Source: an uncultured delta proteobacterium
GTDB lineage: Bacteria; Desulfobacterota; Desulfomonilia; Desulfomonilales; Desulfomonilaceae
Length of the DNA stretch: 64,000 nucleotides
Assembly: GCA_963789265.1 (NCBI GenBank)
Contig: CAWBKB010000007.1
Span: 160,001-224,000, forward strand
Direction: 5' to 3'
Made by a program: the position numbers and the translations under genes. This document shows positions 1 through 64,000 of the stretch, one piece after another. Positions within the stretch are counted from its first letter, which is position 1; every line of letters starts with the position of its first letter. A model generated the notes under the pieces. The model did no database searches. It saw only the letters and a program-made list of their open reading frames with translations, and had not been told where the DNA came from.

Positions 1-549
1 GATCAGCACCAATGGTAGGGAGTGGCGCGACGCTTTCAGGGTTTCCGCGTGAAGGGCCTCGTCAAAATAGCGGCGGTTGTGAATGCAGGTCAAAGGGTCT
101 ATGTACGAAAGTTCCCTGTAGAATTCCCGTTCTTGCGCTCTCCGCTTCAGCTCCCGGTGCTCGAGAGCTTTCTGGACCGCCATTTGGATCTGATCCACAC
201 TCAAGGGCTTGATCAAATACTCAAGCGCGCCGGCCTTCATGCACTGGACGGCATTGTCTATGGATGCGTAGCCTGTAACCACAATTACGTCAGTCCCACT
301 CGTGCCGGACTTTAAGCTTTTGATGAGCGAAAGTCCGTCCAGGCCCGGTAGTCGCATATCCGTCACGATCAGATCATAAGCTTTCGCCTCATTTTTCTGA
401 AGAGCTTCCACACCGTCGCCGCAAACGTCCACTTCAAATCCGGCCTCTCCGATAGCGTCCGCAACTAGGTCTCGGACCACGGGATCGTCATCCACCACAA
501 GGATTCCTGGATTTTCGGGGTTTTCGTCGATAGGTGACAGAGCTATCAT
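1..549 (-). CDS. Response regulator diguanylate cyclase (REC-GGDEF), runs off window start
   Basis: Manual translation from ATG 549: MIALSP...GILVVDDDPVVR...DLIVTDMRLPGLDG...VVTGY...YLIKP (receiver domain), then YIDPLTCIHNRRYF (start of GGDEF domain). Not in the ORF track because it is truncated. Confidence 0.85.
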   Translation of the reverse strand, partial: MIALSPIDENPENPGILVVDDDPVVRDLVADAIGEAGFEVDVCGDGVEALQKNEAKAYDLIVTDMRLPGLDGLSLIKSLKSGTSGTDVIVVTGYASIDNAVQCMKAGALEYLIKPLSVDQIQMAVQKALEHRELKRRAQEREFYRELSYIDPLTCIHNRRYFDEALHAETLKASRHSLPLVLI

Positions 550-973
550 CTGGGTTGTCCGGGCTTGTCATCTTTGCTTCTCCCGACCAAGTTGCCGGCA
601 AAATGACCAGCCGCCATTCATTGCAGTCTCTATACTCTCGCGCTTCGGTCAGGGCAACCCTTTTGTGACTCTCGGGAAGAACGAACTATAAAAAGTGTAA
701 CAACACGGCCCCTTCCCGTTGACTATCTTCCGTGAAAGGGTATGGACAGGAATCAAGCGCTTTAGCCGAATTACAGACCCACCTGTTAATTATAATGCTT
801 TGTAAATGTCCCTCACAATAGCGGCTCTTTGACTTCCCGATGCCTGCCGCAGACGCGATCCGGGGACCGCCTGAACGGCTTGAAAACACAATCGGAATTC
901 ATTTTCAAGACCGGCTACGGTTTCCTCCCACTCGGGCCGTAGTCCGGCCACATGGGATCGATCACACAATTTG

Positions 974-1201
974 GTAATCGTTCACCGCGGAGAGCGCAGA
1001 GACCGCGGAGAATTCTATTTTCTCCGAACGCTTATGCGAATTGTGTACAGCAGGTTCCGGTATGTGATCCCGCGATGCGGGGGAGGACAATGCCGACCTG
1101 ACTGTACGCGCGGTGATTGACGTGGAATTGAATAAACTATCCTTTATCTCTGCGTTCTCTGCGGACTCTGCGGTGAATCTTGAGGCCCGCTGAACGGTTA
1201 C
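974..1201. mobile_element. MITE: 11-bp TIRs GTAATCGTTCA / TGAACGGTTAC, 8-bp TSD ACAATTTG, carrying a CACCGCGGAGAGCGCAGAG-type inverted repeat pair
   Basis: ACAATTTG at 966-973 and 1202-1209; TIRs at 974-984 and 1191-1201 (1 mismatch); internal arms ~982-1010 and ~1148-1177. Confidence 0.8.
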
Positions 1202-1219
1202 ACAATTTGAATGCGGCGA

Positions 1220-2490
<1,271 letters not shown>

Positions 2491-2786
2491 TCATCCCCTG
2501 ACGCCATACGACGTGCGTTGAAGGCGCTTCATACGAGGTTATTCTGGTAAAATGAACGTCACGGTCTTGCGTTACGGTTACCGATTTGACCGACATTGTT
2601 GTAGTGGCACATGCGTTAACATAGCTCCGCGGGACGTGGGATTCCTCCCTTTTGTAAAGGGGGGTTAGGGCATCGGTGTTAAAATAGGCTCCAAGGCCTC
2701 CTCGTCCCGGAGGGTCGGCACGATAGTAGCCCGGCGATTTATCGCCCGGAATGAATGGCCAAGAGATCCTTCTTCGCCTCCGAGGG

Positions 2787-3956
2787 TCACAACCCGGCCA
2801 TTGCCCTGATTTCCTCCGCTCTGCGTGTGCTTTCCCACGTGAAATCGGGGTCTTCTCTTCCAAAGTGACCGTTCGCGGACGTTTTGTGGTATATGGGTCT
2901 TAGTAGATCCAGATATTCTATAATTCCCGCTGGCTTAAAACTGAATAGTTTTGAAACGATCTCGATGATTTTGTCATTCGGAACTTTTCCTGTGCCGTAT
3001 GTGTTCACCATTAAGGATACCGGCTCGGGGAAGCCGATGGCGTAGGCCACTTGAAGAAGACACTTCTCGGCCAAGCCTGCTGCGACTATATTCTTCGCAA
3101 CATGCCGGGCCATGTACGAGGCCGATCGGTCCACTTTGCTCGGGTCCTTGCCTGAAAAGGCACCACCGCCGTGAGCTCCGTAGCCGCCGTAAGTATCTAC
3201 GATAATCTTACGGCCGGTTAACCCGCAATCTCCCAGCGGTCCGCCCACCACGAATCTCCCTGTAGCATTAATGAGGTAACGCGTGTTCGCGTCCAGGAAT
3301 TTTGACGGAATAACTTTCTTAATGACTTCTTCTATAATGCCTTCTTTGATCTGATCATACGTGACGTCAGGGCAATGCTGAGCTGCCACGACGATGGTGT
3401 CCACCTTCTGTGGTTTTCCGTTTTCATATCGGACCGTGACTTGAGACTTCCCATCGGGTCGGAGGAAGGGAAGAATGCCTTCTTTGCGCACCTCAGTCAG
3501 CCTTTGGGTTAGCGAGTGCGCATAACTTATGGCCATGGGCATAAGTTCAGGCGTTTCGTCGCTGGCATACCCGAACATCAGTCCCTGGTCACCTGCCCCC
3601 TGCTCTCTGAACATTCCCTCACCCTCGGTAACTCCAATGGAAATGTCCGGGGACTGCTTGTCAAGAGTCACAATGACCGCGCAGGTCTCGCAGTCAAATC
3701 CCATGGACGCGTCTGTGTACCCTATTGTCCGGACAGCCTCGCGAGCCAGGTGGGGAATGTCTACGGAGGCATTTGTGGTGATCTCTCCGGCGATCATGAC
3801 GAGACCGGTAGTGACCAAGGTTTCGCAGGCAACCCTGGATTTGGGGTCCTGAGCCAGCATCGCATCGAGAACGGTATCGGATATCCTGTCGGCTATTTTA
3901 TCGGGATGGCCTTCAGTGACGGACTCGGATGAAAACAGATAACTTCTCATCCCCAT
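2787..3956 (-). CDS. metK: S-adenosylmethionine synthetase
   Basis: [33 protein letters not shown] signatures. Confidence 0.98.
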
Positions 3957-4040
3957 CAGTGAATCTCCTTTCGGCCTGGTTTTTCAAACAGAAATCTGCA
4001 CAGATAAACTGGTAGTATTAACCACATTCGCCCCCCCGCG

Positions 4041-5498
4041 TCAAGAACGAAATCGCTCTACCATGCGTATGGTTTTCCAGTACCCGGAGCGGAAACGAAG
4101 CCAGAAGATTACGCCCAACGCCACAACATAGACGAGGACCCAGCTCCAGGCGGCAAAAAGACCCGCATGAAAGTAATCGATGATCAAATAGACAGGCGGA
4201 ATGAAAAATATCCAAGCCATGAGGATTTGGGCCCACATGGCGAATCGAGTGTCTCCCGCGCCTTTCAAGGCCCCTGAGAAAACAATGAATATCGTGTCAA
4301 ACATTGAGTAAATTGCGATGAGGCGCACCAGAACGATTCCCTTGGCCAGTATTGTATCAAATCCCCGGCTGATGTGGGCGGCCGGCCTGAACATTTCCAA
4401 CAGCGAGCCGGGGACAAAGAGGTATAGTACGGCTGGTATCGCCGTATATGCCAGTGCCAGCTTCAACGCGGAATAGGTGCTCTTCTGCGCTATTTCCGGC
4501 CGGTCCCGCCCGATGTACTCGCCCACGAGGGTCGAGGCGGCAATGGACATTCCAACCATGGGGAGAAAGGCCAGCATTTCTATGCTTAGGGCAATATTTG
4601 CCGCAGCCAGATCCGCTTCTCCCAGTCGTCCCACGAGGAGAATAAACATAGTGAAGGATGCGACATCCAGGAAGAATTGCACGCCTGAGGGGGCGCCATA
4701 GCGAAGAAGCATAGAGAAAAGCCTCGGATCCCATCTGAACTCTTTTCGCGTTCTATATTGGGCCTGATATCGAGGAGACAGAAACAACACGGCCCAGTAC
4801 AAGGCAGGGATGGCCCCAGTAATTGCAGTTGCGAGACCGGCGCCCCGTATGCCCATCTCCGGAAAACCCAACTTTCCAAAAATGAGCGCGTAAGCCAACA
4901 CCAGGTTCGCTCCGTTGCCGGCGAGGTTGCCCCACATCACTACAGCGGTGCGCCCGCGGCCGGAGAAGAAGGACGACAGGGCCGCATTGAACGGGAGCAC
5001 CACCCCACCCACCATAAGAATCGAGAAATACTCTTTTTCCAGCGTGCTAACTGCGACGCCGTGGCCGCTCCATGTGAAAATAATTTTGCCTATTGGTATG
5101 CAGGCCAGGATCAGGGGAGCTGCCGCAACGGAAAAGAAGACACCTTGCCACACCGCTCGTGCGCACGCGGGTTTGTCCCCCGAGCCGTGATGCTGAGCCA
5201 CAATGGCGTTGACGTACTGGGCAGTTCCAAGGAAGATCGAACAGATCGTGAAGTAAGTGATTCCTCCCGGCGTAGCGGCTGCAACCGAGTCCTCGCCGTA
5301 CCACGAGAGGAACATCCTGTCCACGAACAGCATCATGGTCATGGATGCTGTGGACAGGATCAGGGGAAGCGCAACGCGAATGACCTCTCGGTAGCCGCCG
5401 GCTTCTATCGTAGGTCCGGAGAGTACGGCGCCTGCAATCGATTCTCGTCGGCCGTCGCCACTTTTTGAAACGAGGCGGTCGGGCTCGGAATTTCCCAT
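4041..5498 (-). CDS. MATE family efflux transporter
   Basis: About 12 hydrophobic segments; LIFGKLGFPEMGIRGAGLAT and GALKGAGDT motifs. Confidence 0.9.
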   Translation of the reverse strand: MGNSEPDRLVSKSGDGRRESIAGAVLSGPTIEAGGYREVIRVALPLILSTASMTMMLFVDRMFLSWYGEDSVAAATPGGITYFTICSIFLGTAQYVNAIVAQHHGSGDKPACARAVWQGVFFSVAAAPLILACIPIGKIIFTWSGHGVAVSTLEKEYFSILMVGGVVLPFNAALSSFFSGRGRTAVVMWGNLAGNGANLVLAYALIFGKLGFPEMGIRGAGLATAITGAIPALYWAVLFLSPRYQAQYRTRKEFRWDPRLFSMLLRYGAPSGVQFFLDVASFTMFILLVGRLGEADLAAANIALSIEMLAFLPMVGMSIAASTLVGEYIGRDRPEIAQKSTYSALKLALAYTAIPAVLYLFVPGSLLEMFRPAAHISRGFDTILAKGIVLVRLIAIYSMFDTIFIVFSGALKGAGDTRFAMWAQILMAWIFFIPPVYLIIDYFHAGLFAAWSWVLVYVVALGVIFWLRFRSGYWKTIRMVERFRS

Positions 5499-5502
5499 TG
5501 CC

Positions 5503-6111
5503 TCATTTCTTTTTCAGCTTGGAGATAAAAGATCGGATGTCTCCCAAAGCAGACGGCTTGGGTGGTCCGGAGGCTTTGCCTTTAGCCTCCTCTTCCCTGG
5601 CGGCCGCGTTCTTATGGGGACTTTTCGCCGGAGATAATTTCTTGGTTTTTTGTGAGCGCTTTCTATTCTCAGCCCTCGAATGGGCCGTCTCTTCAATCAC
5701 CTCGACCTCTATCTCTTCATCGTCCATCCCGAGATCTGTCCGACCCACAGAGTTCGACGCTGAATCTACCGATTCCTCCTGGAATGAGGGGTTGGTGGCG
5801 TCCGCGCCGCAGGCAGGACATTTCTTAAAGGGATGCGGGCTTGGATGGCTGCAGTGTCCGCAGATGAAAAGGCCCGAAAGGAATTTGGATTCCCTGGCCA
5901 AGTCTCTCTGAACCGCCACTTCCCGACGCCTGGCCAGATCGTCCGCGGTGATAAGATTTTGAGCAAGCAGCGCCTTAATTAGGCTCACGAAACCGCGTGC
6001 AGTTAGCCCGTATTTCTGCCTCAACTCATGATCTGTCAGGGTGGAGCGGAAGTCAGCAAGGAAATTGTTGAGAGGGACTTTGCCGATGCGGTCTTGAGTT
6101 CGATCAGGCAT
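5503..6111 (-). CDS. Hypothetical protein: small helical N-terminal domain plus zinc ribbon
   Basis: CGHC...CPAC pair; N-terminus resembles that of 32627..33148. Confidence 0.7.
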   Translation of the reverse strand: MPDRTQDRIGKVPLNNFLADFRSTLTDHELRQKYGLTARGFVSLIKALLAQNLITADDLARRREVAVQRDLARESKFLSGLFICGHCSHPSPHPFKKCPACGADATNPSFQEESVDSASNSVGRTDLGMDDEEIEVEVIEETAHSRAENRKRSQKTKKLSPAKSPHKNAAAREEEAKGKASGPPKPSALGDIRSFISKLKKK

Positions 6112-6293
6112 GAACTTTGGCTCGGGTTAACAGTCAGAAGACAGATTTGTCAACGTAGGACACGGGGACCACGTTCCACGCCCTGTCGTCCAGGGATTTT
6201 GAACTAGGAACACTGACTGTCTTGACGGACGGGGTTGTAGCGAGGCCACGGGGCCACTACTTGAAGCAATAGAGACGTGCGCCCCGAAAAATT

Positions 6294-6587
6294 CTACCTG
6301 GACAAGGAAGTGTTCACGGCTTTCTTCAGGACAGGTGAATACTTCCATGTCACAACTCTGCGTGCATCAAGGATCAGCTCTTCCCCGGTCTGCGGATTTC
6401 TTCCCCGCCGGGAATGCTTCGACTTCACGGTCCACTTTCCAAAGCCGGAGATCATGACGTCCTCACCGGCTATGAGCCTAGCTTTAATTATATCCAATAG
6501 CTTTTCAACTATTTCGGTTGCCTCCCCTTTCATAAATCCACAATCGTCAGCTATTTTCTTCGCGATATCAGCCTTTGTAAGAGTCAT
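6294..6587 (-). CDS. ihfA: Integration host factor subunit (alpha-like)
   Basis: MTLTKADI, VMISGFGKW, GRNPQTGE, ARRVVTWK. Confidence 0.85.
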   Translation of the reverse strand: MTLTKADIAKKIADDCGFMKGEATEIVEKLLDIIKARLIAGEDVMISGFGKWTVKSKHSRRGRNPQTGEELILDARRVVTWKYSPVLKKAVNTSLSR

Positions 6588-6735
6588 CGAAGCCCTCCCA
6601 AAAAACAAAAAACGGAATGAAATGTTTGATTATTTATAACAACCGGTGCGGCGAAAGGCAAGACATTTCTCAAACTTCCGAGAGAAAAGCCTTCGCGGGA
6701 CGATAAGAGACACCGCGGCCGGTGCTCGCCGTCTC

Positions 6736-8279
6736 TCAGCTCGCGGTCCCTTTAAGAAGTCGACCATCGTAGCCCTGACTCCTCAAAGACGCCTGCACCA
6801 TGGCAGTCATGTCCCGCGGTCTGTACATGAAGCGGATGCCCGTACTTAGCCCGAAGCTGTTCATAAGGCGAAAATAGCGCCAGTACGGACCTGGAAATCC
6901 GAGGCACTTGAAAGCGAAAACGGCCGCCCGGGAGAAAACCAGAACCCGCTCGTCAAATCCCAGATAGACCTCGGGGCAGAGTGAAGCAGCGTGGGTCATT
7001 TGATCCACCGCACGGTCGAGATCCAGGTCTTCCGACAGGTACCACAGGCTCTTCAGGGGATCGACCATGTTCGATACGAAACCATCCTTCAATGCTATAT
7101 CCCATAGAGCAGTCCCAGGGTAAACTCGGACGCCGAAGAAATAATTAGCAACGTGGGTTACAGGACGCCCCTGCTTCTGAAGGTACTTCAGGCCGAAATC
7201 AAGAGACTCCTGCAAGGTCTCGTTGGTTTCCCCGGGCCGCCGATCATGAAGAACCACCACGTTGAGAATGAAGTGCGGTTTATGGCCTCGGCCGCGCGGA
7301 TCACTTCCGCCATGGTGAAGCCCTTTTTGTAGTTTCTGAGCATCGTGTCCGAAGCGGACTCGGGGGTTATCATGAACGATTGGAACCCTGCCCGCCACAT
7401 CAGAGCCAGGTACTCGGAATCGAGCCTTCTCGGATGCATGCCCATAGCCGTGAAGTTGGCCTTCCACGGCCTTCGCGCAATCTCTTCCAGAATGGCTATT
7501 GAGTGTTCTATGGGGTCATTGAATACAGAGTCAACGAATTCAAAGCTCTTGGGATGGTACTTGAACAGAGCTTCCTCGATCTCGTCCACTACCTCAATCG
7601 GCGACCGCAGACGCAGACTGTTGCCTTCCAGGGATTGATTGTACGTACAGTAGATGCAGTGCTGTCTGCACCCGCGTTTGGTTTGGATATTGTAGCTGCT
7701 GCCGATTTTCTGGTAGGGTTTAGTGTCTATCCACCTTCCGAGATCAGGACTTCGGCTGTCGAACTTGGTCAGTTTTGGCTCGGTAAGGTGAAACTTGCCG
7801 GCAACCATACGTCCCACCCCCGGGATCTCGTCAGGAGAGCCCCCCGTCTCGATAGCCTTTATCAGCTCGACAAAAGCTTCTTCGCCGTCGGCAACTACTA
7901 TGTAGTCGGCTCCCAGAAGCTCAATCACGTTTGCAGGCATCAGGCTTGCGCCTGATCCTCCCACCACCAGCGGCACAGAGGTAATCTCTCTGATGTACTT
8001 GGTAATCTTAACAATTTCAGGCAAGTAAGTAACAGGACACAGCATGTTCACATTGTCAATATTGCGAATTGACAGTCCTATTATTTGCGGTCTGAAAGAA
8101 CCCATGTTTCTCGATAACAACTTCCTCAAATTCTTCGGGGCAAAGCATAAGTCCAATACTCTGACGTCATGACCCGCAGCTTCCGTCGCGCCGGCTACGT
8201 AGCACAAACCTAGCGGCGGAGCGGCCAACAGGTCGCCTTTCCGATTGGTATTAATTAGCAATATACGCAAGTCAACCAC
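6736..8279 (-). CDS. Cobalamin-binding radical SAM protein (frameshift near 7232 in a G/C run)
   Basis: PPLGLCYVA and IGLSIRNIDN (B12-binding domain), IQTKRGCRQHCIYC (CX3CX2C); reading continues GGPG/ETNETLQES in the overlapping ORF 6736..7467. Confidence 0.88.
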
Positions 8280-8324
8280 CCTTCTAATTATTATGTCGGG
8301 CAGGCACGGACGGGCCGGACACGG

Positions 8325-9200
8325 TCAACAAGCCTGATCTCCGGCAACTAAAGCCACAGAAACCCACGCGCCGTTATGCCGAAAAATCCTTACATAAACA
8401 GGATCTTCGGCCGACACACGCGACCATCCCAGGGTTCCTTCAGTGAGATAAGCTTTCAGCGCGGTCCTATCGTGATGCTCGGGACATGATTCCACCCGCA
8501 CGTGTAGCGGATCGATGAGATGAAATCCACAACCCAGCGCTTTCACGACAGCTTCTTTAGCCGACCAGATCATAGCCGCTGTGTCTTCCCTCTTGCCTCC
8601 GGCTTCGAGTTCGCCCTCCTGAAACACCCTTTGAAATGGGTAGTCGCCTCGAAATGAAGCAGAATGCGCTGCATCAATTCCAATGCTGAACCCTGACCGG
8701 CAAACTGCCACCCATAAGGTGTCTCCCTCGTACGCGAAGCTAACGGCTGGGAGTTCTGAGCCATCAATGAGAAGATGCGGCTTGCCCAATTTGTCGGACG
8801 TTATTTCTATTCCGGGCAGGTCTGGATTCTTTAGGTACGGGACCTCGTCCAGCATTCCCGCAATAGAGACCCAAAGAGAAGACACTGCTGCCTGCTTGGC
8901 CCAACTGCGCCGCTTCCTGTCCCGGCCGGTGAAATGCAATCTGAAACCGGCGCACAATATCTCCGGATCGCAGTACGAGAACTCCAGAGTTAGAGCCGCT
9001 AGGCGCTCGGCCGCCCCTTGACTTGATAAGTGTTCAGCCGTCATCTGGTAGCCGGCAGCAACGCCGGTACTACTGTGAGACCGGTAGGATCGGCCTCTGT
9101 GCCGGTCATCGTAGGGTCGGCGTCCTTTCGAGCCGCTTTCCGGGCAAACGGTGGTCGCGTCGGAGATCTGCTTGGTCGCCAGTGCTGGGACGACGATCAT
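8325..9200 (-). CDS. 4'-phosphopantetheinyl transferase (Sfp-like)
   Basis: GKP, IGID, WSAKEAVVKALG. Start uncertain: ATGA overlap with the PKS stop at 9200, or 9044. Confidence 0.88.
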   Translation of the reverse strand: MIVVPALATKQISDATTVCPESGSKGRRPYDDRHRGRSYRSHSSTGVAAGYQMTAEHLSSQGAAERLAALTLEFSYCDPEILCAGFRLHFTGRDRKRRSWAKQAAVSSLWVSIAGMLDEVPYLKNPDLPGIEITSDKLGKPHLLIDGSELPAVSFAYEGDTLWVAVCRSGFSIGIDAAHSASFRGDYPFQRVFQEGELEAGGKREDTAAMIWSAKEAVVKALGCGFHLIDPLHVRVESCPEHHDRTALKAYLTEGTLGWSRVSAEDPVYVRIFRHNGAWVSVALVAGDQAC

Positions 9201-12200
9201 TTGGAAAACCATCGCATCATAATGTTCTTCGCTTGCATCACAACTGTTCCGTGCTCATCGAGGGCTCGCGCGTTCCAGCTTATTCCTTCGGCGTTTTGAT
9301 TCTGCATTAGCGCCTCGATGGTGATTCTTTCACCGTCTGAGCATTTTCTCAAGAACTGCATCTCGCCAATCCTATATGGAATCATGGATCGCTTCTCCGA
9401 CGGGTTCCTCATTACAATGTAGAAATTCACCACCTGCATGAGGGCCTCCAGGAGATAAGGTGAGTATTGGTACCGCGTCTGCAACGGATCTGCGAAGTCA
9501 CGGACTTTTCGATAGATCATCCGCCCGCGAATAGTTCGAGAGGAAGTGCCGTTCAAATCTTCGATCACCCGGTACCTGCCACGCAAATCAGTGCGGTCCT
9601 GATACCACTGTATCACCTCGTTACAATCCATAGGCCGGCTGTCCAGCTCATCCAGTCTCACAGGAAAACCGGGAAGTTTCTCCACTTGAAAGGGGCTTGT
9701 TCCCCGAAGCAGCACGAGAGCTTTATAATTTGCGTGAATTCGCTCCATGACCCGCCCTGACGGCGAAATTTCCCTGCTGGCAAGACTGACTTCGCAGACC
9801 ACCTCACCCGGAGAAGCATGTACGCGGCGGCAAGAAATTTCCGAAGATCTTGTGACGCCCGGTGGGCAATCAATGATCTCCAAGAACTGAGCGTCCCGAA
9901 TCCCTCGAACTTCGAGGTAAGGATACAGCACGCGAGCAGCCTCCATGAAGGTCTCCAGAGCCATAATCGCGGATACTAACGGGTGTCTTAGAAACTTGAA
10001 GGGCTTGTGGTCCTGAATCCACAAGTCCTTTTTCAGCGTAAATGACCGAGAGGCTTGAAGATCCCCCTTCAGCATGTCGACCCGCGAGATCGTTTCGATC
10101 ATCGGCAGATCTTCAGGCATAAACGCGACAGTGCCGGCTTCGATCTTGCCGGGCCCGGGCGTGACCTCTTCGGCATCGAGCAGGTACCTGTACTAAGATC
10201 GGGCAATGAGCGCATAAACAGAACCCAAACGTCCTGGGGCGGCGCCACGAAGACTTCACGGCAAAAGAGTCCTGCAAGCTCATGAGCGTGGATGTAACCG
10301 GCCTTCATGCGTTTCATGAGTGCTTTGATATCCGGATCTTCCGCCATGCCGGCCCCCTTGATGGGAGGCAACATCAGAGCTTTGAATCGTATTGACTGAT
10401 CCCGGTGGCGAAGCTGCGCCATTAATGCTGACATCAGCCTGTTTCCGGCGGAATAATTCGCCTGGCCCGGATTTCCCTGAATCGCGGCCGCCGACGAAAG
10501 GCAGGCAAAGAACTTCAAGCACTGCTTCTCTACCGCCGCGTAGAGATTCCAGGCACCCAGGAATTTGACGTCCACGGCTGCGGAGAAGTCGTCGGGGCTC
10601 ATCTGTTTTGCAAAATTGTCCCTGAGAATTCCTGCGCCATGAACGATTCCGTCGATTTTCCCGTAGCGTTCGATGATTTCTCGTACAACGGTTCCGACCT
10701 CCTCAGGATCGGTCACGTCGCACTTGAAGTACGTCGCTTCTATGCCCGACGATTGCAAATCTTCGAGGGTACGGACTATCTCCGTCGCCTTGGAAATCTT
10801 CGAAGTCTCTCGTCCTCGTTCCACATCCGACAGGCCGGGGCCGCGGGCTGCAACCGAATTGCCGATCGCTTCTTCCAACCGAGTTTTCTCGGACATGACT
10901 TGGTGGGAATCGGCATCGAGCGCAGTCCTCCCCAAAAAGATCATCTTGCACCCAAAGGGGACTAGGCTGCGAGCCAGAAAGGAAGTTACGCCGTATCCAC
11001 CGCCGGAAAAAACCACAACGTCTTCCGGTCCAAGTTCCAATGCGTCGGAATCCTGAAAAACCGATTGCGCACACACACCCCTGCGAGAAAAGGATTCTCC
11101 ATCTCGATAAATAGTCTCAATAACCTTCTGACCTCGATCCAGCGATCCGCGAATCGCATCTCTCAATTCGCTTTTCTCATAGAGTCGCACTGAGCGGAAC
11201 TGAACAGACCCAAACTCATGTGCCATGCTGAGAAACATCCCAAGCAATCCTTCGGCCAGCAGCCCCCCGGCGCCTTCGGTTCGATCGGTCTTGTGAAGAA
11301 GCAAAACGAACTTCTTTGCAGGGGATTCCAGGAAGGTCTTTAATGAGCAGAAAAATCCCTTGAGCAGGCGAGAAACATCCTGCACGCTCAGTTGCTTGGT
11401 AGCGGGCGCGTCATCCACTATGAAGACCATTCCCGCCAGGGCTTCAATCTGGCCGATCCGTCTAGCGGCCTTCGACGCTCCATCATCGGCGCGAATATCG
11501 AATTCCTTCCCGTCTTGGCCCATTCCACCTTCCACAAAGGTCAACGGAACAATATTTACCCCATAGTCCCGGCGAAAGACGTCTCCTGTGATTTTGCGAA
11601 GCTCGGTCCCGCTGGTGGGGGAAAAGATGGCCACTGATTCGAGCGGACTTAGCTCGATCAACTGAATAGGGCCGGCTTCCACAGGGATTTCTCTGAAAAC
11701 CAGCCTACGTATGCTCTGAGTCTCTTCGGACATCTCCGGTGCTGTCTGTTCCTCCGACTGAGCAGAAGGCGCGCCGGTCTTTGCAACCGGCCGCGCCTGC
11801 TCCGACCGGGTCACTACCTCGGCTATTCGATCGGAAATGTCCTTGACAGTCCGCACATCCATGAAATCTTCAAGCTCGATCTTGATCCCAAAGTGGCTCT
11901 CTACTGCATCCATGATGACGGGCAGACGGCTGGAACGTATCGAGAGGTCTTCTCTCAGGTCCATGTCCGGCTCGATCTCATCCCTTTCGTAGCCAGTGGC
12001 CTCCATAATTATTCGGATAACGGTCTCGGTGCCATCAACACTTTCCGGTTCAACCATAGGTACATTGCCCGCGGCCCGGACTGTCGACGAGAGTTGTCCC
12101 GGTACCGCGGGAACCAGGGGCGTGGCCTCCGTTGCAGGGCTTGCAGGAAGAACCACGTGTGTACCCATGCCTGGAAACATTTGCCCAAGTACTCCATCCA

Positions 12201-15200
12201 GGCTCTCCTCAGAGAATTGAGGATCATGATCCCGGCGAATTGCCGCCAAAAGGTTTGGCTTAAGAAACCTTCCGAAACTTTCCATAATGAAAGCGTTGAT
12301 CTCTCGCTGGACGATATAGGACAGAGATCCGGAACCGTCGGAAAACTCGCGCCTTGCGGCTCTCTCGGGGACCAACTGAGCCGGCTGTACCGCCCCATCG
12401 GGCTTGCCGAGCGACACGAACTTGACAGGCCCACGTACCGGGAGGTTGCCCATCGCATATAGTTGAGCGAGCGCGGTCCTGTACACCGTCGGCTCAGCCG
12501 AAGGTAGGCAAGTTTGAATGCATTCCGCCTCTTCGATGCAGTCAGCTATCAAATTACTCAAAATTGCCCGGGGCCCCACTTCCACGAAGAGTCGCACGCC
12601 ATAATCGTCCCAGAGCGTTTGAACGTTTTGCATCCAGTGCACCGGTGACTCTAGATGGGCCATGACAATGGCCTTTATCTCACTACTACCCTCGGGATAC
12701 GGTTGCATTGTGGTGTTGGAAATCACCGGAATTTGAGGGGGATGAAATTCAATGCCGGCGATAAACTCTTCTAATTCGTCATGAATGCACCTCATGATAG
12801 GGGAGTGGAACGCCATGCTGACTCTCAGCAAGGTATTGCGATAGCCCAACTCCTTTAGCTCCGTCCCCATTGATTTCACTGCTTCGGTGTCCCCTCCGAC
12901 TACAAGTTGATGCGGCGAATTGATGTTGGTTATGTACACGTGCTCCCGCCGGCTCATCAGCTCTTCAAGGACATCCATAGGCGCGTCCACGGCCATCATC
13001 ACGCCTGGATCCACATTTATTTCGCAGGCTTTGTCCATGCATATCGCCCGCATATTGACGATACGAAAACCGTCCTCAAAGGAATAGACGCCCGCAAGAC
13101 ACAGGGCCGTCAGTTCGCCCAAGCTGTGCCCGGCCAGGGCTTGAGGGCTGATTCCCAGAGAGACGAGATGCTGCACCATGGCGTATTCCATGGTGAAGAG
13201 CGCAGGTTGTTGCCAACGGGTCTTCTGCAGATCTTCCTCCCGGTCGTGGAACAACAACTGCAAAAGGTCGAAGTCCGCCACTTCTGCGGCCCGATCCATC
13301 CATTCACGGATGACGGGGAAGGTCTGATAGAGTTCATGCCCCATCCCCGCATAGTGAGAGCCCTGCCCCGGAAAAACAAAAGCAAGGGGCGGGGTTGGCA
13401 GATCCTCGACGCCAAGATGAATTCCCTCCCGCGCCAGCGCCTTGAGACGCTTCGACGGAATTGGGCCGCCGTTTATGAGGGACTCGGCGCGCTGGATGCG
13501 AGCAATAGCCTCAGATTCGGAATCCGCGGCTGTGGATATTCGATAAGGCGTTTCACCAATTACAGTTCTGAAGAAGTGGATCCCCTGGGGAGTGAAATCG
13601 CTGCCATTCGGCTTTGGGGCTCCCTGCTCGAGAGGCAATGTCAGAATGCTATCCTGTTGATCCATAGCTTGCTCCACCTGCACCACGTAATTAGACCCCC
13701 CGAAGCCGAAAGCATTTACCTGGAGACGTCGCGGATCGCCATTTCTCAGCTTCCAATCGGCCGGCTCCGAATGAATCGCCAGCCGTGAGCCCTCTATTCC
13801 CATTTCCGGATCGGGATTCTTGTAATTGAGTGTTGGCGGGAAAATGCCGGCCTTCATTGCCATGATGCCTCTTATGAGAGAGTTGATGCCGGAAGCACCC
13901 AGAGTATGCCCGATTTGAGATTTGAATGAGGTTATCACTGTGCCCCGGCCTGAATCGAAGAAGCTCCGGAGCGCCCGCACCTCTTCCACGTCCCCTTGAC
14001 GAGTGCTGGTGGCATGGCATTCAATCAGGTCCACTCCATCAGGGCCGTAAGTGGTGTCCTTGAAGGAAGATTGTATGGCGATTTCCTGAGTTATTCTCGA
14101 TGACTCAACCATGCCGAGATTATTGTTGCTGGCCCCCATCGACGTGATGTACGCATGGGCTTTGGCCCCTCTCTTGCGGGCCACAGACTCTCTTTCAATC
14201 ACTATCATCCCACCGCCCTCGCCCAAAACCATCCCGTCCCGGTCCGAGTCGAAGGGGCGGCTGGTCTCGCAAGCGGGCCGGTCAACCCCCGAAAGACCGG
14301 CAAGAGCGCCAAGAGCTGAGAATTCCAGAAAATGCATTGGAGTGAGGTATTCCTCGGCCCCTCCAACGATTGCAGCATCGATGATCCCGTTCTTGATCAT
14401 CTGAACCGCACTGTAAAGCGCCACAAGAGCGGTTGCGCACGCGGCGGAGACCGAAAAACTCGGCCCCATGAAGCCGTACCGGTTGCAAATGAAACCGCCG
14501 GCCGAGCAATTTAGCCTACCCAGAAGAGTTGTGTCGTCTATGGCTATGCGGCCCGCTTTGACCTCCTCTTCGATGGCCTTTTCCGTCTCCGGCGTAAGCT
14601 GTAGGACTCTCTTCACCGCGGACACAATCTTGCCCAATGACCCACGGATTATCACGTCCTGTAAGGTCACGGCCGCTTCCCCGGAGTTTTGAGAAATCAG
14701 CACCGCGATGCGTTCCTGCGGTATACCGGATTCAAGAATCCCGGATTCCTCGATTGCTTTGCCTGCGAGCCACATCGTGATCTTCGTGGAATCGGTCATG
14801 GTCCTGAAATCTTGCGGAGGAATCCCGATCTCCTTACGCGAAACCTCGATGTTTTGAAATGCCCCGACCTTGCAATAGGTCTTTTCCGAGACTCGAGGAC
14901 GCGGATGAAAAAAGAGTGCATGATCCCACCTGGATTTCGGCACCGGGACTATCCCACTCTTCATGGAAAGTGATGCGGCCCAGACCTCTTCGGGGCTGTT
15001 CCCGAGAGAATTGACCACACTCATCCCGGTGATGGCTATTCGTTCTTCATTGGGCTCATGATAAACCGGTGCAGGCGTACGCGGGCGCTTCCATTCCGGT
15101 GCTTCTCTGCCAATCTCCTCCTTGCTCGGACGGAGCGGAGAGACTTGGCGAATCGGACTCACTACAGGTAAACCAAGGGCCAGTGGCGCTTCCGCCAGTT

Positions 15201-17209
15201 CTCGGTGCAGTTCCTCAATGGTGCAAATGTTCGTCAACGTACCCGGCACACGCGCCGCTCATAAACTGGCCTTGATCCAGGCAAGAAGACTCATCCAGGG
15301 TCGTGCCGCCGGGCCTATCCAACCCACGGGCCGCGGTGAACAGGCTTCCCGCGCTCAAGGCTTCAATTTTGTTACGAAATGATGACTCATTCTCAGATCC
15401 TGCGGCAAATTCTCGTTCCAGTGAACAAATCGCCTCGATCTTCGCGGTCTTCAAAGAACGAACTCGCAGGCCGGTCCCTTCACCCGTCACTATAGTTCCT
15501 TCCGGCGCGGACTCCAGGATCATGCGCTGATACAGCTTTGTCAGCGCCCCGGTTTCAACCATTTCGGCGGTGGTCAGGTATGAGGTACCCATCTGAACGG
15601 CATCTGCTCCGAGCATCGCAGCAATGAAAGCGGTTTCCCGGTTGCAGATCCCGCCTGCCAGTATGATCCTACGCCCTTCGAACAAGGATGGGTTCCGTTC
15701 TTTCAGATCGACAACGGTCTGGGCCAGAGTCAGTGTGCTGTGCTGTCCTACGTGGCCGCCCGCTTCATGCCCTTCGCAAATGACGTACCGGATGCCCGCG
15801 TCAAGGGCCAGGCTCACCAGTTCTTCGGAAGGAGCTATGTAAATCGTTTCGACGCCCTCTTCCTTCAGCGCCGCGGCGTGGGACGGTTCACCAGCCGCAA
15901 TGACGGCAAATTTCGGTTTTATCTTTTTGATCCAGGCCAGTTGAATATCACGGCAAGGGTTTTCCGAGAGTGTAATGACGTTGACCGCATAGGGTCGGTC
16001 GCCCATTATCTCGGACATGCGCCCGAACTTCTTGTCGAGCGTTTCTCCGTCCATCAGGCCCAGTGCGATGGTGGGGAGGCCGCCGGCTTCGGAGACCTTG
16101 AGGGCAAATTCCGGGACATCGGTGATCCAGGACATCGCCCCCTGCACGAACGGATATCGCGTGCCGATTTCCTTCGCCAAAGGGCTGTTAACAAATGCCT
16201 TTTCCTTGTCCACCGCCGCGGCACAGCAGGCGTCGATGTTGCGGATAAAGCTATCCAGAGCCTCGCCCGTGTCGGAACCGAAGCGTCTGACAAAGGATGC
16301 AGCAAAGGAGGCTTCGACGCCCAGCGGTAACAGTTCTTCCCGACCAAACGAGCTTTCCAGCGGATTACTAGCCTCATCCATGATCTTCCGGGCAAAGAAA
16401 CGCCGTTGTTCGTCACGGATCTCGGAGCCACAGAGAGATCCGGCAAAGGATTTCAAATCCCGCACAGCCCGCGAATTGCCCTTGTTAAAGAGACGACAGG
16501 GCACCCCGAGGTTCAATCCCGTCAGATCGGTATGGTCCGGTCGGAGATTAGATATGCGCCGGCGAACGTCATCGTGGGCTGACATCAGATCTGTCAGCCA
16601 GTGAAGGCTCTCGAATACGATCCCCCGGGCACCCGCGGACAAGAAAGCCGCCGCGGCCTCGGGCGTTGCGATGCCTCCCCAGACGACCGAACCGGGTTGC
16701 TCGCTCCTGTCCCGTATTAAGGCCCGCACTGCGCCATACAAGGTGAGCGTCGTTTCAGTACTTGTAAATCCGGAAGCTTCGTTCCCTTTGAGCGCGATAT
16801 TTCTTATGCCGGGGTGCTTGTCGAGGACGCTTGATATCAGATTGACGGACCCCATCACAGGGACAACGTCGAAATGGCCCGTCAGATCTTCCATGCGCTT
16901 CAGGACATGCTCGGGATTCTCCTCCAGGAGGATGGGATGGAGTTCGACCCAGACTCTCTCGATACCCATCTCGTCCAGGAATTCTTCCAGCCCGCGATCC
17001 ATAAGAAAAGTCGGGGAAATCTTGAGGTCAACCGCATCACGAGCGGCATCGGACTGCAAAAGCGCGGTGCCGGCCGATTCCGGTTGGATCGTCGATAGGT
17101 CGAATATCGCTTGAGTCTTTGTGCTGCGGGCGGTTTCGACAACTGAGGAGGTGATCTCTTTTGGGGGCCATACAAAAGCAATTATGGGACTCGTATGGTC
17201 GGCAGTCAT
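9197..17209 (-). CDS. Iterative type I PKS/FAS, ER-KS-AT-ACP-KR-DH; probably one gene split by frameshifts near 15242 and 10188
   Basis: FabK/PfaD-like ER (EGHEAGGH, LAGGI); KS (VSAACAT, ECHATST, IGHTLG, NAFGFGG); AT (FPGQGS, GHSLG, AFHS); ACP (DLREDLSIRSS); KR (GGGYG, HGAG, YSAGN); DH (WIQDHKPF). The three ORFs overlap and join with 1-2 nt corrections. Confidence 0.85.
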
Positions 17210-17329
17210 CTATTACCTCTCAATTATGATCGTTACAGAAACTAATAATATAACATATTTTATCGTTACGGGAAGCCAAAAACAACTCGGCTGCCGCCGG
17301 CGTGCTTGAAAGCCGGTGCAGGTCAGCTT

Positions 17330-17539
17330 GGAACCATTCACTTACGGTGGGACTTTTCTGTCCCTTGTCATTGCAAGGAGTGCATGGTGGGACAGGCTTC
17401 CAGCCTGTCTATTGGGGATGACGGGCAAGATGCCCGTCCCGCCGGCAATCTAAGCGGCGTTCAAAGGAAAAGATTGCTTCGTCCCGCGGGAGGCGGGACT
17501 CGCAATGACAATCTCTTGCCGCGCCAAGTGAATGGTTAC
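17330..17539. mobile_element. MITE of the same TIR family as 974..1201, with nested REP-like hairpins
   Basis: TIRs GGAACCATTCACTT / AAGTGAATGGTTAC; flanks GTCAGCTT (17322-17329) and GTCGGCTT (17540-17547), a 7/8 TSD. Confidence 0.7.
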
Positions 17540-17883
17540 GTCGGCTTGGATCATGCCGTATTCATTCCGGGCAGTATTATGGCTACAGCCGTTGCCATAT
17601 CGAGTGTCACATCTGCAATATCTTGGTGCGTCGCGCTTTGTCAGAGCCGAAATTGAAACGATCGGGCCTCCAACGGGAACAAAGATTGCCTCTCTGCACT
17701 CGTAATAACATACGGCGGGTTCCGATATTCTAGCGAAACCCGCTGTATAATTGATTAAGGGCGCTTTTCCCTTGCAGGAAATGTCCTGGTGTTTTAAAGT
17801 TAGGAATTGGTTATGAAACCGGGGGGCAGAATTTCATCCGGATTCAGACCGAGAATCACAAATTAGTACGTTGGAGGATTATC

Positions 17884-18972
17884 ATGGGGCCTATGAAAGT
17901 ACTACTCACCGGGGCCACCGGCTTCCTGGGGGAGTATCTTCTGGCAGAATTGCTGGAGCGAGGGCATAGCGTCTGGGCGCTCTATCGGAGCGAATCGCGC
18001 AAGCTGGATACCATCCATTATTTGAGCCGAATGGGCCTTCCTCGGAGTTCAGGCAGTCTGCGCTGGTTCAAAGGGGAAGTCCTTGACGCGGACAGTCAAT
18101 GGGATAACTGGTGCCGAGATTGTGAGGGGCTTGAGCAAGTGGATACACTGCTCCACAGTGCAGCCGCAACAAGGCTTCACATGGATGCAACCGGTGAGCC
18201 TCTCAGGACCAATCTGGGCGGAGCCAAGGCGTTTCGTAGACTGGTGGACCGCAAACCCATGAACGTCCACTTGATAAGCACAGCTTATGTATGTGGTTAT
18301 ATTCACGGTCGAATGATGAAGGAAGTCAACCACCCCAGAGGGGATTTTGTAAACGTTTACGAAGAGAGCAAATGGGAGGCCGAACAGATCTGGATGGGGG
18401 ATGCGACCATACTGCGGCCATCGATCATTGTCGGTGACTCGGAGACCGGAAGGTGCAATTCTTTCGGCGGCTGGTACATTCTCTTCCAGGCAGTACATCT
18501 CCTTGACAGGCTTATGCGCGATGCAGATGCCTCCAATCGCCTGGGTTTGCAGCTCAATGTTCCGGCCGATGCAAACGGGACCACAAACATCATTACTGTG
18601 GATTCTCTGGCCAAAGAGGCCATCCGCATCATAGAAAATCCCGCCAATCACAAGAAGATCTTTCACCTCAGCCATCCTGACCCGCCCACGCATCAGTGGA
18701 CTCTGGACTTCATCTGCAACAGATTCAATGTTGGAGGTTTCAACTTTGCCGGAGCAAACGCGCCGTTTACTCAACCCCGCAACAGGATTGAGCGAATGGT
18801 TTGGCGGCAGATGCAGACCATTCTCCTTCACTTTTCCAACAACCCTTCCTTTGACCGAACCAACACCGACGCTGCTGTCCCCGATCTAAAGCCTGTGCCG
18901 ATCACCGAGGAGTTGGCCGGCAAGCTGCTTGATTACGCGATAGCCTGCGACTGGGGTCAGGGGTGCCAGTAG
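17884..18972 (+). CDS. Extended SDR, thioester-reductase/fatty acyl reductase-like (NAD_binding_4 type)
   Basis: LLTGATGFLG, HSAA, ISTAYV, YEESK, LRPSIIVG. Confidence 0.8.
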   Translation: MGPMKVLLTGATGFLGEYLLAELLERGHSVWALYRSESRKLDTIHYLSRMGLPRSSGSLRWFKGEVLDADSQWDNWCRDCEGLEQVDTLLHSAAATRLHMDATGEPLRTNLGGAKAFRRLVDRKPMNVHLISTAYVCGYIHGRMMKEVNHPRGDFVNVYEESKWEAEQIWMGDATILRPSIIVGDSETGRCNSFGGWYILFQAVHLLDRLMRDADASNRLGLQLNVPADANGTTNIITVDSLAKEAIRIIENPANHKKIFHLSHPDPPTHQWTLDFICNRFNVGGFNFAGANAPFTQPRNRIERMVWRQMQTILLHFSNNPSFDRTNTDAAVPDLKPVPITEELAGKLLDYAIACDWGQGCQ

Positions 18973-18987
18973 GTTCGGAGAATTACC

Positions 18988-19803
18988 ATGAACGACTCGT
19001 ACGTGCACGGTTATGACCCGCGGGAGAGCGTGCGCTTGCAGGACCAGGCCGGAACGCTGGTGGATCTCCTCCATTCGGACACGTCCTACCCTGAGGGCAG
19101 CATTGTCCTGGAGGCCGGGTGTGGTGTCGGCGCTCAAACGCTCACGCTCGCCCGACACAGTCCGGGTGCACGAATCATTTCGGTTGACGTGTCAGCGGCC
19201 TCCATCGCGGAAGCCAAGTCCAGAGCGGACGCGGCCGGCCTTACCAATGTGGAGTTCCGGCAAGGGGACATCTTCGCTTTACCCTTTGACCCGGAATCGT
19301 TCGACCACCTCTTCGTCTGTTTCGTCCTGGAGCACCTCTCGCGGCCGGTGGAGGCTTTGTCCACACTCAAGAAGCTGCTCAAGCCGGGCGGTACGATCAC
19401 GGCCATCGAGGGGGACCATGGGTCGGCCTATTTCCATCCGGACAGCGATGCAGCCCGCAGAGCAATCCGATGCCAGGTCGAGTTGCAGGCCGCGGCCGGC
19501 GGCAACGCATTGATCGGGCGGCAGCTTTATCCTCTGCTGGTCGAGGCGGGTTTCGACCAAGTCCGCGTTTCCCCACGCATGGTGTACGTGGATTGGAGCA
19601 GGCCGAATCTAGTTGACGGCTTCACGAAGAAAACGTTCACTGCGATGATCGAGGGCGTTCGTGAATCCGCGATCCAGGCCGGCATGTTAGAGCCCGAGGT
19701 TTTCGATGCCGGCATCCACGACCTTTACAGAACGGCTGAAGCAGATGGTGTATTCTGCTACACGTTTTTCAAGGCTGTGGGCGAAAAGGCTACTCTCGGC
19801 TGA
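18988..19803 (+). CDS. Class I SAM-dependent methyltransferase
   Basis: VLEAGCGVG, ISVD, GDIFALPF, FVLEHL, LKPGG. Confidence 0.9.
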   Translation: MNDSYVHGYDPRESVRLQDQAGTLVDLLHSDTSYPEGSIVLEAGCGVGAQTLTLARHSPGARIISVDVSAASIAEAKSRADAAGLTNVEFRQGDIFALPFDPESFDHLFVCFVLEHLSRPVEALSTLKKLLKPGGTITAIEGDHGSAYFHPDSDAARRAIRCQVELQAAAGGNALIGRQLYPLLVEAGFDQVRVSPRMVYVDWSRPNLVDGFTKKTFTAMIEGVRESAIQAGMLEPEVFDAGIHDLYRTAEADGVFCYTFFKAVGEKATLG

Positions 19804-19888
19804 CAGCGGAATCAAGTTTGCGGTAGGTCGGGCCGTGCCCCATGCAAACTGGTGCAAATCGTGACGCGGACCACCCGAGGCGACCCCG

Positions 19889-20479
19889 ATGAGCGATGAA
19901 CGGATATCGGAATTACTGGCTTTTGCCAGATGGCTGGGAATCGGCGACGCAAAACTGCTGGGGGTTGACCGGATAAAGGTGGAAGATCGCTTCCGCAGCC
20001 AGTGCGCAGAGCCGCGCTGCCCTAATTACAATACTTCGATCAATTGCCCGCCGCACTCGATGACGCCCGGTTGGTTTCGAGAACACATCAAGGGGTTCAA
20101 TCTCGTCTTGGCCTTCAAGTTCGACATGCCTATGGAAGCCGTGAATGGAATAGAGCGGCGGGAGGCTTCATTGCTTTTGCACGAGACAACCGCGGCCATC
20201 GAGCACAAAGCCCGGTCGCTGGGATTCGAGCGCGCCCGCGGCTACTCATCGGGAGCCTGCAAGAAAACACTCTGTTACGAACACGCAGATTGTGCGGCGC
20301 TTCAGGACGGCGGCGAGTGCCGTCATTCGGACAAGGCACGGCCTTCACTTTCCGGCATGGGCGTAAATTGGTACGAATTATCAATATTCCTTGGTTGGTC
20401 GATGCAGAAGAACGAAGACGGGGATCTAAACCCCAGATCCGAAACCGTTATGATGGCCGGCCTGGTGTTCCTTGAGTGA
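19889..20479 (+). CDS. DUF2284-like Cys-rich metal-binding protein
   Basis: C...CPNY...CPP, GACKK.LC, CRH..ARPSLSGMGV pattern. Confidence 0.75.
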   Translation: MSDERISELLAFARWLGIGDAKLLGVDRIKVEDRFRSQCAEPRCPNYNTSINCPPHSMTPGWFREHIKGFNLVLAFKFDMPMEAVNGIERREASLLLHETTAAIEHKARSLGFERARGYSSGACKKTLCYEHADCAALQDGGECRHSDKARPSLSGMGVNWYELSIFLGWSMQKNEDGDLNPRSETVMMAGLVFLE

Positions 20480-20514
20480 TGCAGTTCCGATGCCACCGTA
20501 CTGAATCGAGCTTG

Positions 20515-20763
20515 CGGTAGGTCGGGCCGTGCCCGAAGTCCCGCGTTCGCGCATGGGCGTTAAGATAACGATTTATTCCCCCCTTTCGTAAAGGGGGGCC
20601 AGGGGGGATTTTGGGATAACTCATTGAAAATCCCCCTAAATCCCCCTTTAGAAAAGGGGGACTTTGATCGCTCTCGGCCTGCATTCACCTCTTGAAAGGG
20701 AACGAAATTGCCTTAACTTAACGCGAATGCACGTTCGCGGGAGCGGCCACGGGCCGCCCTACG
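20515..20763. repeat. REP-like pair (CGGTAGGTCGGGCCGTGCCC ... CACGGGCCGCCCTAC) interrupted by a MITE at 20551..20730
   Basis: Related arms near 19821, 24485, 27583, 28756, 36382 and 40420. Inner element has TIRs GCATGGGCGTTAAG / CTTAACGCGAATGC, flanks GCGTTCGC / ACGTTCGC, and CCCCCTTT..AAAGGGGG hairpins. Confidence 0.75.
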
Positions 20764-21057
20764 GGCCCCCAAAAATCCCCATCTGAGAACCCTCTCAAAA
20801 GGGGAGCTGTTTTGTCCTGGTTACCAGGCTCTGCCTGATAATCCATAGTGCCGGGCTACGTCCAGTAGCCCCGGATCTCGCCAAAGACCGTGAGACTCGT
20901 ACGGCCGAATTCCAGAGTGCACAGATAGAGCCCCCAGAGAAGCATTCCCAGGCAGAGCCTGAGAACGAGACGCAGGCAACCGGAGTACGGGATGTAGTTC
21001 TTCCAGAAGAACGGCCGGGGTGATCATTGCCCAAGATTATGGCTATCTTCTGATCGG

Positions 21058-22032
21058 TCACTTCTTGAGCTTGTATTTAGCAGCTTTTAGAGCTTGCCAT
21101 TTTAAGTTCGGATGTTGGCTGATCCGTTGTACCATTTCTTCGTCCTGTGTCAAAAGCAACGGCTCTATTTCTCCGTAATCCAAAAGACGGTCCAAAAACT
21201 CATTCTCAGCATCCGTAAAAGGTAGTAGTCGAGCGACAGACTCACGGGTTTCAAGAACAAGCTGCCGAGCCCATTCCACAGCATTGCCTACCATCTTTAA
21301 ATTGTCACGACGTAGGACGGGAAGGAGTTCATCGTGCAAGTCCTTGTGCGTGAAATCGATATCTGTTGCTTGGACCCGTCGCCAATCTTTCTCTTTGGCC
21401 ATAGCGCCATATAAAACAAAAGATAATCGTAGCTTTTCTTGCTCCAGACTGCCTTTCGTGAACAGAAAATGAGCATCAAACAAGTCCCTACTGGCCTTTC
21501 GAGATAGAAGCGCTTTGAGTTTTCCTCCTGCAAGCTCGTGAATGTCCAAAACCGGGAACTCGATCTGCGGCTGAGTTCCAATAGGAACAGATTTTCTCTT
21601 GCCAAAACCCCAAAGCGGAAGTCGATACATGAAAATTAAATCAATCTTCAGGTTACCTCCCAAACCAAGCGCGCTCATATAACGTACGTGAAAGGTACAG
21701 CCTGCATGGCTCTCTTGCACATGACTTACTGTCAATCCCTCCCTTTTACAGACAGCCGCCATGGCCTTCATCATATCAGGACGTTCTGCATTCGTTTTCT
21801 TGAGGTCTATAGCTCCTACATAATTCAGATCAATATCTACGGATAGCCGAGGTTGATTGAAAATGAAGAGATTCAGGGCGGTTCCTCCTTTGAGTACGAC
21901 CCTTTCTTTTAGAAAGGGATGCTTACTGATTCCAGTCAACAAAGCTAACAGGTAGAATACCTTTTCCAGCATTTCCGGTCGGAATCCGGAAGAAGCGGCT
22001 TCAGCCAATAGGGTTTCTTTAGAGATTATCAC
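21058..22032 (-). CDS. abiEii: AbiEii-family nucleotidyltransferase toxin (type IV TA)
   Basis: VLKGGTALN, RLSVDIDL, KLKALLSR.ASRDLFD; GTGA overlap with the upstream antitoxin. Confidence 0.9.
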   Translation of the reverse strand: MIISKETLLAEAASSGFRPEMLEKVFYLLALLTGISKHPFLKERVVLKGGTALNLFIFNQPRLSVDIDLNYVGAIDLKKTNAERPDMMKAMAAVCKREGLTVSHVQESHAGCTFHVRYMSALGLGGNLKIDLIFMYRLPLWGFGKRKSVPIGTQPQIEFPVLDIHELAGGKLKALLSRKASRDLFDAHFLFTKGSLEQEKLRLSFVLYGAMAKEKDWRRVQATDIDFTHKDLHDELLPVLRRDNLKMVGNAVEWARQLVLETRESVARLLPFTDAENEFLDRLLDYGEIEPLLLTQDEEMVQRISQHPNLKWQALKAAKYKLKK

Positions 22033-22853
22033 GAAAACTCCTCCCAGGCTTGCCTCAGAATGTCTTCGGGTACCACCAGATTCCATTTTCTGATCAACTG
22101 TTTCTTGGAGCGTTTCCTCTCCTCGCTATTCCGAACCATATACGTGCGTTGTTTGGGGCGGTGCTTACGCAGCCGTCGTAGGTGCTTCTCTTCGACCATC
22201 AACTCTTGACGGTGAGTTTCCAGATAAAAACCCACCTTAGCTATCGTAGTTGAGTTCTCCAACAATAACGCATAGTCCACTACCTCATCTATGTCGAAGA
22301 ATTCGACGGATTCCAAAGACCTCCAGATCTCTTCCCAACCGCCACCAAGGGACGGGCGATCTAAAACGTCTACCAGCGTGCGTTCTAGGGAGGTACTTCG
22401 TATCCACATGCCGGATCTTTCCACCTGATCGACTCCAAATAACTCTTGACCTTTGTCCCTAAGAATTCTTGGAAAGAGTACCCCTCGGAATTCATTTCCA
22501 CGGAAATTCAGAGGGTGAGTCTTTGCCCGATTCCCGGTTAAGTAAACGAAGCGCTCATGTATGGAGTGAGCCTTGCCATGCAAATCGAGGGCTGTGTGAT
22601 AGGCCAAGACCGCATCTTCAGCCATTTTTGACGCCAGGATGTAGCCGTCCACAGGGGCATAGTCCGGTTCAATACCGGGAGGAACTGACGAATAGAGTCC
22701 TCTGCGGATTCTGAGTATGTGGCCGGAATTGACATGATAGTCGATCAGGGCTTTTCGGGTCTTGACATTTGTGGACCCTCGGGAGTTCAGGAATTCAGTT
22801 AGCTCACTGTAAGTGAAGACTGGGTGTTTCGCAAAAAAAGACCGTGTGTCCAT
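22029..22853 (-). CDS. abiEi: AbiEi-family antitoxin / transcriptional regulator
   Basis: N-terminal wHTH ending RIRRGLY, AYHTALDLHG, TSLERTLVDVLDRP..GGG; directly upstream of abiEii. Confidence 0.88.
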   Translation of the reverse strand: MDTRSFFAKHPVFTYSELTEFLNSRGSTNVKTRKALIDYHVNSGHILRIRRGLYSSVPPGIEPDYAPVDGYILASKMAEDAVLAYHTALDLHGKAHSIHERFVYLTGNRAKTHPLNFRGNEFRGVLFPRILRDKGQELFGVDQVERSGMWIRSTSLERTLVDVLDRPSLGGGWEEIWRSLESVEFFDIDEVVDYALLLENSTTIAKVGFYLETHRQELMVEEKHLRRLRKHRPKQRTYMVRNSEERKRSKKQLIRKWNLVVPEDILRQAWEEFS

Positions 22854-22864
22854 GATCTACTACC

Positions 22865-23124
22865 AAAGTGACATTATACAGCGTTAGACCTAATAAGATT
22901 AGGACTTCCAGTGCAACATGTCAACGTCAGCGCGTGGTATATATACTATGCCCTCGTATCCCTAAAGTAACATCATACAGCGTTAGACCTAATAAGATTA
23001 GGACTTCCAGTGCAAAAAAGTAAGCTAATGATATAGTATATATACTATATCATTTGTCAGTCTTTTTTCCTTCTTGACTTGCCCGGTAACCTTGTCGTAT
23101 ATATACGACAAGGTTACCGGGCAA
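22865..23124. promoter_or_regulatory. Divergent promoter region with a 41-bp direct repeat and three GTATATATAC-centred palindromes
   Basis: Identical 41-mers at 22876-22916 and 22975-23015; perfect palindromes at 23027-23054 (28 bp) and 23079-23124 (46 bp); a third core near 22937. Confidence 0.8.
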
Positions 23125-23126
23125 CG

Positions 23127-24005
23127 ATGAAACAACGAAATACCCTGCAAAGGGCCAAACCCGAGATAGCAGCTTTTTTTGAATCCCGCCATGTAAAGAT
23201 TTTTTCACGCTCTGAACTCCGTCAGATTTTGAATCTCTACAGGGAGGAATGGGGCCTTCGAGCTTATGTGACTTTCCCCAAATTTAGCGCCTTTCTGATC
23301 GAAGAAATCGCTTTACAAATCGAAACCTGCTCTTTTTCTTCGCGACCTTACACAAGATTTACAGTTGGAGAAGTCCCTCTGTACAAACTTCTCCTGTCGC
23401 TGATCCCTGATTCTTATCTCTCGCATTTCACGGCTCTGGCTCTACATCAATTTACTGAGAAAATCCCCGATAAAATCTACTTGAATTTTCCACAGGAAAG
23501 GAAACTTCGAAAAAACCCTTCGCTAGATCAGAATTTGATAGATCGGGCCTTTCGGAGACCGGTAAGGGTTGCCAAGAATTCCGCCGCATTTCGTGGACAC
23601 GAGGTTCTGCTTCTGAACAGTATGGGGCACGGAGACCTGGGAATCATCGAGTCCAAGGGACCAGACGATTCGAAGATACGAATTACAGACAGAGAGAGGA
23701 CCCTCATAGATATCACGGTGAGACCGGTTTATTCGGGTGGAATTTCAAACGTGTTGGCGGCTTACAGGAAAGCCAAGGGGAAGGTATCGATTCGTAAACT
23801 GGCAGAAACGCTGAAGGCGTTAGATTTTGCTTATCCTTATAACCAGTCAATTGGATTCTGCCTTGAAAAATCGGGTTACATCGATTCCGAAATAGCCCTT
23901 CTCCGTGAATTCCCCATCCGATACGATTTCTATTTAGATTATCAGATGGCCGAAACCGACTATTCGAAAGACTGGCGACTGTACTTTCCAAAGGGTTTGG
24001 AATAG
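23127..24005 (+). CDS. Second AbiEi-like protein with no adjacent toxin
   Basis: YLSHFTALALH and ITDRERTLIDITVRPVYSGG parallel the AbiEi C-terminal motifs of the neighbouring gene. Confidence 0.75.
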   Translation: MKQRNTLQRAKPEIAAFFESRHVKIFSRSELRQILNLYREEWGLRAYVTFPKFSAFLIEEIALQIETCSFSSRPYTRFTVGEVPLYKLLLSLIPDSYLSHFTALALHQFTEKIPDKIYLNFPQERKLRKNPSLDQNLIDRAFRRPVRVAKNSAAFRGHEVLLLNSMGHGDLGIIESKGPDDSKIRITDRERTLIDITVRPVYSGGISNVLAAYRKAKGKVSIRKLAETLKALDFAYPYNQSIGFCLEKSGYIDSEIALLREFPIRYDFYLDYQMAETDYSKDWRLYFPKGLE

Positions 24006-24068
24006 GCCTTGTCTTTATTGAGTAGCACTCCGAGAACAAAAGGAGGCACGACGCGAAGTCGCGAAAGC

Positions 24069-24481
24069 ATGGCCAAGCGCAGGAAGGTCTGGATGTATTG
24101 CCCGCCCAAACCGCGTAAGCCCAAGGTGCCTGATGGGGTGAAGCTTGAACTCTCGTCAAAAGCCCTCCAGCTTATCGATGACTATCTTAGGCCGCTGCAC
24201 ATCAAGCCTCCGCCTAAGAATCCCGAGTTCAACTATGCCACCGAACTCTTCACTCGTTGGTACCAAAGCTACTTCTACTTCTGTACCACGCGCGATCGCC
24301 GGGGCCAAATGCCATGTCCCCCACATTCGAGCATCGCTTCGCGAGGATGGGGTACGAAGGAGAAGGTAAGTTCAACCTCTCATATATTCGTTACACAGGC
24401 CAATGGTGGGTAATCCATTCAGGTCTCACCATGGATGAATGCCTCACGGCTATAAGAGATGAGCCGCACTTCATTCCATAG
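24069..24481 (+). CDS. Hypothetical protein (frameshift near 24290)
   Basis: ORFs 24009..24413 and 24257..24481 join into a plausible ~137-aa protein (...RWYQSYFYFC / SPGPNAMSPTFEHRFARM...). Confidence 0.6.
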
Positions 24482-24870
24482 CGGCGGTAGGTCGGGCCGT
24501 GCCCGACGAAAACCGGCGGCAAGATCCCGGGGGTTCGTGCTGTAGGTGAGTTCCGGATTTGTTCGGTTATGTGACCAATGCAACTTGTCTCGCGAACGCC
24601 GGACTTGGACCCTTTTCTCCAGCAATGCGGTTGGCTTCACGCAGGAAGTCCTACTCGCTCAGACGCTTTCCAAGGTAATAGAATCAGGTAGGCTGGAGAC
24701 TGTCAATTTCTTCCTCGTTGCTCAATCAGGACATATTTGACCCCAACGATTCGTTATTGCCGGTTTTTGCGTGACCGAAGCTAAGAAACGTTAGATATGT
24801 GCTATTATGGTTTATCAAGTAGACTGAAAAGCCTTGAAATATCCGAGCCGGCAATTGAAGGGACGGATGC

Positions 24871-25578
24871 ATGAAATCTAAGCTCATGTCCATGGTTGAC
24901 GTTGATAAGGCAAAGCAATTCTTAGGGGACGTTGCTGTTCTAGCAAACTTGCCTGACGGGGCACTGAGAGGATTGGAAGAGGTGGTGCCCAAAGTTGCCG
25001 AAACCCACTCAGACCGGGATACACTTCAATTGCAGGAACAGACCGCCCAGCGCTTGGCCTTAGAACTGCCTAAGCTGAAGAGCGCTCTTGATGCCTCGCA
25101 ATTCTTCTTTTACCGGTTTAGTACGGAAGAGGAAGGCACTGAAGATTCTGTCTCGGACATTGTCCAAGATCTAGTGGAACTCAAAATCGTGCTTCCGAAT
25201 CGAATGGATTCGTTAACCAAGTATTTGACATCCCTAAGAAAATACGCCATCGATTTCGGTAGAATAAGAGTCAAAGCCCGAAGCACAACGATCAAGTGTC
25301 TTCCGGTCCTGAGCGGCATTGAGGTGGCCATAGATTATAGACCCGTCATGAAGCATCAATTTCAGCCAAGTGACAAAATTGACGATTATGAGCCAGAGTG
25401 CCTCGGCTTAGTCGCCGTGCCCGTGGTCAAACTAGAGTTGAAATGGGGACAAACTGACAACCATTTCATGTTTCAGACGGACAAAGCGACAATCCAAACA
25501 GTGATTGATTTCTTGAAGGGCGCTCAAAAAGATATGGAAGCAGCGGAACGGTTTCTTAACTTGGATGTTCTTGGATAG
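24871..25578 (+). CDS. Hypothetical protein with a COMM-domain-like C-terminus
   Basis: Helical N-terminal half, then LPVLSGIEVAIDYR...AVPVVKLEL...FMFQTDKATIQTVIDFLKGAQKDM. ORF is solid; the fold call is by eye. Confidence 0.6.
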   Translation: MKSKLMSMVDVDKAKQFLGDVAVLANLPDGALRGLEEVVPKVAETHSDRDTLQLQEQTAQRLALELPKLKSALDASQFFFYRFSTEEEGTEDSVSDIVQDLVELKIVLPNRMDSLTKYLTSLRKYAIDFGRIRVKARSTTIKCLPVLSGIEVAIDYRPVMKHQFQPSDKIDDYEPECLGLVAVPVVKLELKWGQTDNHFMFQTDKATIQTVIDFLKGAQKDMEAAERFLNLDVLG

Positions 25579-25593
25579 CGGCAGGGCACAGAT

Positions 25594-26052
25594 ATGGCTA
25601 AGATTATCCCTCTACGAGACCAACAAGAAAACACAAGGAGCTTCGGACCATTCTTGAGCGCGCCAAGAACCATGGAAGAGGGTGCAACGAAGGAGCGGGG
25701 CATTGATTGGCTTGACTTGCGAGATTTCGTGCCCGGCGAAAGTGAGCGAGCAGAAGTCGCCACCAAATATGGGCATCTCGACTGGACCGGCTATGTGCGT
25801 CCAATGGAGCCAGCGGACCTATTTGTTCCTGGTTACAGGTCTAAGGGAGCGAGATCAAGGAAGACAATCCGGCTGGTCTCTTTAGCTTTGAGTTCATCTA
25901 TTTCTAGCCTGATGTTTGCTGGCGGCCTGTTGTCTTATAGCATTGGGAATCTGCCCTCCCCTCTTTTCTTTTTTTCAATCGGCTTTCCGGCGCTGGGGGT
26001 GGCCATCGGGTCTTTCATTGCGTTGATGGAACAGGGATACCATGACGAATAA
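25594..26052 (+). CDS. Hypothetical membrane protein (two C-terminal TM segments)
   Basis: Starts 15 nt after the previous stop; two hydrophobic stretches. Confidence 0.6.
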   Translation: MAKIIPLRDQQENTRSFGPFLSAPRTMEEGATKERGIDWLDLRDFVPGESERAEVATKYGHLDWTGYVRPMEPADLFVPGYRSKGARSRKTIRLVSLALSSSISSLMFAGGLLSYSIGNLPSPLFFFSIGFPALGVAIGSFIALMEQGYHDE

Positions 26053-26278
26053 AGGCCAGACAACCTCGACCCGGTGGTTCAAGGATCTCTTACAGCACCT
26101 TCCACTGAAAAAAATAACGAGGGCACAAGCCGGCAACTACGTAATGGATGGCATAGGTGCCCTGTGCTTTATTGCCTTCATGTTCACGAAGCCCCCACCA
26201 ACCCATGCCCTCATTGCTCTCGTCTCTATCCTGTTGACTTTTGTCTGGTGTCATAACGTATCGCGCCCGAGACGTTAG
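26042..26278 (+). CDS. Small two-TM hypothetical protein
   Basis: Overlaps the previous gene by 11 nt; two hydrophobic stretches. Confidence 0.55.
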   Translation: MTNKGQTTSTRWFKDLLQHLPLKKITRAQAGNYVMDGIGALCFIAFMFTKPPPTHALIALVSILLTFVWCHNVSRPRR

Positions 26279-26443
26279 TAAGAGCTTGGAGGGGTGAGAG
26301 AATGAGGCTAGAATTGTTAGGATCAACGGAGACGGGGTAGTCTAAAGCCTCTTTTCCGACGATGCAGTTCGTTTCGCTGACCACATCCGCTACGCGCCCC
26401 GAGAAAAGAGTGATCTGCAGTTTGGGAGAAAGAGTAAAGACAA

Positions 26444-27556
26444 GTGCCTGATAATAAAAACCAGCACTATGTGCCTCGATTTTATTTGAAAAATTTTTCA
26501 GATCACGGCGGGCGCACCATTAACCTATTTAATATTAAGAGAAGGCTCTCTGTGAGAAATGCACCTTTGCGACAACAATGTTGTGAACCATATTTTTATG
26601 GCAAGACTCCTGAAATAGAAAAAATATTTCAAGAACTTGAAAACATGGTGTCCCGAACAATCAATAACATATTGTCGACCTCCACAATTCCTCCTCGACA
26701 TTCAAGGGAATATGCTGAACTTCTCATCTATTTGATTGTGCAACGCCAGAGGACGAAGACTGCTGCCGAGGAATGTGACGAAGTATCTGACCAAATGTGT
26801 AAGATTATGCTTCGAAAAGATCCCGAATTGGATGCAGAGACCCTGGCTCACCTCAATGACGTGAGAATAGTTACTACGAATCCAACGGCAATGCCCATGC
26901 TCATTGCCGTAAGAGAATTCCCTTTAGCGCTCGATTTGGAGGCAAAAGTCATCTCTAACCGATCAAATGAGCCGTTTATCACTAGTGACAATCCCGTCGT
27001 GTTTTACAACCAATATATGGAAAACTTCCAAGGAGCTAGTTGTACGGGGTTGGCGTCGCTGGGTCTCCAGATGTTCCTGCCTTTATCCGGTAGAATTATG
27101 CTGCACTTTTACGATCCTAGCGTATATAGAATCAGGACGAACGACTCGAACGTCTGTGAAATTAGCAGTGATGCGGAGTCGCTTAAATTCAATCAGTTGC
27201 AATGGTTGAACGCTCGTGAAAACGTCTACTACTCTGATCAGTCAACACCAATTTCTATATCTTCTCAGGCGCAACTATTCCTGAGGAATCACTCACACAG
27301 CATTCCGATAGTCAGGGAATATCCTATAGGCGGGAACGAAACGCGGTTCATGATTCATAAGTCGGATCAACGAACAAGGCTTCGGCCTAGTTTCGCCAGC
27401 ATCAGAAAGTCAAAGAAGAAATTGCGCCATTCGCTGCAATGGCCCGCCGTTCGTAATAAGAATGTTGTGGAAGCACTTCAGCATTTCGGGAAAACGAATG
27501 AAGGCCGGGCTTGGAGCGGAAATGATTTCTTGAACTTTTTGCATCGGGGGAGATAG
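26444..27556 (+). CDS. DUF4238-domain protein
   Basis: QHYVPRFYLKNF, FITSDNPVV, LPLS motifs; AT-rich. Confidence 0.85.
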   Translation: MPDNKNQHYVPRFYLKNFSDHGGRTINLFNIKRRLSVRNAPLRQQCCEPYFYGKTPEIEKIFQELENMVSRTINNILSTSTIPPRHSREYAELLIYLIVQRQRTKTAAEECDEVSDQMCKIMLRKDPELDAETLAHLNDVRIVTTNPTAMPMLIAVREFPLALDLEAKVISNRSNEPFITSDNPVVFYNQYMENFQGASCTGLASLGLQMFLPLSGRIMLHFYDPSVYRIRTNDSNVCEISSDAESLKFNQLQWLNARENVYYSDQSTPISISSQAQLFLRNHSHSIPIVREYPIGGNETRFMIHKSDQRTRLRPSFASIRKSKKKLRHSLQWPAVRNKNVVEALQHFGKTNEGRAWSGNDFLNFLHRGR

Positions 27557-27657
27557 TAAGTCAAGCCCGCACCTGACGCTCCCGGCGGTCACAGGCTGCC
27601 CTACGCGCCTGCGATCTTGACAGGAGGCACATTAAAGACCTCATAATTCATGGCCTT

Positions 27658-27855
27658 TCACATCGTCCCTTGGACGGACCCGAACGTTCTTTTCGATCCC
27701 CGCCGACCTCTTCGCCGTGGCAACCTCAAGCTCACATCTACTATTGTAGATTCATCCAATCTTGAGGCGTGGTTCCGAAGTACCTGGCCAAACGGAGGGC
27801 TGTGTCTGCTGTGATACTGCTTTTCTCCGTGATAATGCGGTTGATCCTGCCGGCG
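27658..27855 (-). pseudogene. higA: Truncated HigA antitoxin remnant
   Basis: GRINRIITEKSSITADTALRLARYFGTTPQDWMNLQ then stops; no 5' end; DNA similar to ~30575-30770. Confidence 0.8.
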
Positions 27856-27928
27856 TTCGGGGAAACCATACTTATTTCGGTCCTGCTTTCCACGCCCTGC
27901 CTGGCAATCCATAGCGCCGGGCTCAACC

Positions 27929-28564
27929 TTAGCTTAATAACCCCACAAGCACCGCGGTCACAACAATTTGTAGCGCAACCACGGCCGTAATCCAATGCGG
28001 CCTGTGTGCCAAGAATCTTTCCGGGCCGGGCACTGCTTTCAAAAAGAAAGAGGCATTAGCCAGATTAAAGAGTAGGATTGTCCAAAAGAGTGCCCTGCCG
28101 CCTCCGTATATCCAGCAGCAGAAAATCCCGTAGATTGTCTCGAATACGAAGGCAACAGCGGGCTTCTCATAGAGCCCCAGACCGATCTTTCTTTTGTCCA
28201 GAAATGGCGCGATGGCAATGTCACGGGCATGACTGATCAGGTCAAGCACAAGGTGAGAACATATCCCCAGCGAGACGGCTGTTGCTATATTGATTTCCTT
28301 GAAGCCCAAAGCAATAATTATCCATGCGCCGGCTGCCAAAACAACAGTGGAGGCAATAGAGTGAGAAAAAGGCATAAACTCAAGATGTACGTCGCTGACC
28401 GAGGTCACGTTGTTTTCAGTTGTTGTCTTTTCCACACCCAAAAAGTTTAACGCGACCCAGAGGATTTCTATAAGTTGAACTGACACCAATATTACGGCCA
28501 TCGGTACATCGGGATATATCTTTTTGATAATCAGACCGGTGGCTGCGTGATTTATAGCGAACAT
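27929..28564 (-). CDS. Membrane protein, metal-dependent hydrolase-like
   Basis: Hydrophobic; N-terminal His, FSHS and SHLVLD motifs. Confidence 0.7.
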   Translation of the reverse strand: MFAINHAATGLIIKKIYPDVPMAVILVSVQLIEILWVALNFLGVEKTTTENNVTSVSDVHLEFMPFSHSIASTVVLAAGAWIIIALGFKEINIATAVSLGICSHLVLDLISHARDIAIAPFLDKRKIGLGLYEKPAVAFVFETIYGIFCCWIYGGGRALFWTILLFNLANASFFLKAVPGPERFLAHRPHWITAVVALQIVVTAVLVGLLS

Positions 28565-28877
28565 CAGCTCGCCCTCTGCATAGGCTTCATTGCGACAAAT
28601 TCCCTTGACTCAATGAGCACGTACGTTTCCTAATTTAAGGATGCGGTCGTGGCGATCTTGGTTCAGCTTCTTATTATATGACTCGAAAGGGAGGGCTAGA
28701 TCCGCGAAGTTGCTAAGGTAGTTGAAAGGGATTGAGGTTGGACTAGGTCCATATCGGTAGGTCGGGCCTTGCCCGACGCAAACCGGCGGCCACGGGCCAC
28801 CTTACAGGTCAGCAGAGAATTAGCGATGGTGTCCCCGGAATTTGACATTAATTCTTCGAACTACCCATAAACACAGC

Positions 28878-29216
28878 TCAGTCCCCGGCTGTAGCCGTCT
28901 CGCTTTCGTCGATAGACGAGAAATTCGTAATCTTCACTTTACCATCAGGGAAACAAGCCACGATGTCGAGAGTTCCTCCCATACCCTCAATCGCCGCTCG
29001 CAGCGTTGAGATATACATGTCGGTACGTTTTTCCAGCTTGGCTACGTTGGGTTGTTTGATGTTCAACGCCTCAGCAAGCTTTACTTGAGATATTCCCCGC
29101 GCACGTCTCAATTCGTGCAGTGCCATTTCAGCAACCATCTTTTGATAGAGCCCATGAGCCCGAGCCCTTGATTCGTCAGACATCTTTGCTCTTAGTTCAG
29201 CAAACTTACGAGCCAT
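28878..29216 (-). CDS. XRE-family HTH antitoxin, orphan
   Basis: LHELRRARGISQVKLAEALNIKQPNVAKLEKRTDMYISTL; no intact toxin upstream. Confidence 0.85.
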   Translation of the reverse strand: MARKFAELRAKMSDESRARAHGLYQKMVAEMALHELRRARGISQVKLAEALNIKQPNVAKLEKRTDMYISTLRAAIEGMGGTLDIVACFPDGKVKITNFSSIDESETATAGD

Positions 29217-29290
29217 TTTCCTAGCCCTTCCATCTGGATCTTGATCGCTTCGATGGGATGCGATTACATTCGCACACTACATCCTCCCCA

Positions 29291-29854
29291 CTAGTCCACC
29301 AACCCTGTTCTGTCGAAAACAGAAAGAATTATAGTAAGAATGCCTGCCGGATCGTATTTTGCCCCCAGTTTGGGCACCCAGTATCTTCCGTGTGCCAGCC
29401 AATGTCGATAATTCAGAGTTCCTTTGAAAAGTCCGACGTATGGCTTCGACTCTGGCACCTTTTCTGCCCATATATCAAGTATGTCATCTTCGAGAATTAT
29501 ATTGAGTCTGCTATTGTTGCGCCGTTTATATATACTTTGAAACTCTCGGCTCACATCGTCCTTTTTCTTATGGTATACGCGTTGCAAAAAATCTACGCGG
29601 AAAGCCGCTTCAGCGGACGCAATCAAAAATAAGCATGCTTGCTGATCTGTCTCCTCAAAATTTTGTTTAAAGAATTCATCAATTTCTCGAAGGTCCATCG
29701 CGAAAAATTTCGGGTCGCTACCGGTTAGACCGAGTAACCGATTGTGCTTCGTCTGTTCATACATTTGGACCATGCTATCTCGCATATTTTCGTAATATTG
29801 CCAAACGTCGGCCACCGTGTGCTGGTCGGGATTGATCGAAGCCTTCTTCGTCAC
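29291..29854 (-). CDS. Hypothetical protein with HEPN-like RX4H motif
   Basis: LIASAEAAFR and YRHWLAHG; GTGA overlap with the upstream gene. Confidence 0.65.
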   Translation of the reverse strand: MTKKASINPDQHTVADVWQYYENMRDSMVQMYEQTKHNRLLGLTGSDPKFFAMDLREIDEFFKQNFEETDQQACLFLIASAEAAFRVDFLQRVYHKKKDDVSREFQSIYKRRNNSRLNIILEDDILDIWAEKVPESKPYVGLFKGTLNYRHWLAHGRYWVPKLGAKYDPAGILTIILSVFDRTGLVD

Positions 29855-30303
29855 TCCATTACCTCGCTCAGGATGTCTTGGAAAGACTGCTCATCAAAAG
29901 GCAACGTCTTGATTTTAGGCGTTCTTTCGACAACAAACCATTGATCGTTGTTGAATATGATCGATCTTGCGGCTCTATGACCCTTTAGATCTATTCGTCC
30001 TTGGGCGCCAATGATTAAGGTCCCCTTAGGGTAGAAAATAACTTCTTGATTTCCGATGTAGATTTTCAAGATGTCGGCCTCATAGGAACCAATCGGTTCT
30101 TCTTCTAACCTGGCGCTTTTTCTTTCGAACCGTACCACTTTCTCTTTGACCAGGGGCTCCAGCCAGGCAACAACTTGGTTATAAAGTTGGTCAATATTTT
30201 TCAGCCATGTGTTTTTCTTGAGTTCCCAGTCTACCTCTGCCTCAGGCTTGCTCTCCTTGGCTTTGGCCCTGAGAAATACTTGCAAGTCGTTGGTACCGTT
30301 CAT
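29851..30303 (-). CDS. Hypothetical protein
   Basis: 150-aa ORF with RBS AGGAG, translationally coupled to the downstream gene. Confidence 0.7.
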   Translation of the reverse strand: MNGTNDLQVFLRAKAKESKPEAEVDWELKKNTWLKNIDQLYNQVVAWLEPLVKEKVVRFERKSARLEEEPIGSYEADILKIYIGNQEVIFYPKGTLIIGAQGRIDLKGHRAARSIIFNNDQWFVVERTPKIKTLPFDEQSFQDILSEVME

Positions 30304-30551
30304 CACAAACTCTCCTTTGTCCGAATGGTGCCGCGATCGATTCAAGCCCGAGAACATTTAATTCTGCGGACACCAACGTCAATTTGCTCCATTCCTTTAT
30401 GTCGGTCCAGGTTTTTCTTGGAATTTTCGAATCTAGCCGTTTCTCAAGCGGGCGCAGTCTTGGCTAGTCGCCATGCTGCCTCCTATACTCCAACCATGGT
30501 TCGCCCAGAATACGGCAATTCATGCAAAATTCAGATCTTTCCGGTCGAATG

Positions 30552-30887
30552 TTAATACTGCTGCAATCCAAGAGCTTTCACCTCATCTCTTGGACGGATC
30601 TGAACGTTCTTTTCGATCTCAGCCGAATTTTTCGCCTTGTCAACCTCAAGCTCATATCTGGATTGTAGATTCATCTAAACTTGAGGCGTGGTTCCGAAAT
30701 AGAGTGCCGAACGAAGAGCAGTATCCGCGGTAATATTGCTTTTCTCGGTCACAATGCGGTTGATCCTCCCGGGATCGACATCGAGTGCTTCGGCGAGCTT
30801 ATTCTGACTCAAACCCAAAGGTTCCATGAAAAGCTCCAGGAGAACTCGTCCCGGATGGATAGGCGGTCTTACGATTTCATCAGACAC
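30552..30887 (-). pseudogene. higA: HigA antitoxin with in-frame TAG replacing the conserved Trp
   Basis: PPIHPGRVLLELFMEPLGLSQNKLA...FGTTPQV*MNLQSRYEL; a higB-like tail (VDCH*) lies just upstream. Confidence 0.8.
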
Positions 30888-31406
30888 GACGATTTCTCCT
30901 CAGTGGCAATCTACAAGCCCTGGTCGGACAAGGGGAAAGTGAAAAAGGTTCGGGTTGGCTCGATACGAGACTCTGATTCGCGCGTTCCTCGATCACGGCA
31001 GCATGTCTACGGCTCTGTGCTCCGCTCACCTTCCCCGAGATCTCATCTCTCCGAATTCCAAGTCACCCTGCCTCGGCATGCCCGGCGTCTCGCCTCTTTC
31101 TTTCGGTCGACAAAAGCCCCGGGCTTACGATGCAGGCGCAGAAGCGGCACCAGAGGATTTCGCGGTCTCAAAATGTGGCGGGTCGGCTTCAATTGCTTGT
31201 CTCCTGTACTTCCGTATACTAAAGTTGACATCATGATTCAACATAGGTTCAGTCTTGAGGTTGATAATCGTAGACCTCGATTTGAGTCGATGTCCGTAAA
31301 CTTTTTTGATTGCCAAACTACTTACTGAGTGAGGAAAGATGAGACTGTTCACTGTGTGGTTGCCCACCGTCCTTATATCCGAGCCAATGAGAAAAGTGAG
31401 ACCTCG

Positions 31407-32448
31407 ATGATGAATAGGAAAGTTCTGCTGGCGGCCGGTCTTGCCGCTTTGATAGCGGCTATGCTGGTCGGATACCGCATGAAAGCCGAAGGAGAGCGGA
31501 GTTCATCTCCGAACCAAAATCCGCAAAAGGTGAAAACCGTTCCGGCGGAAACTGTTCCGATCAAGACAGAGGTCACGGTTTCTGGAACGGTGATTGGCAG
31601 GCAGACCGCGGTAATTTCAGCCAAGATATCCGGGTACGTGGATGACTTGAGAGTGAACCCGGGAAATCATGTCAAAATGGGTCAGGTGTTGCTTCAAATC
31701 GGTGCGCGAGCATTGGCCGAAAAGAAAGCTCAGGCGAAAGCCGCTCTTGACGCGGCAAAAGCGACTTTGGCCGATGCCAAGAAGAATCTTGACCGCTACA
31801 CACCGCTATTTAAGGCCCAAGCCATCTCCAAGCAACAGTACGAGGACATTCGGACTCGTTACGATGTGGCCCAGGCTGCGGAGCAACAGGCGCAGGCTGC
31901 GCTGGACGAATCAATACAGCAACTTTCTTACGGCAAGGTGAGATCTCCTTTTGACGGTATAGTGAGCGAAAGGTCTGTCAATTTGGGCGATTTGGTCATG
32001 CAGGGGCAGCCGCTGCTAACTATTTATGTGCCGTCTACACTGGAGTTAGTGGTGCCGGTGGGAGAGGAGTTCGCCGACTACATACGTACCGGTACGGAGG
32101 TTCGGGTCCATATTACCTCTCTCGGGCTCAAGCAAACCACCCACATCCGTGAGGTTGTTCCCCAGACCAACGAGCAGGCAAGGACGATCACCGTGAAAGC
32201 GCCGCTTTCGGATGCTCCGGGGTTGACTCCAGGGCTTTATGGGACACTCGCATTCAATACGAAGACGTCTGAAGTCGTTGCCGTTCCGTCAAAGGTCGTC
32301 GCGACAGTCGGGCAGTTGGAGAGTGTAAGGGTTTCTAAGAAATGGCCGAGTGGAAACTGTTTACGTGACGACCGGCCGAAAGCTGAATGGGGGGAAAATA
32401 GAAATTGTGTCCGGAATCAAGCCGGGCGAACTGGTAGTGACGGATTGA
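31407..32448 (+). CDS. RND efflux membrane-fusion protein (frameshift near 32333), no partner permease nearby
   Basis: ISAKISGYV, SPFDGIV, LTPGLY; corrected end ...VTTGRKLNGGKIEIVSGIKPGELVVTD*. Confidence 0.85.
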
Positions 32449-32626
32449 AGATATCGGGAAGTCGTGACCTTTAAGAACCTGTCTCAAAACTATATTGATA
32501 CCTAGAATTGTGGCACGACTGGGTCTGATTCGTATAGCTGTTGCCCTCATTTTTCAACTGCTTGCAGTCTATACCCTCGTATGTTGAAGTTGGCAGCCAG
32601 GATCAGTGAGGCCCCCAACCATCCAT

Positions 32627-33148
32627 TTACGCCTGAATGAATGCCGCAAACACTCCTGAATCCAAACTGGAAATATCGGTGATCTCAAAGCCTGCGAGCG
32701 AAGCCTTGTGGGACGTCATGTTTCTCTGGAACCAGCAGCATCTAGCCTCGAATACGATAGTGGTGTTCGCGCCGAAAGGACCCATGCGGACTATGAAATT
32801 CTTAACCTCGCCTATTTCCGCCTCAATCCCCTGTACGCAAACACCTTTCTCTGACACGTCCCTAATTACACCGCCTTTGAAAGGGTCGCCGCCATCAAAG
32901 ATCTTCATCGGTAATTTCACAGGGTAACGCGGAAATTGCCGCAGCCCCTGAACCGAGACGCCGTGTAATGATTTAAGCTTGTTCAATTCATCTGTGCTCA
33001 TGGCGCCTCCCTTCACCAGTAGCTGGAACGCTTTGCGCATGCCATTTATTGTAAATCGATATTTGACCATGAGGTCGGAAACGTTCATTCCACTGCGAAT
33101 ATCATGAATAACGTCCTTGGCCTTGATTCTCCGTGTCGGTTTCATCAT
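32627..33148 (-). CDS. PilZ-domain protein with small N-terminal helical domain
   Basis: RQFPR and DVSEKG (RxxxR, DxSxxG). Confidence 0.8.
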   Translation of the reverse strand: MMKPTRRIKAKDVIHDIRSGMNVSDLMVKYRFTINGMRKAFQLLVKGGAMSTDELNKLKSLHGVSVQGLRQFPRYPVKLPMKIFDGGDPFKGGVIRDVSEKGVCVQGIEAEIGEVKNFIVRMGPFGANTTIVFEARCCWFQRNMTSHKASLAGFEITDISSLDSGVFAAFIQA

Positions 33149-33330
33149 TCAATCTCCTTTAAGATCGAAAGTTTATCCAGTTCATTGAATCAGCTTCCCG
33201 GCCGCTACCGAAATCGATTAAACTACATCAAGGTTTCGAAAACGCCTTTGTTGCTGTATGGTTCTAAACTATTACCCCTTGGAATCTCCGTTGACGAAGG
33301 CACGCTACACCTGCTTGGCCTCGACCGGAT

Positions 33331-34380
33331 CTAAACTATTTCGAGATGTCCCACCATATCCGGCTCAAGGACCTCTCCAATCTCGGCAACGGGCTCGACC
33401 CCTTCCGCTATCAACGCGTCAAAGAGATCGCGCACACGTTCACCAGGCACGCCGAATATCAGCCCGCCCGAGGTCTGCGGATCAAACATCAAGTCCGCGA
33501 TTTCAGCGGAAATGCCCGAGTGCACAGTGACCCACGAGCCGAAAAACTTCCTATTAGAGTGCCCTCCGCCCGGAATCAATCCCATAGAAGCACCTTCCAT
33601 GGCCCCTTCAAGAATTGGGACAGATTCTGCGTGAATCCTCAGCTTGCACTTGCCGGCTCGAGCCATTTCCACAAGATGTCCGGCCAACCCAAATCCAGTC
33701 ACATCCGTGCAAGCCTTGACGTCAAATCTGGAAGCAACTTCGGAGGCATTCTTGTTGAGCGTGCAAAGCGAACGCACCATCGCATCCACAGAAGACGCTG
33801 TTGCTAGCTGGGCTTTAAGCGCGGTTGCGACGATACCGGTTCCGATGGCCTTGGTAAGAATTAAACGGTCCCCCGGTTGGAGGGCCGAGTTTGTCATCAT
33901 GCGATCCGGATGAACCAGGCCGGCCACGGACAGGCCGTACTTTAACTCGTCGTCTTCCACACTGTGGCCGCCGACCAGAGCGACTCCGGCCTCCTTGAGG
34001 ATATCCAGCCCTCCCTGAAGGATGCTCTTGAGAGTGGATATCCCGAGCTTTTTACTAGGAAAACAGACCACATTCATGGCCGTTATGGGACGGCCGCCCA
34101 TAGCGTACACGTCGCTTAAAGAATTCGTGGCCGCGGCTCGGCCGAAGATCCTTGGGTCGTCAACGATTGGAGTAAAGAAATCCAGCGTTTGGACAAGCGC
34201 CAGGGATTCGCTGAGGCGATATACACCCGCGTCCTCCGATCCAGCCGGTCCTGCCAGGACATTAGGATCGTAAGGAATGTCAATTCCGTGCAGAGCTTCC
34301 TCCAGGTCCCCTGGAGCTAATTTAGCCGCTCAGCCCGACGCTTGGGTCAGGGCGGTCAGCCTGATGTCATTGCAGGCCAT
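33331..34380 (-). CDS. selD: Selenide, water dikinase with selenocysteine at codon 17
   Basis: MACNDIRLTALTQASG-TGA-AAKL; EDAGV, DFFTPIVDDP, SDVYAMGG, GGHS, DVTGFGL, DPQTSGGL. TGA at 34332-34330. Confidence 0.95.
34300..34316 (-). promoter_or_regulatory. Bacterial SECIS-like hairpin
   Basis: CTCCAGG-GGA-CCTGGAG begins 13 nt after the in-frame UGA. Confidence 0.7.
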
Positions 34381-34656
34381 TCGGTATCCTTCCCTCGATA
34401 GGTCGCCCCCCCTTCCCTATATTAAATATATGAATCCAGAATGTTACACCAGAGGATTTATCTCAATCTTTTTCCAAGGGGTGCTTTCACACGGAGATAT
34501 GAGGCGGAGCCTCAGTTCGGAAGCCCAATTCGGTCTGCCCTAGCCGGCAAGTAGAGGTAGTTCCGTGCAATTCTCAAACCTTTTCAACTATGCCAATTAC
34601 GTATGAGCAACGGCCTTGCATTGCCGGCTTGGACAAAAGTGGCTGCGTCTCACCAA

Positions 34657-35484
34657 TCATTGAGTCGAGAACGCTCCAACCTTGTTCGTGGAGTTGAAGA
34701 CGGCCGGTATTGCACCGAGTTTGTGACCTGCACTTGCCAAGTGGCACCGTGGCTCCGTCCGGGGTGCGTCCCTGATTAAAGCATCCGTCACCGGGACGCG
34801 GGGGCTCCGCAGGACAGCGGGATTCGGCCCGAAACGCAAGAGGTCCATTCCGGCAGGGCGGCCGTTGTTGGAGACATAGATGAATGCAGTCGCAACCTCG
34901 GTAGGGCGAGTTCCGTTAAAGGTTGCCCCGCTAGCCAGAAGCAGGTCCACCACCTCTCCGTAACCTCTTATAGAAGCCTGGGTCATAGCTGTGTTACCGT
35001 TGCGATCGCTGGCATTAACGGCCGCACCTTTTTCCAACAGGACTTGAACTACGTCGGTATGGCCTTCGGCCGCAGCACCCATGAGAGCAGTTACCCCGCT
35101 CTTGGGTTCTCTGATATCCGCGTTTGCGCCGTGATCGAGCAGTAGTTCCACAACTTCCTTATGTCCCATGACGGAAGCCCACATCAAAGCAGTGTCGCCA
35201 TTGTTATTCCTGGCTTCCAAGTTCGCACCTTGCTCCAGCAATACTCTCACTACTTCCTCATGGCCTTGGATCGCGGCCCAGATCAGAGGCGTCAAGCCGT
35301 CCCGATCCCTTGCGTTCACGTCCGCTCCTTCGTTCAGATAGCCGACAATCTCAAGATAGTCCCCTGTTCTCGCTGCCTCAAAAAGATTGCCGCTCAAGTG
35401 GCGCTCGCCGTAATAGGCATGATGCCAACAAAACAAAAGTAGCGGGAGGACAAACAGCATTGTCACGTTGCTTAGCCATTTCAT
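34657..35484 (-). CDS. Ankyrin-repeat protein with N-terminal hydrophobic segment
   Basis: About five GxTxLxxAxxxGHxxVVxxLLxxGA repeats. Confidence 0.9.
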   Translation of the reverse strand: MKWLSNVTMLFVLPLLLFCWHHAYYGERHLSGNLFEAARTGDYLEIVGYLNEGADVNARDRDGLTPLIWAAIQGHEEVVRVLLEQGANLEARNNNGDTALMWASVMGHKEVVELLLDHGANADIREPKSGVTALMGAAAEGHTDVVQVLLEKGAAVNASDRNGNTAMTQASIRGYGEVVDLLLASGATFNGTRPTEVATAFIYVSNNGRPAGMDLLRFGPNPAVLRSPRVPVTDALIRDAPRTEPRCHLASAGHKLGAIPAVFNSTNKVGAFSTQ

Positions 35485-35812
35485 CTTTCCACCCTCCTCT
35501 CGTTCCACTAACGCAATACTGCAAAAACATAGCAATTCCGGAAAAACGATGTATCAATTGCAATTCCCATTCATGCCTGCTCCAAGGATGCACCACGGTT
35601 TCTTCTGACTTCCTAGTACCGGCACATCTCTGAATATCCATAAGTTTGATGAGCAGGCGCGTCAGATCTCTCCGTGTACTGGCCCTCTGCGTAATATTTT
35701 CACAGTGTAGTCGGAAACTGTTCCCCCGAACTAATGCCCTCTGTGAGAGTGCGCAACCCCTTCTTTTCTCTGTTTCGCTGTTAAAACGATTTGTACGCTC
35801 GTGCATAGATCA

Positions 35813-35828
35813 TGCATTTTTAGTGCCA
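35813..35828 (-). promoter_or_regulatory. Possible sigma-54 promoter facing the ankyrin gene
   Basis: TGGCAC-TAAAA-ATGCA with exact GG-N10-GC spacing. Confidence 0.4.
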
Positions 35829-36493
35829 TATCTGAGGAGATTGCAAAATTATACTTTTGAGAGGTTTAAGACAGAGGATTCGCGAATCGGGGCAGTGAGG
35901 TACGCCCCGCCGAAAAAGCCCTCCGCTTACACAGGATTGTGGCAAAACAGCCACATTCACGAATAAATCCAGTAAATCCAGCAAGATAATTTTGGCAGGA
36001 GTGGGGGTTTTTGCTCCATCAGGCGATAGGTGGTCGATTTACGCCCACATCAGATTTGGTGGAAGAGGTTTCGTTAAAGTGTTTGCCAAAAGTAATGTCC
36101 GTTTGGCCGCCCGACGCGAAGAATGCTGAAAACGCGTCCCGATGAGCGTTTCGTCGTCATTTCCGCGTACGCGATCCCGCACGGCGGCTTCAGTAGGTCC
36201 GGCATCCTGCCGGCCATTTACACTCTCGTTCACGGGCTCGGCCTAGGAATGCCGGTCTTGGACCAATCGGCCATCAAACAAGTGACAATCTCGGCGAGGA
36301 TATGGTGGGGCATCCCGCGCGGCTGGCGGGACTGCCTGTCCCACGTTCCGCGGGATCACCCCGGACTTCAATCCGGGCTATGTAGGGGCGGACCCGCGTG
36401 TCCGCCCGGGGCAGACACATAGGTCTGCCCCTACATTATGTACAACCAGGATAACAAGCTTCAATTTATCGCCTACGAGATTCCGGCACAGGC

Positions 36494-37084
36494 TCACACT
36501 CCGGCCAAAGATCGGCCTTCGTGAAACGCCTTCAGATTGATTTCAACGAGTTTCGGCTTCAAGGACTCCTTCAGCGCCTCTTCGTACTTTTCGGCAGGTA
36601 TATCAAGGTACTTCGAAAGTACTCCAAGAAAGATCACGTTGAGCACTCGCGGATTCCCCATCTTCCGGGCCACCTCGGTCCCGTCGATCACCATTGCGTC
36701 AGGGACCCGCTCCTTGATTCTGGCAGAAACATCGGGTGGATACTCCTGCTTCCCAGTGAATACCGCAGGGGGAAGGACCTTCTGGTCGTTCACAATCACC
36801 TTTCCTTTTTCAGAGAGGTAATGAAAGTACCGCAAGGTCTCTATTTGTTCGAAGGAAAGCAGCACGTCCGCTTCACCGGCTTTAATTATGGGAGAACTGA
36901 CAAGTTTTCCGAAACGAACGTGACTGGATACGGAACCGCCCCGCTGCGCCATCCCGTGGATTTCGTTCTTTTTTACGTCGTATCCGTGACGAGCCGCCAC
37001 TCGGCCCAGCACGTCGCTGGCCAAAATTATCCCCTGGCCGCCGACCCCGACTATCAGGACATTGTAAACGCGGTTCTCGCTCAT
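36494..37084 (-). CDS. iorB: Indolepyruvate:ferredoxin oxidoreductase beta subunit
   Basis: GVGGQG, EIHGMAQRGGSVSSHVR. Confidence 0.93.
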   Translation of the reverse strand: MSENRVYNVLIVGVGGQGIILASDVLGRVAARHGYDVKKNEIHGMAQRGGSVSSHVRFGKLVSSPIIKAGEADVLLSFEQIETLRYFHYLSEKGKVIVNDQKVLPPAVFTGKQEYPPDVSARIKERVPDAMVIDGTEVARKMGNPRVLNVIFLGVLSKYLDIPAEKYEEALKESLKPKLVEINLKAFHEGRSLAGV

Positions 37085-38863
37085 GACGCCTCCTCGATGC
37101 AGTTGAACTTGCAGGCCTCCTGACAGGTGCGACACCCTACACAAAGCGCTTCGTTTATTCTGGAAAAGCCTTTGCGTTTCTCACCTTCCGCGGGCTCGTC
37201 TATCTTGACGAATTCCAGTGCCGGACAGCCTGTATTGATGCAGCTTTTGCATCCCTTGCACATATCCGGATCAATTTTCAACGGCCTGTCGGGCAGGATT
37301 CGCCCGGTCTTTAGAAGCGCACAAGGCGCACGGGCTATTATCACTGAAGGTTCGTTGGCTTCCAGCTCTTCGCCGATCACCTTTTCCGTCTCTTTCACTT
37401 CATAGGGGTTGACGATCCGTATTCTCTTGAATCCGAAAGCCTCGGCGAGCTTGGCCATATCCGCACTGATCGTAGGGTCCTGACGAAGCGTGAAGCCTGT
37501 GCCGGGATGCGGCTGAGCGCCGGTCATGGCAGTGGTCCGGTTGTCCATAATGACCACGGTGGTAAAACCGCCATTGTAAGCCAGTTCAAGCAGGGGGGTC
37601 ATCCCGGAATGGAAGAATGTGGAGTCCCCTATCACTGCGACTGCCTTTCCTTTTGCCAGTTCACCGAGGGATCTGTCCAAGCCGGAGGCAATGCCGATTC
37701 CCGCGCCCATGCAGAGGCAATGGTCGAGCATCCCAACTGGGGGGAGCGCTCCGAGGGTGTAACAACCTATGTCACCTGCGACGTAAACCTTCCTTTTCTT
37801 CAAGGCGCTGAAAGTGGCTCTATGCGGACATCCGGGGCACATGTTCGGCGGCCTGAGCGGCAATTCCATTTCTATAGGCGCGACGCTTTTGGAAGTGCTC
37901 TTCCCGGTGAGGGCAACCTCCACTTTTTCCGGAGAAAGCTCTCCACACAGGCCGGTCAGCTCCTTGCCTTCCACCTTTATGCCCATCAAGCGGACCGCTT
38001 CTTCGATGAAAGGGTCCAATTCTTCGACCACGACGAGCCGCTTCACACGGGCAGCAAAGTCCCGAATCATCTTCTCCGGAAGCGGCCATACCATGCCGAG
38101 CTTCAAGAAAGAGGCAGAGGGCATGACTTCCCGGGCGTACTGGAACGCGACGCCTGCCGAGACGATTCCCAGCGAATCGTCCCCCGCGATGACCTGGTTG
38201 AATGGGAAGCTTTCCGCATACTCGGCCAAATCTTTGAGCCTCTGTTCCACAACAGGGTGGCGGCGCCTCGCCATTGCCGGGAGCATCACAAATTTCATTG
38301 GGTCCTTTTTTAGCCCCAACTCCTTAGTCCCTTCCACGCGCTCCTTGACCTCGACAAGAGACATGGAATGGGAAATGCGTGTGCTGCTTCGGACAATCAC
38401 GGGCGTGTCGAACTCTTCGCTTATAGCCAATGCCGCTCCCATGAGGTCTTTGGCCTCCTGGCTGTCGGAAGGCTCAAGGCAAGGCACTTTGCCGAACTTC
38501 GCGAAATTGCGAGTGTCTTGCTCATTCTGGGAGGAGTGCATTTCCGGGTCGTCACAGACCACCAGCACCAGAACCGCCGTTCACGCCAGTATAGGAGAGC
38601 GTCATGAATGGATCTGCCGCCACGTTGAGCCCCACGTGCTTCATCACGGCGATGGCCCTCGATCCCCCGTACGCGGCTCCTGCTGCAACTTCCACGGCGA
38701 CTTTCTCATTCGGGGCCCACCCTGCTATAATTCGGCGGTATTTTTGCCCGATAGATTCCAAGATTTCTGTGCTTGGGGTTCCAGGATACGCGGAGGCCAA
38801 TCGCACGCCGTACTCATAAGCCCCGCGTGCGATGGCTTCATTTCCTGACATAAGCTCTTTCAC
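37081..38863 (-). CDS. iorA: Indolepyruvate:ferredoxin oxidoreductase alpha subunit (frameshift near 38572)
   Basis: GNEAIARG, YPGTPSTEI, NEKVA, MKHVGLNVAAD; DDP.MHSSQNEQD, CPGCPH, GDIGCY, GDSTF, two ferredoxin motifs. Confidence 0.93.
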
Positions 38864-39523
38864 GGCTCGTCCACCTTTCATTGATTTCCGGTTCTTCAGG
38901 CTCGTGCCGGGACCCGGGAGGAGTGAAAACGTTTCAGGCGAGGCTTGCGTCTATATTTCAATGGCTTGTGCGCACTTACAAGAGGGACTGACTTGACGGA
39001 CCGGTGCCGTTGTTATTTATCCTAGTCTTGGAGAAAAACTGTGTCAAGAAGTTCAGCAAAGGACAAAAGAGCTGCAAGAATCACCGTTTTGATGATCTTT
39101 TAGAATTAGCGACTGAAGCAGCTTTTGGTGCGGTTGATTCCGAAATAGGCGGTTGCGGGACATTCATTATAGCGAATAATCGGTTCAAAGATGGAGTGAG
39201 AAAAGATAGGATTCGCGGTGCAGCCGAAACCCTCCCCTCAGAAAACTGTCTAATACGAACAAAGCGCGCTGTCGTAGTGTTGCACATTGCCTTCTTCTGG
39301 AAATGAGGTTTTCTTGATGGGGCAAATTGGCTCGTAAGTATTTACGGACGTCAGGTTGCGGGGGGCGCTCTTCTAATTGATGGCTCTGTTACTGCTCTTT
39401 GGACGGCAGGAAAAAAAAGGATTACAGACCGGGCGTTTTTCTTATTGACTTTTTGTGTTGCAACATGCTAGTTGTACTAATCATTTTTATTATAATGCGC
39501 ACGTAGAGTGCTGAGAGATTGTC

Positions 39524-40387
39524 ATGTCTCGTGTTTTTGTTGGGATGGGTATAGGGTTGGTGGTGTTCTCTCTCCTTGCGTCGCCTCTCGAGGCCGCGCG
39601 ATCGGCCACCGTCAAACATGCAAAGTACCGAATTTCCCGGGGCTCGCGATTGGGGGAACGGGTCGTGCTTCGTGCTTCCCCTGTGCCTGCGAGGGGACCT
39701 ATTGCCGTACCCGCGTCCGCCGGACCGGCGGGAGCGGCCGCGACACCGGCCCTTATCGACCGGAGCCGCATGGAAAGTCGGCTCACGCCCTCGGATTCCC
39801 TCAAGTCTGACAAGGGACTTCCTACAGGCCTTGACGGAGGATTGAGCTACCTCGAAATCCAGGTAAGCCATTCGGCACACGATTTCAAGTTATATGCCAA
39901 CACCTTGACCGGGAAGCGAGAAAAGCTCTATGAATGCAAGGTCGGCCTTGGTTCATCAGAGTTTCCTACGCCGGTCGGAGTTTACTTCGTGACCCACATC
40001 TACGATCAGGACCCCTGGTGGATACCCCCACCAGATCGGTGGTGGGCCGCCGGCCAAAGACCCAGTCGCAAGGTGTACGGCGGAACCATGGCACCTCTTC
40101 TCAAAAAGCGGCCTGTCAGGGTGAAAAAGCATAAGCCCGACCCCGAGGACAAGATCGCGGGGCAGGTCCGATTGGACGACTACGGATACAGGTTCCATGG
40201 AACCAACGCGCCGAGAAGTATCGGTCAGAATCAATCGCACGGTTGTGTTAGAATGCGGCCTGACGATGCCCGGAAGGTCGCCGGCTTGATCAGAGAATAT
40301 GTGGGTCAGCCGGAGCACAGAGCCGATGACGAAAACGGGTCATACTTCATACTGAATGCCCCTGTGCGTCTCAATCTGGTGAAGTAA
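39524..40387 (+). CDS. L,D-transpeptidase (YkuD family)
   Basis: Signal peptide, PTPVG, FHGTN...SHGCVRM. Confidence 0.9.
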   Translation: MSRVFVGMGIGLVVFSLLASPLEAARSATVKHAKYRISRGSRLGERVVLRASPVPARGPIAVPASAGPAGAAATPALIDRSRMESRLTPSDSLKSDKGLPTGLDGGLSYLEIQVSHSAHDFKLYANTLTGKREKLYECKVGLGSSEFPTPVGVYFVTHIYDQDPWWIPPPDRWWAAGQRPSRKVYGGTMAPLLKKRPVRVKKHKPDPEDKIAGQVRLDDYGYRFHGTNAPRSIGQNQSHGCVRMRPDDARKVAGLIREYVGQPEHRADDENGSYFILNAPVRLNLVK

Positions 40388-40479
40388 CACCGCGAAATTC
40401 TTGAAATGCCCGCCGGACATAGGGCGGGCCGTTGCCGCCATTAATTTATTCCCGGCGGGCACAGGCCCGCCCTACCCAA

Positions 40480-40869
40480 CTAACGTTGCGGAATTCCCGT
40501 CAAATTGCTCCGACAGTGGCGGTCGATAATTTCCAGCCATTTTTCCAGGTCCACGCCGCACGCGTAATGATCGCGGCCGATTCCCGGTGATGAGCATTCT
40601 TCGAAGATGGTATCCGAATTGACGAGGCAGACGGGCCATCCTGTGACGTGATGTCTCACGCGGCTGTTCGTATTCACGCGGTAGACCATAAACGCCGTGT
40701 TATCGCAGAAGACCCGGTACCAAATTCCCTCATATTCCACGGATAAGTCCGAGCCAAGGACCCCCAGATCCTGAAATACCTTCCGAATGCGGGCGAAGAC
40801 CATACGGGGAGATCTTTCGGGACGCGAGTCCCTTTCCAAGGGCGGCAGGTTTCCTGAATTGCTCGGCAT
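40480..40869 (-). CDS. Hypothetical protein
   Basis: 129-aa ORF with RBS GGAGG. Confidence 0.55.
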   Translation of the reverse strand: MPSNSGNLPPLERDSRPERSPRMVFARIRKVFQDLGVLGSDLSVEYEGIWYRVFCDNTAFMVYRVNTNSRVRHHVTGWPVCLVNSDTIFEECSSPGIGRDHYACGVDLEKWLEIIDRHCRSNLTGIPQR

Positions 40870-40936
40870 GAACGGCCTCCAAACCGGTCATTTTGGGCTT
40901 GCCGGCGGTTTACTCGCGTAGCGACTGTGCTTAACT

Positions 40937-41872
40937 CTAGCCTATAGGCCCAAAGCATGCCTCGTACCTGGCCCAGAACTCTTCCTGGGAAAAGCGATGG
41001 CATTGGGTCCCTTGGCACTCCACTGAATAACCCGCACACACCGCGCCTATCCGACTCGCCGCCACCAGATCTTTTCCCATTACCAAACCCTTGATCAGAC
41101 CGGCCCTGAATGCATCACCCGCGCCCGTGGGGTCCAGCACTCGTTTAGTCGGTACGGCGGGTATTTGCACCTCTTTTTCAGGAGTTGAAATCAGAGAACC
41201 TTTTTCCCCGAGAGTGGTGATTATGGCTCCGGTCTTCTCGAGCAAGTCGCTTTTTTGCAAGCCACTGGACCGCATGACCATTTCAAGCTCGTAATCGTTC
41301 GAGATGAATATCATCGAGCCGCTGAGCGCCTCTATCAGCGCATCGGTCGATAAAGCCGGAATGCTTTGTCCCGGGTCGAAGATGTAAGGTAAGCGTCGGT
41401 CTCTATAAATTTTTGGAAAAGTGAGCATCTCGTCAAGATTTCCCGGTGACACGATGGCGAGGGAATTCTGAGGTTCTGCTCCATCAATCTGGTACAGGCA
41501 AGGATACTTCATTGCCCCGGGATTAAACCCGGTAATCTGGTTGTCGGCCTTATCTGTGGTGATGTACGCTCCTGCGGTGAATTCTTCCGAAATTATCCGG
41601 ATACCATCCAGGCTCAACCCTTGCTCGGACAACCAATTCTTGTAGCTATGGAAATCCTTGCCCGCAGTGGCCAGTATGAATGGCTGTTCTCCGAGGAGGG
41701 CAAGGCTGTAGGCGATATTTCCTGCGGTACCTCCGAATTGTTCTTTCAAGCCGTTCACCTGGAAGCAGACATTTAGGATATGGATCTTGTCAGGAAGAAT
41801 ATGGTCCGAAAATTTTTCAGGGAAATCCATAATTTTATCATAAACTAAAGACCCGGAGACAAAGATTTGCAT
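40937..41872 (-). CDS. PfkB-family kinase, adenosine-kinase-like
   Basis: SGSLVYD, GGTAGNIA, NDYE, DPTGAGDAF. Confidence 0.9.
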   Translation of the reverse strand: MQIFVSGSLVYDKIMDFPEKFSDHILPDKIHILNVCFQVNGLKEQFGGTAGNIAYSLALLGEQPFILATAGKDFHSYKNWLSEQGLSLDGIRIISEEFTAGAYITTDKADNQITGFNPGAMKYPCLYQIDGAEPQNSLAIVSPGNLDEMLTFPKIYRDRRLPYIFDPGQSIPALSTDALIEALSGSMIFISNDYELEMVMRSSGLQKSDLLEKTGAIITTLGEKGSLISTPEKEVQIPAVPTKRVLDPTGAGDAFRAGLIKGLVMGKDLVAASRIGAVCAGYSVECQGTQCHRFSQEEFWARYEACFGPIG

Positions 41873-41999
41873 CCCACACTCCTGAACTGCACGCATGAAT
41901 TCTAGTATTTGTCAGTTCAGAGGATATGAGAAGCGCGTTAGGGTGTCAAGAACCATCTAAGGCGACCTGGTAATCCCTCAGTTACGGGCGGCAAAAGAT

Positions 42000-42087
42000 T
42001 GTCATTGCGAGCGAAGCGAGGCAATCTCATTTCTGGAGAGCGTCCAGAACCGAGATTGCTTCGTCGCTTTGCTCCTCGCAATGACAT
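42000..42087. repeat. REP-like palindrome TGTCATTGCGAG...GCAATCTC / GAGATTGC...CTCGCAATGACA
   Basis: Long inverted repeat; the same family occurs at ~17366-17510. Confidence 0.8.
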
Positions 42088-42290
42088 GAGAAAGAAAGTT
42101 CCCCGCACATACAAATGATTCCGGTGAACCGTTCCGTCTTACGTTCTTTGCCTCTGATTCTCGATGCTGTTGCGCGGGTGACTGAATTTGGTGTAACGTA
42201 CTCTCAATTAAGAAAGGCGCACTTCCTTGCTGGTTTACTGAGGTCCCACCTTTCGCGCACGAGGCTCCTTAATGGCCAGGCACCGCAGAG

Positions 42291-44715
42291 ATGATTGAGC
42301 GAACGATAAAGACGAGCATATACGCGCACATATCAGTGTGGGCCCTAATATTTTGCTGCTTGTACCTCACGAGCCTTCACAGCTATCTATTGTTCCACAC
42401 GCTGGTAGAGCTATTCAGCATCGCGGTGGCGTGGGACATATTCTTCATCGCCTGGAACTCACGCCGACTGTTGGCCAACAATTATCTTCTTTTCCTGGGG
42501 ATTTCCTACCTCTTTGTCGGTTGTATCGATCTGGCGCACACCATGGCCTACAAAGGCATGGGCATTTTTGCGGCATCCAGGTCCGACTTGGCCTCTCAAC
42601 TCTGGATTGCGGGTAGGTTTGTCCAAAGCTTCTCTTTGTTGGCTGCACCCTTTTTTCTAGGGCGACGGCTAAGACCGTATGTAGTCATTGCCGCCTTTTC
42701 ACTGGTTTGTGCTGCGCTATTCGCATCCATCTTCTACTGGAAAATTTTCCCCGACACCTACCTGGACGGTGTTGGGCTCACAGGGTTCAAGATCTGGAGT
42801 GAGTACGGCATCTGTCTGATTCTCGTTGCAGCCGCACTGCTGCTGTACAAACACAGGGACCGGTTCGATCCAGGTGTGTTGAAGCTGTTGATCGGCTCCA
42901 TGTGTGTCACTGTGGCCTCGGAATTGGTGTTTACCGTATACGTGGACGTGTACGGCTTTTCCAATCTAGTCGGTCATTATCTTAAGGTCATTTCCTTCTA
43001 CCTGGTCTACAGGGCAATCATACAGACCGGCTTGAATAAGCCTTACGATCTGATGTTCAGGGAACTTAAGAAAGGGCAGGAAGCGCTGGCCGCCGGCCTT
43101 GCCGATCTGCAAAGGTCCAGTGCGGAGACAAACGCTTTGCTCGTCGCCTCACGAGCGCTTCTGAAGCATCGCGATTTTGCCGCATCGGCACGGACAATCT
43201 TTGATGCGTGCAAGGAGGCCATTGGAGCCAAGTCCGGGTACATTGCACTGTTGGATAGCCACTGCACGGATAATGACGTTATGTTTCTTGATTCAGGCGA
43301 ATTGCCTTGCAGCGTCGATCCCAAGCTCCCTATGCCGATTCGAGGTCTTCGCGCGGAAGCGTATCGTACTGGAGAGGTAGTCTGCGAAAACAACTTCTCC
43401 GAGAGCAAATGGGTGAAATTCCTCCCTCACGGCCATGTCTGCCTCGAAAACGTTATGTTCGCTCCGCTGATGCTCGAGGAAAAAGCTGTGGGCCTGCTCG
43501 GTCTGGCAAACAAACCGGGAGGCTTTACCGATAATGACGCCCGCACAGCCGCTGCTTTTGCCGAGTTCGCTTCCATCGGCCTGCTTAATAGCCTGACCCT
43601 CGAATCCCTTGCGCACAGTGAAGAGCGTTTTAGGACAGTTGTAGAAACTGCGAATGATGCTATCATATCCGTTGACAGCCACGGCAACGTGGTTTACTGG
43701 AACAAAGCCGCCGAGCATATCTTCGGCTATTCGGCCAAGGAAATTGTGGGCGAGCCCCTCTCCCTGATAATTCCTGAACAATTCCGTGCAGCCCACCAAA
43801 ACGCATTGCAAGATGTAGTCTCAAACTCGAAATCGCACCCTCCTGCAAGGACTGTTGAGGTAGCGGGTCTGAGAAAAGATGGCGAGGAATTTCCGGCAGG
43901 ATTGTCAATTGCAGCTTGGGAAACAAGAGAAGGGAGATTTTTTACCGGTATCCTGCGGGACATCACTACACGCAAGCGCGCCCAAGAGGCTTTGCAGAGC
44001 ACATTGGCCGAACTGGAACGCTCCAATGCCGAGTTGCAGCAATTTGCCTATGTCGCGTCACATGACCTGCAGGAGCCCCTGCGCATGGTATCAAGTTACG
44101 TTCAACTTCTCGACCGTCGCTATAAAGACAAACTTGACAAAGATGCAGCCGAATTCATGGGCTACGCGGTCGAGGGTGCCCGACACATGCGGCGACTCAT
44201 CAACGGCCTGCTGCAATACTCCCGTGTAGGAACACATGGAAAGGCCTTCGAGATTGTTCCCTGTGAGAAGGTATTGGATACGGCATTAGCCAACTTGCGG
44301 ATGTTGCTCGCCGAATCGGGCGCCCAAGTTACCCGTGATCCGCTCCCGACAGTGAATGCGGACTTTACGCAACTCCTGCAACTCTTTCAAAATCTGATCG
44401 ACAATGCTTGCAAATTTCGCGATGATGATCCTCCGCAGATTCACATCTCCGCAAGGCAAGCGTATAATCAATGGCTTTTCTCGGTGCGTGACAACGGGAT
44501 AGGAATTGATCCGGAGTATGCGGAACGGATATTTATTATATTTCAACGCTTGCACAATAGAGAAGAATTTCCCGGTACCGGCGTAGGATTGGCGATTTGC
44601 AAGAAGATTGTCGAGCGCCACGGCGGCAAGATTTGGGTTGAATCGGAACCGGGTGCGGGTACCTACTTTCTGTTTCACCATGCCCGGAAATGATACTCAG
44701 ATGCGGCGACAATAG
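42291..44715 (+). CDS. Membrane sensor histidine kinase, MASE3-GAF-PAS-HisKA-HATPase (late frameshift at ~44663)
   Basis: YLLFHTLVELFSI TM region, [34 protein letters not shown]. Confidence 0.9.
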
Positions 44716-44796
44716 AGCTTAAATGGTAAACCGGCCTGGACGGCACCTCCTGTCGGAACAGCGCGACTACGCACAATTCCGGGTGTTCCGGACACA

Positions 44797-45444
44797 ATGA
44801 GGAAAATGAGTACGCCGATGGATCTACTAGTGAAGGCATTGCTTGACGGCGATCAGATTCAGGCTGTTGCCGCAGCCAGAAGCCTTCGTGACACGGGGGT
44901 CGAACACGAGCGCATGGTCACTGAGGGGATAGAAGTGGCGATGGGGCAATTGGACACCAAGTGCACGATGGAGCAGTTCAACTTACTGGAAATCATGCTT
45001 GTGGGGCGTGCAGCGATGGGAGTCATAAAGGAGCTCTTTCCAGCGGGCACACCTTCACTTCGGACTAAGGGAACGGTTGTGCTGGCCAGTCCGGAGGGGG
45101 ACGTACACGACTTGGGGAAGAACGTCCTCAAGGCAGTATTGACGGCAAAAGCCTACCATGTCGTGGATTGTGGCAAGGATTGTCCCGTAGAGAGACTGAT
45201 TAGCGCAGCGGAACAAGAAGGAGCGCTTGCTGTCGCAGTCAGCGGCTTGATGACCAGCCTGATCCCACAGGTGCGACAGATCAGGGACAAAATGACTAAA
45301 CGGGGACTCGGTCACATTAAGGTGATGGCCGGCGGAGCAGCATTGAAGCAAGCTTCCGCAGAGAGTCTAAACGTCGATTTCGTAGCTCAGACCGCTTTCG
45401 ATGGCGCACGCTATCTTGATCGGATAGCCGGAGGTGGGCAATGA
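44797..45444 (+). CDS. Corrinoid (cobalamin-binding) protein, MtaC-like
   Basis: Helical cap plus GDVHDLGKN (DxHxxG), SGLM, GGA. Confidence 0.92.
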   Translation: MRKMSTPMDLLVKALLDGDQIQAVAAARSLRDTGVEHERMVTEGIEVAMGQLDTKCTMEQFNLLEIMLVGRAAMGVIKELFPAGTPSLRTKGTVVLASPEGDVHDLGKNVLKAVLTAKAYHVVDCGKDCPVERLISAAEQEGALAVAVSGLMTSLIPQVRQIRDKMTKRGLGHIKVMAGGAALKQASAESLNVDFVAQTAFDGARYLDRIAGGGQ

Positions 45445-46454
45445 ACAGCGTCGACCGGATCAAGGCCGCGGTGAATTTCGACCCGCCCGATTACGTGCCG
45501 GTGATCGCTCAGGTTTTCGGCCATGCCGCGACTTTGGCTGGGATTCCCCTGGGCGATTATGTCAAAAGTGGCAAACTGTTGGCGCGTTGTCAGATTCAAG
45601 CCCTGAAACACTATGACTACGATGCGGTCTTTGCTTTGATGGATGCGAATGTTGAAACTGAGGCCGCGGGCTCTGCCCTGACCTATCGAGCTGACCGGTA
45701 TCCAAGTGTCGCGACTTATGCTTTTTCGGATGGAACTAACCTGGACAGAGCAGAGGTACCTGATCCGCACCGAGCGGGGCGCATGCCGGAATTGCTGGAA
45801 GCCGCCGGGATTCTGCGCCGAGAGGTGGGCGATGATGTGCTTGTTGTGGGCTGCGTGTTAGGACCCATGACCCTGGCAACACAACTGCTCGGCATCGAAG
45901 CGACCCTCTATTTGGCCGCGGACGATCCGGAACGATTCTCCTGTTTGCTTGACTTTGCCACCGAAATTGCCATTCGGTTCGGCATTTCACAGATCGAAGC
46001 CGGCGCGCATCTACCCATAGTTTTCAACCCGTCGGCCTCGCCCGCTGTTATTCCGTATCAATTCTTCCGCGAAATTGAACTGCCTCGTCTCAGGAAAGTC
46101 TTCGCAGCCTTTAAGCTGGCTGGGGCTGCGGCCAACTGGCTTCATGTTGCGGGGCCGGCCGAGCCTATCCTATCCCTTTATCCTCAGGCCGGGGTGGACA
46201 TCGCGAATATTGATTACGAGGTTGATCCGGAGGATGCCCGGAGAGCGCTTCCACAGACTTGCCTCAATGGCAACATCAAACCCCTGGCCTTTGTTGAGGC
46301 GACTCCTGATGTGATTGCCGATGAGTCTTCCAGATTGATGAATCTTTTCGGAGATCGTGGAGGCTTTATCATGTCGTCCGGTTGTGAGATTCCGCCGGAA
46401 TCAAGACCTGAAAATATTTCCGCTATGGTTGCGGCAGCGAGAGAGAGAATGTAA
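45441..46454 (+). CDS. MT2 / UROD-family methyltransferase (MtaA/CmuA-like)
   Basis: GRMP, GPMTLA, GNI.P, GFIMSSGCEIP; ATGA overlap with the corrinoid protein. Confidence 0.85.
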   Translation: MNSVDRIKAAVNFDPPDYVPVIAQVFGHAATLAGIPLGDYVKSGKLLARCQIQALKHYDYDAVFALMDANVETEAAGSALTYRADRYPSVATYAFSDGTNLDRAEVPDPHRAGRMPELLEAAGILRREVGDDVLVVGCVLGPMTLATQLLGIEATLYLAADDPERFSCLLDFATEIAIRFGISQIEAGAHLPIVFNPSASPAVIPYQFFREIELPRLRKVFAAFKLAGAAANWLHVAGPAEPILSLYPQAGVDIANIDYEVDPEDARRALPQTCLNGNIKPLAFVEATPDVIADESSRLMNLFGDRGGFIMSSGCEIPPESRPENISAMVAAARERM

Positions 46455-46595
46455 CTCAGTGAGCTTTAAAGCAAGCCACGCGAAAAGTTGATTTCCCCTC
46501 CTTTTTAATGGGAGGCAGAGGAGTTTTTTGGGATAACCTATTGAAAATCCCCCTTTAGAGAAGGGGGACTTTGAGGGCCTGACGGGACGCCTGAG

Positions 46596-48261
46596 GTGCC
46601 CACGACCGAAGCAACCAGCTCTAAATTAATGCCTGTGGGAGGTAATACTCTGCCGACCCTGACCATCAAATCGGAAAAAATCGAACGTCGTATCCCGTTT
46701 GACCCCGGAGCATCCTTGCGTGAAATCCTGGACGAGGCCGACGTGCGGGTTCGTGCAGGATGCAAAGGGACTGGTGCATGCGGTCTGTGTCTCGTGCGGA
46801 TTGAAGCCGGACGAGTCGGTGCACCGGGGCCGAATGAGAATACCCATCTGGATAGCTCACAACTTGCTCAGGGCATTCGATTGGCCTGCCAAGTAATTCC
46901 CGAGCAAGATTTGCAGATTGTGATCCTTGCCCCAGCTCCCAAAGCGGATTGGAAAAGCCTTCCCCAAGGAGACAGACGACGTAACGGTCGAGGCCGCGCC
47001 TTCCCACTGGGAGATGCGCCGACAGACGTGAAAGAACCTTATGGTGTGGCAGTGGATCTGGGCACAAGTCACCTAAGTCTTTCGCTGCTCGATCTTGCCG
47101 GCGGCGAATGCCTGGCAGGGCGTTATGGCCCCAACCCTCAGATGCTTTTCGGTTCAGATGTCATGACACGGCTTATCACCGCGTCTGAGTCTTCCCAGCA
47201 GGCGCAGGTGATGAGCCGACAAATCGTCATAGCAATAGGCGAAGCACTGTTGGATATCGCCTCCAGAGAGGGGATCGATCTTCAACGAGTGGTGAGGCTT
47301 GCTCTGGTCGGAAACACTGCAATGCTGGCACTGTTGTCAGGGCGAAATTACAGTCGGTTGATTCAACCGAGCCACTGGACCAAAGCCGTCGATTGTCTGC
47401 CTCAAAACACGGAAACGTGGGCTGAAGCTTGGGGCATTCATCCCAAGGCGAGCATACAGGTCATCCCGCCTCTGGCCGGCTTTGTGGGCTCCGATTTGCT
47501 GGCGGGCGTGGTTACGACCCGCCTGACTGAAGACGGAGTCGGCTGCCTTCTCATTGATTTCGGCGCCAATTCCGAGATAGCCCTGTGGGACGGACAAGCC
47601 TTGTGGGTCACCTCTGCCGCTGGGGGGCCTGCCTTTGAACGGAGTGGCATCGAATGCGGACTGCCCGCGGAAACGGGAGCCATTTATAGGGTACAGCGTG
47701 CAGCAGAATGGAATGCTTAATTTTGCAGTCATCGGCGACCAACAAGCGCGCGGCATCTGCGGTTCGGGCTTGGTAGATCTGATTGCCAACCTGGTCAGGA
47801 CAGGTAGATTGACTAACATGGGCCGGTTCACACCGTCTGTTCCGGGAAACGAATTTACGCTCGTGCGAGGTGAGCCGGACATCATTCTGACCAAGAGGGG
47901 TGTAGACGTTTTTCAGCGCGGCAAAGCAGCCATTGGGGCAGGCGTGCATGTATTGCTGAAGCAGGCGGGCATGAGGTACAAGGATTTGCAGCGAATTTGC
48001 GTCGGCGGCGCTTTCGGCAGTTTCCTGGATATCGCCAACGCCCAGGAGATCGGGTTGCTGCCCAAGATTCAACCAGAGCTTGTGGAGCTTCACGGAAACA
48101 CGGCATTGGCCGGTTGCGAAGACGCGATACTGTCACACTTGGCTTCTCAACGTCTCGCGAACCTCAGAGATCGCCTAAAAGTTATCAATTTATCGCAGTG
48201 TCTCAATTTTGACGACATATTCTTGGAGCATTTGTACCTCCAACCGTCGCAAGGAGAGTGA
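46596..48261 (+). CDS. ASKHA-family corrinoid reductive activator (RACo/RamA-like) with [2Fe-2S] domain (frameshift near 47690)
   Basis: CKGTGACGLC...RLAC, AVDLGTS, NPQ..FGSDV, GFVGSD, AAGGPAFE, GICGSG, GGAFG, GNTALAG. Confidence 0.9.
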
Positions 48262-50004
48262 GCTACGGATACCGGATCTCCAGGACAGGCGAATTATCTT
48301 GATGCCTTTATCAAGACCGCCCAATACCTCGCCGGCTTGACGATCCAACAGGATTTGTGGATCGAGACGGGAAAACTTCTGGTCAATTTTTGGGGAGCGG
48401 ATCTAGGCGCCTTTGGAGAACGCCTTACAAACGGGGAAATAGTAATTCGCCCTTGGATCTTCTCGGATGAGTTTTCCAAACGAATGGACTTTGCATCAGA
48501 GGCCCAGGAAAGTGTCGCCGAGGTACTGGATGGTGGTTTCCTAACATGGCGAATAATTTCGTCTTCGCCGGAAACGCTGGTGGTAGCCTTCTTGCCGGTC
48601 ACCGGGGAAAACCGGGTCATGAGAGTGTTGCTGGTGGCGCACAGGATGTCTGGACCACCTCCAAGAGATCTGCTCAATGTGTACCTAGCTCTCGCAGGTC
48701 TTGTGGGAACAACAGCCGAGCGTCTGGCTTCGGAAGCGGAACTGAGGAAACAGCGCCGGCATCTCGAGATACAGATTGCTCAACGTAAGAGTGCGGAAGA
48801 GGCTCTGCGGGAAAAAGAACAGTTTCTTACCAATATTTTTGAGAGCATCCAAGATGGTATAAGCATACTAGATAGCGAGCTGAACATTGTACGAACCAAT
48901 TCGACAATGGATCGATGGTATTCAACCTCAATGCCTCTCGTTGGCAAAAAATGCTTTGAAGCATACCATAATGCAAATCACCCTTGTGAAAAATGCCCTG
49001 TTGCTCAGGCTCTAAAGACCGGCCAAACCACCTTCGAAATTGTTCCCCGAGAAGGAGCGAAAGGTCATATTGAAGGATGGCTCGAACTGTATGCTTTTCC
49101 TCTTGTAGCTCCAGGCTCGGATCAAGTCATGGGTGTAATCGAATACTTCCGGGATATCAGTGACCGCAAGAAAGCAGAAGAAGCGCTACGTACCAGCGAA
49201 GAGCGCCATCGGGCTGAGCTTGAGCAACGAATCAAAGAACGCACCTCCGAGTTACATGTAGCCAATGAACGATTAAGGGATGAAATTACCGAGCGGAAAC
49301 GGACAGCATCTGAATTGGAACGGTCTAACGCCGAGTTGCAGCAATTTGCTTACGTCGCGTCCCATGACTTGCAAGAGCCGCTCCGCATGGTCTCAAGCTA
49401 CGTGCAGCTTCTCGATCGCCGCTACAGAGACAAACTTGATGAGGACGCGGACGAGTTTATGGCTTACGCTGTTGACGGAGCCAAACGCATGCAGGGTCTC
49501 ATTAATGGTCTGCTGCAATATTCCCGTGTAGGAACTCACGGTAAGGCTTTCGAGTCTGTTGACTGTGAAACGGTCCTGGATAAGGCGTTGGCCAACTTGC
49601 GGATGTTGCTCGCCGAATCGGGCGCGCAGGTCACCCGAGATCCTCTCCCCACAGTGGATGCGGACTTTACACAACTCTTGCAACTGTTTCAAAATCTGAT
49701 CGACAACGCTTGCAAATTTCGCGATGATGAGCCCCCTCAGATTCACATCTCCGCCGGGCAGGCGCACAATCAATGGCTCTTCTCAGTGCGTGACAACGGG
49801 ATAGGGATTGATCCGGAGTATGCGGAGAGAATATTTGTCATATTTCAACGCCTGCACAATAGAATGGAATTTCCGGGAACCGGTCTCGGGCTGGCAATTT
49901 GCAAGAAGATCGTTGAGCGCCACGGCGGCAAAATTTGGGTTGAGTCCCAAGACGGCAAGGGCACAACCTTCTACTTCACAATCCCGGAAAGAAAGGCATG
50001 CTGA
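48262..50004 (+). CDS. Cytoplasmic PAS histidine kinase (start uncertain)
   Basis: Frame is open from 48262; first start codon is TTG 48337. Unknown N-domain, Cys-rich [13 protein letters not shown], HATPase. Confidence 0.88.
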
Positions 50005-50453
50005 TGTACGGTAGAAGCAACATCCACGCTATCGAGATCCTTCTGGTTGAAGATAATCCCGGTGATGTGCGCCTCACTCGAGAAGCGCTCAAAGATGGCA
50101 AGATAGTCAATAATTTGCACGTGGCCGAGGACGGCGTAGAAGCCCTCGCATATCTCAGGCGTGAGGGAAAGTTTCACGATTCGGTACGGCCGGAACTCAT
50201 TCTCCTGGACCTCAACCTCCCCAAGAAAGACGGCCGGCAAGTTTTAGCTGAAATCAAAGCGGACAAGACCTTGAAACGCATCCCCGTCGTGATCTTAACC
50301 TCTTCGGAGGCTGAACAGGACATTGTCAAGAGCTATAATCTTCACGCAAATTGCTACGTAACGAAGCCCGTCGACCTCGATCAGTTTATTAGTGTAGTAA
50401 AATCTATTGAATATTTCTGGTTATCGGTCGTTAAGCTTCCGCCGGAGGAATGA
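49998..50453 (+). CDS. Single-domain response regulator, Rcp1-type
   Basis: [29 protein letters not shown]. Confidence 0.93.
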
Positions 50454-50454
50454 A

Positions 50455-52510
50455 ATGAGAGACGGCCCACTCCGAGTGCTACTGATCGAAGATAATCCCG
50501 GGGACGTCCGCCTAATCAAAGAAATGCTGGTTGAGGCCGGAAAGACGAACATAAGCATTGAATCCGCCGACACCTTGTCAGCCGGCCTGGACCTGCTTAC
50601 CACAGGCGATTTCGACGCAGCCCTGCTGGATCTCGGATTGCCCGACAGCCAAGGTCTCGCCACCTTGGGCAAAGTCTATGTCAGAGCCCCCGGCATCCCT
50701 ATCGTGGTTCTAACAGGCCAAGAGGATGAGGCCGTGGCGCTTGAAGCAGTAAAACAAGGAGCCCAGGATTATCTCGTCAAGGGAGAGGTGGACGAAAAGC
50801 TTCTCGTTCGGTCCATTCACTACGCGGTTGAACGGCGGCGACTCCTGGCCGAGTTGGAAATCAGCCGGGCTAGTTTCACCAGCATAGTGGAAAAGAGCGC
50901 TGACGGCATATTCGTGCTGGGAAACGACAGCTCCGTGCTCTATGCCAATCCGGCGGCGACTGAGCTGATGGGCAAGTGCGGAGAAGATCTTCTGGGCACG
51001 TACTTTCCCCTTCCCGCTGTCCCGGGCGAGAGGACGGAATTGGAAATAGCACACGGTGAAGGCGCCGCAGGCACCGGTGAAATACGAGTGAGACGCACCG
51101 ACTGGAATGGAAACCCTGCATTTTTGACCGTGTTGCGTGACATTACCAAGCGCAAACGAGCAGAGGAGGCTTTGCGCCAAAGCGAGGGAAGATTTCGTGC
51201 CATTTTCGAGAGCGCTCAGGACACCATGTTCATTAAGGATCGGCAATTGAAATACACGATGGTAAATCCTGCAATGGCGAAGCTCTTGAACCGCCCTACC
51301 TCTGAAATAGTGGGCCGCACCTCTGAAGAGATCTTTGGGCGGCAGACCGGTAAACACCTCAGAGAGGTAGACCTGCGCGTTCTGGACGGACAGACCATCG
51401 AAGAAGAGCGGGTGCGACCGATAAACGGCATCCCCCTTACCTTTCACGATGTACGAGTCCCTTTGCGAGACGGCACCGGGGTGATTGTCGGCGTGTTTGG
51501 AATAAGCCGCGACATAACCGGCCGCAAGACGGTGGAGCTTCCACACCGACAAGCTGCCGACGAATACCCGTCAAAGGCCATGAAGGCGATCATGAGGCGA
51601 GTCAGCTTCGCGGCGGAAACTGAATCCACAGTATTGCTGCTGGGAGAGAGCGGCAGCGGCAAAGACTTCCTGGCCAGATACATCCACGATCACTCCAAGC
51701 GCGCGGACGGTCCCTATTGGGCCATCAACTGCGCTGCGGTCAGCGCTCAACTTGCGGAATCGGAGCTTTTCGGCCACGAACGCGGTGCTTTCACCGGAGC
51801 GCAAAGCCGTAAGCGAGGACATTTGGAACTTGCCGAAGGCGGAACTCTGCTACTGAACGAAGTCGGGGAACTCCCCCTCCCCTTGCAGGCGAAACTGCTG
51901 ACTTTTCTTGATACCAGGCAGTTTACCCGTGTGGGCGGAGAAAAGAACATCACTGTCAATGCAAGACTCATCGCTGCCACGAATCGGGACTTGGAGAAGG
52001 AAGTCGACGCCGGATGCTTCAGACAGGACCTTTTCTATCGCCTGAATGTGCTGAGTGTCACGGTTCCTCCGCTAAGGGAGAGGCGTGAAGATATCCCAAT
52101 ACTCATTCGAGAGATGATGACGCTACTTTGCACGGACATGCAGCTCCACGAAGTTCCTACTATCGACGCGGCGACCGTGAACGTGCTGAAAAGCTACGAC
52201 TGGCCGGGGAATGTGCGAGAACTTCGCAATGTGCTGGAGAGGGCGCTGATGTTGTCGGGCGGAGAGTGTATTAGCCTCGCGGGCCTTGGATTGGATACAA
52301 ACAATGGAAATGCCAAAGACTGGTCTCTCACGGTATGTTTCCCCTCTGGAGAATCCCTGAATGACATTACTCATAATGTGAAGCGTTCTCTTGTCACAGA
52401 GGCGCTTAGGCGCTCGGGAGGCAGCAGACAGGGAGCATCACGCTTGCTGGGTATTTCGCGGGTACTCACTCAAACATTACATGAAGGCATTGGGCCTGTC
52501 GTGGGATTGA
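50455..52510 (+). CDS. Sigma-54 activator, REC-PAS-PAS-AAA+-Fis HTH (late frameshift at ~52461)
   Basis: GESGSGKD, ESELFGHERGAFTGA, WPGNVREL; corrected end GISRYSLKHYMKALGLSWD*. Confidence 0.9.
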
Positions 52511-52949
52511 GTCACGTGGCGCAGGCTTTCCAGCCTGCGTTTTCTCGATTCGGATGATAGCAGACTGGAAAGTCTGCTCCACAGGTATAAGAGCTGGCCG
52601 CACAAATAACATTCCATGTCTCGCGGGCTCTGCCCGCAAACTGGCTCTATTTTACTGTTATAGTCGAGGCAGAGCCTCGCGATAGGCATTCCCAGGCAGA
52701 GCTTGGGAACGAGAAAAACGATTCAGACGGAGAATCATGGATCGGAACTACTGACCGTCATCGAATTCTTGATGCGGAAATTATATCCCTTTTTTCCAGA
52801 TTGCCGAAACGCCTTTGCTCGTCCCAATGTCTTAAATCATGATGGCAAACGGCGGACTGGCGTCACAATTCTCGTAGAGAATAGAAGATTTCTGCTATAA
52901 GGAACCTTAAGATTTCAAGGAATCTCCTGATTGTCCCCTAAAGGAACAG

Positions 52950-54374
52950 ATGGGACAAAGGAACCTAGTGTTGAAGAGGATGTGCATGATTTTGCCGTCA
53001 GGTCTTGAACAGATCGAAGCTGAACAGCTCAGTCTTTTTAGGGTGGACAGACAGACGTATGGTCCACCGGAAAAGGACAAACCTTCGGCCTTCAGCGACC
53101 CTGCGTTTGCCAACAACAAGATAATGCCTATTCATCGATGGGTACCTTGGATAGCCGGATTCTCTGCTGATTTCGTTCGGAACGCTTTATCTAACTATTT
53201 GAATCGGAAATCAACCGTCCTTGATCCGTTTGCTGGAGTTGGTACAACTGTGGTCGAAGGGGTTATGGCGGGTCATAATGCTATAGGTTTTGAGATCAAC
53301 CCTTACGCGGCTTTGGCGTGTCGCGTCAAGGTCAACGCATCCAGGATGTCTGCAGATGCTTTAAGGAACTGCATTTTACGGTTCCAAAATTTCTATAAGC
53401 AAAAAGTCTCTGGCGCATACACTCCCGTTAGCTCCCCCCCGTTAGGCTTCCGGACCAGAGCCTCGTTTTATAGCCCGGATGTATTACACAAGGTCCTGAC
53501 AATTCAAGATTTTATAAACCTTATCGAAGAGGATGATCTTCGAGACCTGTACAAGCTCGCCTTCGCTTCCACGATGGTCCGGTACTCGAATTATTCATAT
53601 GAGCCAAGCTTGAGCAGGCGTGTAAGCGCTGGGAAAAAGGATATCGACGACTTTCCTGTAGCCCGGACGATTTTGGAAAAACTGACGGAAATGCTGGAAG
53701 ATGTTGTCTGGTGCCAAGCTCATCCCGCCAAGGATCGGGTTTTCTCCAGAATCATCAATGATTCCTTTTTCCAGTATGAGAGGCACTTGGAGGCCGAGTC
53801 GGTTGATCTGATAATTACGTCGCCACCATACCTGAACAACTATCATTACAATCGGAATACTCGACCACACTTATACTGGTTAGGATACGTCAATAGTCCC
53901 AGAGACATGATACCCTTGGAGCAAGCAAACTTCGGCAAGTACTGGCAAACTGTTCGAGATGCTGAGAGAGTCGACTTGGACTTTTCCGCGCCGGATACCG
54001 ATCTAGCCGAACAGATTGAATTTCTGAGGACTCTTAATCCTGAAAAAGGAGTGTACGGTGGCAATGGCTGGGCCAACTACGCTGCATCATACTTTAATGA
54101 TTGTTACAAGTTTGCAAATGGCATCCGCTATGCGCTCAGACGCGGAGGTACGGCCTTAGTTGTCATCGGAAACAGTATATTACAGGGGACATTGATCGCA
54201 ACAGATCGGCATTTCGGCAAAATAGCCGAGTCCATCGGACTGGAATTGACCAATATTCACGTGCCGCGACCAACAAGAGTCGGAAATAGCATCATACAAT
54301 CGGAAGTCCGTGTAAAGAAAGCTAAGAGCTCTCATCAATTGTATGAGGCTGTAGTAGAAATCAGAAAACACTAA
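52950..54374 (+). CDS. Amino-DNA methyltransferase, probably N4-cytosine (start may be ~52980)
   Basis: Motif I LDPFAGVGTT precedes motif IV ITSPPY. Confidence 0.88.
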   Translation: MGQRNLVLKRMCMILPSGLEQIEAEQLSLFRVDRQTYGPPEKDKPSAFSDPAFANNKIMPIHRWVPWIAGFSADFVRNALSNYLNRKSTVLDPFAGVGTTVVEGVMAGHNAIGFEINPYAALACRVKVNASRMSADALRNCILRFQNFYKQKVSGAYTPVSSPPLGFRTRASFYSPDVLHKVLTIQDFINLIEEDDLRDLYKLAFASTMVRYSNYSYEPSLSRRVSAGKKDIDDFPVARTILEKLTEMLEDVVWCQAHPAKDRVFSRIINDSFFQYERHLEAESVDLIITSPPYLNNYHYNRNTRPHLYWLGYVNSPRDMIPLEQANFGKYWQTVRDAERVDLDFSAPDTDLAEQIEFLRTLNPEKGVYGGNGWANYAASYFNDCYKFANGIRYALRRGGTALVVIGNSILQGTLIATDRHFGKIAESIGLELTNIHVPRPTRVGNSIIQSEVRVKKAKSSHQLYEAVVEIRKH

Positions 54375-54986
54375 TCACGTAAAGTGGCCTAGCACCTCCT
54401 CAACAATTCTTTCCAGCGACGGTGCGGTTCCGGTCAAGCGATCCGCCCATGGTCTTCCTGGATGGAGAACATCCCACTCCGATTTTGCTTGATTGTACCT
54501 CCCCGCTCCAGGATCATGATTGCCGAAGCCATCGACAACCGTATTCCAGATAGGGGCAAATCTTCTAATAAGTTCTGCCTCAACCGCCCCGATCAGGTCA
54601 CTTTCAATGCCTCGAAGAATCATGAACCTGCAACGGAACTGGACGACCTGCAGGTTTGATGCCTGTGCAATGTTCCGAGCATGTTGTTTCAGTCTATTGA
54701 ACAAGGTTGAGCCTTCGCTTTGAGCAGTCTTACCGGTTCGCCATCCAGCAGGGACCGTTTTGCCGACATAAATTGGCTGTGCAGACGAATCCCGATTGAG
54801 GTCGGCCAAAGCGGCGTACAACTCAAAATCACCAGCGTAGTATAAAGCATAAATCCCGCTCCCTGAGAATCGATCAGTCGGTGGTAATTCGTGGACAGGG
54901 GTATGAGTAAAAAAGCGGATGGCTTCATCTACTACTCTTTGGAATTGAGCAGACCTGAAAATATGTAAAGCCAAGTTTACGGGCAT
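54375..54986 (-). CDS. Eco29kI-family GIY-YIG restriction endonuclease
   Basis: GIYALYY...IYVGK, DGFGNHDPG.GRYNQ.KS.WDVLHPGRPWA; convergent with and abutting the MTase. Confidence 0.9.
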   Translation of the reverse strand: MPVNLALHIFRSAQFQRVVDEAIRFFTHTPVHELPPTDRFSGSGIYALYYAGDFELYAALADLNRDSSAQPIYVGKTVPAGWRTGKTAQSEGSTLFNRLKQHARNIAQASNLQVVQFRCRFMILRGIESDLIGAVEAELIRRFAPIWNTVVDGFGNHDPGAGRYNQAKSEWDVLHPGRPWADRLTGTAPSLERIVEEVLGHFT

Positions 54987-55140
54987 AACAGTGGGTCTCC
55001 GTCATCCCGGTTTGCACAGCAATAAGACCGGAATCAAAGCCATCCATAACTATCACAGATCCCGGTGAAGAGAAAACTCTGAATAGAGTCCAGACTTTTC
55101 GAAAAGATCAGTAAGGATACATGAGCGGTGCGCACGAGGC

Positions 55141-55959
55141 CTAACGAAGGTCGGAATGCCGATCTTCTATATACGATCTGACAAGATTCCTTCCGCTGAA
55201 ATGCCCGAGCGTGTAATAGGCTATCGCGGTTTCCCGGCCGAACAGGAGCAGTCTTATTCGGCGACGGTTCCAACCCTGCCGATATAGATCCAGTACCCGT
55301 TCCCCCAACTCTTCGAGATACTCGATCTTGCGCAGTAATTCTTCACGAGGAGAAACCCGCGTAGTGCCGCTCCCCGAAAAAAGAACCTTCACGTCCAAGT
55401 AGGTCAGTCGTTTCAGAGAATCAATGATTTGCCAGATGTTGTAATCACGCCTGAGCGCACGATCGCGGCCTCCGATATACAGATCTCCGGTGAAGAGCCA
55501 TCCTTGTTTTGCCTCGTACCGGCAGATATGCTCGGGGCTGTGGCCCGGCGTGTGAATGACGTCGAAACGATGGTGCCCGGTTTCTACATAATCTCCGATA
55601 GCCCTTGCATCTGACGGTTCCGGATAGCCCCACATGACCAATTGATACGGGCGCAGCCGCTTCATGCGCGGCTGAGTGAGTGTCGGCAGGCCTTCAGGGT
55701 GGACAAGTATCTCGCATTTGAACTTCGTCTGCAATGCCGCGTTCCCCGCAACATGATCTTCATGGCAGTGTGTATTGACAATACAGCGCACGGGCAGATC
55801 GTTCAGAGCTTGGACCAACTCAGAGACAGTATAGGCGCAACCCGTATCCACCATGAGGCCGTCAACCCAGTAGGCCGACGTGTAGTACAAGCCGCGGCCG
55901 GCCAGCGTGCGGGCCATTCGAAATTTTGTCACCTCGCCGATTTGTTCGATTTGAATCAC
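55141..55959 (-). CDS. Metallo-beta-lactamase-fold hydrolase
   Basis: THCHEDHVAG, TPGHS, FTGD. Confidence 0.9.
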   Translation of the reverse strand: MIQIEQIGEVTKFRMARTLAGRGLYYTSAYWVDGLMVDTGCAYTVSELVQALNDLPVRCIVNTHCHEDHVAGNAALQTKFKCEILVHPEGLPTLTQPRMKRLRPYQLVMWGYPEPSDARAIGDYVETGHHRFDVIHTPGHSPEHICRYEAKQGWLFTGDLYIGGRDRALRRDYNIWQIIDSLKRLTYLDVKVLFSGSGTTRVSPREELLRKIEYLEELGERVLDLYRQGWNRRRIRLLLFGRETAIAYYTLGHFSGRNLVRSYIEDRHSDLR

Positions 55960-56154
55960 GAAAGCATCCTCAAAAGCTCTCAGGACGGTAGCTTCTCAGG
56001 TGGGCGAATGATTTCGTAGCGACGATCATCCCGGCCGTCGCCATTCCCGCGTGGGAGATCAAACCGGTCTCCGAACAGCGCTAGGAACAGAGGTAAAGCA
56101 CCAGAGGAGCCACAAACTCATGCTTCAGCTTTGCCGGAAGATAAGGCGGCATTA

Positions 56155-56248
56155 CACTGCCCCAAGCGTGCAGGACCACGTCTTTCCAGTCACAGTCACT
56201 GGTGACGGGACCGATTTACTTCCCGGTGCTGTCCAAGTTCAGGGCCAT
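56155..56248 (-). pseudogene. 5' remnant of a MaoC-type dehydratase
   Basis: Manual translation MALNLDSTGK*IGPVTSDCDWKDVVLHA resembles MaoC dehydratase N-termini; internal stop. Confidence 0.45.
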
Positions 56249-56320
56249 CGCATCCCTTCCGTTCGATTTCCGAAGCACTTGAAGGATCGCAGGATGTCGA
56301 TCCGCTGATTGGTTCGCCCC

Positions 56321-57169
56321 CTAGTCCGGAGCCGCGTCCCTAATCAGACCATGTGTACGTGCGGGTTGATTACGGCGGCGATCCGGGTGATCCCGCTCGC
56401 GAAACTGTCGCAGACCCTCGATTGTTGCCGGATCGTGAATCGATCGATTGAAGCACTCTGCTTCGATACGCAATCCCTCTGCCAGTGGAAGACCATACCC
56501 GCGGAGAGCGGCTTCCTTGTCGGTACGGAGCGCAGGTTGGGGTAGAGCACAAATGAACTCTGCAAGCTCGAGGGCTCTGCCAAGGGATTTGCCTTTCGGA
56601 ACCACTTCGTTGACCAAACCGATTCGCTCGGCTTCCCGCGCGTCGATCACCCTACCCGTGATGATAAGCTCCATTGCACGGCCCATCCCAATGATCCGCG
56701 GGAGCCGTTGGGTTCCTCCGTCGGCCAGTCCAATGTTCCATCGCCGACAGGTGACCCCGAATGACGCATGCTCTTCTGCGATTCTGATGTCCGCGAAGCA
56801 TGCCCATTCGAGCCCTCCGGCATAAGCAGCCCCGTTGACGGCTGCAATTATCGGCTTGTAGATATCAGTCCAACGGCTGGGACCGAGTATCCCGGGCCGT
56901 TCACCTCGATTGTGCGCGGCGATCTCGGCGGGCGTAATGGGAACCAGGGCATCTCCAGCCATGAGATCGCCTCCCGTGCAGAAAGCCTTGTCCCCTGTTC
57001 CGGTAATGATGGCGACCTTCGCATGGCTGTCATCGCGAAAATGCGCCCAGGCACTAACGAGTTCCTGGTGGGTGGTCGGACCGATGCAGTTGCGCACTTC
57101 CGGCCTATCGAACCGGATTATTGTCACGGAGCCGCGCTTTTCGTAGACTATCTGGGTGTATTCCGTCAT
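56321..57169 (-). CDS. Enoyl-CoA hydratase/isomerase family protein
   Basis: AFCTGGDL, KPIIAAVNG..AGGLE, GGTQRLPRIIG. Confidence 0.93.
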   Translation of the reverse strand: MTEYTQIVYEKRGSVTIIRFDRPEVRNCIGPTTHQELVSAWAHFRDDSHAKVAIITGTGDKAFCTGGDLMAGDALVPITPAEIAAHNRGERPGILGPSRWTDIYKPIIAAVNGAAYAGGLEWACFADIRIAEEHASFGVTCRRWNIGLADGGTQRLPRIIGMGRAMELIITGRVIDAREAERIGLVNEVVPKGKSLGRALELAEFICALPQPALRTDKEAALRGYGLPLAEGLRIEAECFNRSIHDPATIEGLRQFRERDHPDRRRNQPARTHGLIRDAAPD

Positions 57170-57243
57170 TTGAATCTCCTTCACGGGCTCTGCCTTCGCG
57201 ACTTGCGTTCCCGGAGGGAGCATAGGAACGAGACGTCAAGAAG

Positions 57244-57903
57244 TCATAGGCCCTGCTCGTTCTTCCGGACAGTCTTGGGTCGAGTTCCGGCGAACGCGGG
57301 TAAGAGAACGAATTTCAGGGTCTCTTTCACCATTGAAATGTACTCGTCCCTCGGAAGCTTGAGCATGGTTCGGAAGTAGTTTTCGCCCGACACGAAGTTA
57401 TGGATGGAATTCATTAGAGCAAGCACTTGCATTCTGACAGAGTCGGGAATATTTCTCTTGTCCTTACAGAGGCCCATGGAGCGGGCGATGTCAGAAACAC
57501 GTTCGGGCACCTGAAAATCGGTGATTGATTCGTCCCTAGTCTTTCCGAAGTACCGGAAGAGGATCAGGTTCGAAATTTCTGAATGCTCGAAGAGGTAATC
57601 GGTCATGAGGTCGAGCGATATGCCAAGTCTCTCGGCAATAGGAAGGCCGTGAATCATATTTTCCACTTCAAGCAGCTTCTGCCGCATGTCCTCGTTTATG
57701 TCCCGGATAACTGCTTCGTATAGATCCCCCTTTTCACCCCAGTGATAATAGAGTGTGGAGATGTCGATCCCGACTCCTTCCGCGATCATGCGGGTAGTGG
57801 CGCCATGAAAGCCATATTCGCCGAAGATCCGGCGAGCCTTGGCCAGGATTCTCCCCTTCATGGAATCGGGGTCTTTCCGGGCTTTTTCCAGGGGTGACAC
57901 CAT
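57244..57903 (-). CDS. TetR-family regulator
   Basis: GFHGATTRMIA.GVGIDISTLYYHW. Confidence 0.9.
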   Translation of the reverse strand: MVSPLEKARKDPDSMKGRILAKARRIFGEYGFHGATTRMIAEGVGIDISTLYYHWGEKGDLYEAVIRDINEDMRQKLLEVENMIHGLPIAERLGISLDLMTDYLFEHSEISNLILFRYFGKTRDESITDFQVPERVSDIARSMGLCKDKRNIPDSVRMQVLALMNSIHNFVSGENYFRTMLKLPRDEYISMVKETLKFVLLPAFAGTRPKTVRKNEQGL

Positions 57904-57924
57904 CGCTTTATTCCAGTATATCTT

Positions 57925-57940
57925 TCCATCAATTGATGGA
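57925..57940. promoter_or_regulatory. Candidate TetR operator
   Basis: Perfect palindrome TCCATCAATTGATGGA 22 nt upstream of the TetR start. Confidence 0.55.
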
Positions 57941-58045
57941 TACACTGAAGGAGGTCGAGGAAGAAGTCAAGAGGAAAATGGCAGATCCCATAAGCATTTA
58001 GTTTTCAACGAGAAAGAGTTGTTAAACTTGTGGGGCGGGCTTTCC

Positions 58046-58253
58046 GAAACTGTCTCAAAAACAATGAAACGGTCGGAATCGTAGCACGAATCCCTCACCC
58101 TGTGTCCCTCTCCCAGAGGGCGAGGGAAGTGCAGAACTGCCCTGGATATGCTCCCTCTCCCTCTGGGAGAGGGTTGGAGTGAGGGAAACAAAATACATGG
58201 CAGCCTCAATCGCGCCACGATTCGAACCTTGTGCGGAATTTTGAGACACTTTC
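58046..58253. mobile_element. MITE with 15-bp TIRs and TTCC TSD, inserted in a REP arm
   Basis: GAAACTGTCTCAAAA / TTTTGAGACACTTTC; TTCC on both sides; cargo CCCTCACCC...CCTCTCCC..GGG hairpins; removal restores GTGGGGCGGGCTTTCCAGCCTGCC. Confidence 0.75.
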
Positions 58254-58418
58254 TTCCAGCCTGCCATCGGCCAAGTCAGGAAGAAGGCGGGCTGGCAAGC
58301 CCGCCCCACGTGAGTAAATGGTTACACTCCAGTGGAGGATTATGATTGACCGCAACCAGCCGAGGCTGTATGAATAGGCTAGATGGGGCTCAAACACAGT
58401 CTGCCAAAGGGGGGCACA

Positions 58419-60149
58419 ATGCCGTACGACTCAAGACCCTGGCTCAAGTGGTATGATGACGGAATACGTTCCGACGTGGTCACCCCGGACATCTCGCTTG
58501 TCGATCACTTCAATGACGTGGCGAACCAAGTCGCCCGCCGGCCCGCGGTTTTCTTTCTGGGGACCGTTCTTACCTACGCAGACTTGATGGCCGCTGCCGA
58601 CAGCTTGGCCAACGCGTTGATCGATGCGGGCTGCGGACCGGGCAATGTGGTCGGCATCAATCTTCCCAATATTCCCCAATATCTGATTGCCCAACTCGGA
58701 GTCATGAAGGCTGGTTGTGCAGCATCCGGCTTGTCTCCTCTGCTGACTCCGCGCGAGATGGCTCACCAACTGCTAGACTCCGGGGCCAAAGGCCTGGTGA
58801 CGTTGGACGCGATATTCGAGCACAAATTTGCGGGGATAGCGAATCAGGTCCCTGACTTGAAATTTGTCGCCGTTACCGGAATCCTCGACTACGCCTCGCC
58901 TATAAAACGAACTCTGGCCAAGCTCTTGAAGAAGGTCCCGACCGGAAAAGTGGGGCCTCTTCCCGGCAAGAGCGTATTGAAATTCAAGGATATCCCGACC
59001 CGATACTCCTCGCATGACCCAGGCGTCAAGGTCCTTTCCCACGATCATTTTCTGATCCAGTACACCGGAGGAACCACTGGTGTGCCCAAAGGGACCATTC
59101 TCACCCACCGCAACATGTTCGCGGAACTCACGTTCGTTACGGAGTGGCTTGATATGAAATGGGGTGAGGAGGTTATCCTATCCGGATTCCCGTTTTTTCA
59201 CATAGCCGGATTGGCTCTCGGCCTGGGATCTATATTTCAGGGGCACACTCAGATCCTAATCCCCGATCCGCGCAACACGAAGCACATTTTGAAGGAAATG
59301 GCGCGGTACATGCCAACGATGCTGGTTAACGTCCCTTCATTGTACATGATGCTTCTCGAAGAGCCTGGTTTTCGCCGCCTCGATTTCTCCGGGCTGGAGT
59401 TTTGTCTGTCCGCGGCGTCGCCGTTTCCTGCCGAATCGCTCAAACACCTTGAATCCGTGGTGGGGGAAGACAAGGTTGTGGAGGCCTACGGTCTGACCGA
59501 GGGATGCGCCCTGGTCACGTCCAATCCCAGAAGAGGCACGAAAAAAGTGGGAAGTGTAGGCCTTCCGCTGCAAAACACAACAATCAGACTGGTTGATATC
59601 GAGACCGGCGAGCATCAGGTCCCGGTGGGCGAAGAAGGCGAGATCATCGTTTCCGGCCCTCAGGTGATGAAAGGCTACCTCAACAATCCGCAGGAGACCT
59701 CCCTGGTCCTGCGCGAACACGACGGCAAGGTCTGGCTTCACACAGGAGATGTGGCCCGTATGGATGAAGATGGTTTTTTCACCATAGTGGACCGTTCGAA
59801 GGACATGCTTAACGTCGGAGGGTTCAAGGTCTTCTCCCGTGAAGTAGAAGACAAGATGTACGAGCACCCGGCGATCGAGTTCTGCGCGATCATAGGGATT
59901 TCCAATCCCAAAAGACCCGGCACGGATATTGTCAAGCTTGTCGTTCAGTTGAAGCAGGCTTTCAAGGATAGAGATCAGGACAAGCTCAAAGAGGATTTGC
60001 TGGGATATGCCCGCGATAACTTCTCTCCATACAAGATTCCCAAGATGATAGAGATATTGGATGCGATGCCGTTAACTTCGGTCGGCAAAGTAGACAAGAA
60101 AGCGTTACGCGTGAAGCATGGGGCCGCGAGCGTGGATCTGGGTACGTAG
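58419..60149 (+). CDS. Long-chain fatty acid-CoA ligase
   Basis: QYTGGTTGVPKG, EAYGLTE, GPQVMKGY, LHTGD, VGKV. Confidence 0.93.
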   Translation: MPYDSRPWLKWYDDGIRSDVVTPDISLVDHFNDVANQVARRPAVFFLGTVLTYADLMAAADSLANALIDAGCGPGNVVGINLPNIPQYLIAQLGVMKAGCAASGLSPLLTPREMAHQLLDSGAKGLVTLDAIFEHKFAGIANQVPDLKFVAVTGILDYASPIKRTLAKLLKKVPTGKVGPLPGKSVLKFKDIPTRYSSHDPGVKVLSHDHFLIQYTGGTTGVPKGTILTHRNMFAELTFVTEWLDMKWGEEVILSGFPFFHIAGLALGLGSIFQGHTQILIPDPRNTKHILKEMARYMPTMLVNVPSLYMMLLEEPGFRRLDFSGLEFCLSAASPFPAESLKHLESVVGEDKVVEAYGLTEGCALVTSNPRRGTKKVGSVGLPLQNTTIRLVDIETGEHQVPVGEEGEIIVSGPQVMKGYLNNPQETSLVLREHDGKVWLHTGDVARMDEDGFFTIVDRSKDMLNVGGFKVFSREVEDKMYEHPAIEFCAIIGISNPKRPGTDIVKLVVQLKQAFKDRDQDKLKEDLLGYARDNFSPYKIPKMIEILDAMPLTSVGKVDKKALRVKHGAASVDLGT

Positions 60150-60216
60150 GTCACCCACTAGAGCGGTTCTCGAAAATATTGTCGTCACAAGTGGTGCGTG
60201 TTGGCATCAATTTAGA

Positions 60217-60532
60217 TTGGTGGGACAGGCTTCCAGCCTGTCGTTGATGGACGGGCAGGATGCCCATCTCCACTGCAAGGTATCAGCGGGCATCGAGTAG
60301 GACCGGCCTCCGTGCCAGTCATTGTTGGGACAGGCTTCCAGCCTGTCACCAAATGGCAGGCAGGATGCCTGCCCCACTAGGCCGGCAGAGACGCCGGCGC
60401 TACTCCCGAAGCGGAGACGCATCGAATTTCTCGTTCCCAGGCTCTGCCTCGATTATGATCATGAAACAAAGAGAGGCGCCAGGCAGAGTCCCGCGTCCCG
60501 CGGGATTACCAGGCGGAGCCCGGGAACCAGAA
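60217..60532. repeat. Cluster of REP-like hairpins (two GGGACAGGCTTCCAGCCTGTC units, one CTCGTTCCCAGGCTCTGCCT unit)
   Basis: First family also near 17385; second also near 20820-20970, 52618-52713, 57183-57232 and 62318-62430. Confidence 0.8.
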
Positions 60533-60584
60533 ACAGCGTGGAATATCGGACAAGAATTTTGACAATTACTTCATGCGGAATTAA

Positions 60585-61733
60585 TCAAAGAATCATCTTG
60601 GAAATCATTTCTTTCATGATCTCGGTCGTCCCGCCGCCGATGGAAAGGATGCGGCTGTCCCGGTACAATCGTTCCACCAGATACTCTCGCATGTACCCGT
60701 AACCGCCATGAATTTGCACCGCTTGATGGCAGACTCGATCGCAAATTTCAGCGGAAAAGATCTTGGCCATCGAGACTTCCTTGACCGCGTTGGCGCCGGC
60801 CTGGATTTTAGCAGCAACTCGGTATGTGAACTCTCGGCTGACCTCGACTAATGTGGCCATATCCACCAGCTTGTGTCTTGTGACCTGGAAGCCTGTAAGC
60901 GGCTTGCCGAAAGCCTCTCTTATCCGAGCGTATTTGATGGATTCTTCAAGGGCCAACTGAGCGGTTGCGTTGGCCATAAGTGCCAGGTAGAGCCTCTCTT
61001 TCTGGAAGTTGTGCATCAGGCCGTAAAATGCCGATCCTTCAGCACCGAGGCGATTTTCCACAGGCACTCGCACATCTTGGAGAGCCAATTCCGCAGTATC
61101 CGACGCCCACCAGCCCATCTTTCTGAGTTTCTTGGAAACAGTGAATCCCGGGCTATCGGTTTCCACGACAAGGAGGCTTAATCCGTGATGGCCCGGCCCC
61201 CCTGTTCGCACGGCCATGGTCACAAGGTCAGCCCGTGTCCCCGAGGTGATCATGGTCTTCGAGCCGTTGACAATGTAGCAGCCACCATCTCGCACCGCGC
61301 GAGTGCGGATGTTGGCAACATCAGATCCGCCTCCTGGCTCGGTAACGCCCAGGGCTGCGATCTTTTCCCCCTGCAGAACAGGAGGCACGAATCGCTCTTT
61401 CTGCTCTTCGTTTCCCAGAGCGAGAATCGGCGGCAGAGCAATCCCGTGAGACATGAGCCCTGCCGCCACTCCACCTGATCCTGACCGAGTTAATTCTTCG
61501 GTTACCACCGCCTCGTGGAAGATGTCGGTCTCGATGCCGCTCCACTGCTGAGGGTAGCAGACACCGAGAAGGCCAACCTCGGCAGCCTTTCGATAAAGCT
61601 CCCGTGGGAACTCGCCCGCCTCCTCCCATGATTCGACGTGAGGCTTGATCTCCCGGTCGACAAACCTGGCAACCGTTTGCCTGAGGATATGATGAGTCTC
61701 CTGGAAATAATCAGGACTGCCGCTCATACCCAT
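60585..61733 (-). CDS. Acyl-CoA dehydrogenase
   Basis: TEPGGGSD, NGSKTMITSG, R.AFGKPL, QIHGGYGY, IGGGTTEI. Confidence 0.95.
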   Translation of the reverse strand: MGMSGSPDYFQETHHILRQTVARFVDREIKPHVESWEEAGEFPRELYRKAAEVGLLGVCYPQQWSGIETDIFHEAVVTEELTRSGSGGVAAGLMSHGIALPPILALGNEEQKERFVPPVLQGEKIAALGVTEPGGGSDVANIRTRAVRDGGCYIVNGSKTMITSGTRADLVTMAVRTGGPGHHGLSLLVVETDSPGFTVSKKLRKMGWWASDTAELALQDVRVPVENRLGAEGSAFYGLMHNFQKERLYLALMANATAQLALEESIKYARIREAFGKPLTGFQVTRHKLVDMATLVEVSREFTYRVAAKIQAGANAVKEVSMAKIFSAEICDRVCHQAVQIHGGYGYMREYLVERLYRDSRILSIGGGTTEIMKEMISKMIL

Positions 61734-61759
61734 TCCTTTACAGCCTTACAGTGGGATGC

Positions 61760-62089
61760 TCAGGCCAATGGGAAAAGATTCGGGATGCGCTGGGCCGCCA
61801 TGATGTCTCCGGTAGCCTTAAGCTTGCCGGTCATAAACGCAGTCATGCCGTTCAGGGTGCCGTTGCACATGGCAATCCAGTCCACGTCGGCCATGGTAAG
61901 GCTTACGTTCGGGCTCGCGTGAACACCCTGACTAACCTGGCAAGCGTTGTCCTTGACGACCACATGCCAGTCGCCGGCCTGGTCGCCCGTAATATGGAAC
62001 TGAAAAATCATATCCAGGCCGGCCGCGGCCGCGGGATTGAACACCTCCGGCATCTTCTCGAAGACTTCATTCACAGTGCTAAGGGCCAT
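61760..62089 (-). CDS. SCP2 sterol/lipid-binding domain protein
   Basis: AFMTGKLKATGD motif, 109 aa. Confidence 0.88.
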   Translation of the reverse strand: MALSTVNEVFEKMPEVFNPAAAAGLDMIFQFHITGDQAGDWHVVVKDNACQVSQGVHASPNVSLTMADVDWIAMCNGTLNGMTAFMTGKLKATGDIMAAQRIPNLFPLA

Positions 62090-62494
62090 TTCTTTTTCCT
62101 TTCTCTTTTTGAGCAGTTTTTCCTTTTTGGGCGAAGGTATGACAATTACCTCCCCTATTGCCAAGGTCCCACCCCACTCGTTGGGACATACAAACGATTT
62201 TGCCATAATCTCCGGGAACAAGTAAGAATTATATTTCAGCCCTACCTACCTGTCTCGGAGAAAAGTAGAAAAAACACAATCCTCTGCGATCTCTGCGTTC
62301 TCCGCGGTTGACTATTTTCTCGTTCCCGGGCTCTGCCTCAATTTTCATATCGAAATAAGGGCAGTTAGCGGGCGGAGCCCGCAAGATATGGATTCCCAGG
62401 CGGTCCCGCGAGACGCGGAATTGGGAACCAGAACCTCTAACCAGAATTCTCCGCGATCTCTGCGTTCTCCGCGGTGAATGTTTACAATTATCCG

Positions 62495-63115
62495 TCAGCC
62501 CTTTGGACGCGCGCCGTTCAAGAAAACCTCCATGAGCCCCCGCTCGATGCGTTCCTTCTGGCCGCTGCCCCTGAGGGGTTGGTTTTCGAGCACCATAGCA
62601 GATATAAAGCTCTCTATCCCTCCCAGAAAGATGTGTGTGAGATATCGCGGCCGTATGTCGGCTCGCAGAGTTTTCCGTTCTTGTGCTTGTGCAATGATTC
62701 TCTCCATCCGATCCCTGAACGTCTTGAACCATTCCAAACGCTCCGGCGTCAGGTTTGTTGTCGAACGCGAGATCTCGGTAATGAAAATGTGTACAAGGTC
62801 CGGCCGTTTTTCGTACTGGTCGAGGAAATATCTGACGATCGATCGCAATTTTTCTTCCACCGGCTGAGACAATTTGTCGCACTGGTCCATCATTTCAAGA
62901 AGATCGTCCCACCGCTCTTTGAGGATCGCGTCGAACAGATCTGCTTTGCTCTTGAAATAGTGGTATACCAGCCCGTACGAGATACCCGCGGCCGTGGCAA
63001 TGTCCGTGACACGTGCCTCATGGAACCCCTTTTCACGGAAAACGCGGCATGCCGCATCAAAGATAGCGACCACCTTGTCCTTCTTGTTGTTCTGAACGGG
63101 CTCAGACAGTTGCAT
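62495..63115 (-). CDS. TetR-family regulator
   Basis: GFHEARVTDIATAAGISYGLVYHYFKSK. Confidence 0.92.
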   Translation of the reverse strand: MQLSEPVQNNKKDKVVAIFDAACRVFREKGFHEARVTDIATAAGISYGLVYHYFKSKADLFDAILKERWDDLLEMMDQCDKLSQPVEEKLRSIVRYFLDQYEKRPDLVHIFITEISRSTTNLTPERLEWFKTFRDRMERIIAQAQERKTLRADIRPRYLTHIFLGGIESFISAMVLENQPLRGSGQKERIERGLMEVFLNGARPKG

Positions 63116-63134
63116 GCGCGAGGACTATCAGTTG

Positions 63135-63154
63135 TTGATTGATTTGTCAATCAA
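63135..63154. promoter_or_regulatory. Candidate TetR operator
   Basis: TTGATTGA-TTTG-TCAATCAA 20 nt upstream of the TetR start. Confidence 0.55.
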
Positions 63155-63415
63155 TTTTTCACATGGCTGTTCCTTGTTCAATACCTTTATTGGTGTAGGC
63201 TTTTTGCGAGCAGCGGTTCGGTATGGTTGCAAATGGCGACGGATTCTTGGCAACTGGCTGTTCCCACAAACAGTTCAAATCACAATCGCTACTATTCTCT
63301 TTGCCGACCATATACGTCAGCGTTTCAAGACCCGGCTGGCATAATTTGTGCTTGACCGAGAATTTTCAGTGAAATATCATCGGACACCGTCAAGAAGGTA
63401 TAAGAAGGGGTCCTC

Positions 63416-64000
63416 ATGAACCAAGACCATGATGAGACGTACCATATGAGTCGTAATCCCAAAAGGGATTTGTTTCCTTATACAGAGTTGGCGACATCAC
63501 GACCGGACGCGGAACCATACGAATTGTCAGATGACTTGCTAAATTGGCTGGCTTGGGAATTTGTGGAACCTGACAAGTGGGGTTGGGTATTTAGAGGTAT
63601 CAGAAAGCACTACTATCCGCTGAAGAGTGTGCTGGACAGAAGAATAGACAACAGAAGAATATTTGGAAGTGCGCACTCCTACTCCGAAATTGATAGACAG
63701 ACCGCCGAGGGTTATCTCCTCAGCCAGTTCAAGAAAGGGGCACATCATTTTATTGAGGCTTCGATGGTCCCAGACGACAACAACACCTTAGAATGGTTAG
63801 CGCTAATGCAACATTACGGGACTCCCACACGGCTACTCGACTTCACGCGTTCGCCGTACGTAGCTTGTTTTTTTGCTCTAGAAGAAATCTCTACTAAACA
63901 AGCACAACCAAAAGACACAATAAAGGAAGATAAGAACGCTGCTGTTGAAAATTGCGCAATCTGGGCTGTTGATACCCTCTGGTTGATAAGAAACAGTTTT
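63416..64000 (+). CDS. FRG-domain protein, runs off window end
   Basis: Manual translation: WVFRG...LEWLALMQHYGTPTRLLDFTRSPYVACFFA...AIWA. Not in the ORF track. Confidence 0.88.
   Translation, partial: MNQDHDETYHMSRNPKRDLFPYTELATSRPDAEPYELSDDLLNWLAWEFVEPDKWGWVFRGIRKHYYPLKSVLDRRIDNRRIFGSAHSYSEIDRQTAEGYLLSQFKKGAHHFIEASMVPDDNNTLEWLALMQHYGTPTRLLDFTRSPYVACFFALEEISTKQAQPKDTIKEDKNAAVENCAIWAVDTLWLIRNSF

Follow-up and report, generated by a model that had tools for sequence, protein, structure and literature searches.

The window, that is, the whole stretch of 64,000 nucleotides that was analysed, comes from a relative of a soil sulfate-reducer and contains an operon in the order megasynthase, phosphopantetheinyl transferase (PPTase), B12-binding radical SAM enzyme (rSAM) and MATE-family transporter, with a thioester reductase gene placed divergently ahead of the megasynthase. 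The open reading frame list gives minus-strand ORFs at 15215-17209 (664 aa), 10099-15249 (1716 aa) and 9197-10120 (307 aa), and further ones on the same strand at 8325-9212 (295 aa), 7188-8279 (363 aa) and 6736-7467 (243 aa). Over the cluster, Pfam recognised NMO/FabK ER, KS, AT, PP-binding, KR, PS-DH, ACPS and B12-binding plus Radical_SAM domains, and found no thioesterase, second KS or CLF. The preliminary description of this DNA, which reported one ACP, no CLF, no thioesterase, and a PPTase and a B12-rSAM after the megasynthase, agrees with these Pfam matches and ORF positions. The features are:

17884..18972, plus strand: stand-alone thioester reductase (SDR-e), 362 aa, divergent; PF07993 1.4e-23, GATGFLG and YxxSK (YEESK)
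9197..17209, minus strand: megasynthase gene, one 2669-aa ORF after removing surplus bases 15242, 10184 and 10187
16190..17209, minus strand: pseudo-ER, a diverged FabK-fold TIM barrel (aa 1-340), by fold match (hhalign, PDB)
15150..16189, minus strand: FabK-type FMN ER; PF03060 4.1e-29, EAGGH and GAMSW intact and invariant
13822..15045, minus strand: KS; PF00109 and PF02801, Cys-His-His triad present
12508..13380, minus strand: AT, FabD-like, malonyl type; PF00698 2.1e-47, TIGR00128 fabD 222.8 bits, GHSLG, MAFHS
11824..12024, minus strand: single ACP; PF00550 7.5e-08, one stretch, conserved DLSIRSSR
10306..10785, minus strand: KR catalytic subdomain; PF08659 1.6e-32, GGGxG, YAAGN, LRD
9197..10100, minus strand: PKS-type DH, double hotdog; PF14765 6.6e-10 (window), 1.1e-10 (orthologous locus L024)
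8325..9212, minus strand: Sfp-type 4'-phosphopantetheinyl transferase; PF01648 5.5e-10, residues 176-263 of 295
6736..8279, minus strand: B12-binding radical SAM gene, broken by an apparently missing base in a G run at ~7230; orthologues 503-521 aa
5503..6111, minus strand: small conserved protein; helical N-terminus, CxxC...CxxC zinc-ribbon-like motif, Lys-rich tail
4041..5498, minus strand: MATE-family transporter; PF01554, TIGR00797 212 bits, above cut-off
2787-3956, minus strand: SAM synthetase, conserved neighbour
1220-2475, minus strand: SAH hydrolase, conserved neighbour, frame-broken at ~2116-2149

The megasynthase reads pseudo-ER, FabK-type ER, KS, AT, one ACP, KR and DH, and catalytic motifs are present across its domains apart from the pseudo-ER. 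The KS motifs AACAT, CHATST and GHTLGASG are kept in 18 orthologues and the window, and the AT carries AFHS, which we take to be malonyl-specific. In the DH, the alignment shows two invariant residues, a His within Hx8P and a Glu further on, in the domain's second half; matches of this domain in the PDB were weak, to FabZ and the CurJ DH. Single intact megasynthase ORFs of 2665-2693 aa occur in loci L024-L028; among 80 related loci, 29 have one such ORF, 2526-2813 aa long. A paralogous pseudo-ER megasynthase lies in the same genome without an adjoining rSAM.

The preliminary description had taken the frameshifts of this cluster not to be real. Using tblastn with five intact orthologues, we placed the megasynthase breaks at ~15242 and 10171-10192, with zero residues lost; the first lies near the C-terminal end of the ER and the second (10184/10187) just upstream of the DH. 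Contigs of the public run X1 have one base fewer at 15242 and one each fewer at 10184 and 10187 (one contig per site, depths 3.6 and 4.87; these low-depth contigs may derive from the same sample as the assembly), and dropping the three bases joins the megasynthase into a single 2669-aa frame. Because the X1 contigs are without the surplus bases at exactly these positions, the two megasynthase breaks are assembly errors, and the ER-first protein of ~2670 aa proposed earlier after small corrections stands. A third break, however, had been overlooked: one base is missing from a G run near 7230 in the rSAM gene, compared with six alignments from four same-genus genomes. The contigs from the three runs leave region 7100-7376 uncovered, and we infer an assembly error here too. 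The housekeeping SAH hydrolase gene and the paralogous megasynthase elsewhere in the genome are also frame-broken. Three breaks within ~10.5 kb, and split megasynthase frames in the same-genus assemblies G002 and G006, would suit a decaying cluster in which the breaks are real and the genes are pseudogenes in this strain. We consider decay very improbable, because X1 reads through both megasynthase breaks in an intact frame, every break is a single-base change in a short base run without residue loss, the SAH hydrolase shows the same type of break, and orthologues 52-66 % identical to the window are still single uninterrupted frames.

The doubled FMN barrel noticed earlier at the start of the protein is confirmed. 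hhalign matched the first barrel to the ER domain (87.7 %, E 3.4e-6), the PDB gave a match to the FabK structure 9pl0 (E 3.7e-5), and the barrel's AF2 model (pLDDT 87.1) matched FabK with Z 23.2 and an rmsd of 3.7 A (297/314 residues). The second barrel matched PDB FabK at 1.7e-39 and superposed on 2z6i with Z 36.0 and an rmsd of 2.5 A over 313 residues; it scored 161 bits on TIGR03151 FabK (below the cut-off of 453) versus 29.6 bits on the PfaD family TIGR02814 (cut-off 449). This ER is a domain within the megasynthase and not a free FabK. A model of both barrels together reached a pTM of 0.90. According to PMC13311796, from which the motif roles are taken, ER domains function as dimers and xEAGGH carries the proposed catalytic His. 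The ER has the FabK/NMO fold together with motifs I (Met) and III (xEAGGH), whereas the pseudo-ER has the fold only: in the alignment, its motif III reads EA[SA]GF in place of the FabK EAGGH, motif I is missing and the catalytic His is gone. These residues mark the first barrel as a pseudo-ER, degenerate in its catalytic site. It occurs in 23 of the 24 genomes of the family, in 1 of 16 sister-family genomes and in 10 of 301 genomes of the phylum sample (own genome counted). At E <= 1e-30, only 76 of 1.84 billion representatives matched, and in most full-length rows of those matches the pseudo-ER starts within the first ten residues.

The PPTase has the ACPS domain, the size (orthologues 267-284 aa) and the position beside a carrier protein of an Sfp-type enzyme; its start overlaps the megasynthase end, and translation may in fact begin at a later Met. 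The reductase scored 83.9 bits on TIGR01746, below the cut-off of 213, and its best PDB match was the MxaA terminal reductase (4.8e-07), followed by AusA, both being terminal PKS/NRPS reductase domains. The MATE transporter is the probable product exporter. Its gene is translationally coupled to that of the small protein at 5503..6111, which is present in 17 of 37 loci of group A (the closer rSAM relatives) and gave no match in Pfam and NCBIfam searches. SAM synthetase and SAH hydrolase each occur in 13 of the 31 loci of group A whose downstream flank reaches 6.5 kb or more, and possibly supply cofactor; the window metK may simply be a housekeeping gene, since it is the better-scoring of two genome copies. 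The preliminary description had passed over the divergent reductase and the MATE exporter, as well as the rSAM frame break and the degeneracy of the first barrel.

The rSAM combines an N-terminal B12 domain (PF02310 7.3e-18) with a radical SAM core (PF04055 1.4e-13), as class B enzymes do, and C204, C208 and C211 of its CxxxCxxC motif are invariant in 10 sequences. The preliminary description rightly named TIGR04072 as the nearest family, but the scores of the intact orthologues (L022 317.6, L024 313.6; 313-318 bits) stay under the cut-off of 360, and the two window pieces give 272.2 and 33.8 bits. The next family is BzaD (178-196 bits); HpnR gives only 73-79 bits. Like TIGR04072 members, the enzyme stands beside lipid genes, here with a type I partner: the megasynthase is the immediate upstream neighbour in 41 of 46 loci of group A. 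A second gene of the genome, among thiamine genes, scores similarly on this model (281.8 bits); the own-genome paralogue lacks the C-terminal extension of ~90 aa seen in the rSAM orthologues. By sequence, the closest solved relative is TsrM (PDB 6wte; E 2.2e-47, residues 3-393). An invariant G-x-S-x-R aligns to G65-x-T67-x-R69 of TsrM, and the D-S-E of TsrM aligns to D-S-V, with Val at the place of Glu273. In TsrM, Arg69 lies under the cobalt, and Glu273, a ligand of the cluster, prevents radical chemistry (PMC9204698). Without this cluster-blocking Glu, the rSAM is therefore probably able to cleave SAM, and it probably C-methylates the chain. Methylation is only the commonest outcome, because B12-rSAMs also carry out cyclisations, ring contractions and dehydrations (PMC9204698, PMC13459092).

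The synteny of rSAM and megasynthase in relatives, on which the preliminary description depends, is borne out by group A, counting only loci whose flanks reach far enough: in those 41 of 46 loci the rSAM follows immediately on the DH end of the megasynthase, 32 of 37 hold the full set of seven domains, and the divergent reductase accompanies 28 of the 32 complete loci. The PPTase is present in 33 of the 41 loci with the DH just upstream of the rSAM (absent in 8), and a MATE gene lies downstream of the rSAM in 23 of the 37 loci flanked by 3.5 kb or more (absent in 14). Five of the 46 loci have no megasynthase beside the rSAM; three of these (L068, L069, L072) keep the reductase by the rSAM, without the PKS. 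On a quick tree, PKS-linked rSAMs cluster together, with 4 label changes versus 23.2 in shuffles (0/500 as low).

What does the operon make? The product is most likely a modified long-chain lipid; the preliminary description had surmised a 'methyl-branched, cyclised or cross-linked' one. We lean, slightly beyond even, towards an intact, vertically conserved Desulfomonilaceae system for a specialised long-chain lipid, the full mechanism included. The Sfp-type PPTase would convert the single ACP to its holo form, and the megasynthase would iterate with malonyl units and full KR-DH-ER cycles to a mostly saturated acyl-ACP, the dead pseudo-ER pairing with the live ER as an in-chain substitute for the usual ER homodimer. 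The rSAM would modify the chain, either bound to the ACP or as released product, most likely by C-methylation via methylcobalamin. The thioester reductase would then remove the chain from the ACP as aldehyde or alcohol in place of a thioesterase, and the MATE protein would export it. The conserved reductase fills the 'missing' release step and thus predicts an aldehyde or alcohol, not an acid. An iterative fully reducing synthase, tailoring of the chain by the rSAM, reductive release and export make up the best reading, one with marginally more for it than against. Counting against it are the exceptions to the synteny (five of 46 loci without the megasynthase beside the rSAM, PPTase and MATE genes missing from some loci, the paralogous megasynthase with no adjoining rSAM) and the scores of rSAM and reductase, each short of the curated cut-off of its nearest NCBIfam family; counting against a lipid substrate of the rSAM, its nearest characterised relatives, TsrM and BzaD, act on aromatic sp2 carbons.

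Alternatively, the megasynthase could be a housekeeping type I fatty acid synthase (FAS), the family's main fatty-acid source, with rSAM and reductase as side branches. The case for it is a type II system seemingly without a dehydratase: none of 41 genomes from the class gave a FabZ match above cut-off (control: 9 of 14 genomes), FabA was not found in the own genome, the sole PF07977 match reached 23 bits, and the megasynthase, holding all FAS activities, occurs in 23 of 24 family genomes. Shulse and Allen made a like suggestion regarding the Type S cluster of Desulfobacterium autotrophicum (PMC3098273). We nevertheless find the housekeeping role improbable. The sister family likewise lacks FabZ but only 1 of its 16 genomes carries the megasynthase, which means that the class has to have another route of dehydration; the own genome encodes a full-scoring FabF (592 bits) and a 588-aa FabMG-like protein whose C-terminal FabA-like hotdog could serve FAS II; the operon encodes no acyl transfer to CoA or glycerol phosphate; and specialised products are typically marked by a reductase for release, an exporter and an rSAM. 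A Pfa-type polyunsaturated fatty acid or olefin synthase is scarcely credible. TIGR02813 PfaA is among the best NCBIfam matches (439 bits) and the KS-AT-ACP-KR-DH order is as in PfaA, but that score is far under the cut-off of 1010, one ACP (window protein and L024) and one KS come with no CLF and no FabA-type DH/isomerase, and the ER is FabK-type, not PfaD-type. No PfaC-like protein (second KS/CLF, FabA-type DH) was found in the window cluster or beside L024, and the locus table has a single KS match per group-A cluster.

The specialised-lipid reading could also hold with an rSAM that is not a methylase but forms C-C bonds (ring closure, cross-linking, ladderane-like) or acts each cycle on an ACP-bound enoyl in the manner of Jaw5, the radical SAM enzyme of jawsamycin synthesis. 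TIGR04072 is built on lipid-cluster B12-rSAMs of ladderane producers (Kuste2803, PMC2649909), cyclisation is proposed for these enzymes and jawsamycin offers a precedent for an iterative PKS with an in-cycle rSAM (PMC13459092); moreover, TsrM and BzaD attack an sp2 carbon, which enoyl-ACP would offer. We rate such an rSAM as unlikely, though still a real contender: the score is under the TIGR04072 cut-off, the sub-threshold match is non-specific given the 281.8 bits of the thiamine-locus gene, most characterised class B enzymes are methylases (PMC9204698), a live ER and full reducing loop speak against polyene precursors, and Jaw5 is HemN-like, not a B12 enzyme. Bolder, and decidedly unlikely, is a proposal made by analogy, in which the rSAM would act in trans on the ACP-bound chain during megasynthase cycling as a cobalamin-dependent counterpart of Jaw5. 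It would attack an enoyl or beta-keto sp2 carbon, as TsrM and BzaD attack an aromatic carbon, and set methyl branches (ethyl or quaternary by repeated action) or small rings at regular intervals; reductive release and export would then yield a long-chain alcohol that is cyclised or bears multiple branches.

Desulfomonilaceae are anaerobes commonly met in soils, sediments and groundwater, and the operon is in nearly every genome of this family. Ringelberg et al. reportedly described 'signature' branched long-chain lipids in Desulfomonile in 1994. If the rSAM does tailor the cycling chain in this way, the resulting compound could account for these lipids and be a possible origin of orphan branched alkanes in anoxic sediments. 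If a branched or otherwise modified long-chain alcohol is the product, the genes for a lineage-specific lipid, a potential biomarker, would be named. Such a product would also mean that a lipid-linked B12-radical SAM enzyme from the neighbourhood of TIGR04072, a group brought up in connection with ladderane synthesis, had been given its first function, and it would put a compact, self-contained chain builder with an unusual tandem of dead and live ER into the toolbox for engineered branched fuels and lubricants. The case shows, too, that a megasynthase gene may look split in a long-contig metagenome assembly through assembly error, and that reads should be consulted before a pseudogene is called.

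The pathway had been called uncharacterised, and the literature searched holds no characterised pathway matching the operon. The Pfa-like 'secondary lipid synthases' of Shulse and Allen (2011), which occur in deltaproteobacterial lineages and have uncharacterised products, share an ER ahead of a PfaA-like KS-AT-ACP-KR(-DH) and an associated PPTase, especially in Type J (ER gene, then KS-MAT-ACP3-KR). Unlike them, the ER here is fused, FabK-type and preceded by a dead copy, and there is one ACP, no pfaC-like KS-CLF-DH, and rSAM and reductase among the partners (PMC3098273). FabK and the thraustochytrid PUFA synthase ERb/ERc heterodimer have the TIM-barrel FMN reductase fold of both barrels here (Z 36.0, 23.2), and in ERb/ERc two different ER domains pair (PMC13311796); here, however, the barrels are tandem in one chain, the first without motif I and the motif III His. 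The 'lipid biosynthesis B12-binding/radical SAM protein' family TIGR04072 (Kuste2803-type, anammox lipid clusters) shares the N-terminal B12 domain, the radical SAM core and the lipid-cluster context, but its partners are type II FabF/FabZ/ACP genes in place of a type I megasynthase (PMC2649909, PMC13459092). TsrM, a tryptophan C2-methyltransferase, shares the Gly-x-Ser/Thr-x-Arg placing Arg under the cobalt; it differs in substrate class and at Glu273, Val here, and works without radicals, whereas the rSAM is without that block (PMC9204698). Jawsamycin synthesis by Jaw4/Jaw5/Jaw6 likewise uses an iterative type I PKS together with a radical SAM enzyme that tailors the chain as it grows, but Jaw5 is HemN-like (class C) without a B12 domain, Jaw4 is without ER-based full reduction, and jawsamycin is a cyclopropanated acyl nucleoside (PMC13459092). 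The swf cluster (SwfA, SwfB, SwfC) of sponge symbionts and Poribacteria is set apart by its published description: SwfA has the order KS-AT-DH-ER-KR-ACP, in contrast to pseudo-ER-ER-KS-AT-ACP-KR-DH, the swf reductase is fused to a sulfotransferase, where ours is a 362-aa stand-alone protein with no sulfotransferase, and SwfC is placed beside HpnP, while our rSAM is nearest to TIGR04072, BzaD and TsrM (PMC3908369). The poribacterial SwfA is also split, with a sequencing error suspected, and swf is likewise without a thioesterase and with an unknown product; in both systems one operon joins an iterative type I PKS/FAS with a single module to a thioester reductase and a B12-binding rSAM (PMC3908369).

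The megasynthase of the lipid operon is broken into three reading frames in the window, and the gene of its B12-radical SAM enzyme (rSAM) into two.

Reading frames of the lipid operon and the divergent reductase gene (domains from Pfam)
15215–17209, minus strand: frame 1, N-terminal part of the megasynthase, 664 aa; NMO/FabK-type reductase
10099–15249, minus strand: frame 2, central part of the megasynthase, 1716 aa; KS, AT, one PP-binding domain, KR
9197–10120, minus strand: frame 3, C-terminal part of the megasynthase, 307 aa; PKS dehydratase
8325–9212, minus strand: frame 4, PPTase, 295 aa; ACPS-type
7188–8279, minus strand: frame 5, N-terminal piece of the rSAM, 363 aa; B12-binding domain and radical SAM core
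6736–7467, minus strand: frame 6, C-terminal piece of the rSAM, 243 aa
17884–18972, plus strand (divergent): thioester reductase, a 362-aa SDR; PF07993

Five intact megasynthase orthologues from the same family are single ORFs of 2665–2693 aa; in their alignments to the window no residue is missing, and all five switch frame at ~15242 and at 10171–10192. The preliminary description had assumed two small frame corrections here, and a public sequencing run, X1, which contains 63 % of the sampled words of 7100–15400, bears them out: its contigs lack one window base at 15242, one at 10184 and one at 10187, exactly the break points, although each difference is carried by a single contig of low depth (3.6 and 4.87) and the assembly itself may derive from the X1 sample. 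When these three bases are removed, the frame from 17209 reads through 2669 aa to a stop at 9197. The rSAM alignments switch frame at ~7227–7236, where a base is missing from a G run; six of six alignments, from four genomes of the same genus, have one base more. Contigs of X1 and of two further runs, X2 and X3, leave 7100–7376 uncovered; X2 yielded 8 short pieces, 0 of them at a break, and X3 a single piece of 90–95 % likeness from a different organism. From the orthologue alignments, we infer that the break near 7230 is an assembly error. The SAH hydrolase gene (1220–2475, minus strand) is split at ~2116–2149 relative to an intact 417-aa orthologue, most likely by another such error, and a paralogous megasynthase on another contig of the same genome has two frame breaks; both support the view of an error-prone assembly. 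Single-base errors in short base runs would fit a long-read assembly (6.06 Mb in 9 contigs).

Domains of the megasynthase, in residues of an intact orthologue (L024; Pfam)
346–671: ER
722–1130: KS
1279–1568: AT
1734–1800: ACP
2134–2292: KR
2534–2675: DH

The catalytic signatures of these domains are kept in the window as in 18 orthologues: Cys-His-His in the KS, GHSLG and MAFHS in the AT, a single ACP domain with an unusual DLSIRSSR, and GGGxG, YAAGN and LRD in the KR. The AT scores 222.8 bits on the FabD model (NCBIfam), and we take its motifs to be of the malonyl type. In the C-terminal 300 aa, one His within an Hx8P motif and one Glu of the second half are invariant, a pattern that fits a double-hotdog dehydratase; solved DHs gave weak sequence matches. 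The ER is FabK-like (161 bits, versus 29.6 bits for PfaD-like; NCBIfam). As first described, the synthase has one PP-binding domain, and in the six frames of 6736–17209 Pfam and NCBIfam showed neither a thioesterase nor a chain-length factor; a second KS was not found either.

What precedes the ER? Residues 1–340 have no Pfam match. A profile of this region from 12 orthologues nevertheless aligned with the ER-domain profile (hhalign 87.7 %, E 3.4e-6, 143 columns) and with solved FabK structures (9pl0, E 3.7e-5). Modelled alone (pLDDT 87.1), the region superposed on FabK 9pl0 over its whole length (Z 23.2, rmsd 3.7 Å, 297/314 residues, 16 % identity), and the true ER, the second barrel, superposed on 2z6i with Z 36.0. 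The doubled FMN-barrel region noticed at the outset is thus two FabK folds, the first of them catalytically degenerate. In the alignment, the first barrel has EA[SA]GF in place of the FabK motif III xEAGGH and motif I is unrecognisable, whereas GAMSW and EAGGH are invariant in the second; because of these changes we call the first barrel a pseudo-ER. The proposed catalytic His of FabK-type ERs sits in motif III, and ER domains work as dimers, two different ones pairing in a thraustochytrid synthase (accessible text of PMC13311796). Given this pairing and a two-barrel model with pTM 0.90, we infer that the dead barrel would serve the live one as its dimer partner within the chain. The pseudo-ER is unlikely to dock the rSAM, since a paralogue without an rSAM has the pseudo-ER too. 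Tandem dead and live FabK barrels at the N-terminus are a new architectural feature.

How is the product released? The divergent reductase carries GATGFLG and YEESK. Its score on the thioester-reductase model is 83.9 bits, under the cut-off, and among solved proteins the terminal reductase domains of MxaA and AusA stand closest to it. Judged by these likenesses, it should detach the chain from its ACP and yield an aldehyde or alcohol, which answers the point raised initially about the missing thioesterase. The MATE protein encoded downstream (212 bits, over the cut-off) is likely an exporter.

Frames 5 and 6 together make up a single protein, closest to TIGR04072 (NCBIfam; 272.2 bits over model positions 1–334 and 33.8 bits over 332–408). 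The orthologues (503–521 aa) have CxxxCxxC, a B12-binding domain and a conserved C-terminal extension of ~90 aa that is absent from a paralogue in the same genome. TIGR04072, named in the preliminary description, stands as the nearest family, the next being BzaD (178–196 bits) and TsrM-type (129–132 bits), but intact orthologues score 317.6 and 313.6 bits, short of the 360-bit cut-off. Against the closest solved structure, TsrM (6wte, E 2.2e-47), G65-x-T67-x-R69 aligned to an invariant G-x-S-x-R of the rSAM family and D271-S272-E273 to D-S-V. In TsrM, Arg69 lies under the cobalt and favours methyl transfer, and Glu273 ligates the unique iron, which explains the absence of radical chemistry (PMC9204698, in part). 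Because the Arg is kept and Glu273 is replaced by Val, the rSAM appears to retain a methyl-transfer cobalamin environment without the block to SAM cleavage, which would make radical C-methylation its most likely reaction. Class B enzymes are also known to close or contract rings and to dehydrate (passages of PMC9204698 and PMC13459092), and a role in ladderane rings has been proposed for the TIGR04072 group (passages of PMC13459092 and PMC2649909). A second TIGR04072-like gene of the genome (contig C1, 982731–983978; 281.8 bits) lies among thiamine and racemase genes, and was rejected as a lipid gene for lack of lipid context. TIGR04072 matches below the cut-off occur at 28 places of the 6.06-Mb genome, an unusually large B12-radical SAM complement.

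With few exceptions, the synthase is found in one family of anaerobes only. The rSAM orthologue and the pseudo-ER each occur in 23/24 family genomes and in 1/16 genomes of the sister family, the rSAM match there being a paralogue of 30 % identity. Within an evenly drawn sample of the phylum (301 genomes), the pseudo-ER was found in 6/6 family members, in 2/8 and 1/9 genomes of two other families, and in none elsewhere. Among 1.84 billion representative proteins it had 76 matches at E <= 1e-30; full-length ones measure 2437–2678 aa, and in most the match starts within the first ten residues.

We scanned one genome per species for related loci and analysed the best 80 of 160 rSAM relatives, whose titles name Desulfomonilaceae, Desulfomonile, Desulfomonilales, 'Syntrophaceae' or Syntrophobacteraceae MAGs; 29/80 loci have one ORF of 2526–2813 aa. 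At 50 loci (group A) the rSAM is at least 59 % identical to the L024 orthologue, and at 30 (group B) less. The DH end of the megasynthase lies directly upstream of the rSAM, on the same strand, in 41 of the 46 group-A loci with at least 3 kb upstream, so the two genes are syntenic in relatives, as the first interpretation required. Among the 37 group-A loci with 9 kb or more upstream, 32 have all seven domains. The divergent reductase accompanies 28 of the 32 seven-domain loci, the PPTase 33 of the 41 with a DH upstream, and the MATE transporter 23 of the 37 with enough downstream flank; a small 202-aa protein is found at 17/37 loci. MetK and SahH each occur at 13/31, which, with the window metK being the better-scoring of two genome copies (586.7 vs 376.5 bits), leaves a dedicated SAM-recycling pair unsupported. 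A SAM methyltransferase and DUF2284 gene pair beside the reductase gene (18988–20479, plus strand) was rejected as part of the system (0/80 and 1/80 related loci); it shows a weak NCBIfam likeness to arsenite-methyltransferase/DUF2284 fusion proteins.

Five group-A loci (L044, L068, L069, L072 and L099) have no megasynthase upstream. Three of them, L068, L069 and L072, retain reductase-(PPTase)-rSAM in its absence, and, judging by the record names, these genomes carry a full cluster as well. At L068 (4353–12980), a sulfatase-family protein and a GT2 glycosyltransferase flank the reductase and rSAM, a hint that the product may be glycosylated or carry a modified head group. In group B, a DH precedes the rSAM at 1/22 loci. 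These paralogues (51–58 % identity) have the same C-terminal extension and mostly stand alone, one directly after rpsF, rplI and dnaB (L094, 10001–11512), and were rejected as a substrate clue on these grounds. On a quick maximum-likelihood rSAM tree (70 rows; 11/80 dropped for an internal stop in the frame extension or a length <430 aa), the PKS-linked label changed 4 times, versus 23.2 in shuffles (0/500 as low), which shows clustering and not independent events, as labels are inherited among related sequences. Promoter and terminator scans of 1000–20600 (11 vs 10.9 and 20 vs 19.6 in shuffles) were uninformative on the operon limits. Elsewhere in the window, an AbiEii toxin/AbiEi antitoxin pair (21058–22853, minus strand) lies at the edge of a stretch of low G+C (~22000–30000; 0.46–0.50 vs ~0.54), possibly a mobile or defence island.

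Could the megasynthase be the housekeeping FAS? The idea arises because FabZ was over the cut-off in 0/41 genomes of the class (this genome and 40 relatives) and FabA was not found in this genome. Yet the sister family also lacks FabZ and has the megasynthase in only 1/16 genomes, and the operon conserves alongside it a releasing reductase, an exporter and the rSAM. The genome moreover has a full FabF and a 588-aa protein that matches a FabMG-type enoyl reductase (contig C6; L118, 1255–3021, minus strand), whose C-terminus is the sole FabA-like hotdog of the genome; by its domains, this protein may be a non-canonical reductase-dehydratase fusion for type II fatty acid synthesis. We therefore consider a housekeeping role improbable and retain that of a secondary lipid synthase. 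Two further synthases are encoded in the genome. A second pseudo-ER-first megasynthase, the twice-broken paralogue (L116, 6442–14678, minus strand; contig C1, ~687.4–695.7 kb), is 41–69 % identical per domain, has no rSAM, reductase or PPTase adjoining, and neighbours an adenylate-cyclase/AAA/TPR protein and a beta-lactamase-family hydrolase. The third (L117, ~400–8908, minus strand; contig C5) has an NMO-type ER at its start and KS-AT next, with a further KS-like match and KR downstream and a TetR regulator upstream, and is possibly a more Pfa-like system.

No description of the operon, and no match to a characterised pathway, was found in the literature searched (subscription journals and bioRxiv supplements lay outside it); among the matches listed, there was no ER-first bacterial synthase with an rSAM partner and, for lipid terms, no paper naming Desulfomonile. 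A report of 1994 is cited for branched long-chain hydroxy acids in Desulfomonile. A Pfa synthase was rejected (one ACP, one KS, no PfaC; 439 bits vs 1010). The Type J secondary lipid synthase places an ER gene before a PfaA-like gene, but unlike the operon it has tandem ACPs and, in the accessible part of its description, no rSAM (PMC3098273). In jawsamycin biosynthesis, an rSAM can tailor the chain within each PKS cycle, that rSAM being of a different enzyme class (excerpts of PMC13459092). The swf system of sponge symbionts resembles the operon in uniting a one-module reducing synthase, a reductase and a B12-rSAM, but it differs in domain order, reductase architecture and rSAM subfamily (accessible sections of PMC3908369). 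The initial observation is confirmed and sharpened, and its interpretation as a lipid pathway is supported at the level of the genes, the methyl-branched, cyclised or cross-linked long-chain product being a putative one. We regard the operon as a variant within a known kind of system, with a PKS/FAS-like secondary lipid synthase and probable tailoring by a radical SAM enzyme.

Follow-up and report, generated by a model that had tools for sequence, protein, structure and literature searches.

Why are proteins of a corrinoid methyl-transfer pathway encoded in the middle of a two-component signalling cluster? The question is raised by a 64,000-nucleotide stretch of DNA (hereafter the window) from an uncultured member of the Desulfomonilaceae, in which seven co-directional genes on the forward strand bear the identities that an earlier note, made from the sequence alone, had given them. 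They encode a MASE3-GAF-PAS-HisKA-HATPase histidine kinase (HK1; 42291..44715), a corrinoid protein (CoP; 44797..45444, Pfam B12-binding), a TIM-barrel protein of the URO-D/MtaA fold (45441..46454), a reductive activator of the RACo type (46596..48261; Pfam Fer2, Raco_middle and RACo_C_ter), a second histidine kinase (HK2; 48265..50004), a stand-alone receiver (49998..50453; Pfam Response_reg) which we take to be of the Rcp1 type, and a REC-PAS-PAS-sigma54 activator-HTH protein as the local output (50455..52510). The kinase cores of HK1 and HK2 are 89% identical, and the receiver is the likely phospho-acceptor for both. The junctions 45441/45444, 49998/50004 and 50453/50455 agree with those first described, as does the absence of MT1 and methyl-acceptor genes in or beside the cluster.

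Three one-base insertions disturb these genes as assembled. The extra base at 47695 splits RACo over two frames and is lacking in three relatives, while those at 44662 and 52460 shift the C-termini of HK1, which ends at 44693 as assembled and at 44715 after removal of the base, and of the sigma-54 activator, which then ends at 52510. None of them is found in independent contigs of run X1, compared here at one contig per site and a depth of 2.8-4.1 (X1 may be the source sample). Because the bases are missing from these contigs, and that in RACo also from the relatives, they are most likely assembly errors, and we rejected RACo as a pseudogene on the same ground. The stop codon of RACo lies at 48261 as described, but HK2 does not start at 48262: its frame opens past the RACo stop as GCT-ACG, with no ATG, GTG or TTG at this position. 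Since the ACG at 48265 takes the place of an ATG in 32 other loci and is retained in six close relatives, HK2 probably starts at this non-canonical codon. A read-through of UGA joining the continuous frames of RACo and HK2 was ruled out by a TAA stop at the same GCT-ACG junction in locus L083 and by the two genes being in different frames at roughly half of the loci.

The seven genes do not form one conserved system. MASE3 occurs in 4 of 79 loci and the sigma-54 activator in 8 of 79, and of the three closest loci only L001 has the receiver in synteny; these are local partners. Four genes are conserved, namely CoP, the URO-D protein, RACo and a signalling protein with a GAF domain at its N-terminus, here HK2, the first three lying immediately upstream of the fourth. 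In genome loci anchored on the URO-D gene, CoP was present in 79/79 and the GAF gene in 66 of the 67 with room for it, and in GAF-anchored metagenome loci with room both CoP and URO-D were present in 47/47; these sets share some loci, and both were found through motif patterns of close relatives. The single locus with room but without a GAF gene (L013) has broken frames. This association is far beyond chance, and the prediction that the triad should co-occur with signalling domains and without MT1 was borne out in both directions. The outputs behind the GAF domain are swapped among kinase, hybrid kinase, GGDEF, HD-GYP and SpoIIE, and fusions of CoP with URO-D, of URO-D with RACo and of Fer2 with a GAF kinase were found, the last of these where the ATPase part of RACo has been lost (L031, L053, L067, L152 and L157). 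The trees of the four genes agree, with 13-18 of 17-21 strong splits in common and at most 1 conflict, and host taxa are scrambled: the core genes have been transferred horizontally together. Their hosts are numerous anaerobic bacteria that are not related to one another, as well as some archaea; Desulfomonile tiedjei DCB-1 and Ca. Thiodictyon syntrophicum Cad16T are among those in culture, and in one purple sulfur bacterium the genes lie on a plasmid.

Beyond the core every ORF family is confined to at most 4 of the 79 loci, and each cassette holds one transferase-fold gene, so MT1 and MT2 are not both encoded with CoP as in a three-component catabolic system. A Pfam scan of 50 neighbours, out of 557 unassigned ORFs in total, gave no MT1, MtrH, pterin-binding or acceptor protein, and no neighbour gene pointed to a methyl donor. 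The original proposal of the corrinoid triad as a sensory input is thus supported by the reciprocal linkage, the interchangeable outputs and the lack of a recurring MT1 or acceptor, and we are confident that the four core genes constitute a sensory input of some kind.

What could such an input read? CoP is modelled as a four-helix cap followed by a Rossmann B12 domain (pLDDT 93.6; cap-on MetH 1bmt matched at TM 0.86). D102, H104, G107, S149 and L151 (numbered from the ATG at 44797) are invariant in 66 loci, and the motifs DxHxxG, SxL and GG mark it as a His-on corrinoid protein, predicted to bind a cobamide. In addition to D102-x-H104-x-x-G, it carries the family-specific C56-T57...N62 on the cap helix and D-C125-G-x-x-C129, with three cysteines conserved in the family. 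C56-T57 is present in 66/66 genome loci and 47/47 metagenome loci, and Cys in 0/31 ordinary corrinoid proteins; in these an aromatic residue (presumably Phe708 in MetH) sits at the position and covers the cobalt on its upper face.

The barrel protein has the URO-D fold (Pfam URO-D 7e-67; best PDB match MtaA 4ay7, E 6.5e-35 with the family profile) and shows the highest conservation among the four core proteins, with 63% mean identity and many invariant barrel residues. A true uroporphyrinogen decarboxylase was ruled out, since its HemE score is 76 bits where the cut-off is 303, and MtaA gives a higher score; against the MtaA/CmuA cut-off of TIGR01463 it reaches 151.2 of 235.4 bits. Where HxC is expected from the LHICG of MtaA it has H235-x-A237, with D258 and C315 retained. 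The third position is A in 62, T in 3, P in 1 and C in none of 66 genome loci, and C in 0/58 metagenome loci, while the distal Cys315 is present in 64/66, so that H-x-C...C does not occur. Of the earlier designation as an MT2 without MT1, the corrinoid-methyltransferase fold stands, but the label MT2 is doubtful, given the lost HxC thiolate and a fold that includes substrate-side MT1s such as CmuA, MecE, CdmB and O-demethylases (PMC13222342). Because the zinc thiolate is lost, we predict that the protein is probably a substrate-side enzyme, and the partner missing from the system is more likely an acceptor than an MT1. MT1s of this fold for haloalkanes exist, CdmB being zinc-free (PMC13222342); the cassette protein is 26% identical to MecE and distant from CdmB (E 6.7e-9), and a haloalkane specificity could be suggested by analogy only. 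His235 is also lost in two distant cassettes of the C-T type and in some closer relatives, so the barrel could be an adaptor without catalytic function.

RACo consists of a Fer2 [2Fe-2S] domain and an ASKHA ATPase, starting at 46596 (GTG) or 46629 (ATG). Across 108 family members its motifs are preserved (four Cys, 107-108/108; D-x-G-T, 106-108/108; GPAFE, 107-108/108), and in D-F-G-T-N-S-E the T is kept in 100/108 and replaced by A in 7, including the protein of the window; in spite of these RACo/RamA motifs, the score is still below the AcsV and RamA equivalog cut-offs. All 8 tested genomes with a RACo-less cassette carry another RACo elsewhere, which alone is not significant (p about 0.09). 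Because the motifs are intact and RACo-less cassettes have another RACo in the genome, reductive priming looks to be needed by the system.

The N-terminal domain of HK2, left unassigned at first, can now be assigned to a divergent GAF domain (about residues 5-155), followed by coiled coil, PAS, HisKA and HATPase. Its model (pLDDT 91.8) best matched the GAF domain of NifA in Foldseek (8jrc; E 2.5e-6, TM 0.62), other GAFs being matched too, with TM 0.71-0.82 for those in the Atlas; weak Pfam GAF matches appear in 10-14 of 66 members of the family, and PocR was not matched in it. Conservation lies on the outer helices (Q17 100%, Y18 98%, F89 99%, Y137 93%), and no Cys is conserved in the family, a pattern that fits a docking surface.

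We therefore consider the following receptor, for which the chances seem to us about even: a dead-end methyl-transfer half-system whose cobamide state is read by the GAF domain. RACo, using ATP and its [2Fe-2S] cluster, would hold CoP in the reactive Co(I) state. The task of the URO-D-fold enzyme would be to bring a small methyl or alkyl donor, most likely a methyl halide or a methylated sulfur compound, to the cobalt. As the cassette brings along no methyl acceptor, the resulting alkyl-Co(III) would be a metabolic dead end, used as a signal. The invariant C56 could serve as switch or reset, either as upper ligand or as internal methyl acceptor, and we predict that the GAF domain docks onto the corrinoid complex and relays its state to the kinase it is attached to. 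Signal flow in the genome of the window would run from HK2 to the receiver and on to the sigma-54 activator, shared with HK1. In this scheme cofactor binding, ligand, protein contact and signalling direction are inferred.

A possible but clearly weaker candidate is an oxidant or redox sensor, in which RACo drives CoP to Co(I), while O2, NO, nitrite, N2O or a shortage of low-potential electrons or ATP leaves Co(II) or thiolato-Co, presented to the GAF domain by a URO-D adaptor. Co(I) reacts with O2 and N2O. An intact and apparently required RACo would suit this, as would the [2Fe-2S] domain kept on the GAF kinase after ATPase loss, the three CoP cysteines, and the degenerate URO-D zinc site with its His lost in distant members. 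Moreover, the two distant cassettes are followed by HAMP membrane kinases that lack the GAF family, one having a PilJ/NarX-type sensor that hints at nitrogen oxides or redox rather than methyl donors, and L069/L070 carry an added Tll0287-like domain. However, the conservation of the URO-D barrel seems to go beyond the needs of a mere adaptor, simpler redox sensors are common, and the nitrogen-oxide hint comes from two loci only. Among the papers listed by a search on N2O sensing, none was relevant.

It is unlikely that the three proteins form a small enzyme making or consuming a diffusible metabolite, such as a methylated thiol, bound by the GAF domain without contact to CoP. The linkage data are equally compatible with it, small-molecule binding is common among GAF domains, and H123 is conserved at 87%; but the lid is the variable and least conserved part (0.38), the conserved polar residues are on helices, the second transferase to close the cycle is absent, and the Fer2-GAF fusions suggest physical proximity.

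Equally improbable, in our judgement, is an ordinary catabolic or detoxifying module beside its own regulator, bifunctional like MtsA/CmuA or with its acceptor elsewhere. URO-D-fold enzymes do serve as MT1 without a MtaB/MttB-type partner (PMC13222342), mecABC couples a kinase with CoP and methyltransferase (10.1101/2021.08.30.458270), and the genome of the window and 33 of 50 hosts carry acetyl-CoA synthase, where an acceptor in trans is possible. No acetyl-CoA synthase match was found in the other 17 hosts (MAGs of unstated completeness), however, and in 12 of these the RACo of the cassette is the only one in the genome. GGDEF, HD-GYP and SpoIIE outputs do not regulate operons, the cassette has no conserved DNA-binding regulator, the CoP cap is remodelled, and the plasmid of the purple sulfur bacterium also speaks against it. 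The mec cassette itself (MecABCDEFGHIJ of anaerobic dichloromethane degraders) similarly combines a histidine kinase with CoP, URO-D-type methyltransferases and RACo; there the PocR domain of MecA is proposed to sense DCM itself, MecA regulates MecD, and MecF takes the THF acceptor step (10.1101/2021.08.30.458270). Our cassette has GAF input and variable outputs instead, and lacks an acceptor, an MtrH-type gene, mecE/mecF orthologues and a PocR kinase. The two are not identical: in Ca. Dichloromethanomonas they coexist on different contigs, and the mec-side CoP keeps the ordinary Phe.

Least probable is a sensor of light or of cobamide availability (apo versus holo), although the CoP model superposes on CarH-type domains (TM 0.7-0.83) and a CobS gene lies near L074/L079, for RACo and transferase would be superfluous in either, cobamide genes recur in only 3/79 loci, and the photoreceptor signature GxxW/EH (PMC11796333) is replaced by [DE]xKC-T ... 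LE-I.

The proposed methyl-donor receptor resembles several known systems. With MtaA/MtaC/RamA and CdmBCA/CmuA it shares the three folds (URO-D barrel, His-on CoP, RACo/RamA activator), but it has no second transferase or acceptor and no HxC thiolate, the cap Phe has given way to an invariant Cys-Thr, its three proteins fall under NCBIfam cut-offs, and a GAF signalling gene is obligate. CarH, AerR and photocobilin likewise use a cap and Rossmann B12 module with a specialised upper-face pocket for signalling (PMC11796333, PMC8717448), C56 being in register with the W of GxxW; these, however, rely on adenosylcobalamin and light, with fused outputs and no RACo or transferase. A precedent that works alike is DhaR/DhaK/DhaL of E. 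coli, where enzyme subunits co-sense and a GAF-PAS regulator reads the cofactor load of DhaL by contact (PMC10084136). Its enzymes and cofactor (ADP/ATP on DhaL) are unrelated, DhaKL being a working catabolic kinase and the output a single transcription factor. Sensing by MsmS and RdmS of Methanosarcina acetivorans is haem- or thiol-based. These sensor kinases are also tied to corrinoid methyltransferase genes, yet they lack the H-box, are not autokinases (PMC11784639), and have no CoP-URO-D-RACo-GAF gene set.

Taken broadly, the cassette probably represents a receptor class of a new kind, whose sensing event would be cobalt-carbon or cobalt-sulfur chemistry. Co(I), primed by ATP as a supernucleophile, would trap a small electrophile or gas (a methyl halide, a methyl sulfide or N2O/NO); the cap cysteine would record or reset what has happened; and the GAF domain, as a plug-in part, would relay it to kinases, c-di-GMP enzymes or phosphatases in bacteria and archaea. 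The proteins of the cassette likely form a receptor so far undescribed, by which B12 chemistry would become a cellular signal; we found no description of the cassette in print, though members may be listed in the supplement of the bioRxiv mec paper or in CdmB Supplementary Data 3. To our knowledge, B12-based signalling is confined to light (CarH, photocobilins) and riboswitches; a receptor built on a methyl-transfer half-system would be a third mode, relying on chemistry in the dark, and one of the rare sensors that spend ATP on staying primed. Anaerobes of peat, sediment and soil could thereby detect climate-relevant gases (methyl halides, methyl sulfides, nitrogen oxides); how haloalkane pathways are regulated has hardly been explored (PMC13222342). 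Hundreds of genes probably do not deserve their label of "uroporphyrinogen decarboxylase" or their use as evidence of methylotrophy in MAGs. The system lends itself to direct test, with four soluble proteins, spectroscopically distinct cobalt states and one invariant cysteine. Finally, a scan for promoters and terminators gave 12 promoter-like sites versus 7.0 +/- 2.9 by chance, and 7 terminators versus 11.1, neither figure being informative.

The seven co-directional genes described in the earlier note were confirmed by the ORF listing, the sequence and family scans, and they encode HK1, which is a MASE3-GAF-PAS kinase, the corrinoid protein CoP, a URO-D/MtaA-fold protein, a reductive activator (RACo, Fer2-ASKHA), another kinase (HK2), a stand-alone receiver and a sigma-54 activator (REC-PAS-PAS-sigma54). 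A URO-D profile search of GTDB genomes gave 107 relatives, and 79 loci were analysed by local HMM annotation. CoP was present in 79/79, and of the 67 loci whose downstream sequence is 2.3 kb or longer, 66 have a gene with the GAF N-domain of HK2 and 60 have RACo; the sole locus with room that had no GAF gene, L013, has broken frames. The outputs attached to the N-domain in 71 genome loci were kinases (35), hybrid kinases (11), GGDEF (14) and truncated or unassigned (11, one of them SpoIIE). MASE3 occurs in 4/79 and the sigma-54 activator in 8/79, and of the three closest loci only L001 has all seven genes in the same order. In the opposite direction, a metagenome search with the HK2 N-domain gave 119 relatives, of which 80 loci were analysed (45 kinases, 13 hybrids, seven HD-GYP, six GGDEF, nine other or truncated); where at least 3.4 kb lay upstream, CoP and URO-D were found in 47/47 and RACo in 44/47. 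The two sets overlap in some organisms and were both found by motifs of close relatives, and thus describe the family core. No family recurs in more than four loci among 557 unassigned neighbouring ORFs of the 79 genome loci, and a Pfam scan of 50 neighbour ORFs (31 from recurring clusters and 19 immediate neighbours) found no MT1, MtrH or pterin-binding protein. The proposal that the corrinoid triad goes with signalling genes and without MT1 is therefore borne out genomically, and at this level gene content supports its interpretation as a sensory input.

CoP keeps the D-x-H-x-x-G and S-x-L motifs, and the structure modelled for it fits cap-on MetH (1bmt, TM 0.86). Its cap helix reads L-x-x-K-C56-T57-x-E-x-F-N62-L-L-E, in which C56 and T57 are invariant throughout (66 loci from genomes, 47 from metagenomes). 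C56 aligns with the Phe of the "GxxF" motif in MttC, MetH and other solved corrinoid proteins, which we take to be F708 of MetH, covering the methyl group. Cys at this position was found in 0/31 ordinary corrinoid proteins from the window genome and related genomes; the six other corrinoid proteins of the window genome are all ordinary. C129 is also invariant and C125 is kept in 64/66, but two distant relatives with C56-T57 have neither.

The URO-D protein is nearest to MtaA, yet falls under the family cut-offs; it retains H235, D258 and C315, and the HxC cysteine is never present in cassette members from either locus set. What the earlier note took for an MT2 lacking its MT1 can instead be read as an MT1 lacking an acceptor, since URO-D-fold proteins include donor-side MT1s, namely CmuA, MecE, MecC, O-demethylases and the zinc-free CdmB (PMC13222342). 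The Fe-S and ASKHA motifs of RACo are kept in 108 full-length members. Acetyl-CoA synthase was matched in 33 of the 50 cassette hosts searched, the window genome also having one, and not in 17 (completeness not given). RACo occurs in 50/50 hosts, and the cassette copy is the only one in 12, all without a synthase match; 8/8 genomes that have lost the cassette RACo hold another (p about 0.09 by chance). Fer2-GAF-kinase fusions also occur, and in L031, L053, L067, L152, L157 and P0208 the ATPase part of RACo is deleted and the [2Fe-2S] domain is fused to the GAF kinase.

The HK2 N-domain is modelled as a GAF fold (pLDDT 91.8), with NifA GAF as best Foldseek match (TM 0.62) and Atlas matches at TM 0.71-0.82. 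Across 219 aligned segments, the conserved residues fall on helix 1 (Q17, Y18, L22), in the SGF turn and on the final helix (L134, Y137, L138); there is no conserved Cys, and conservation is lowest in the lid region. On this pattern the domain is predicted to offer a surface for docking and not to form a chromophore pocket.

In the mechanism we propose, RACo would prime the CoP cobalt to Co(I) and the URO-D barrel would carry a small electrophile to it; with no acceptor, the product state would accumulate, and the GAF domain would bind the complex and modulate the attached output, while C56 might ligate or reset the cobalt. We consider a sensory role very probable, and its version as a methyl or alkyl donor sensor evenly balanced. 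Against the donor version, the locus neighbourhoods hold no ligand clue, the URO-D protein is 26% identical to MecE and also of low identity to CdmB, distant members lose His235 as well, and two remote cassettes lead to HAMP membrane kinases in place of this GAF. These two (L205:4330-10110 in genome G379 and L206:4717-11145 in G049) have a C-T-type CoP and a URO-D-RACo fusion without His235, and the G049 kinase carries a PilJ domain, a nitrate-sensor-like P-box. Sensing of an oxidant or redox state is a less likely alternative, though one to be kept in mind. That a diffusible product is read by the sensor seems improbable, and to the same slight degree so does an ordinary catabolic module. A cobamide or light sensor is the most doubtful of all. 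By register C56 also falls on the W of GxxW in CarH (PMC11796333). B12 photoreceptors are light-driven and work without RACo and transferase (PMC11796333; PMC8717448).

Among known systems, the mec cassette likewise has a kinase encoded with corrinoid genes, but there MecA is proposed to sense via PocR, and the acceptor step falls to MecF (10.1101/2021.08.30.458270). Ca. Dichloromethanomonas has both mec and the present cassette, on different contigs; in Ca. Dichloromethanomonas elyunquensis (L075/L211, G401:C26) the cassette has a GGDEF output, lies away from the mec genes and forms the most divergent tree branch. RdmS/MsmS differ in having no H-box, according to PMC11784639, and DhaR/DhaL, as described in PMC10084136, offer the best works-like analogy. 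No published description of the cassette was found in the literature searched, partly seen and with subscription papers mostly outside its coverage, which is not proof; if our inference holds, this would be a categorically new kind of sensory input.

Host titles of the URO-D-anchored genome records include Desulfomonilaceae, Desulfobacteraceae, Geobacter, Nitrospirota, Anaerolineae, Oscillochloris, Ca. Chloroploca, Acidobacteriota, Gamma- and Alphaproteobacteria, Clostridia and Methanoregulaceae. The cassette is rare: in 400 other genomes of the phylum the GAF was matched once strongly and once weakly, and there were five cassette-type CoP matches. At 50% clustering, 412 representatives of the HK2 N-domain were counted, 344 of them below 1e-10. 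Gene trees of 53 loci with four intact genes have 13-18 of 17-21 strong splits in common and at most one conflict, an agreement inflated by kinship (midpoint root, FastTree supports). Host phyla are scattered over these trees, with archaea nested among bacteria, and since the gene trees nevertheless agree, the pattern fits transfer of the cassette as a unit. By annotation, a plasmid of Ca. Thiodictyon syntrophicum has the same gene order, with WP_100922686.1 as the putative cyclase-type signalling protein, and in D. tiedjei DCB-1 the URO-D and kinase genes are two accession numbers apart (AFM25312.1 and AFM25310.1). Nine longer hits comprise eight CoP-URO-D fusions and one CoP-to-RACo fusion, and URO-D-RACo fusions occur in L070, G379 and G049. 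In L069:8057-11929 and L070:4492-6300 the dedicated GAF has a Tll0287-like periplasmic domain in front of it, which suggests two-input sensing; L069 also has a CoP-URO-D tandem duplication.

The window genome (6.06 Mb, nine contigs, the window on C7) has its nearest named homologues in Desulfomonilaceae (85-89% identity). The seven-gene observation needed correction in its frames and in the HK2 start. As assembled, RACo is divided between two frames and the ends of HK1 and the activator are shifted. Contigs of sequencing run X1, single, of low depth and possibly from the source sample, lack a base at all three of 44662, 47695 and 52460, and L001-L003 also have no extra RACo base; we therefore treated all three as assembly errors. 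No standard start codon for HK2 follows the RACo stop in the window. Among 129 RACo/GAF junctions, ATG lies three bases past the stop in 32 and ACG at the same place in seven, six of which are close relatives sharing the window's GC[TC]-ACG (one with a TAA stop). Initiation at ACG 48265 is the simplest reading, and an alternative ATG lies three codons later in two of the six (L002, L086). This ATG-to-ACG change, three bases after the RACo stop, is lineage-wide (window 48259-48270; L001, L002, L003, L083, L084, L086) and may throttle or couple translation of the kinase. Gene callers truncate the GAF kinase, starting at least 25 codons late in P0129, P0130 and P0163. The kinase cores of HK1 (44010-44690) and HK2 (49310-49990) share 83% identity at the DNA level and 89% at the protein level, the result of recent duplication or gene conversion; because of this likeness, the receiver and activator probably serve both kinases. 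The activator's Walker B reads "LLLNE" (N for D, about 51850-51880), and NE is common to 7/22 activators matched in the window genome.

Palindromic REP-like repeats, matched by many unrelated contigs, lie on both sides of the cluster (42000-42087 and 52584-52660), and immediately downstream (52950-54986) are a convergent DNA methyltransferase and Eco29kI-type GIY-YIG restriction endonuclease. From its gene content, 1220-20479 is a PUFA/PKS-like biosynthetic locus, with AdoHcyase, SAM synthetase, MATE, B12 radical-SAM, PPTase, dehydratase, iterative PKS (1716 aa), FabK/NMO-like protein, reductase and methyltransferase genes. The region 21058-28564, of lower GC, holds an AbiEii-type toxin-antitoxin pair, DUF4238 and unassigned ORFs, and is possibly a defence island.
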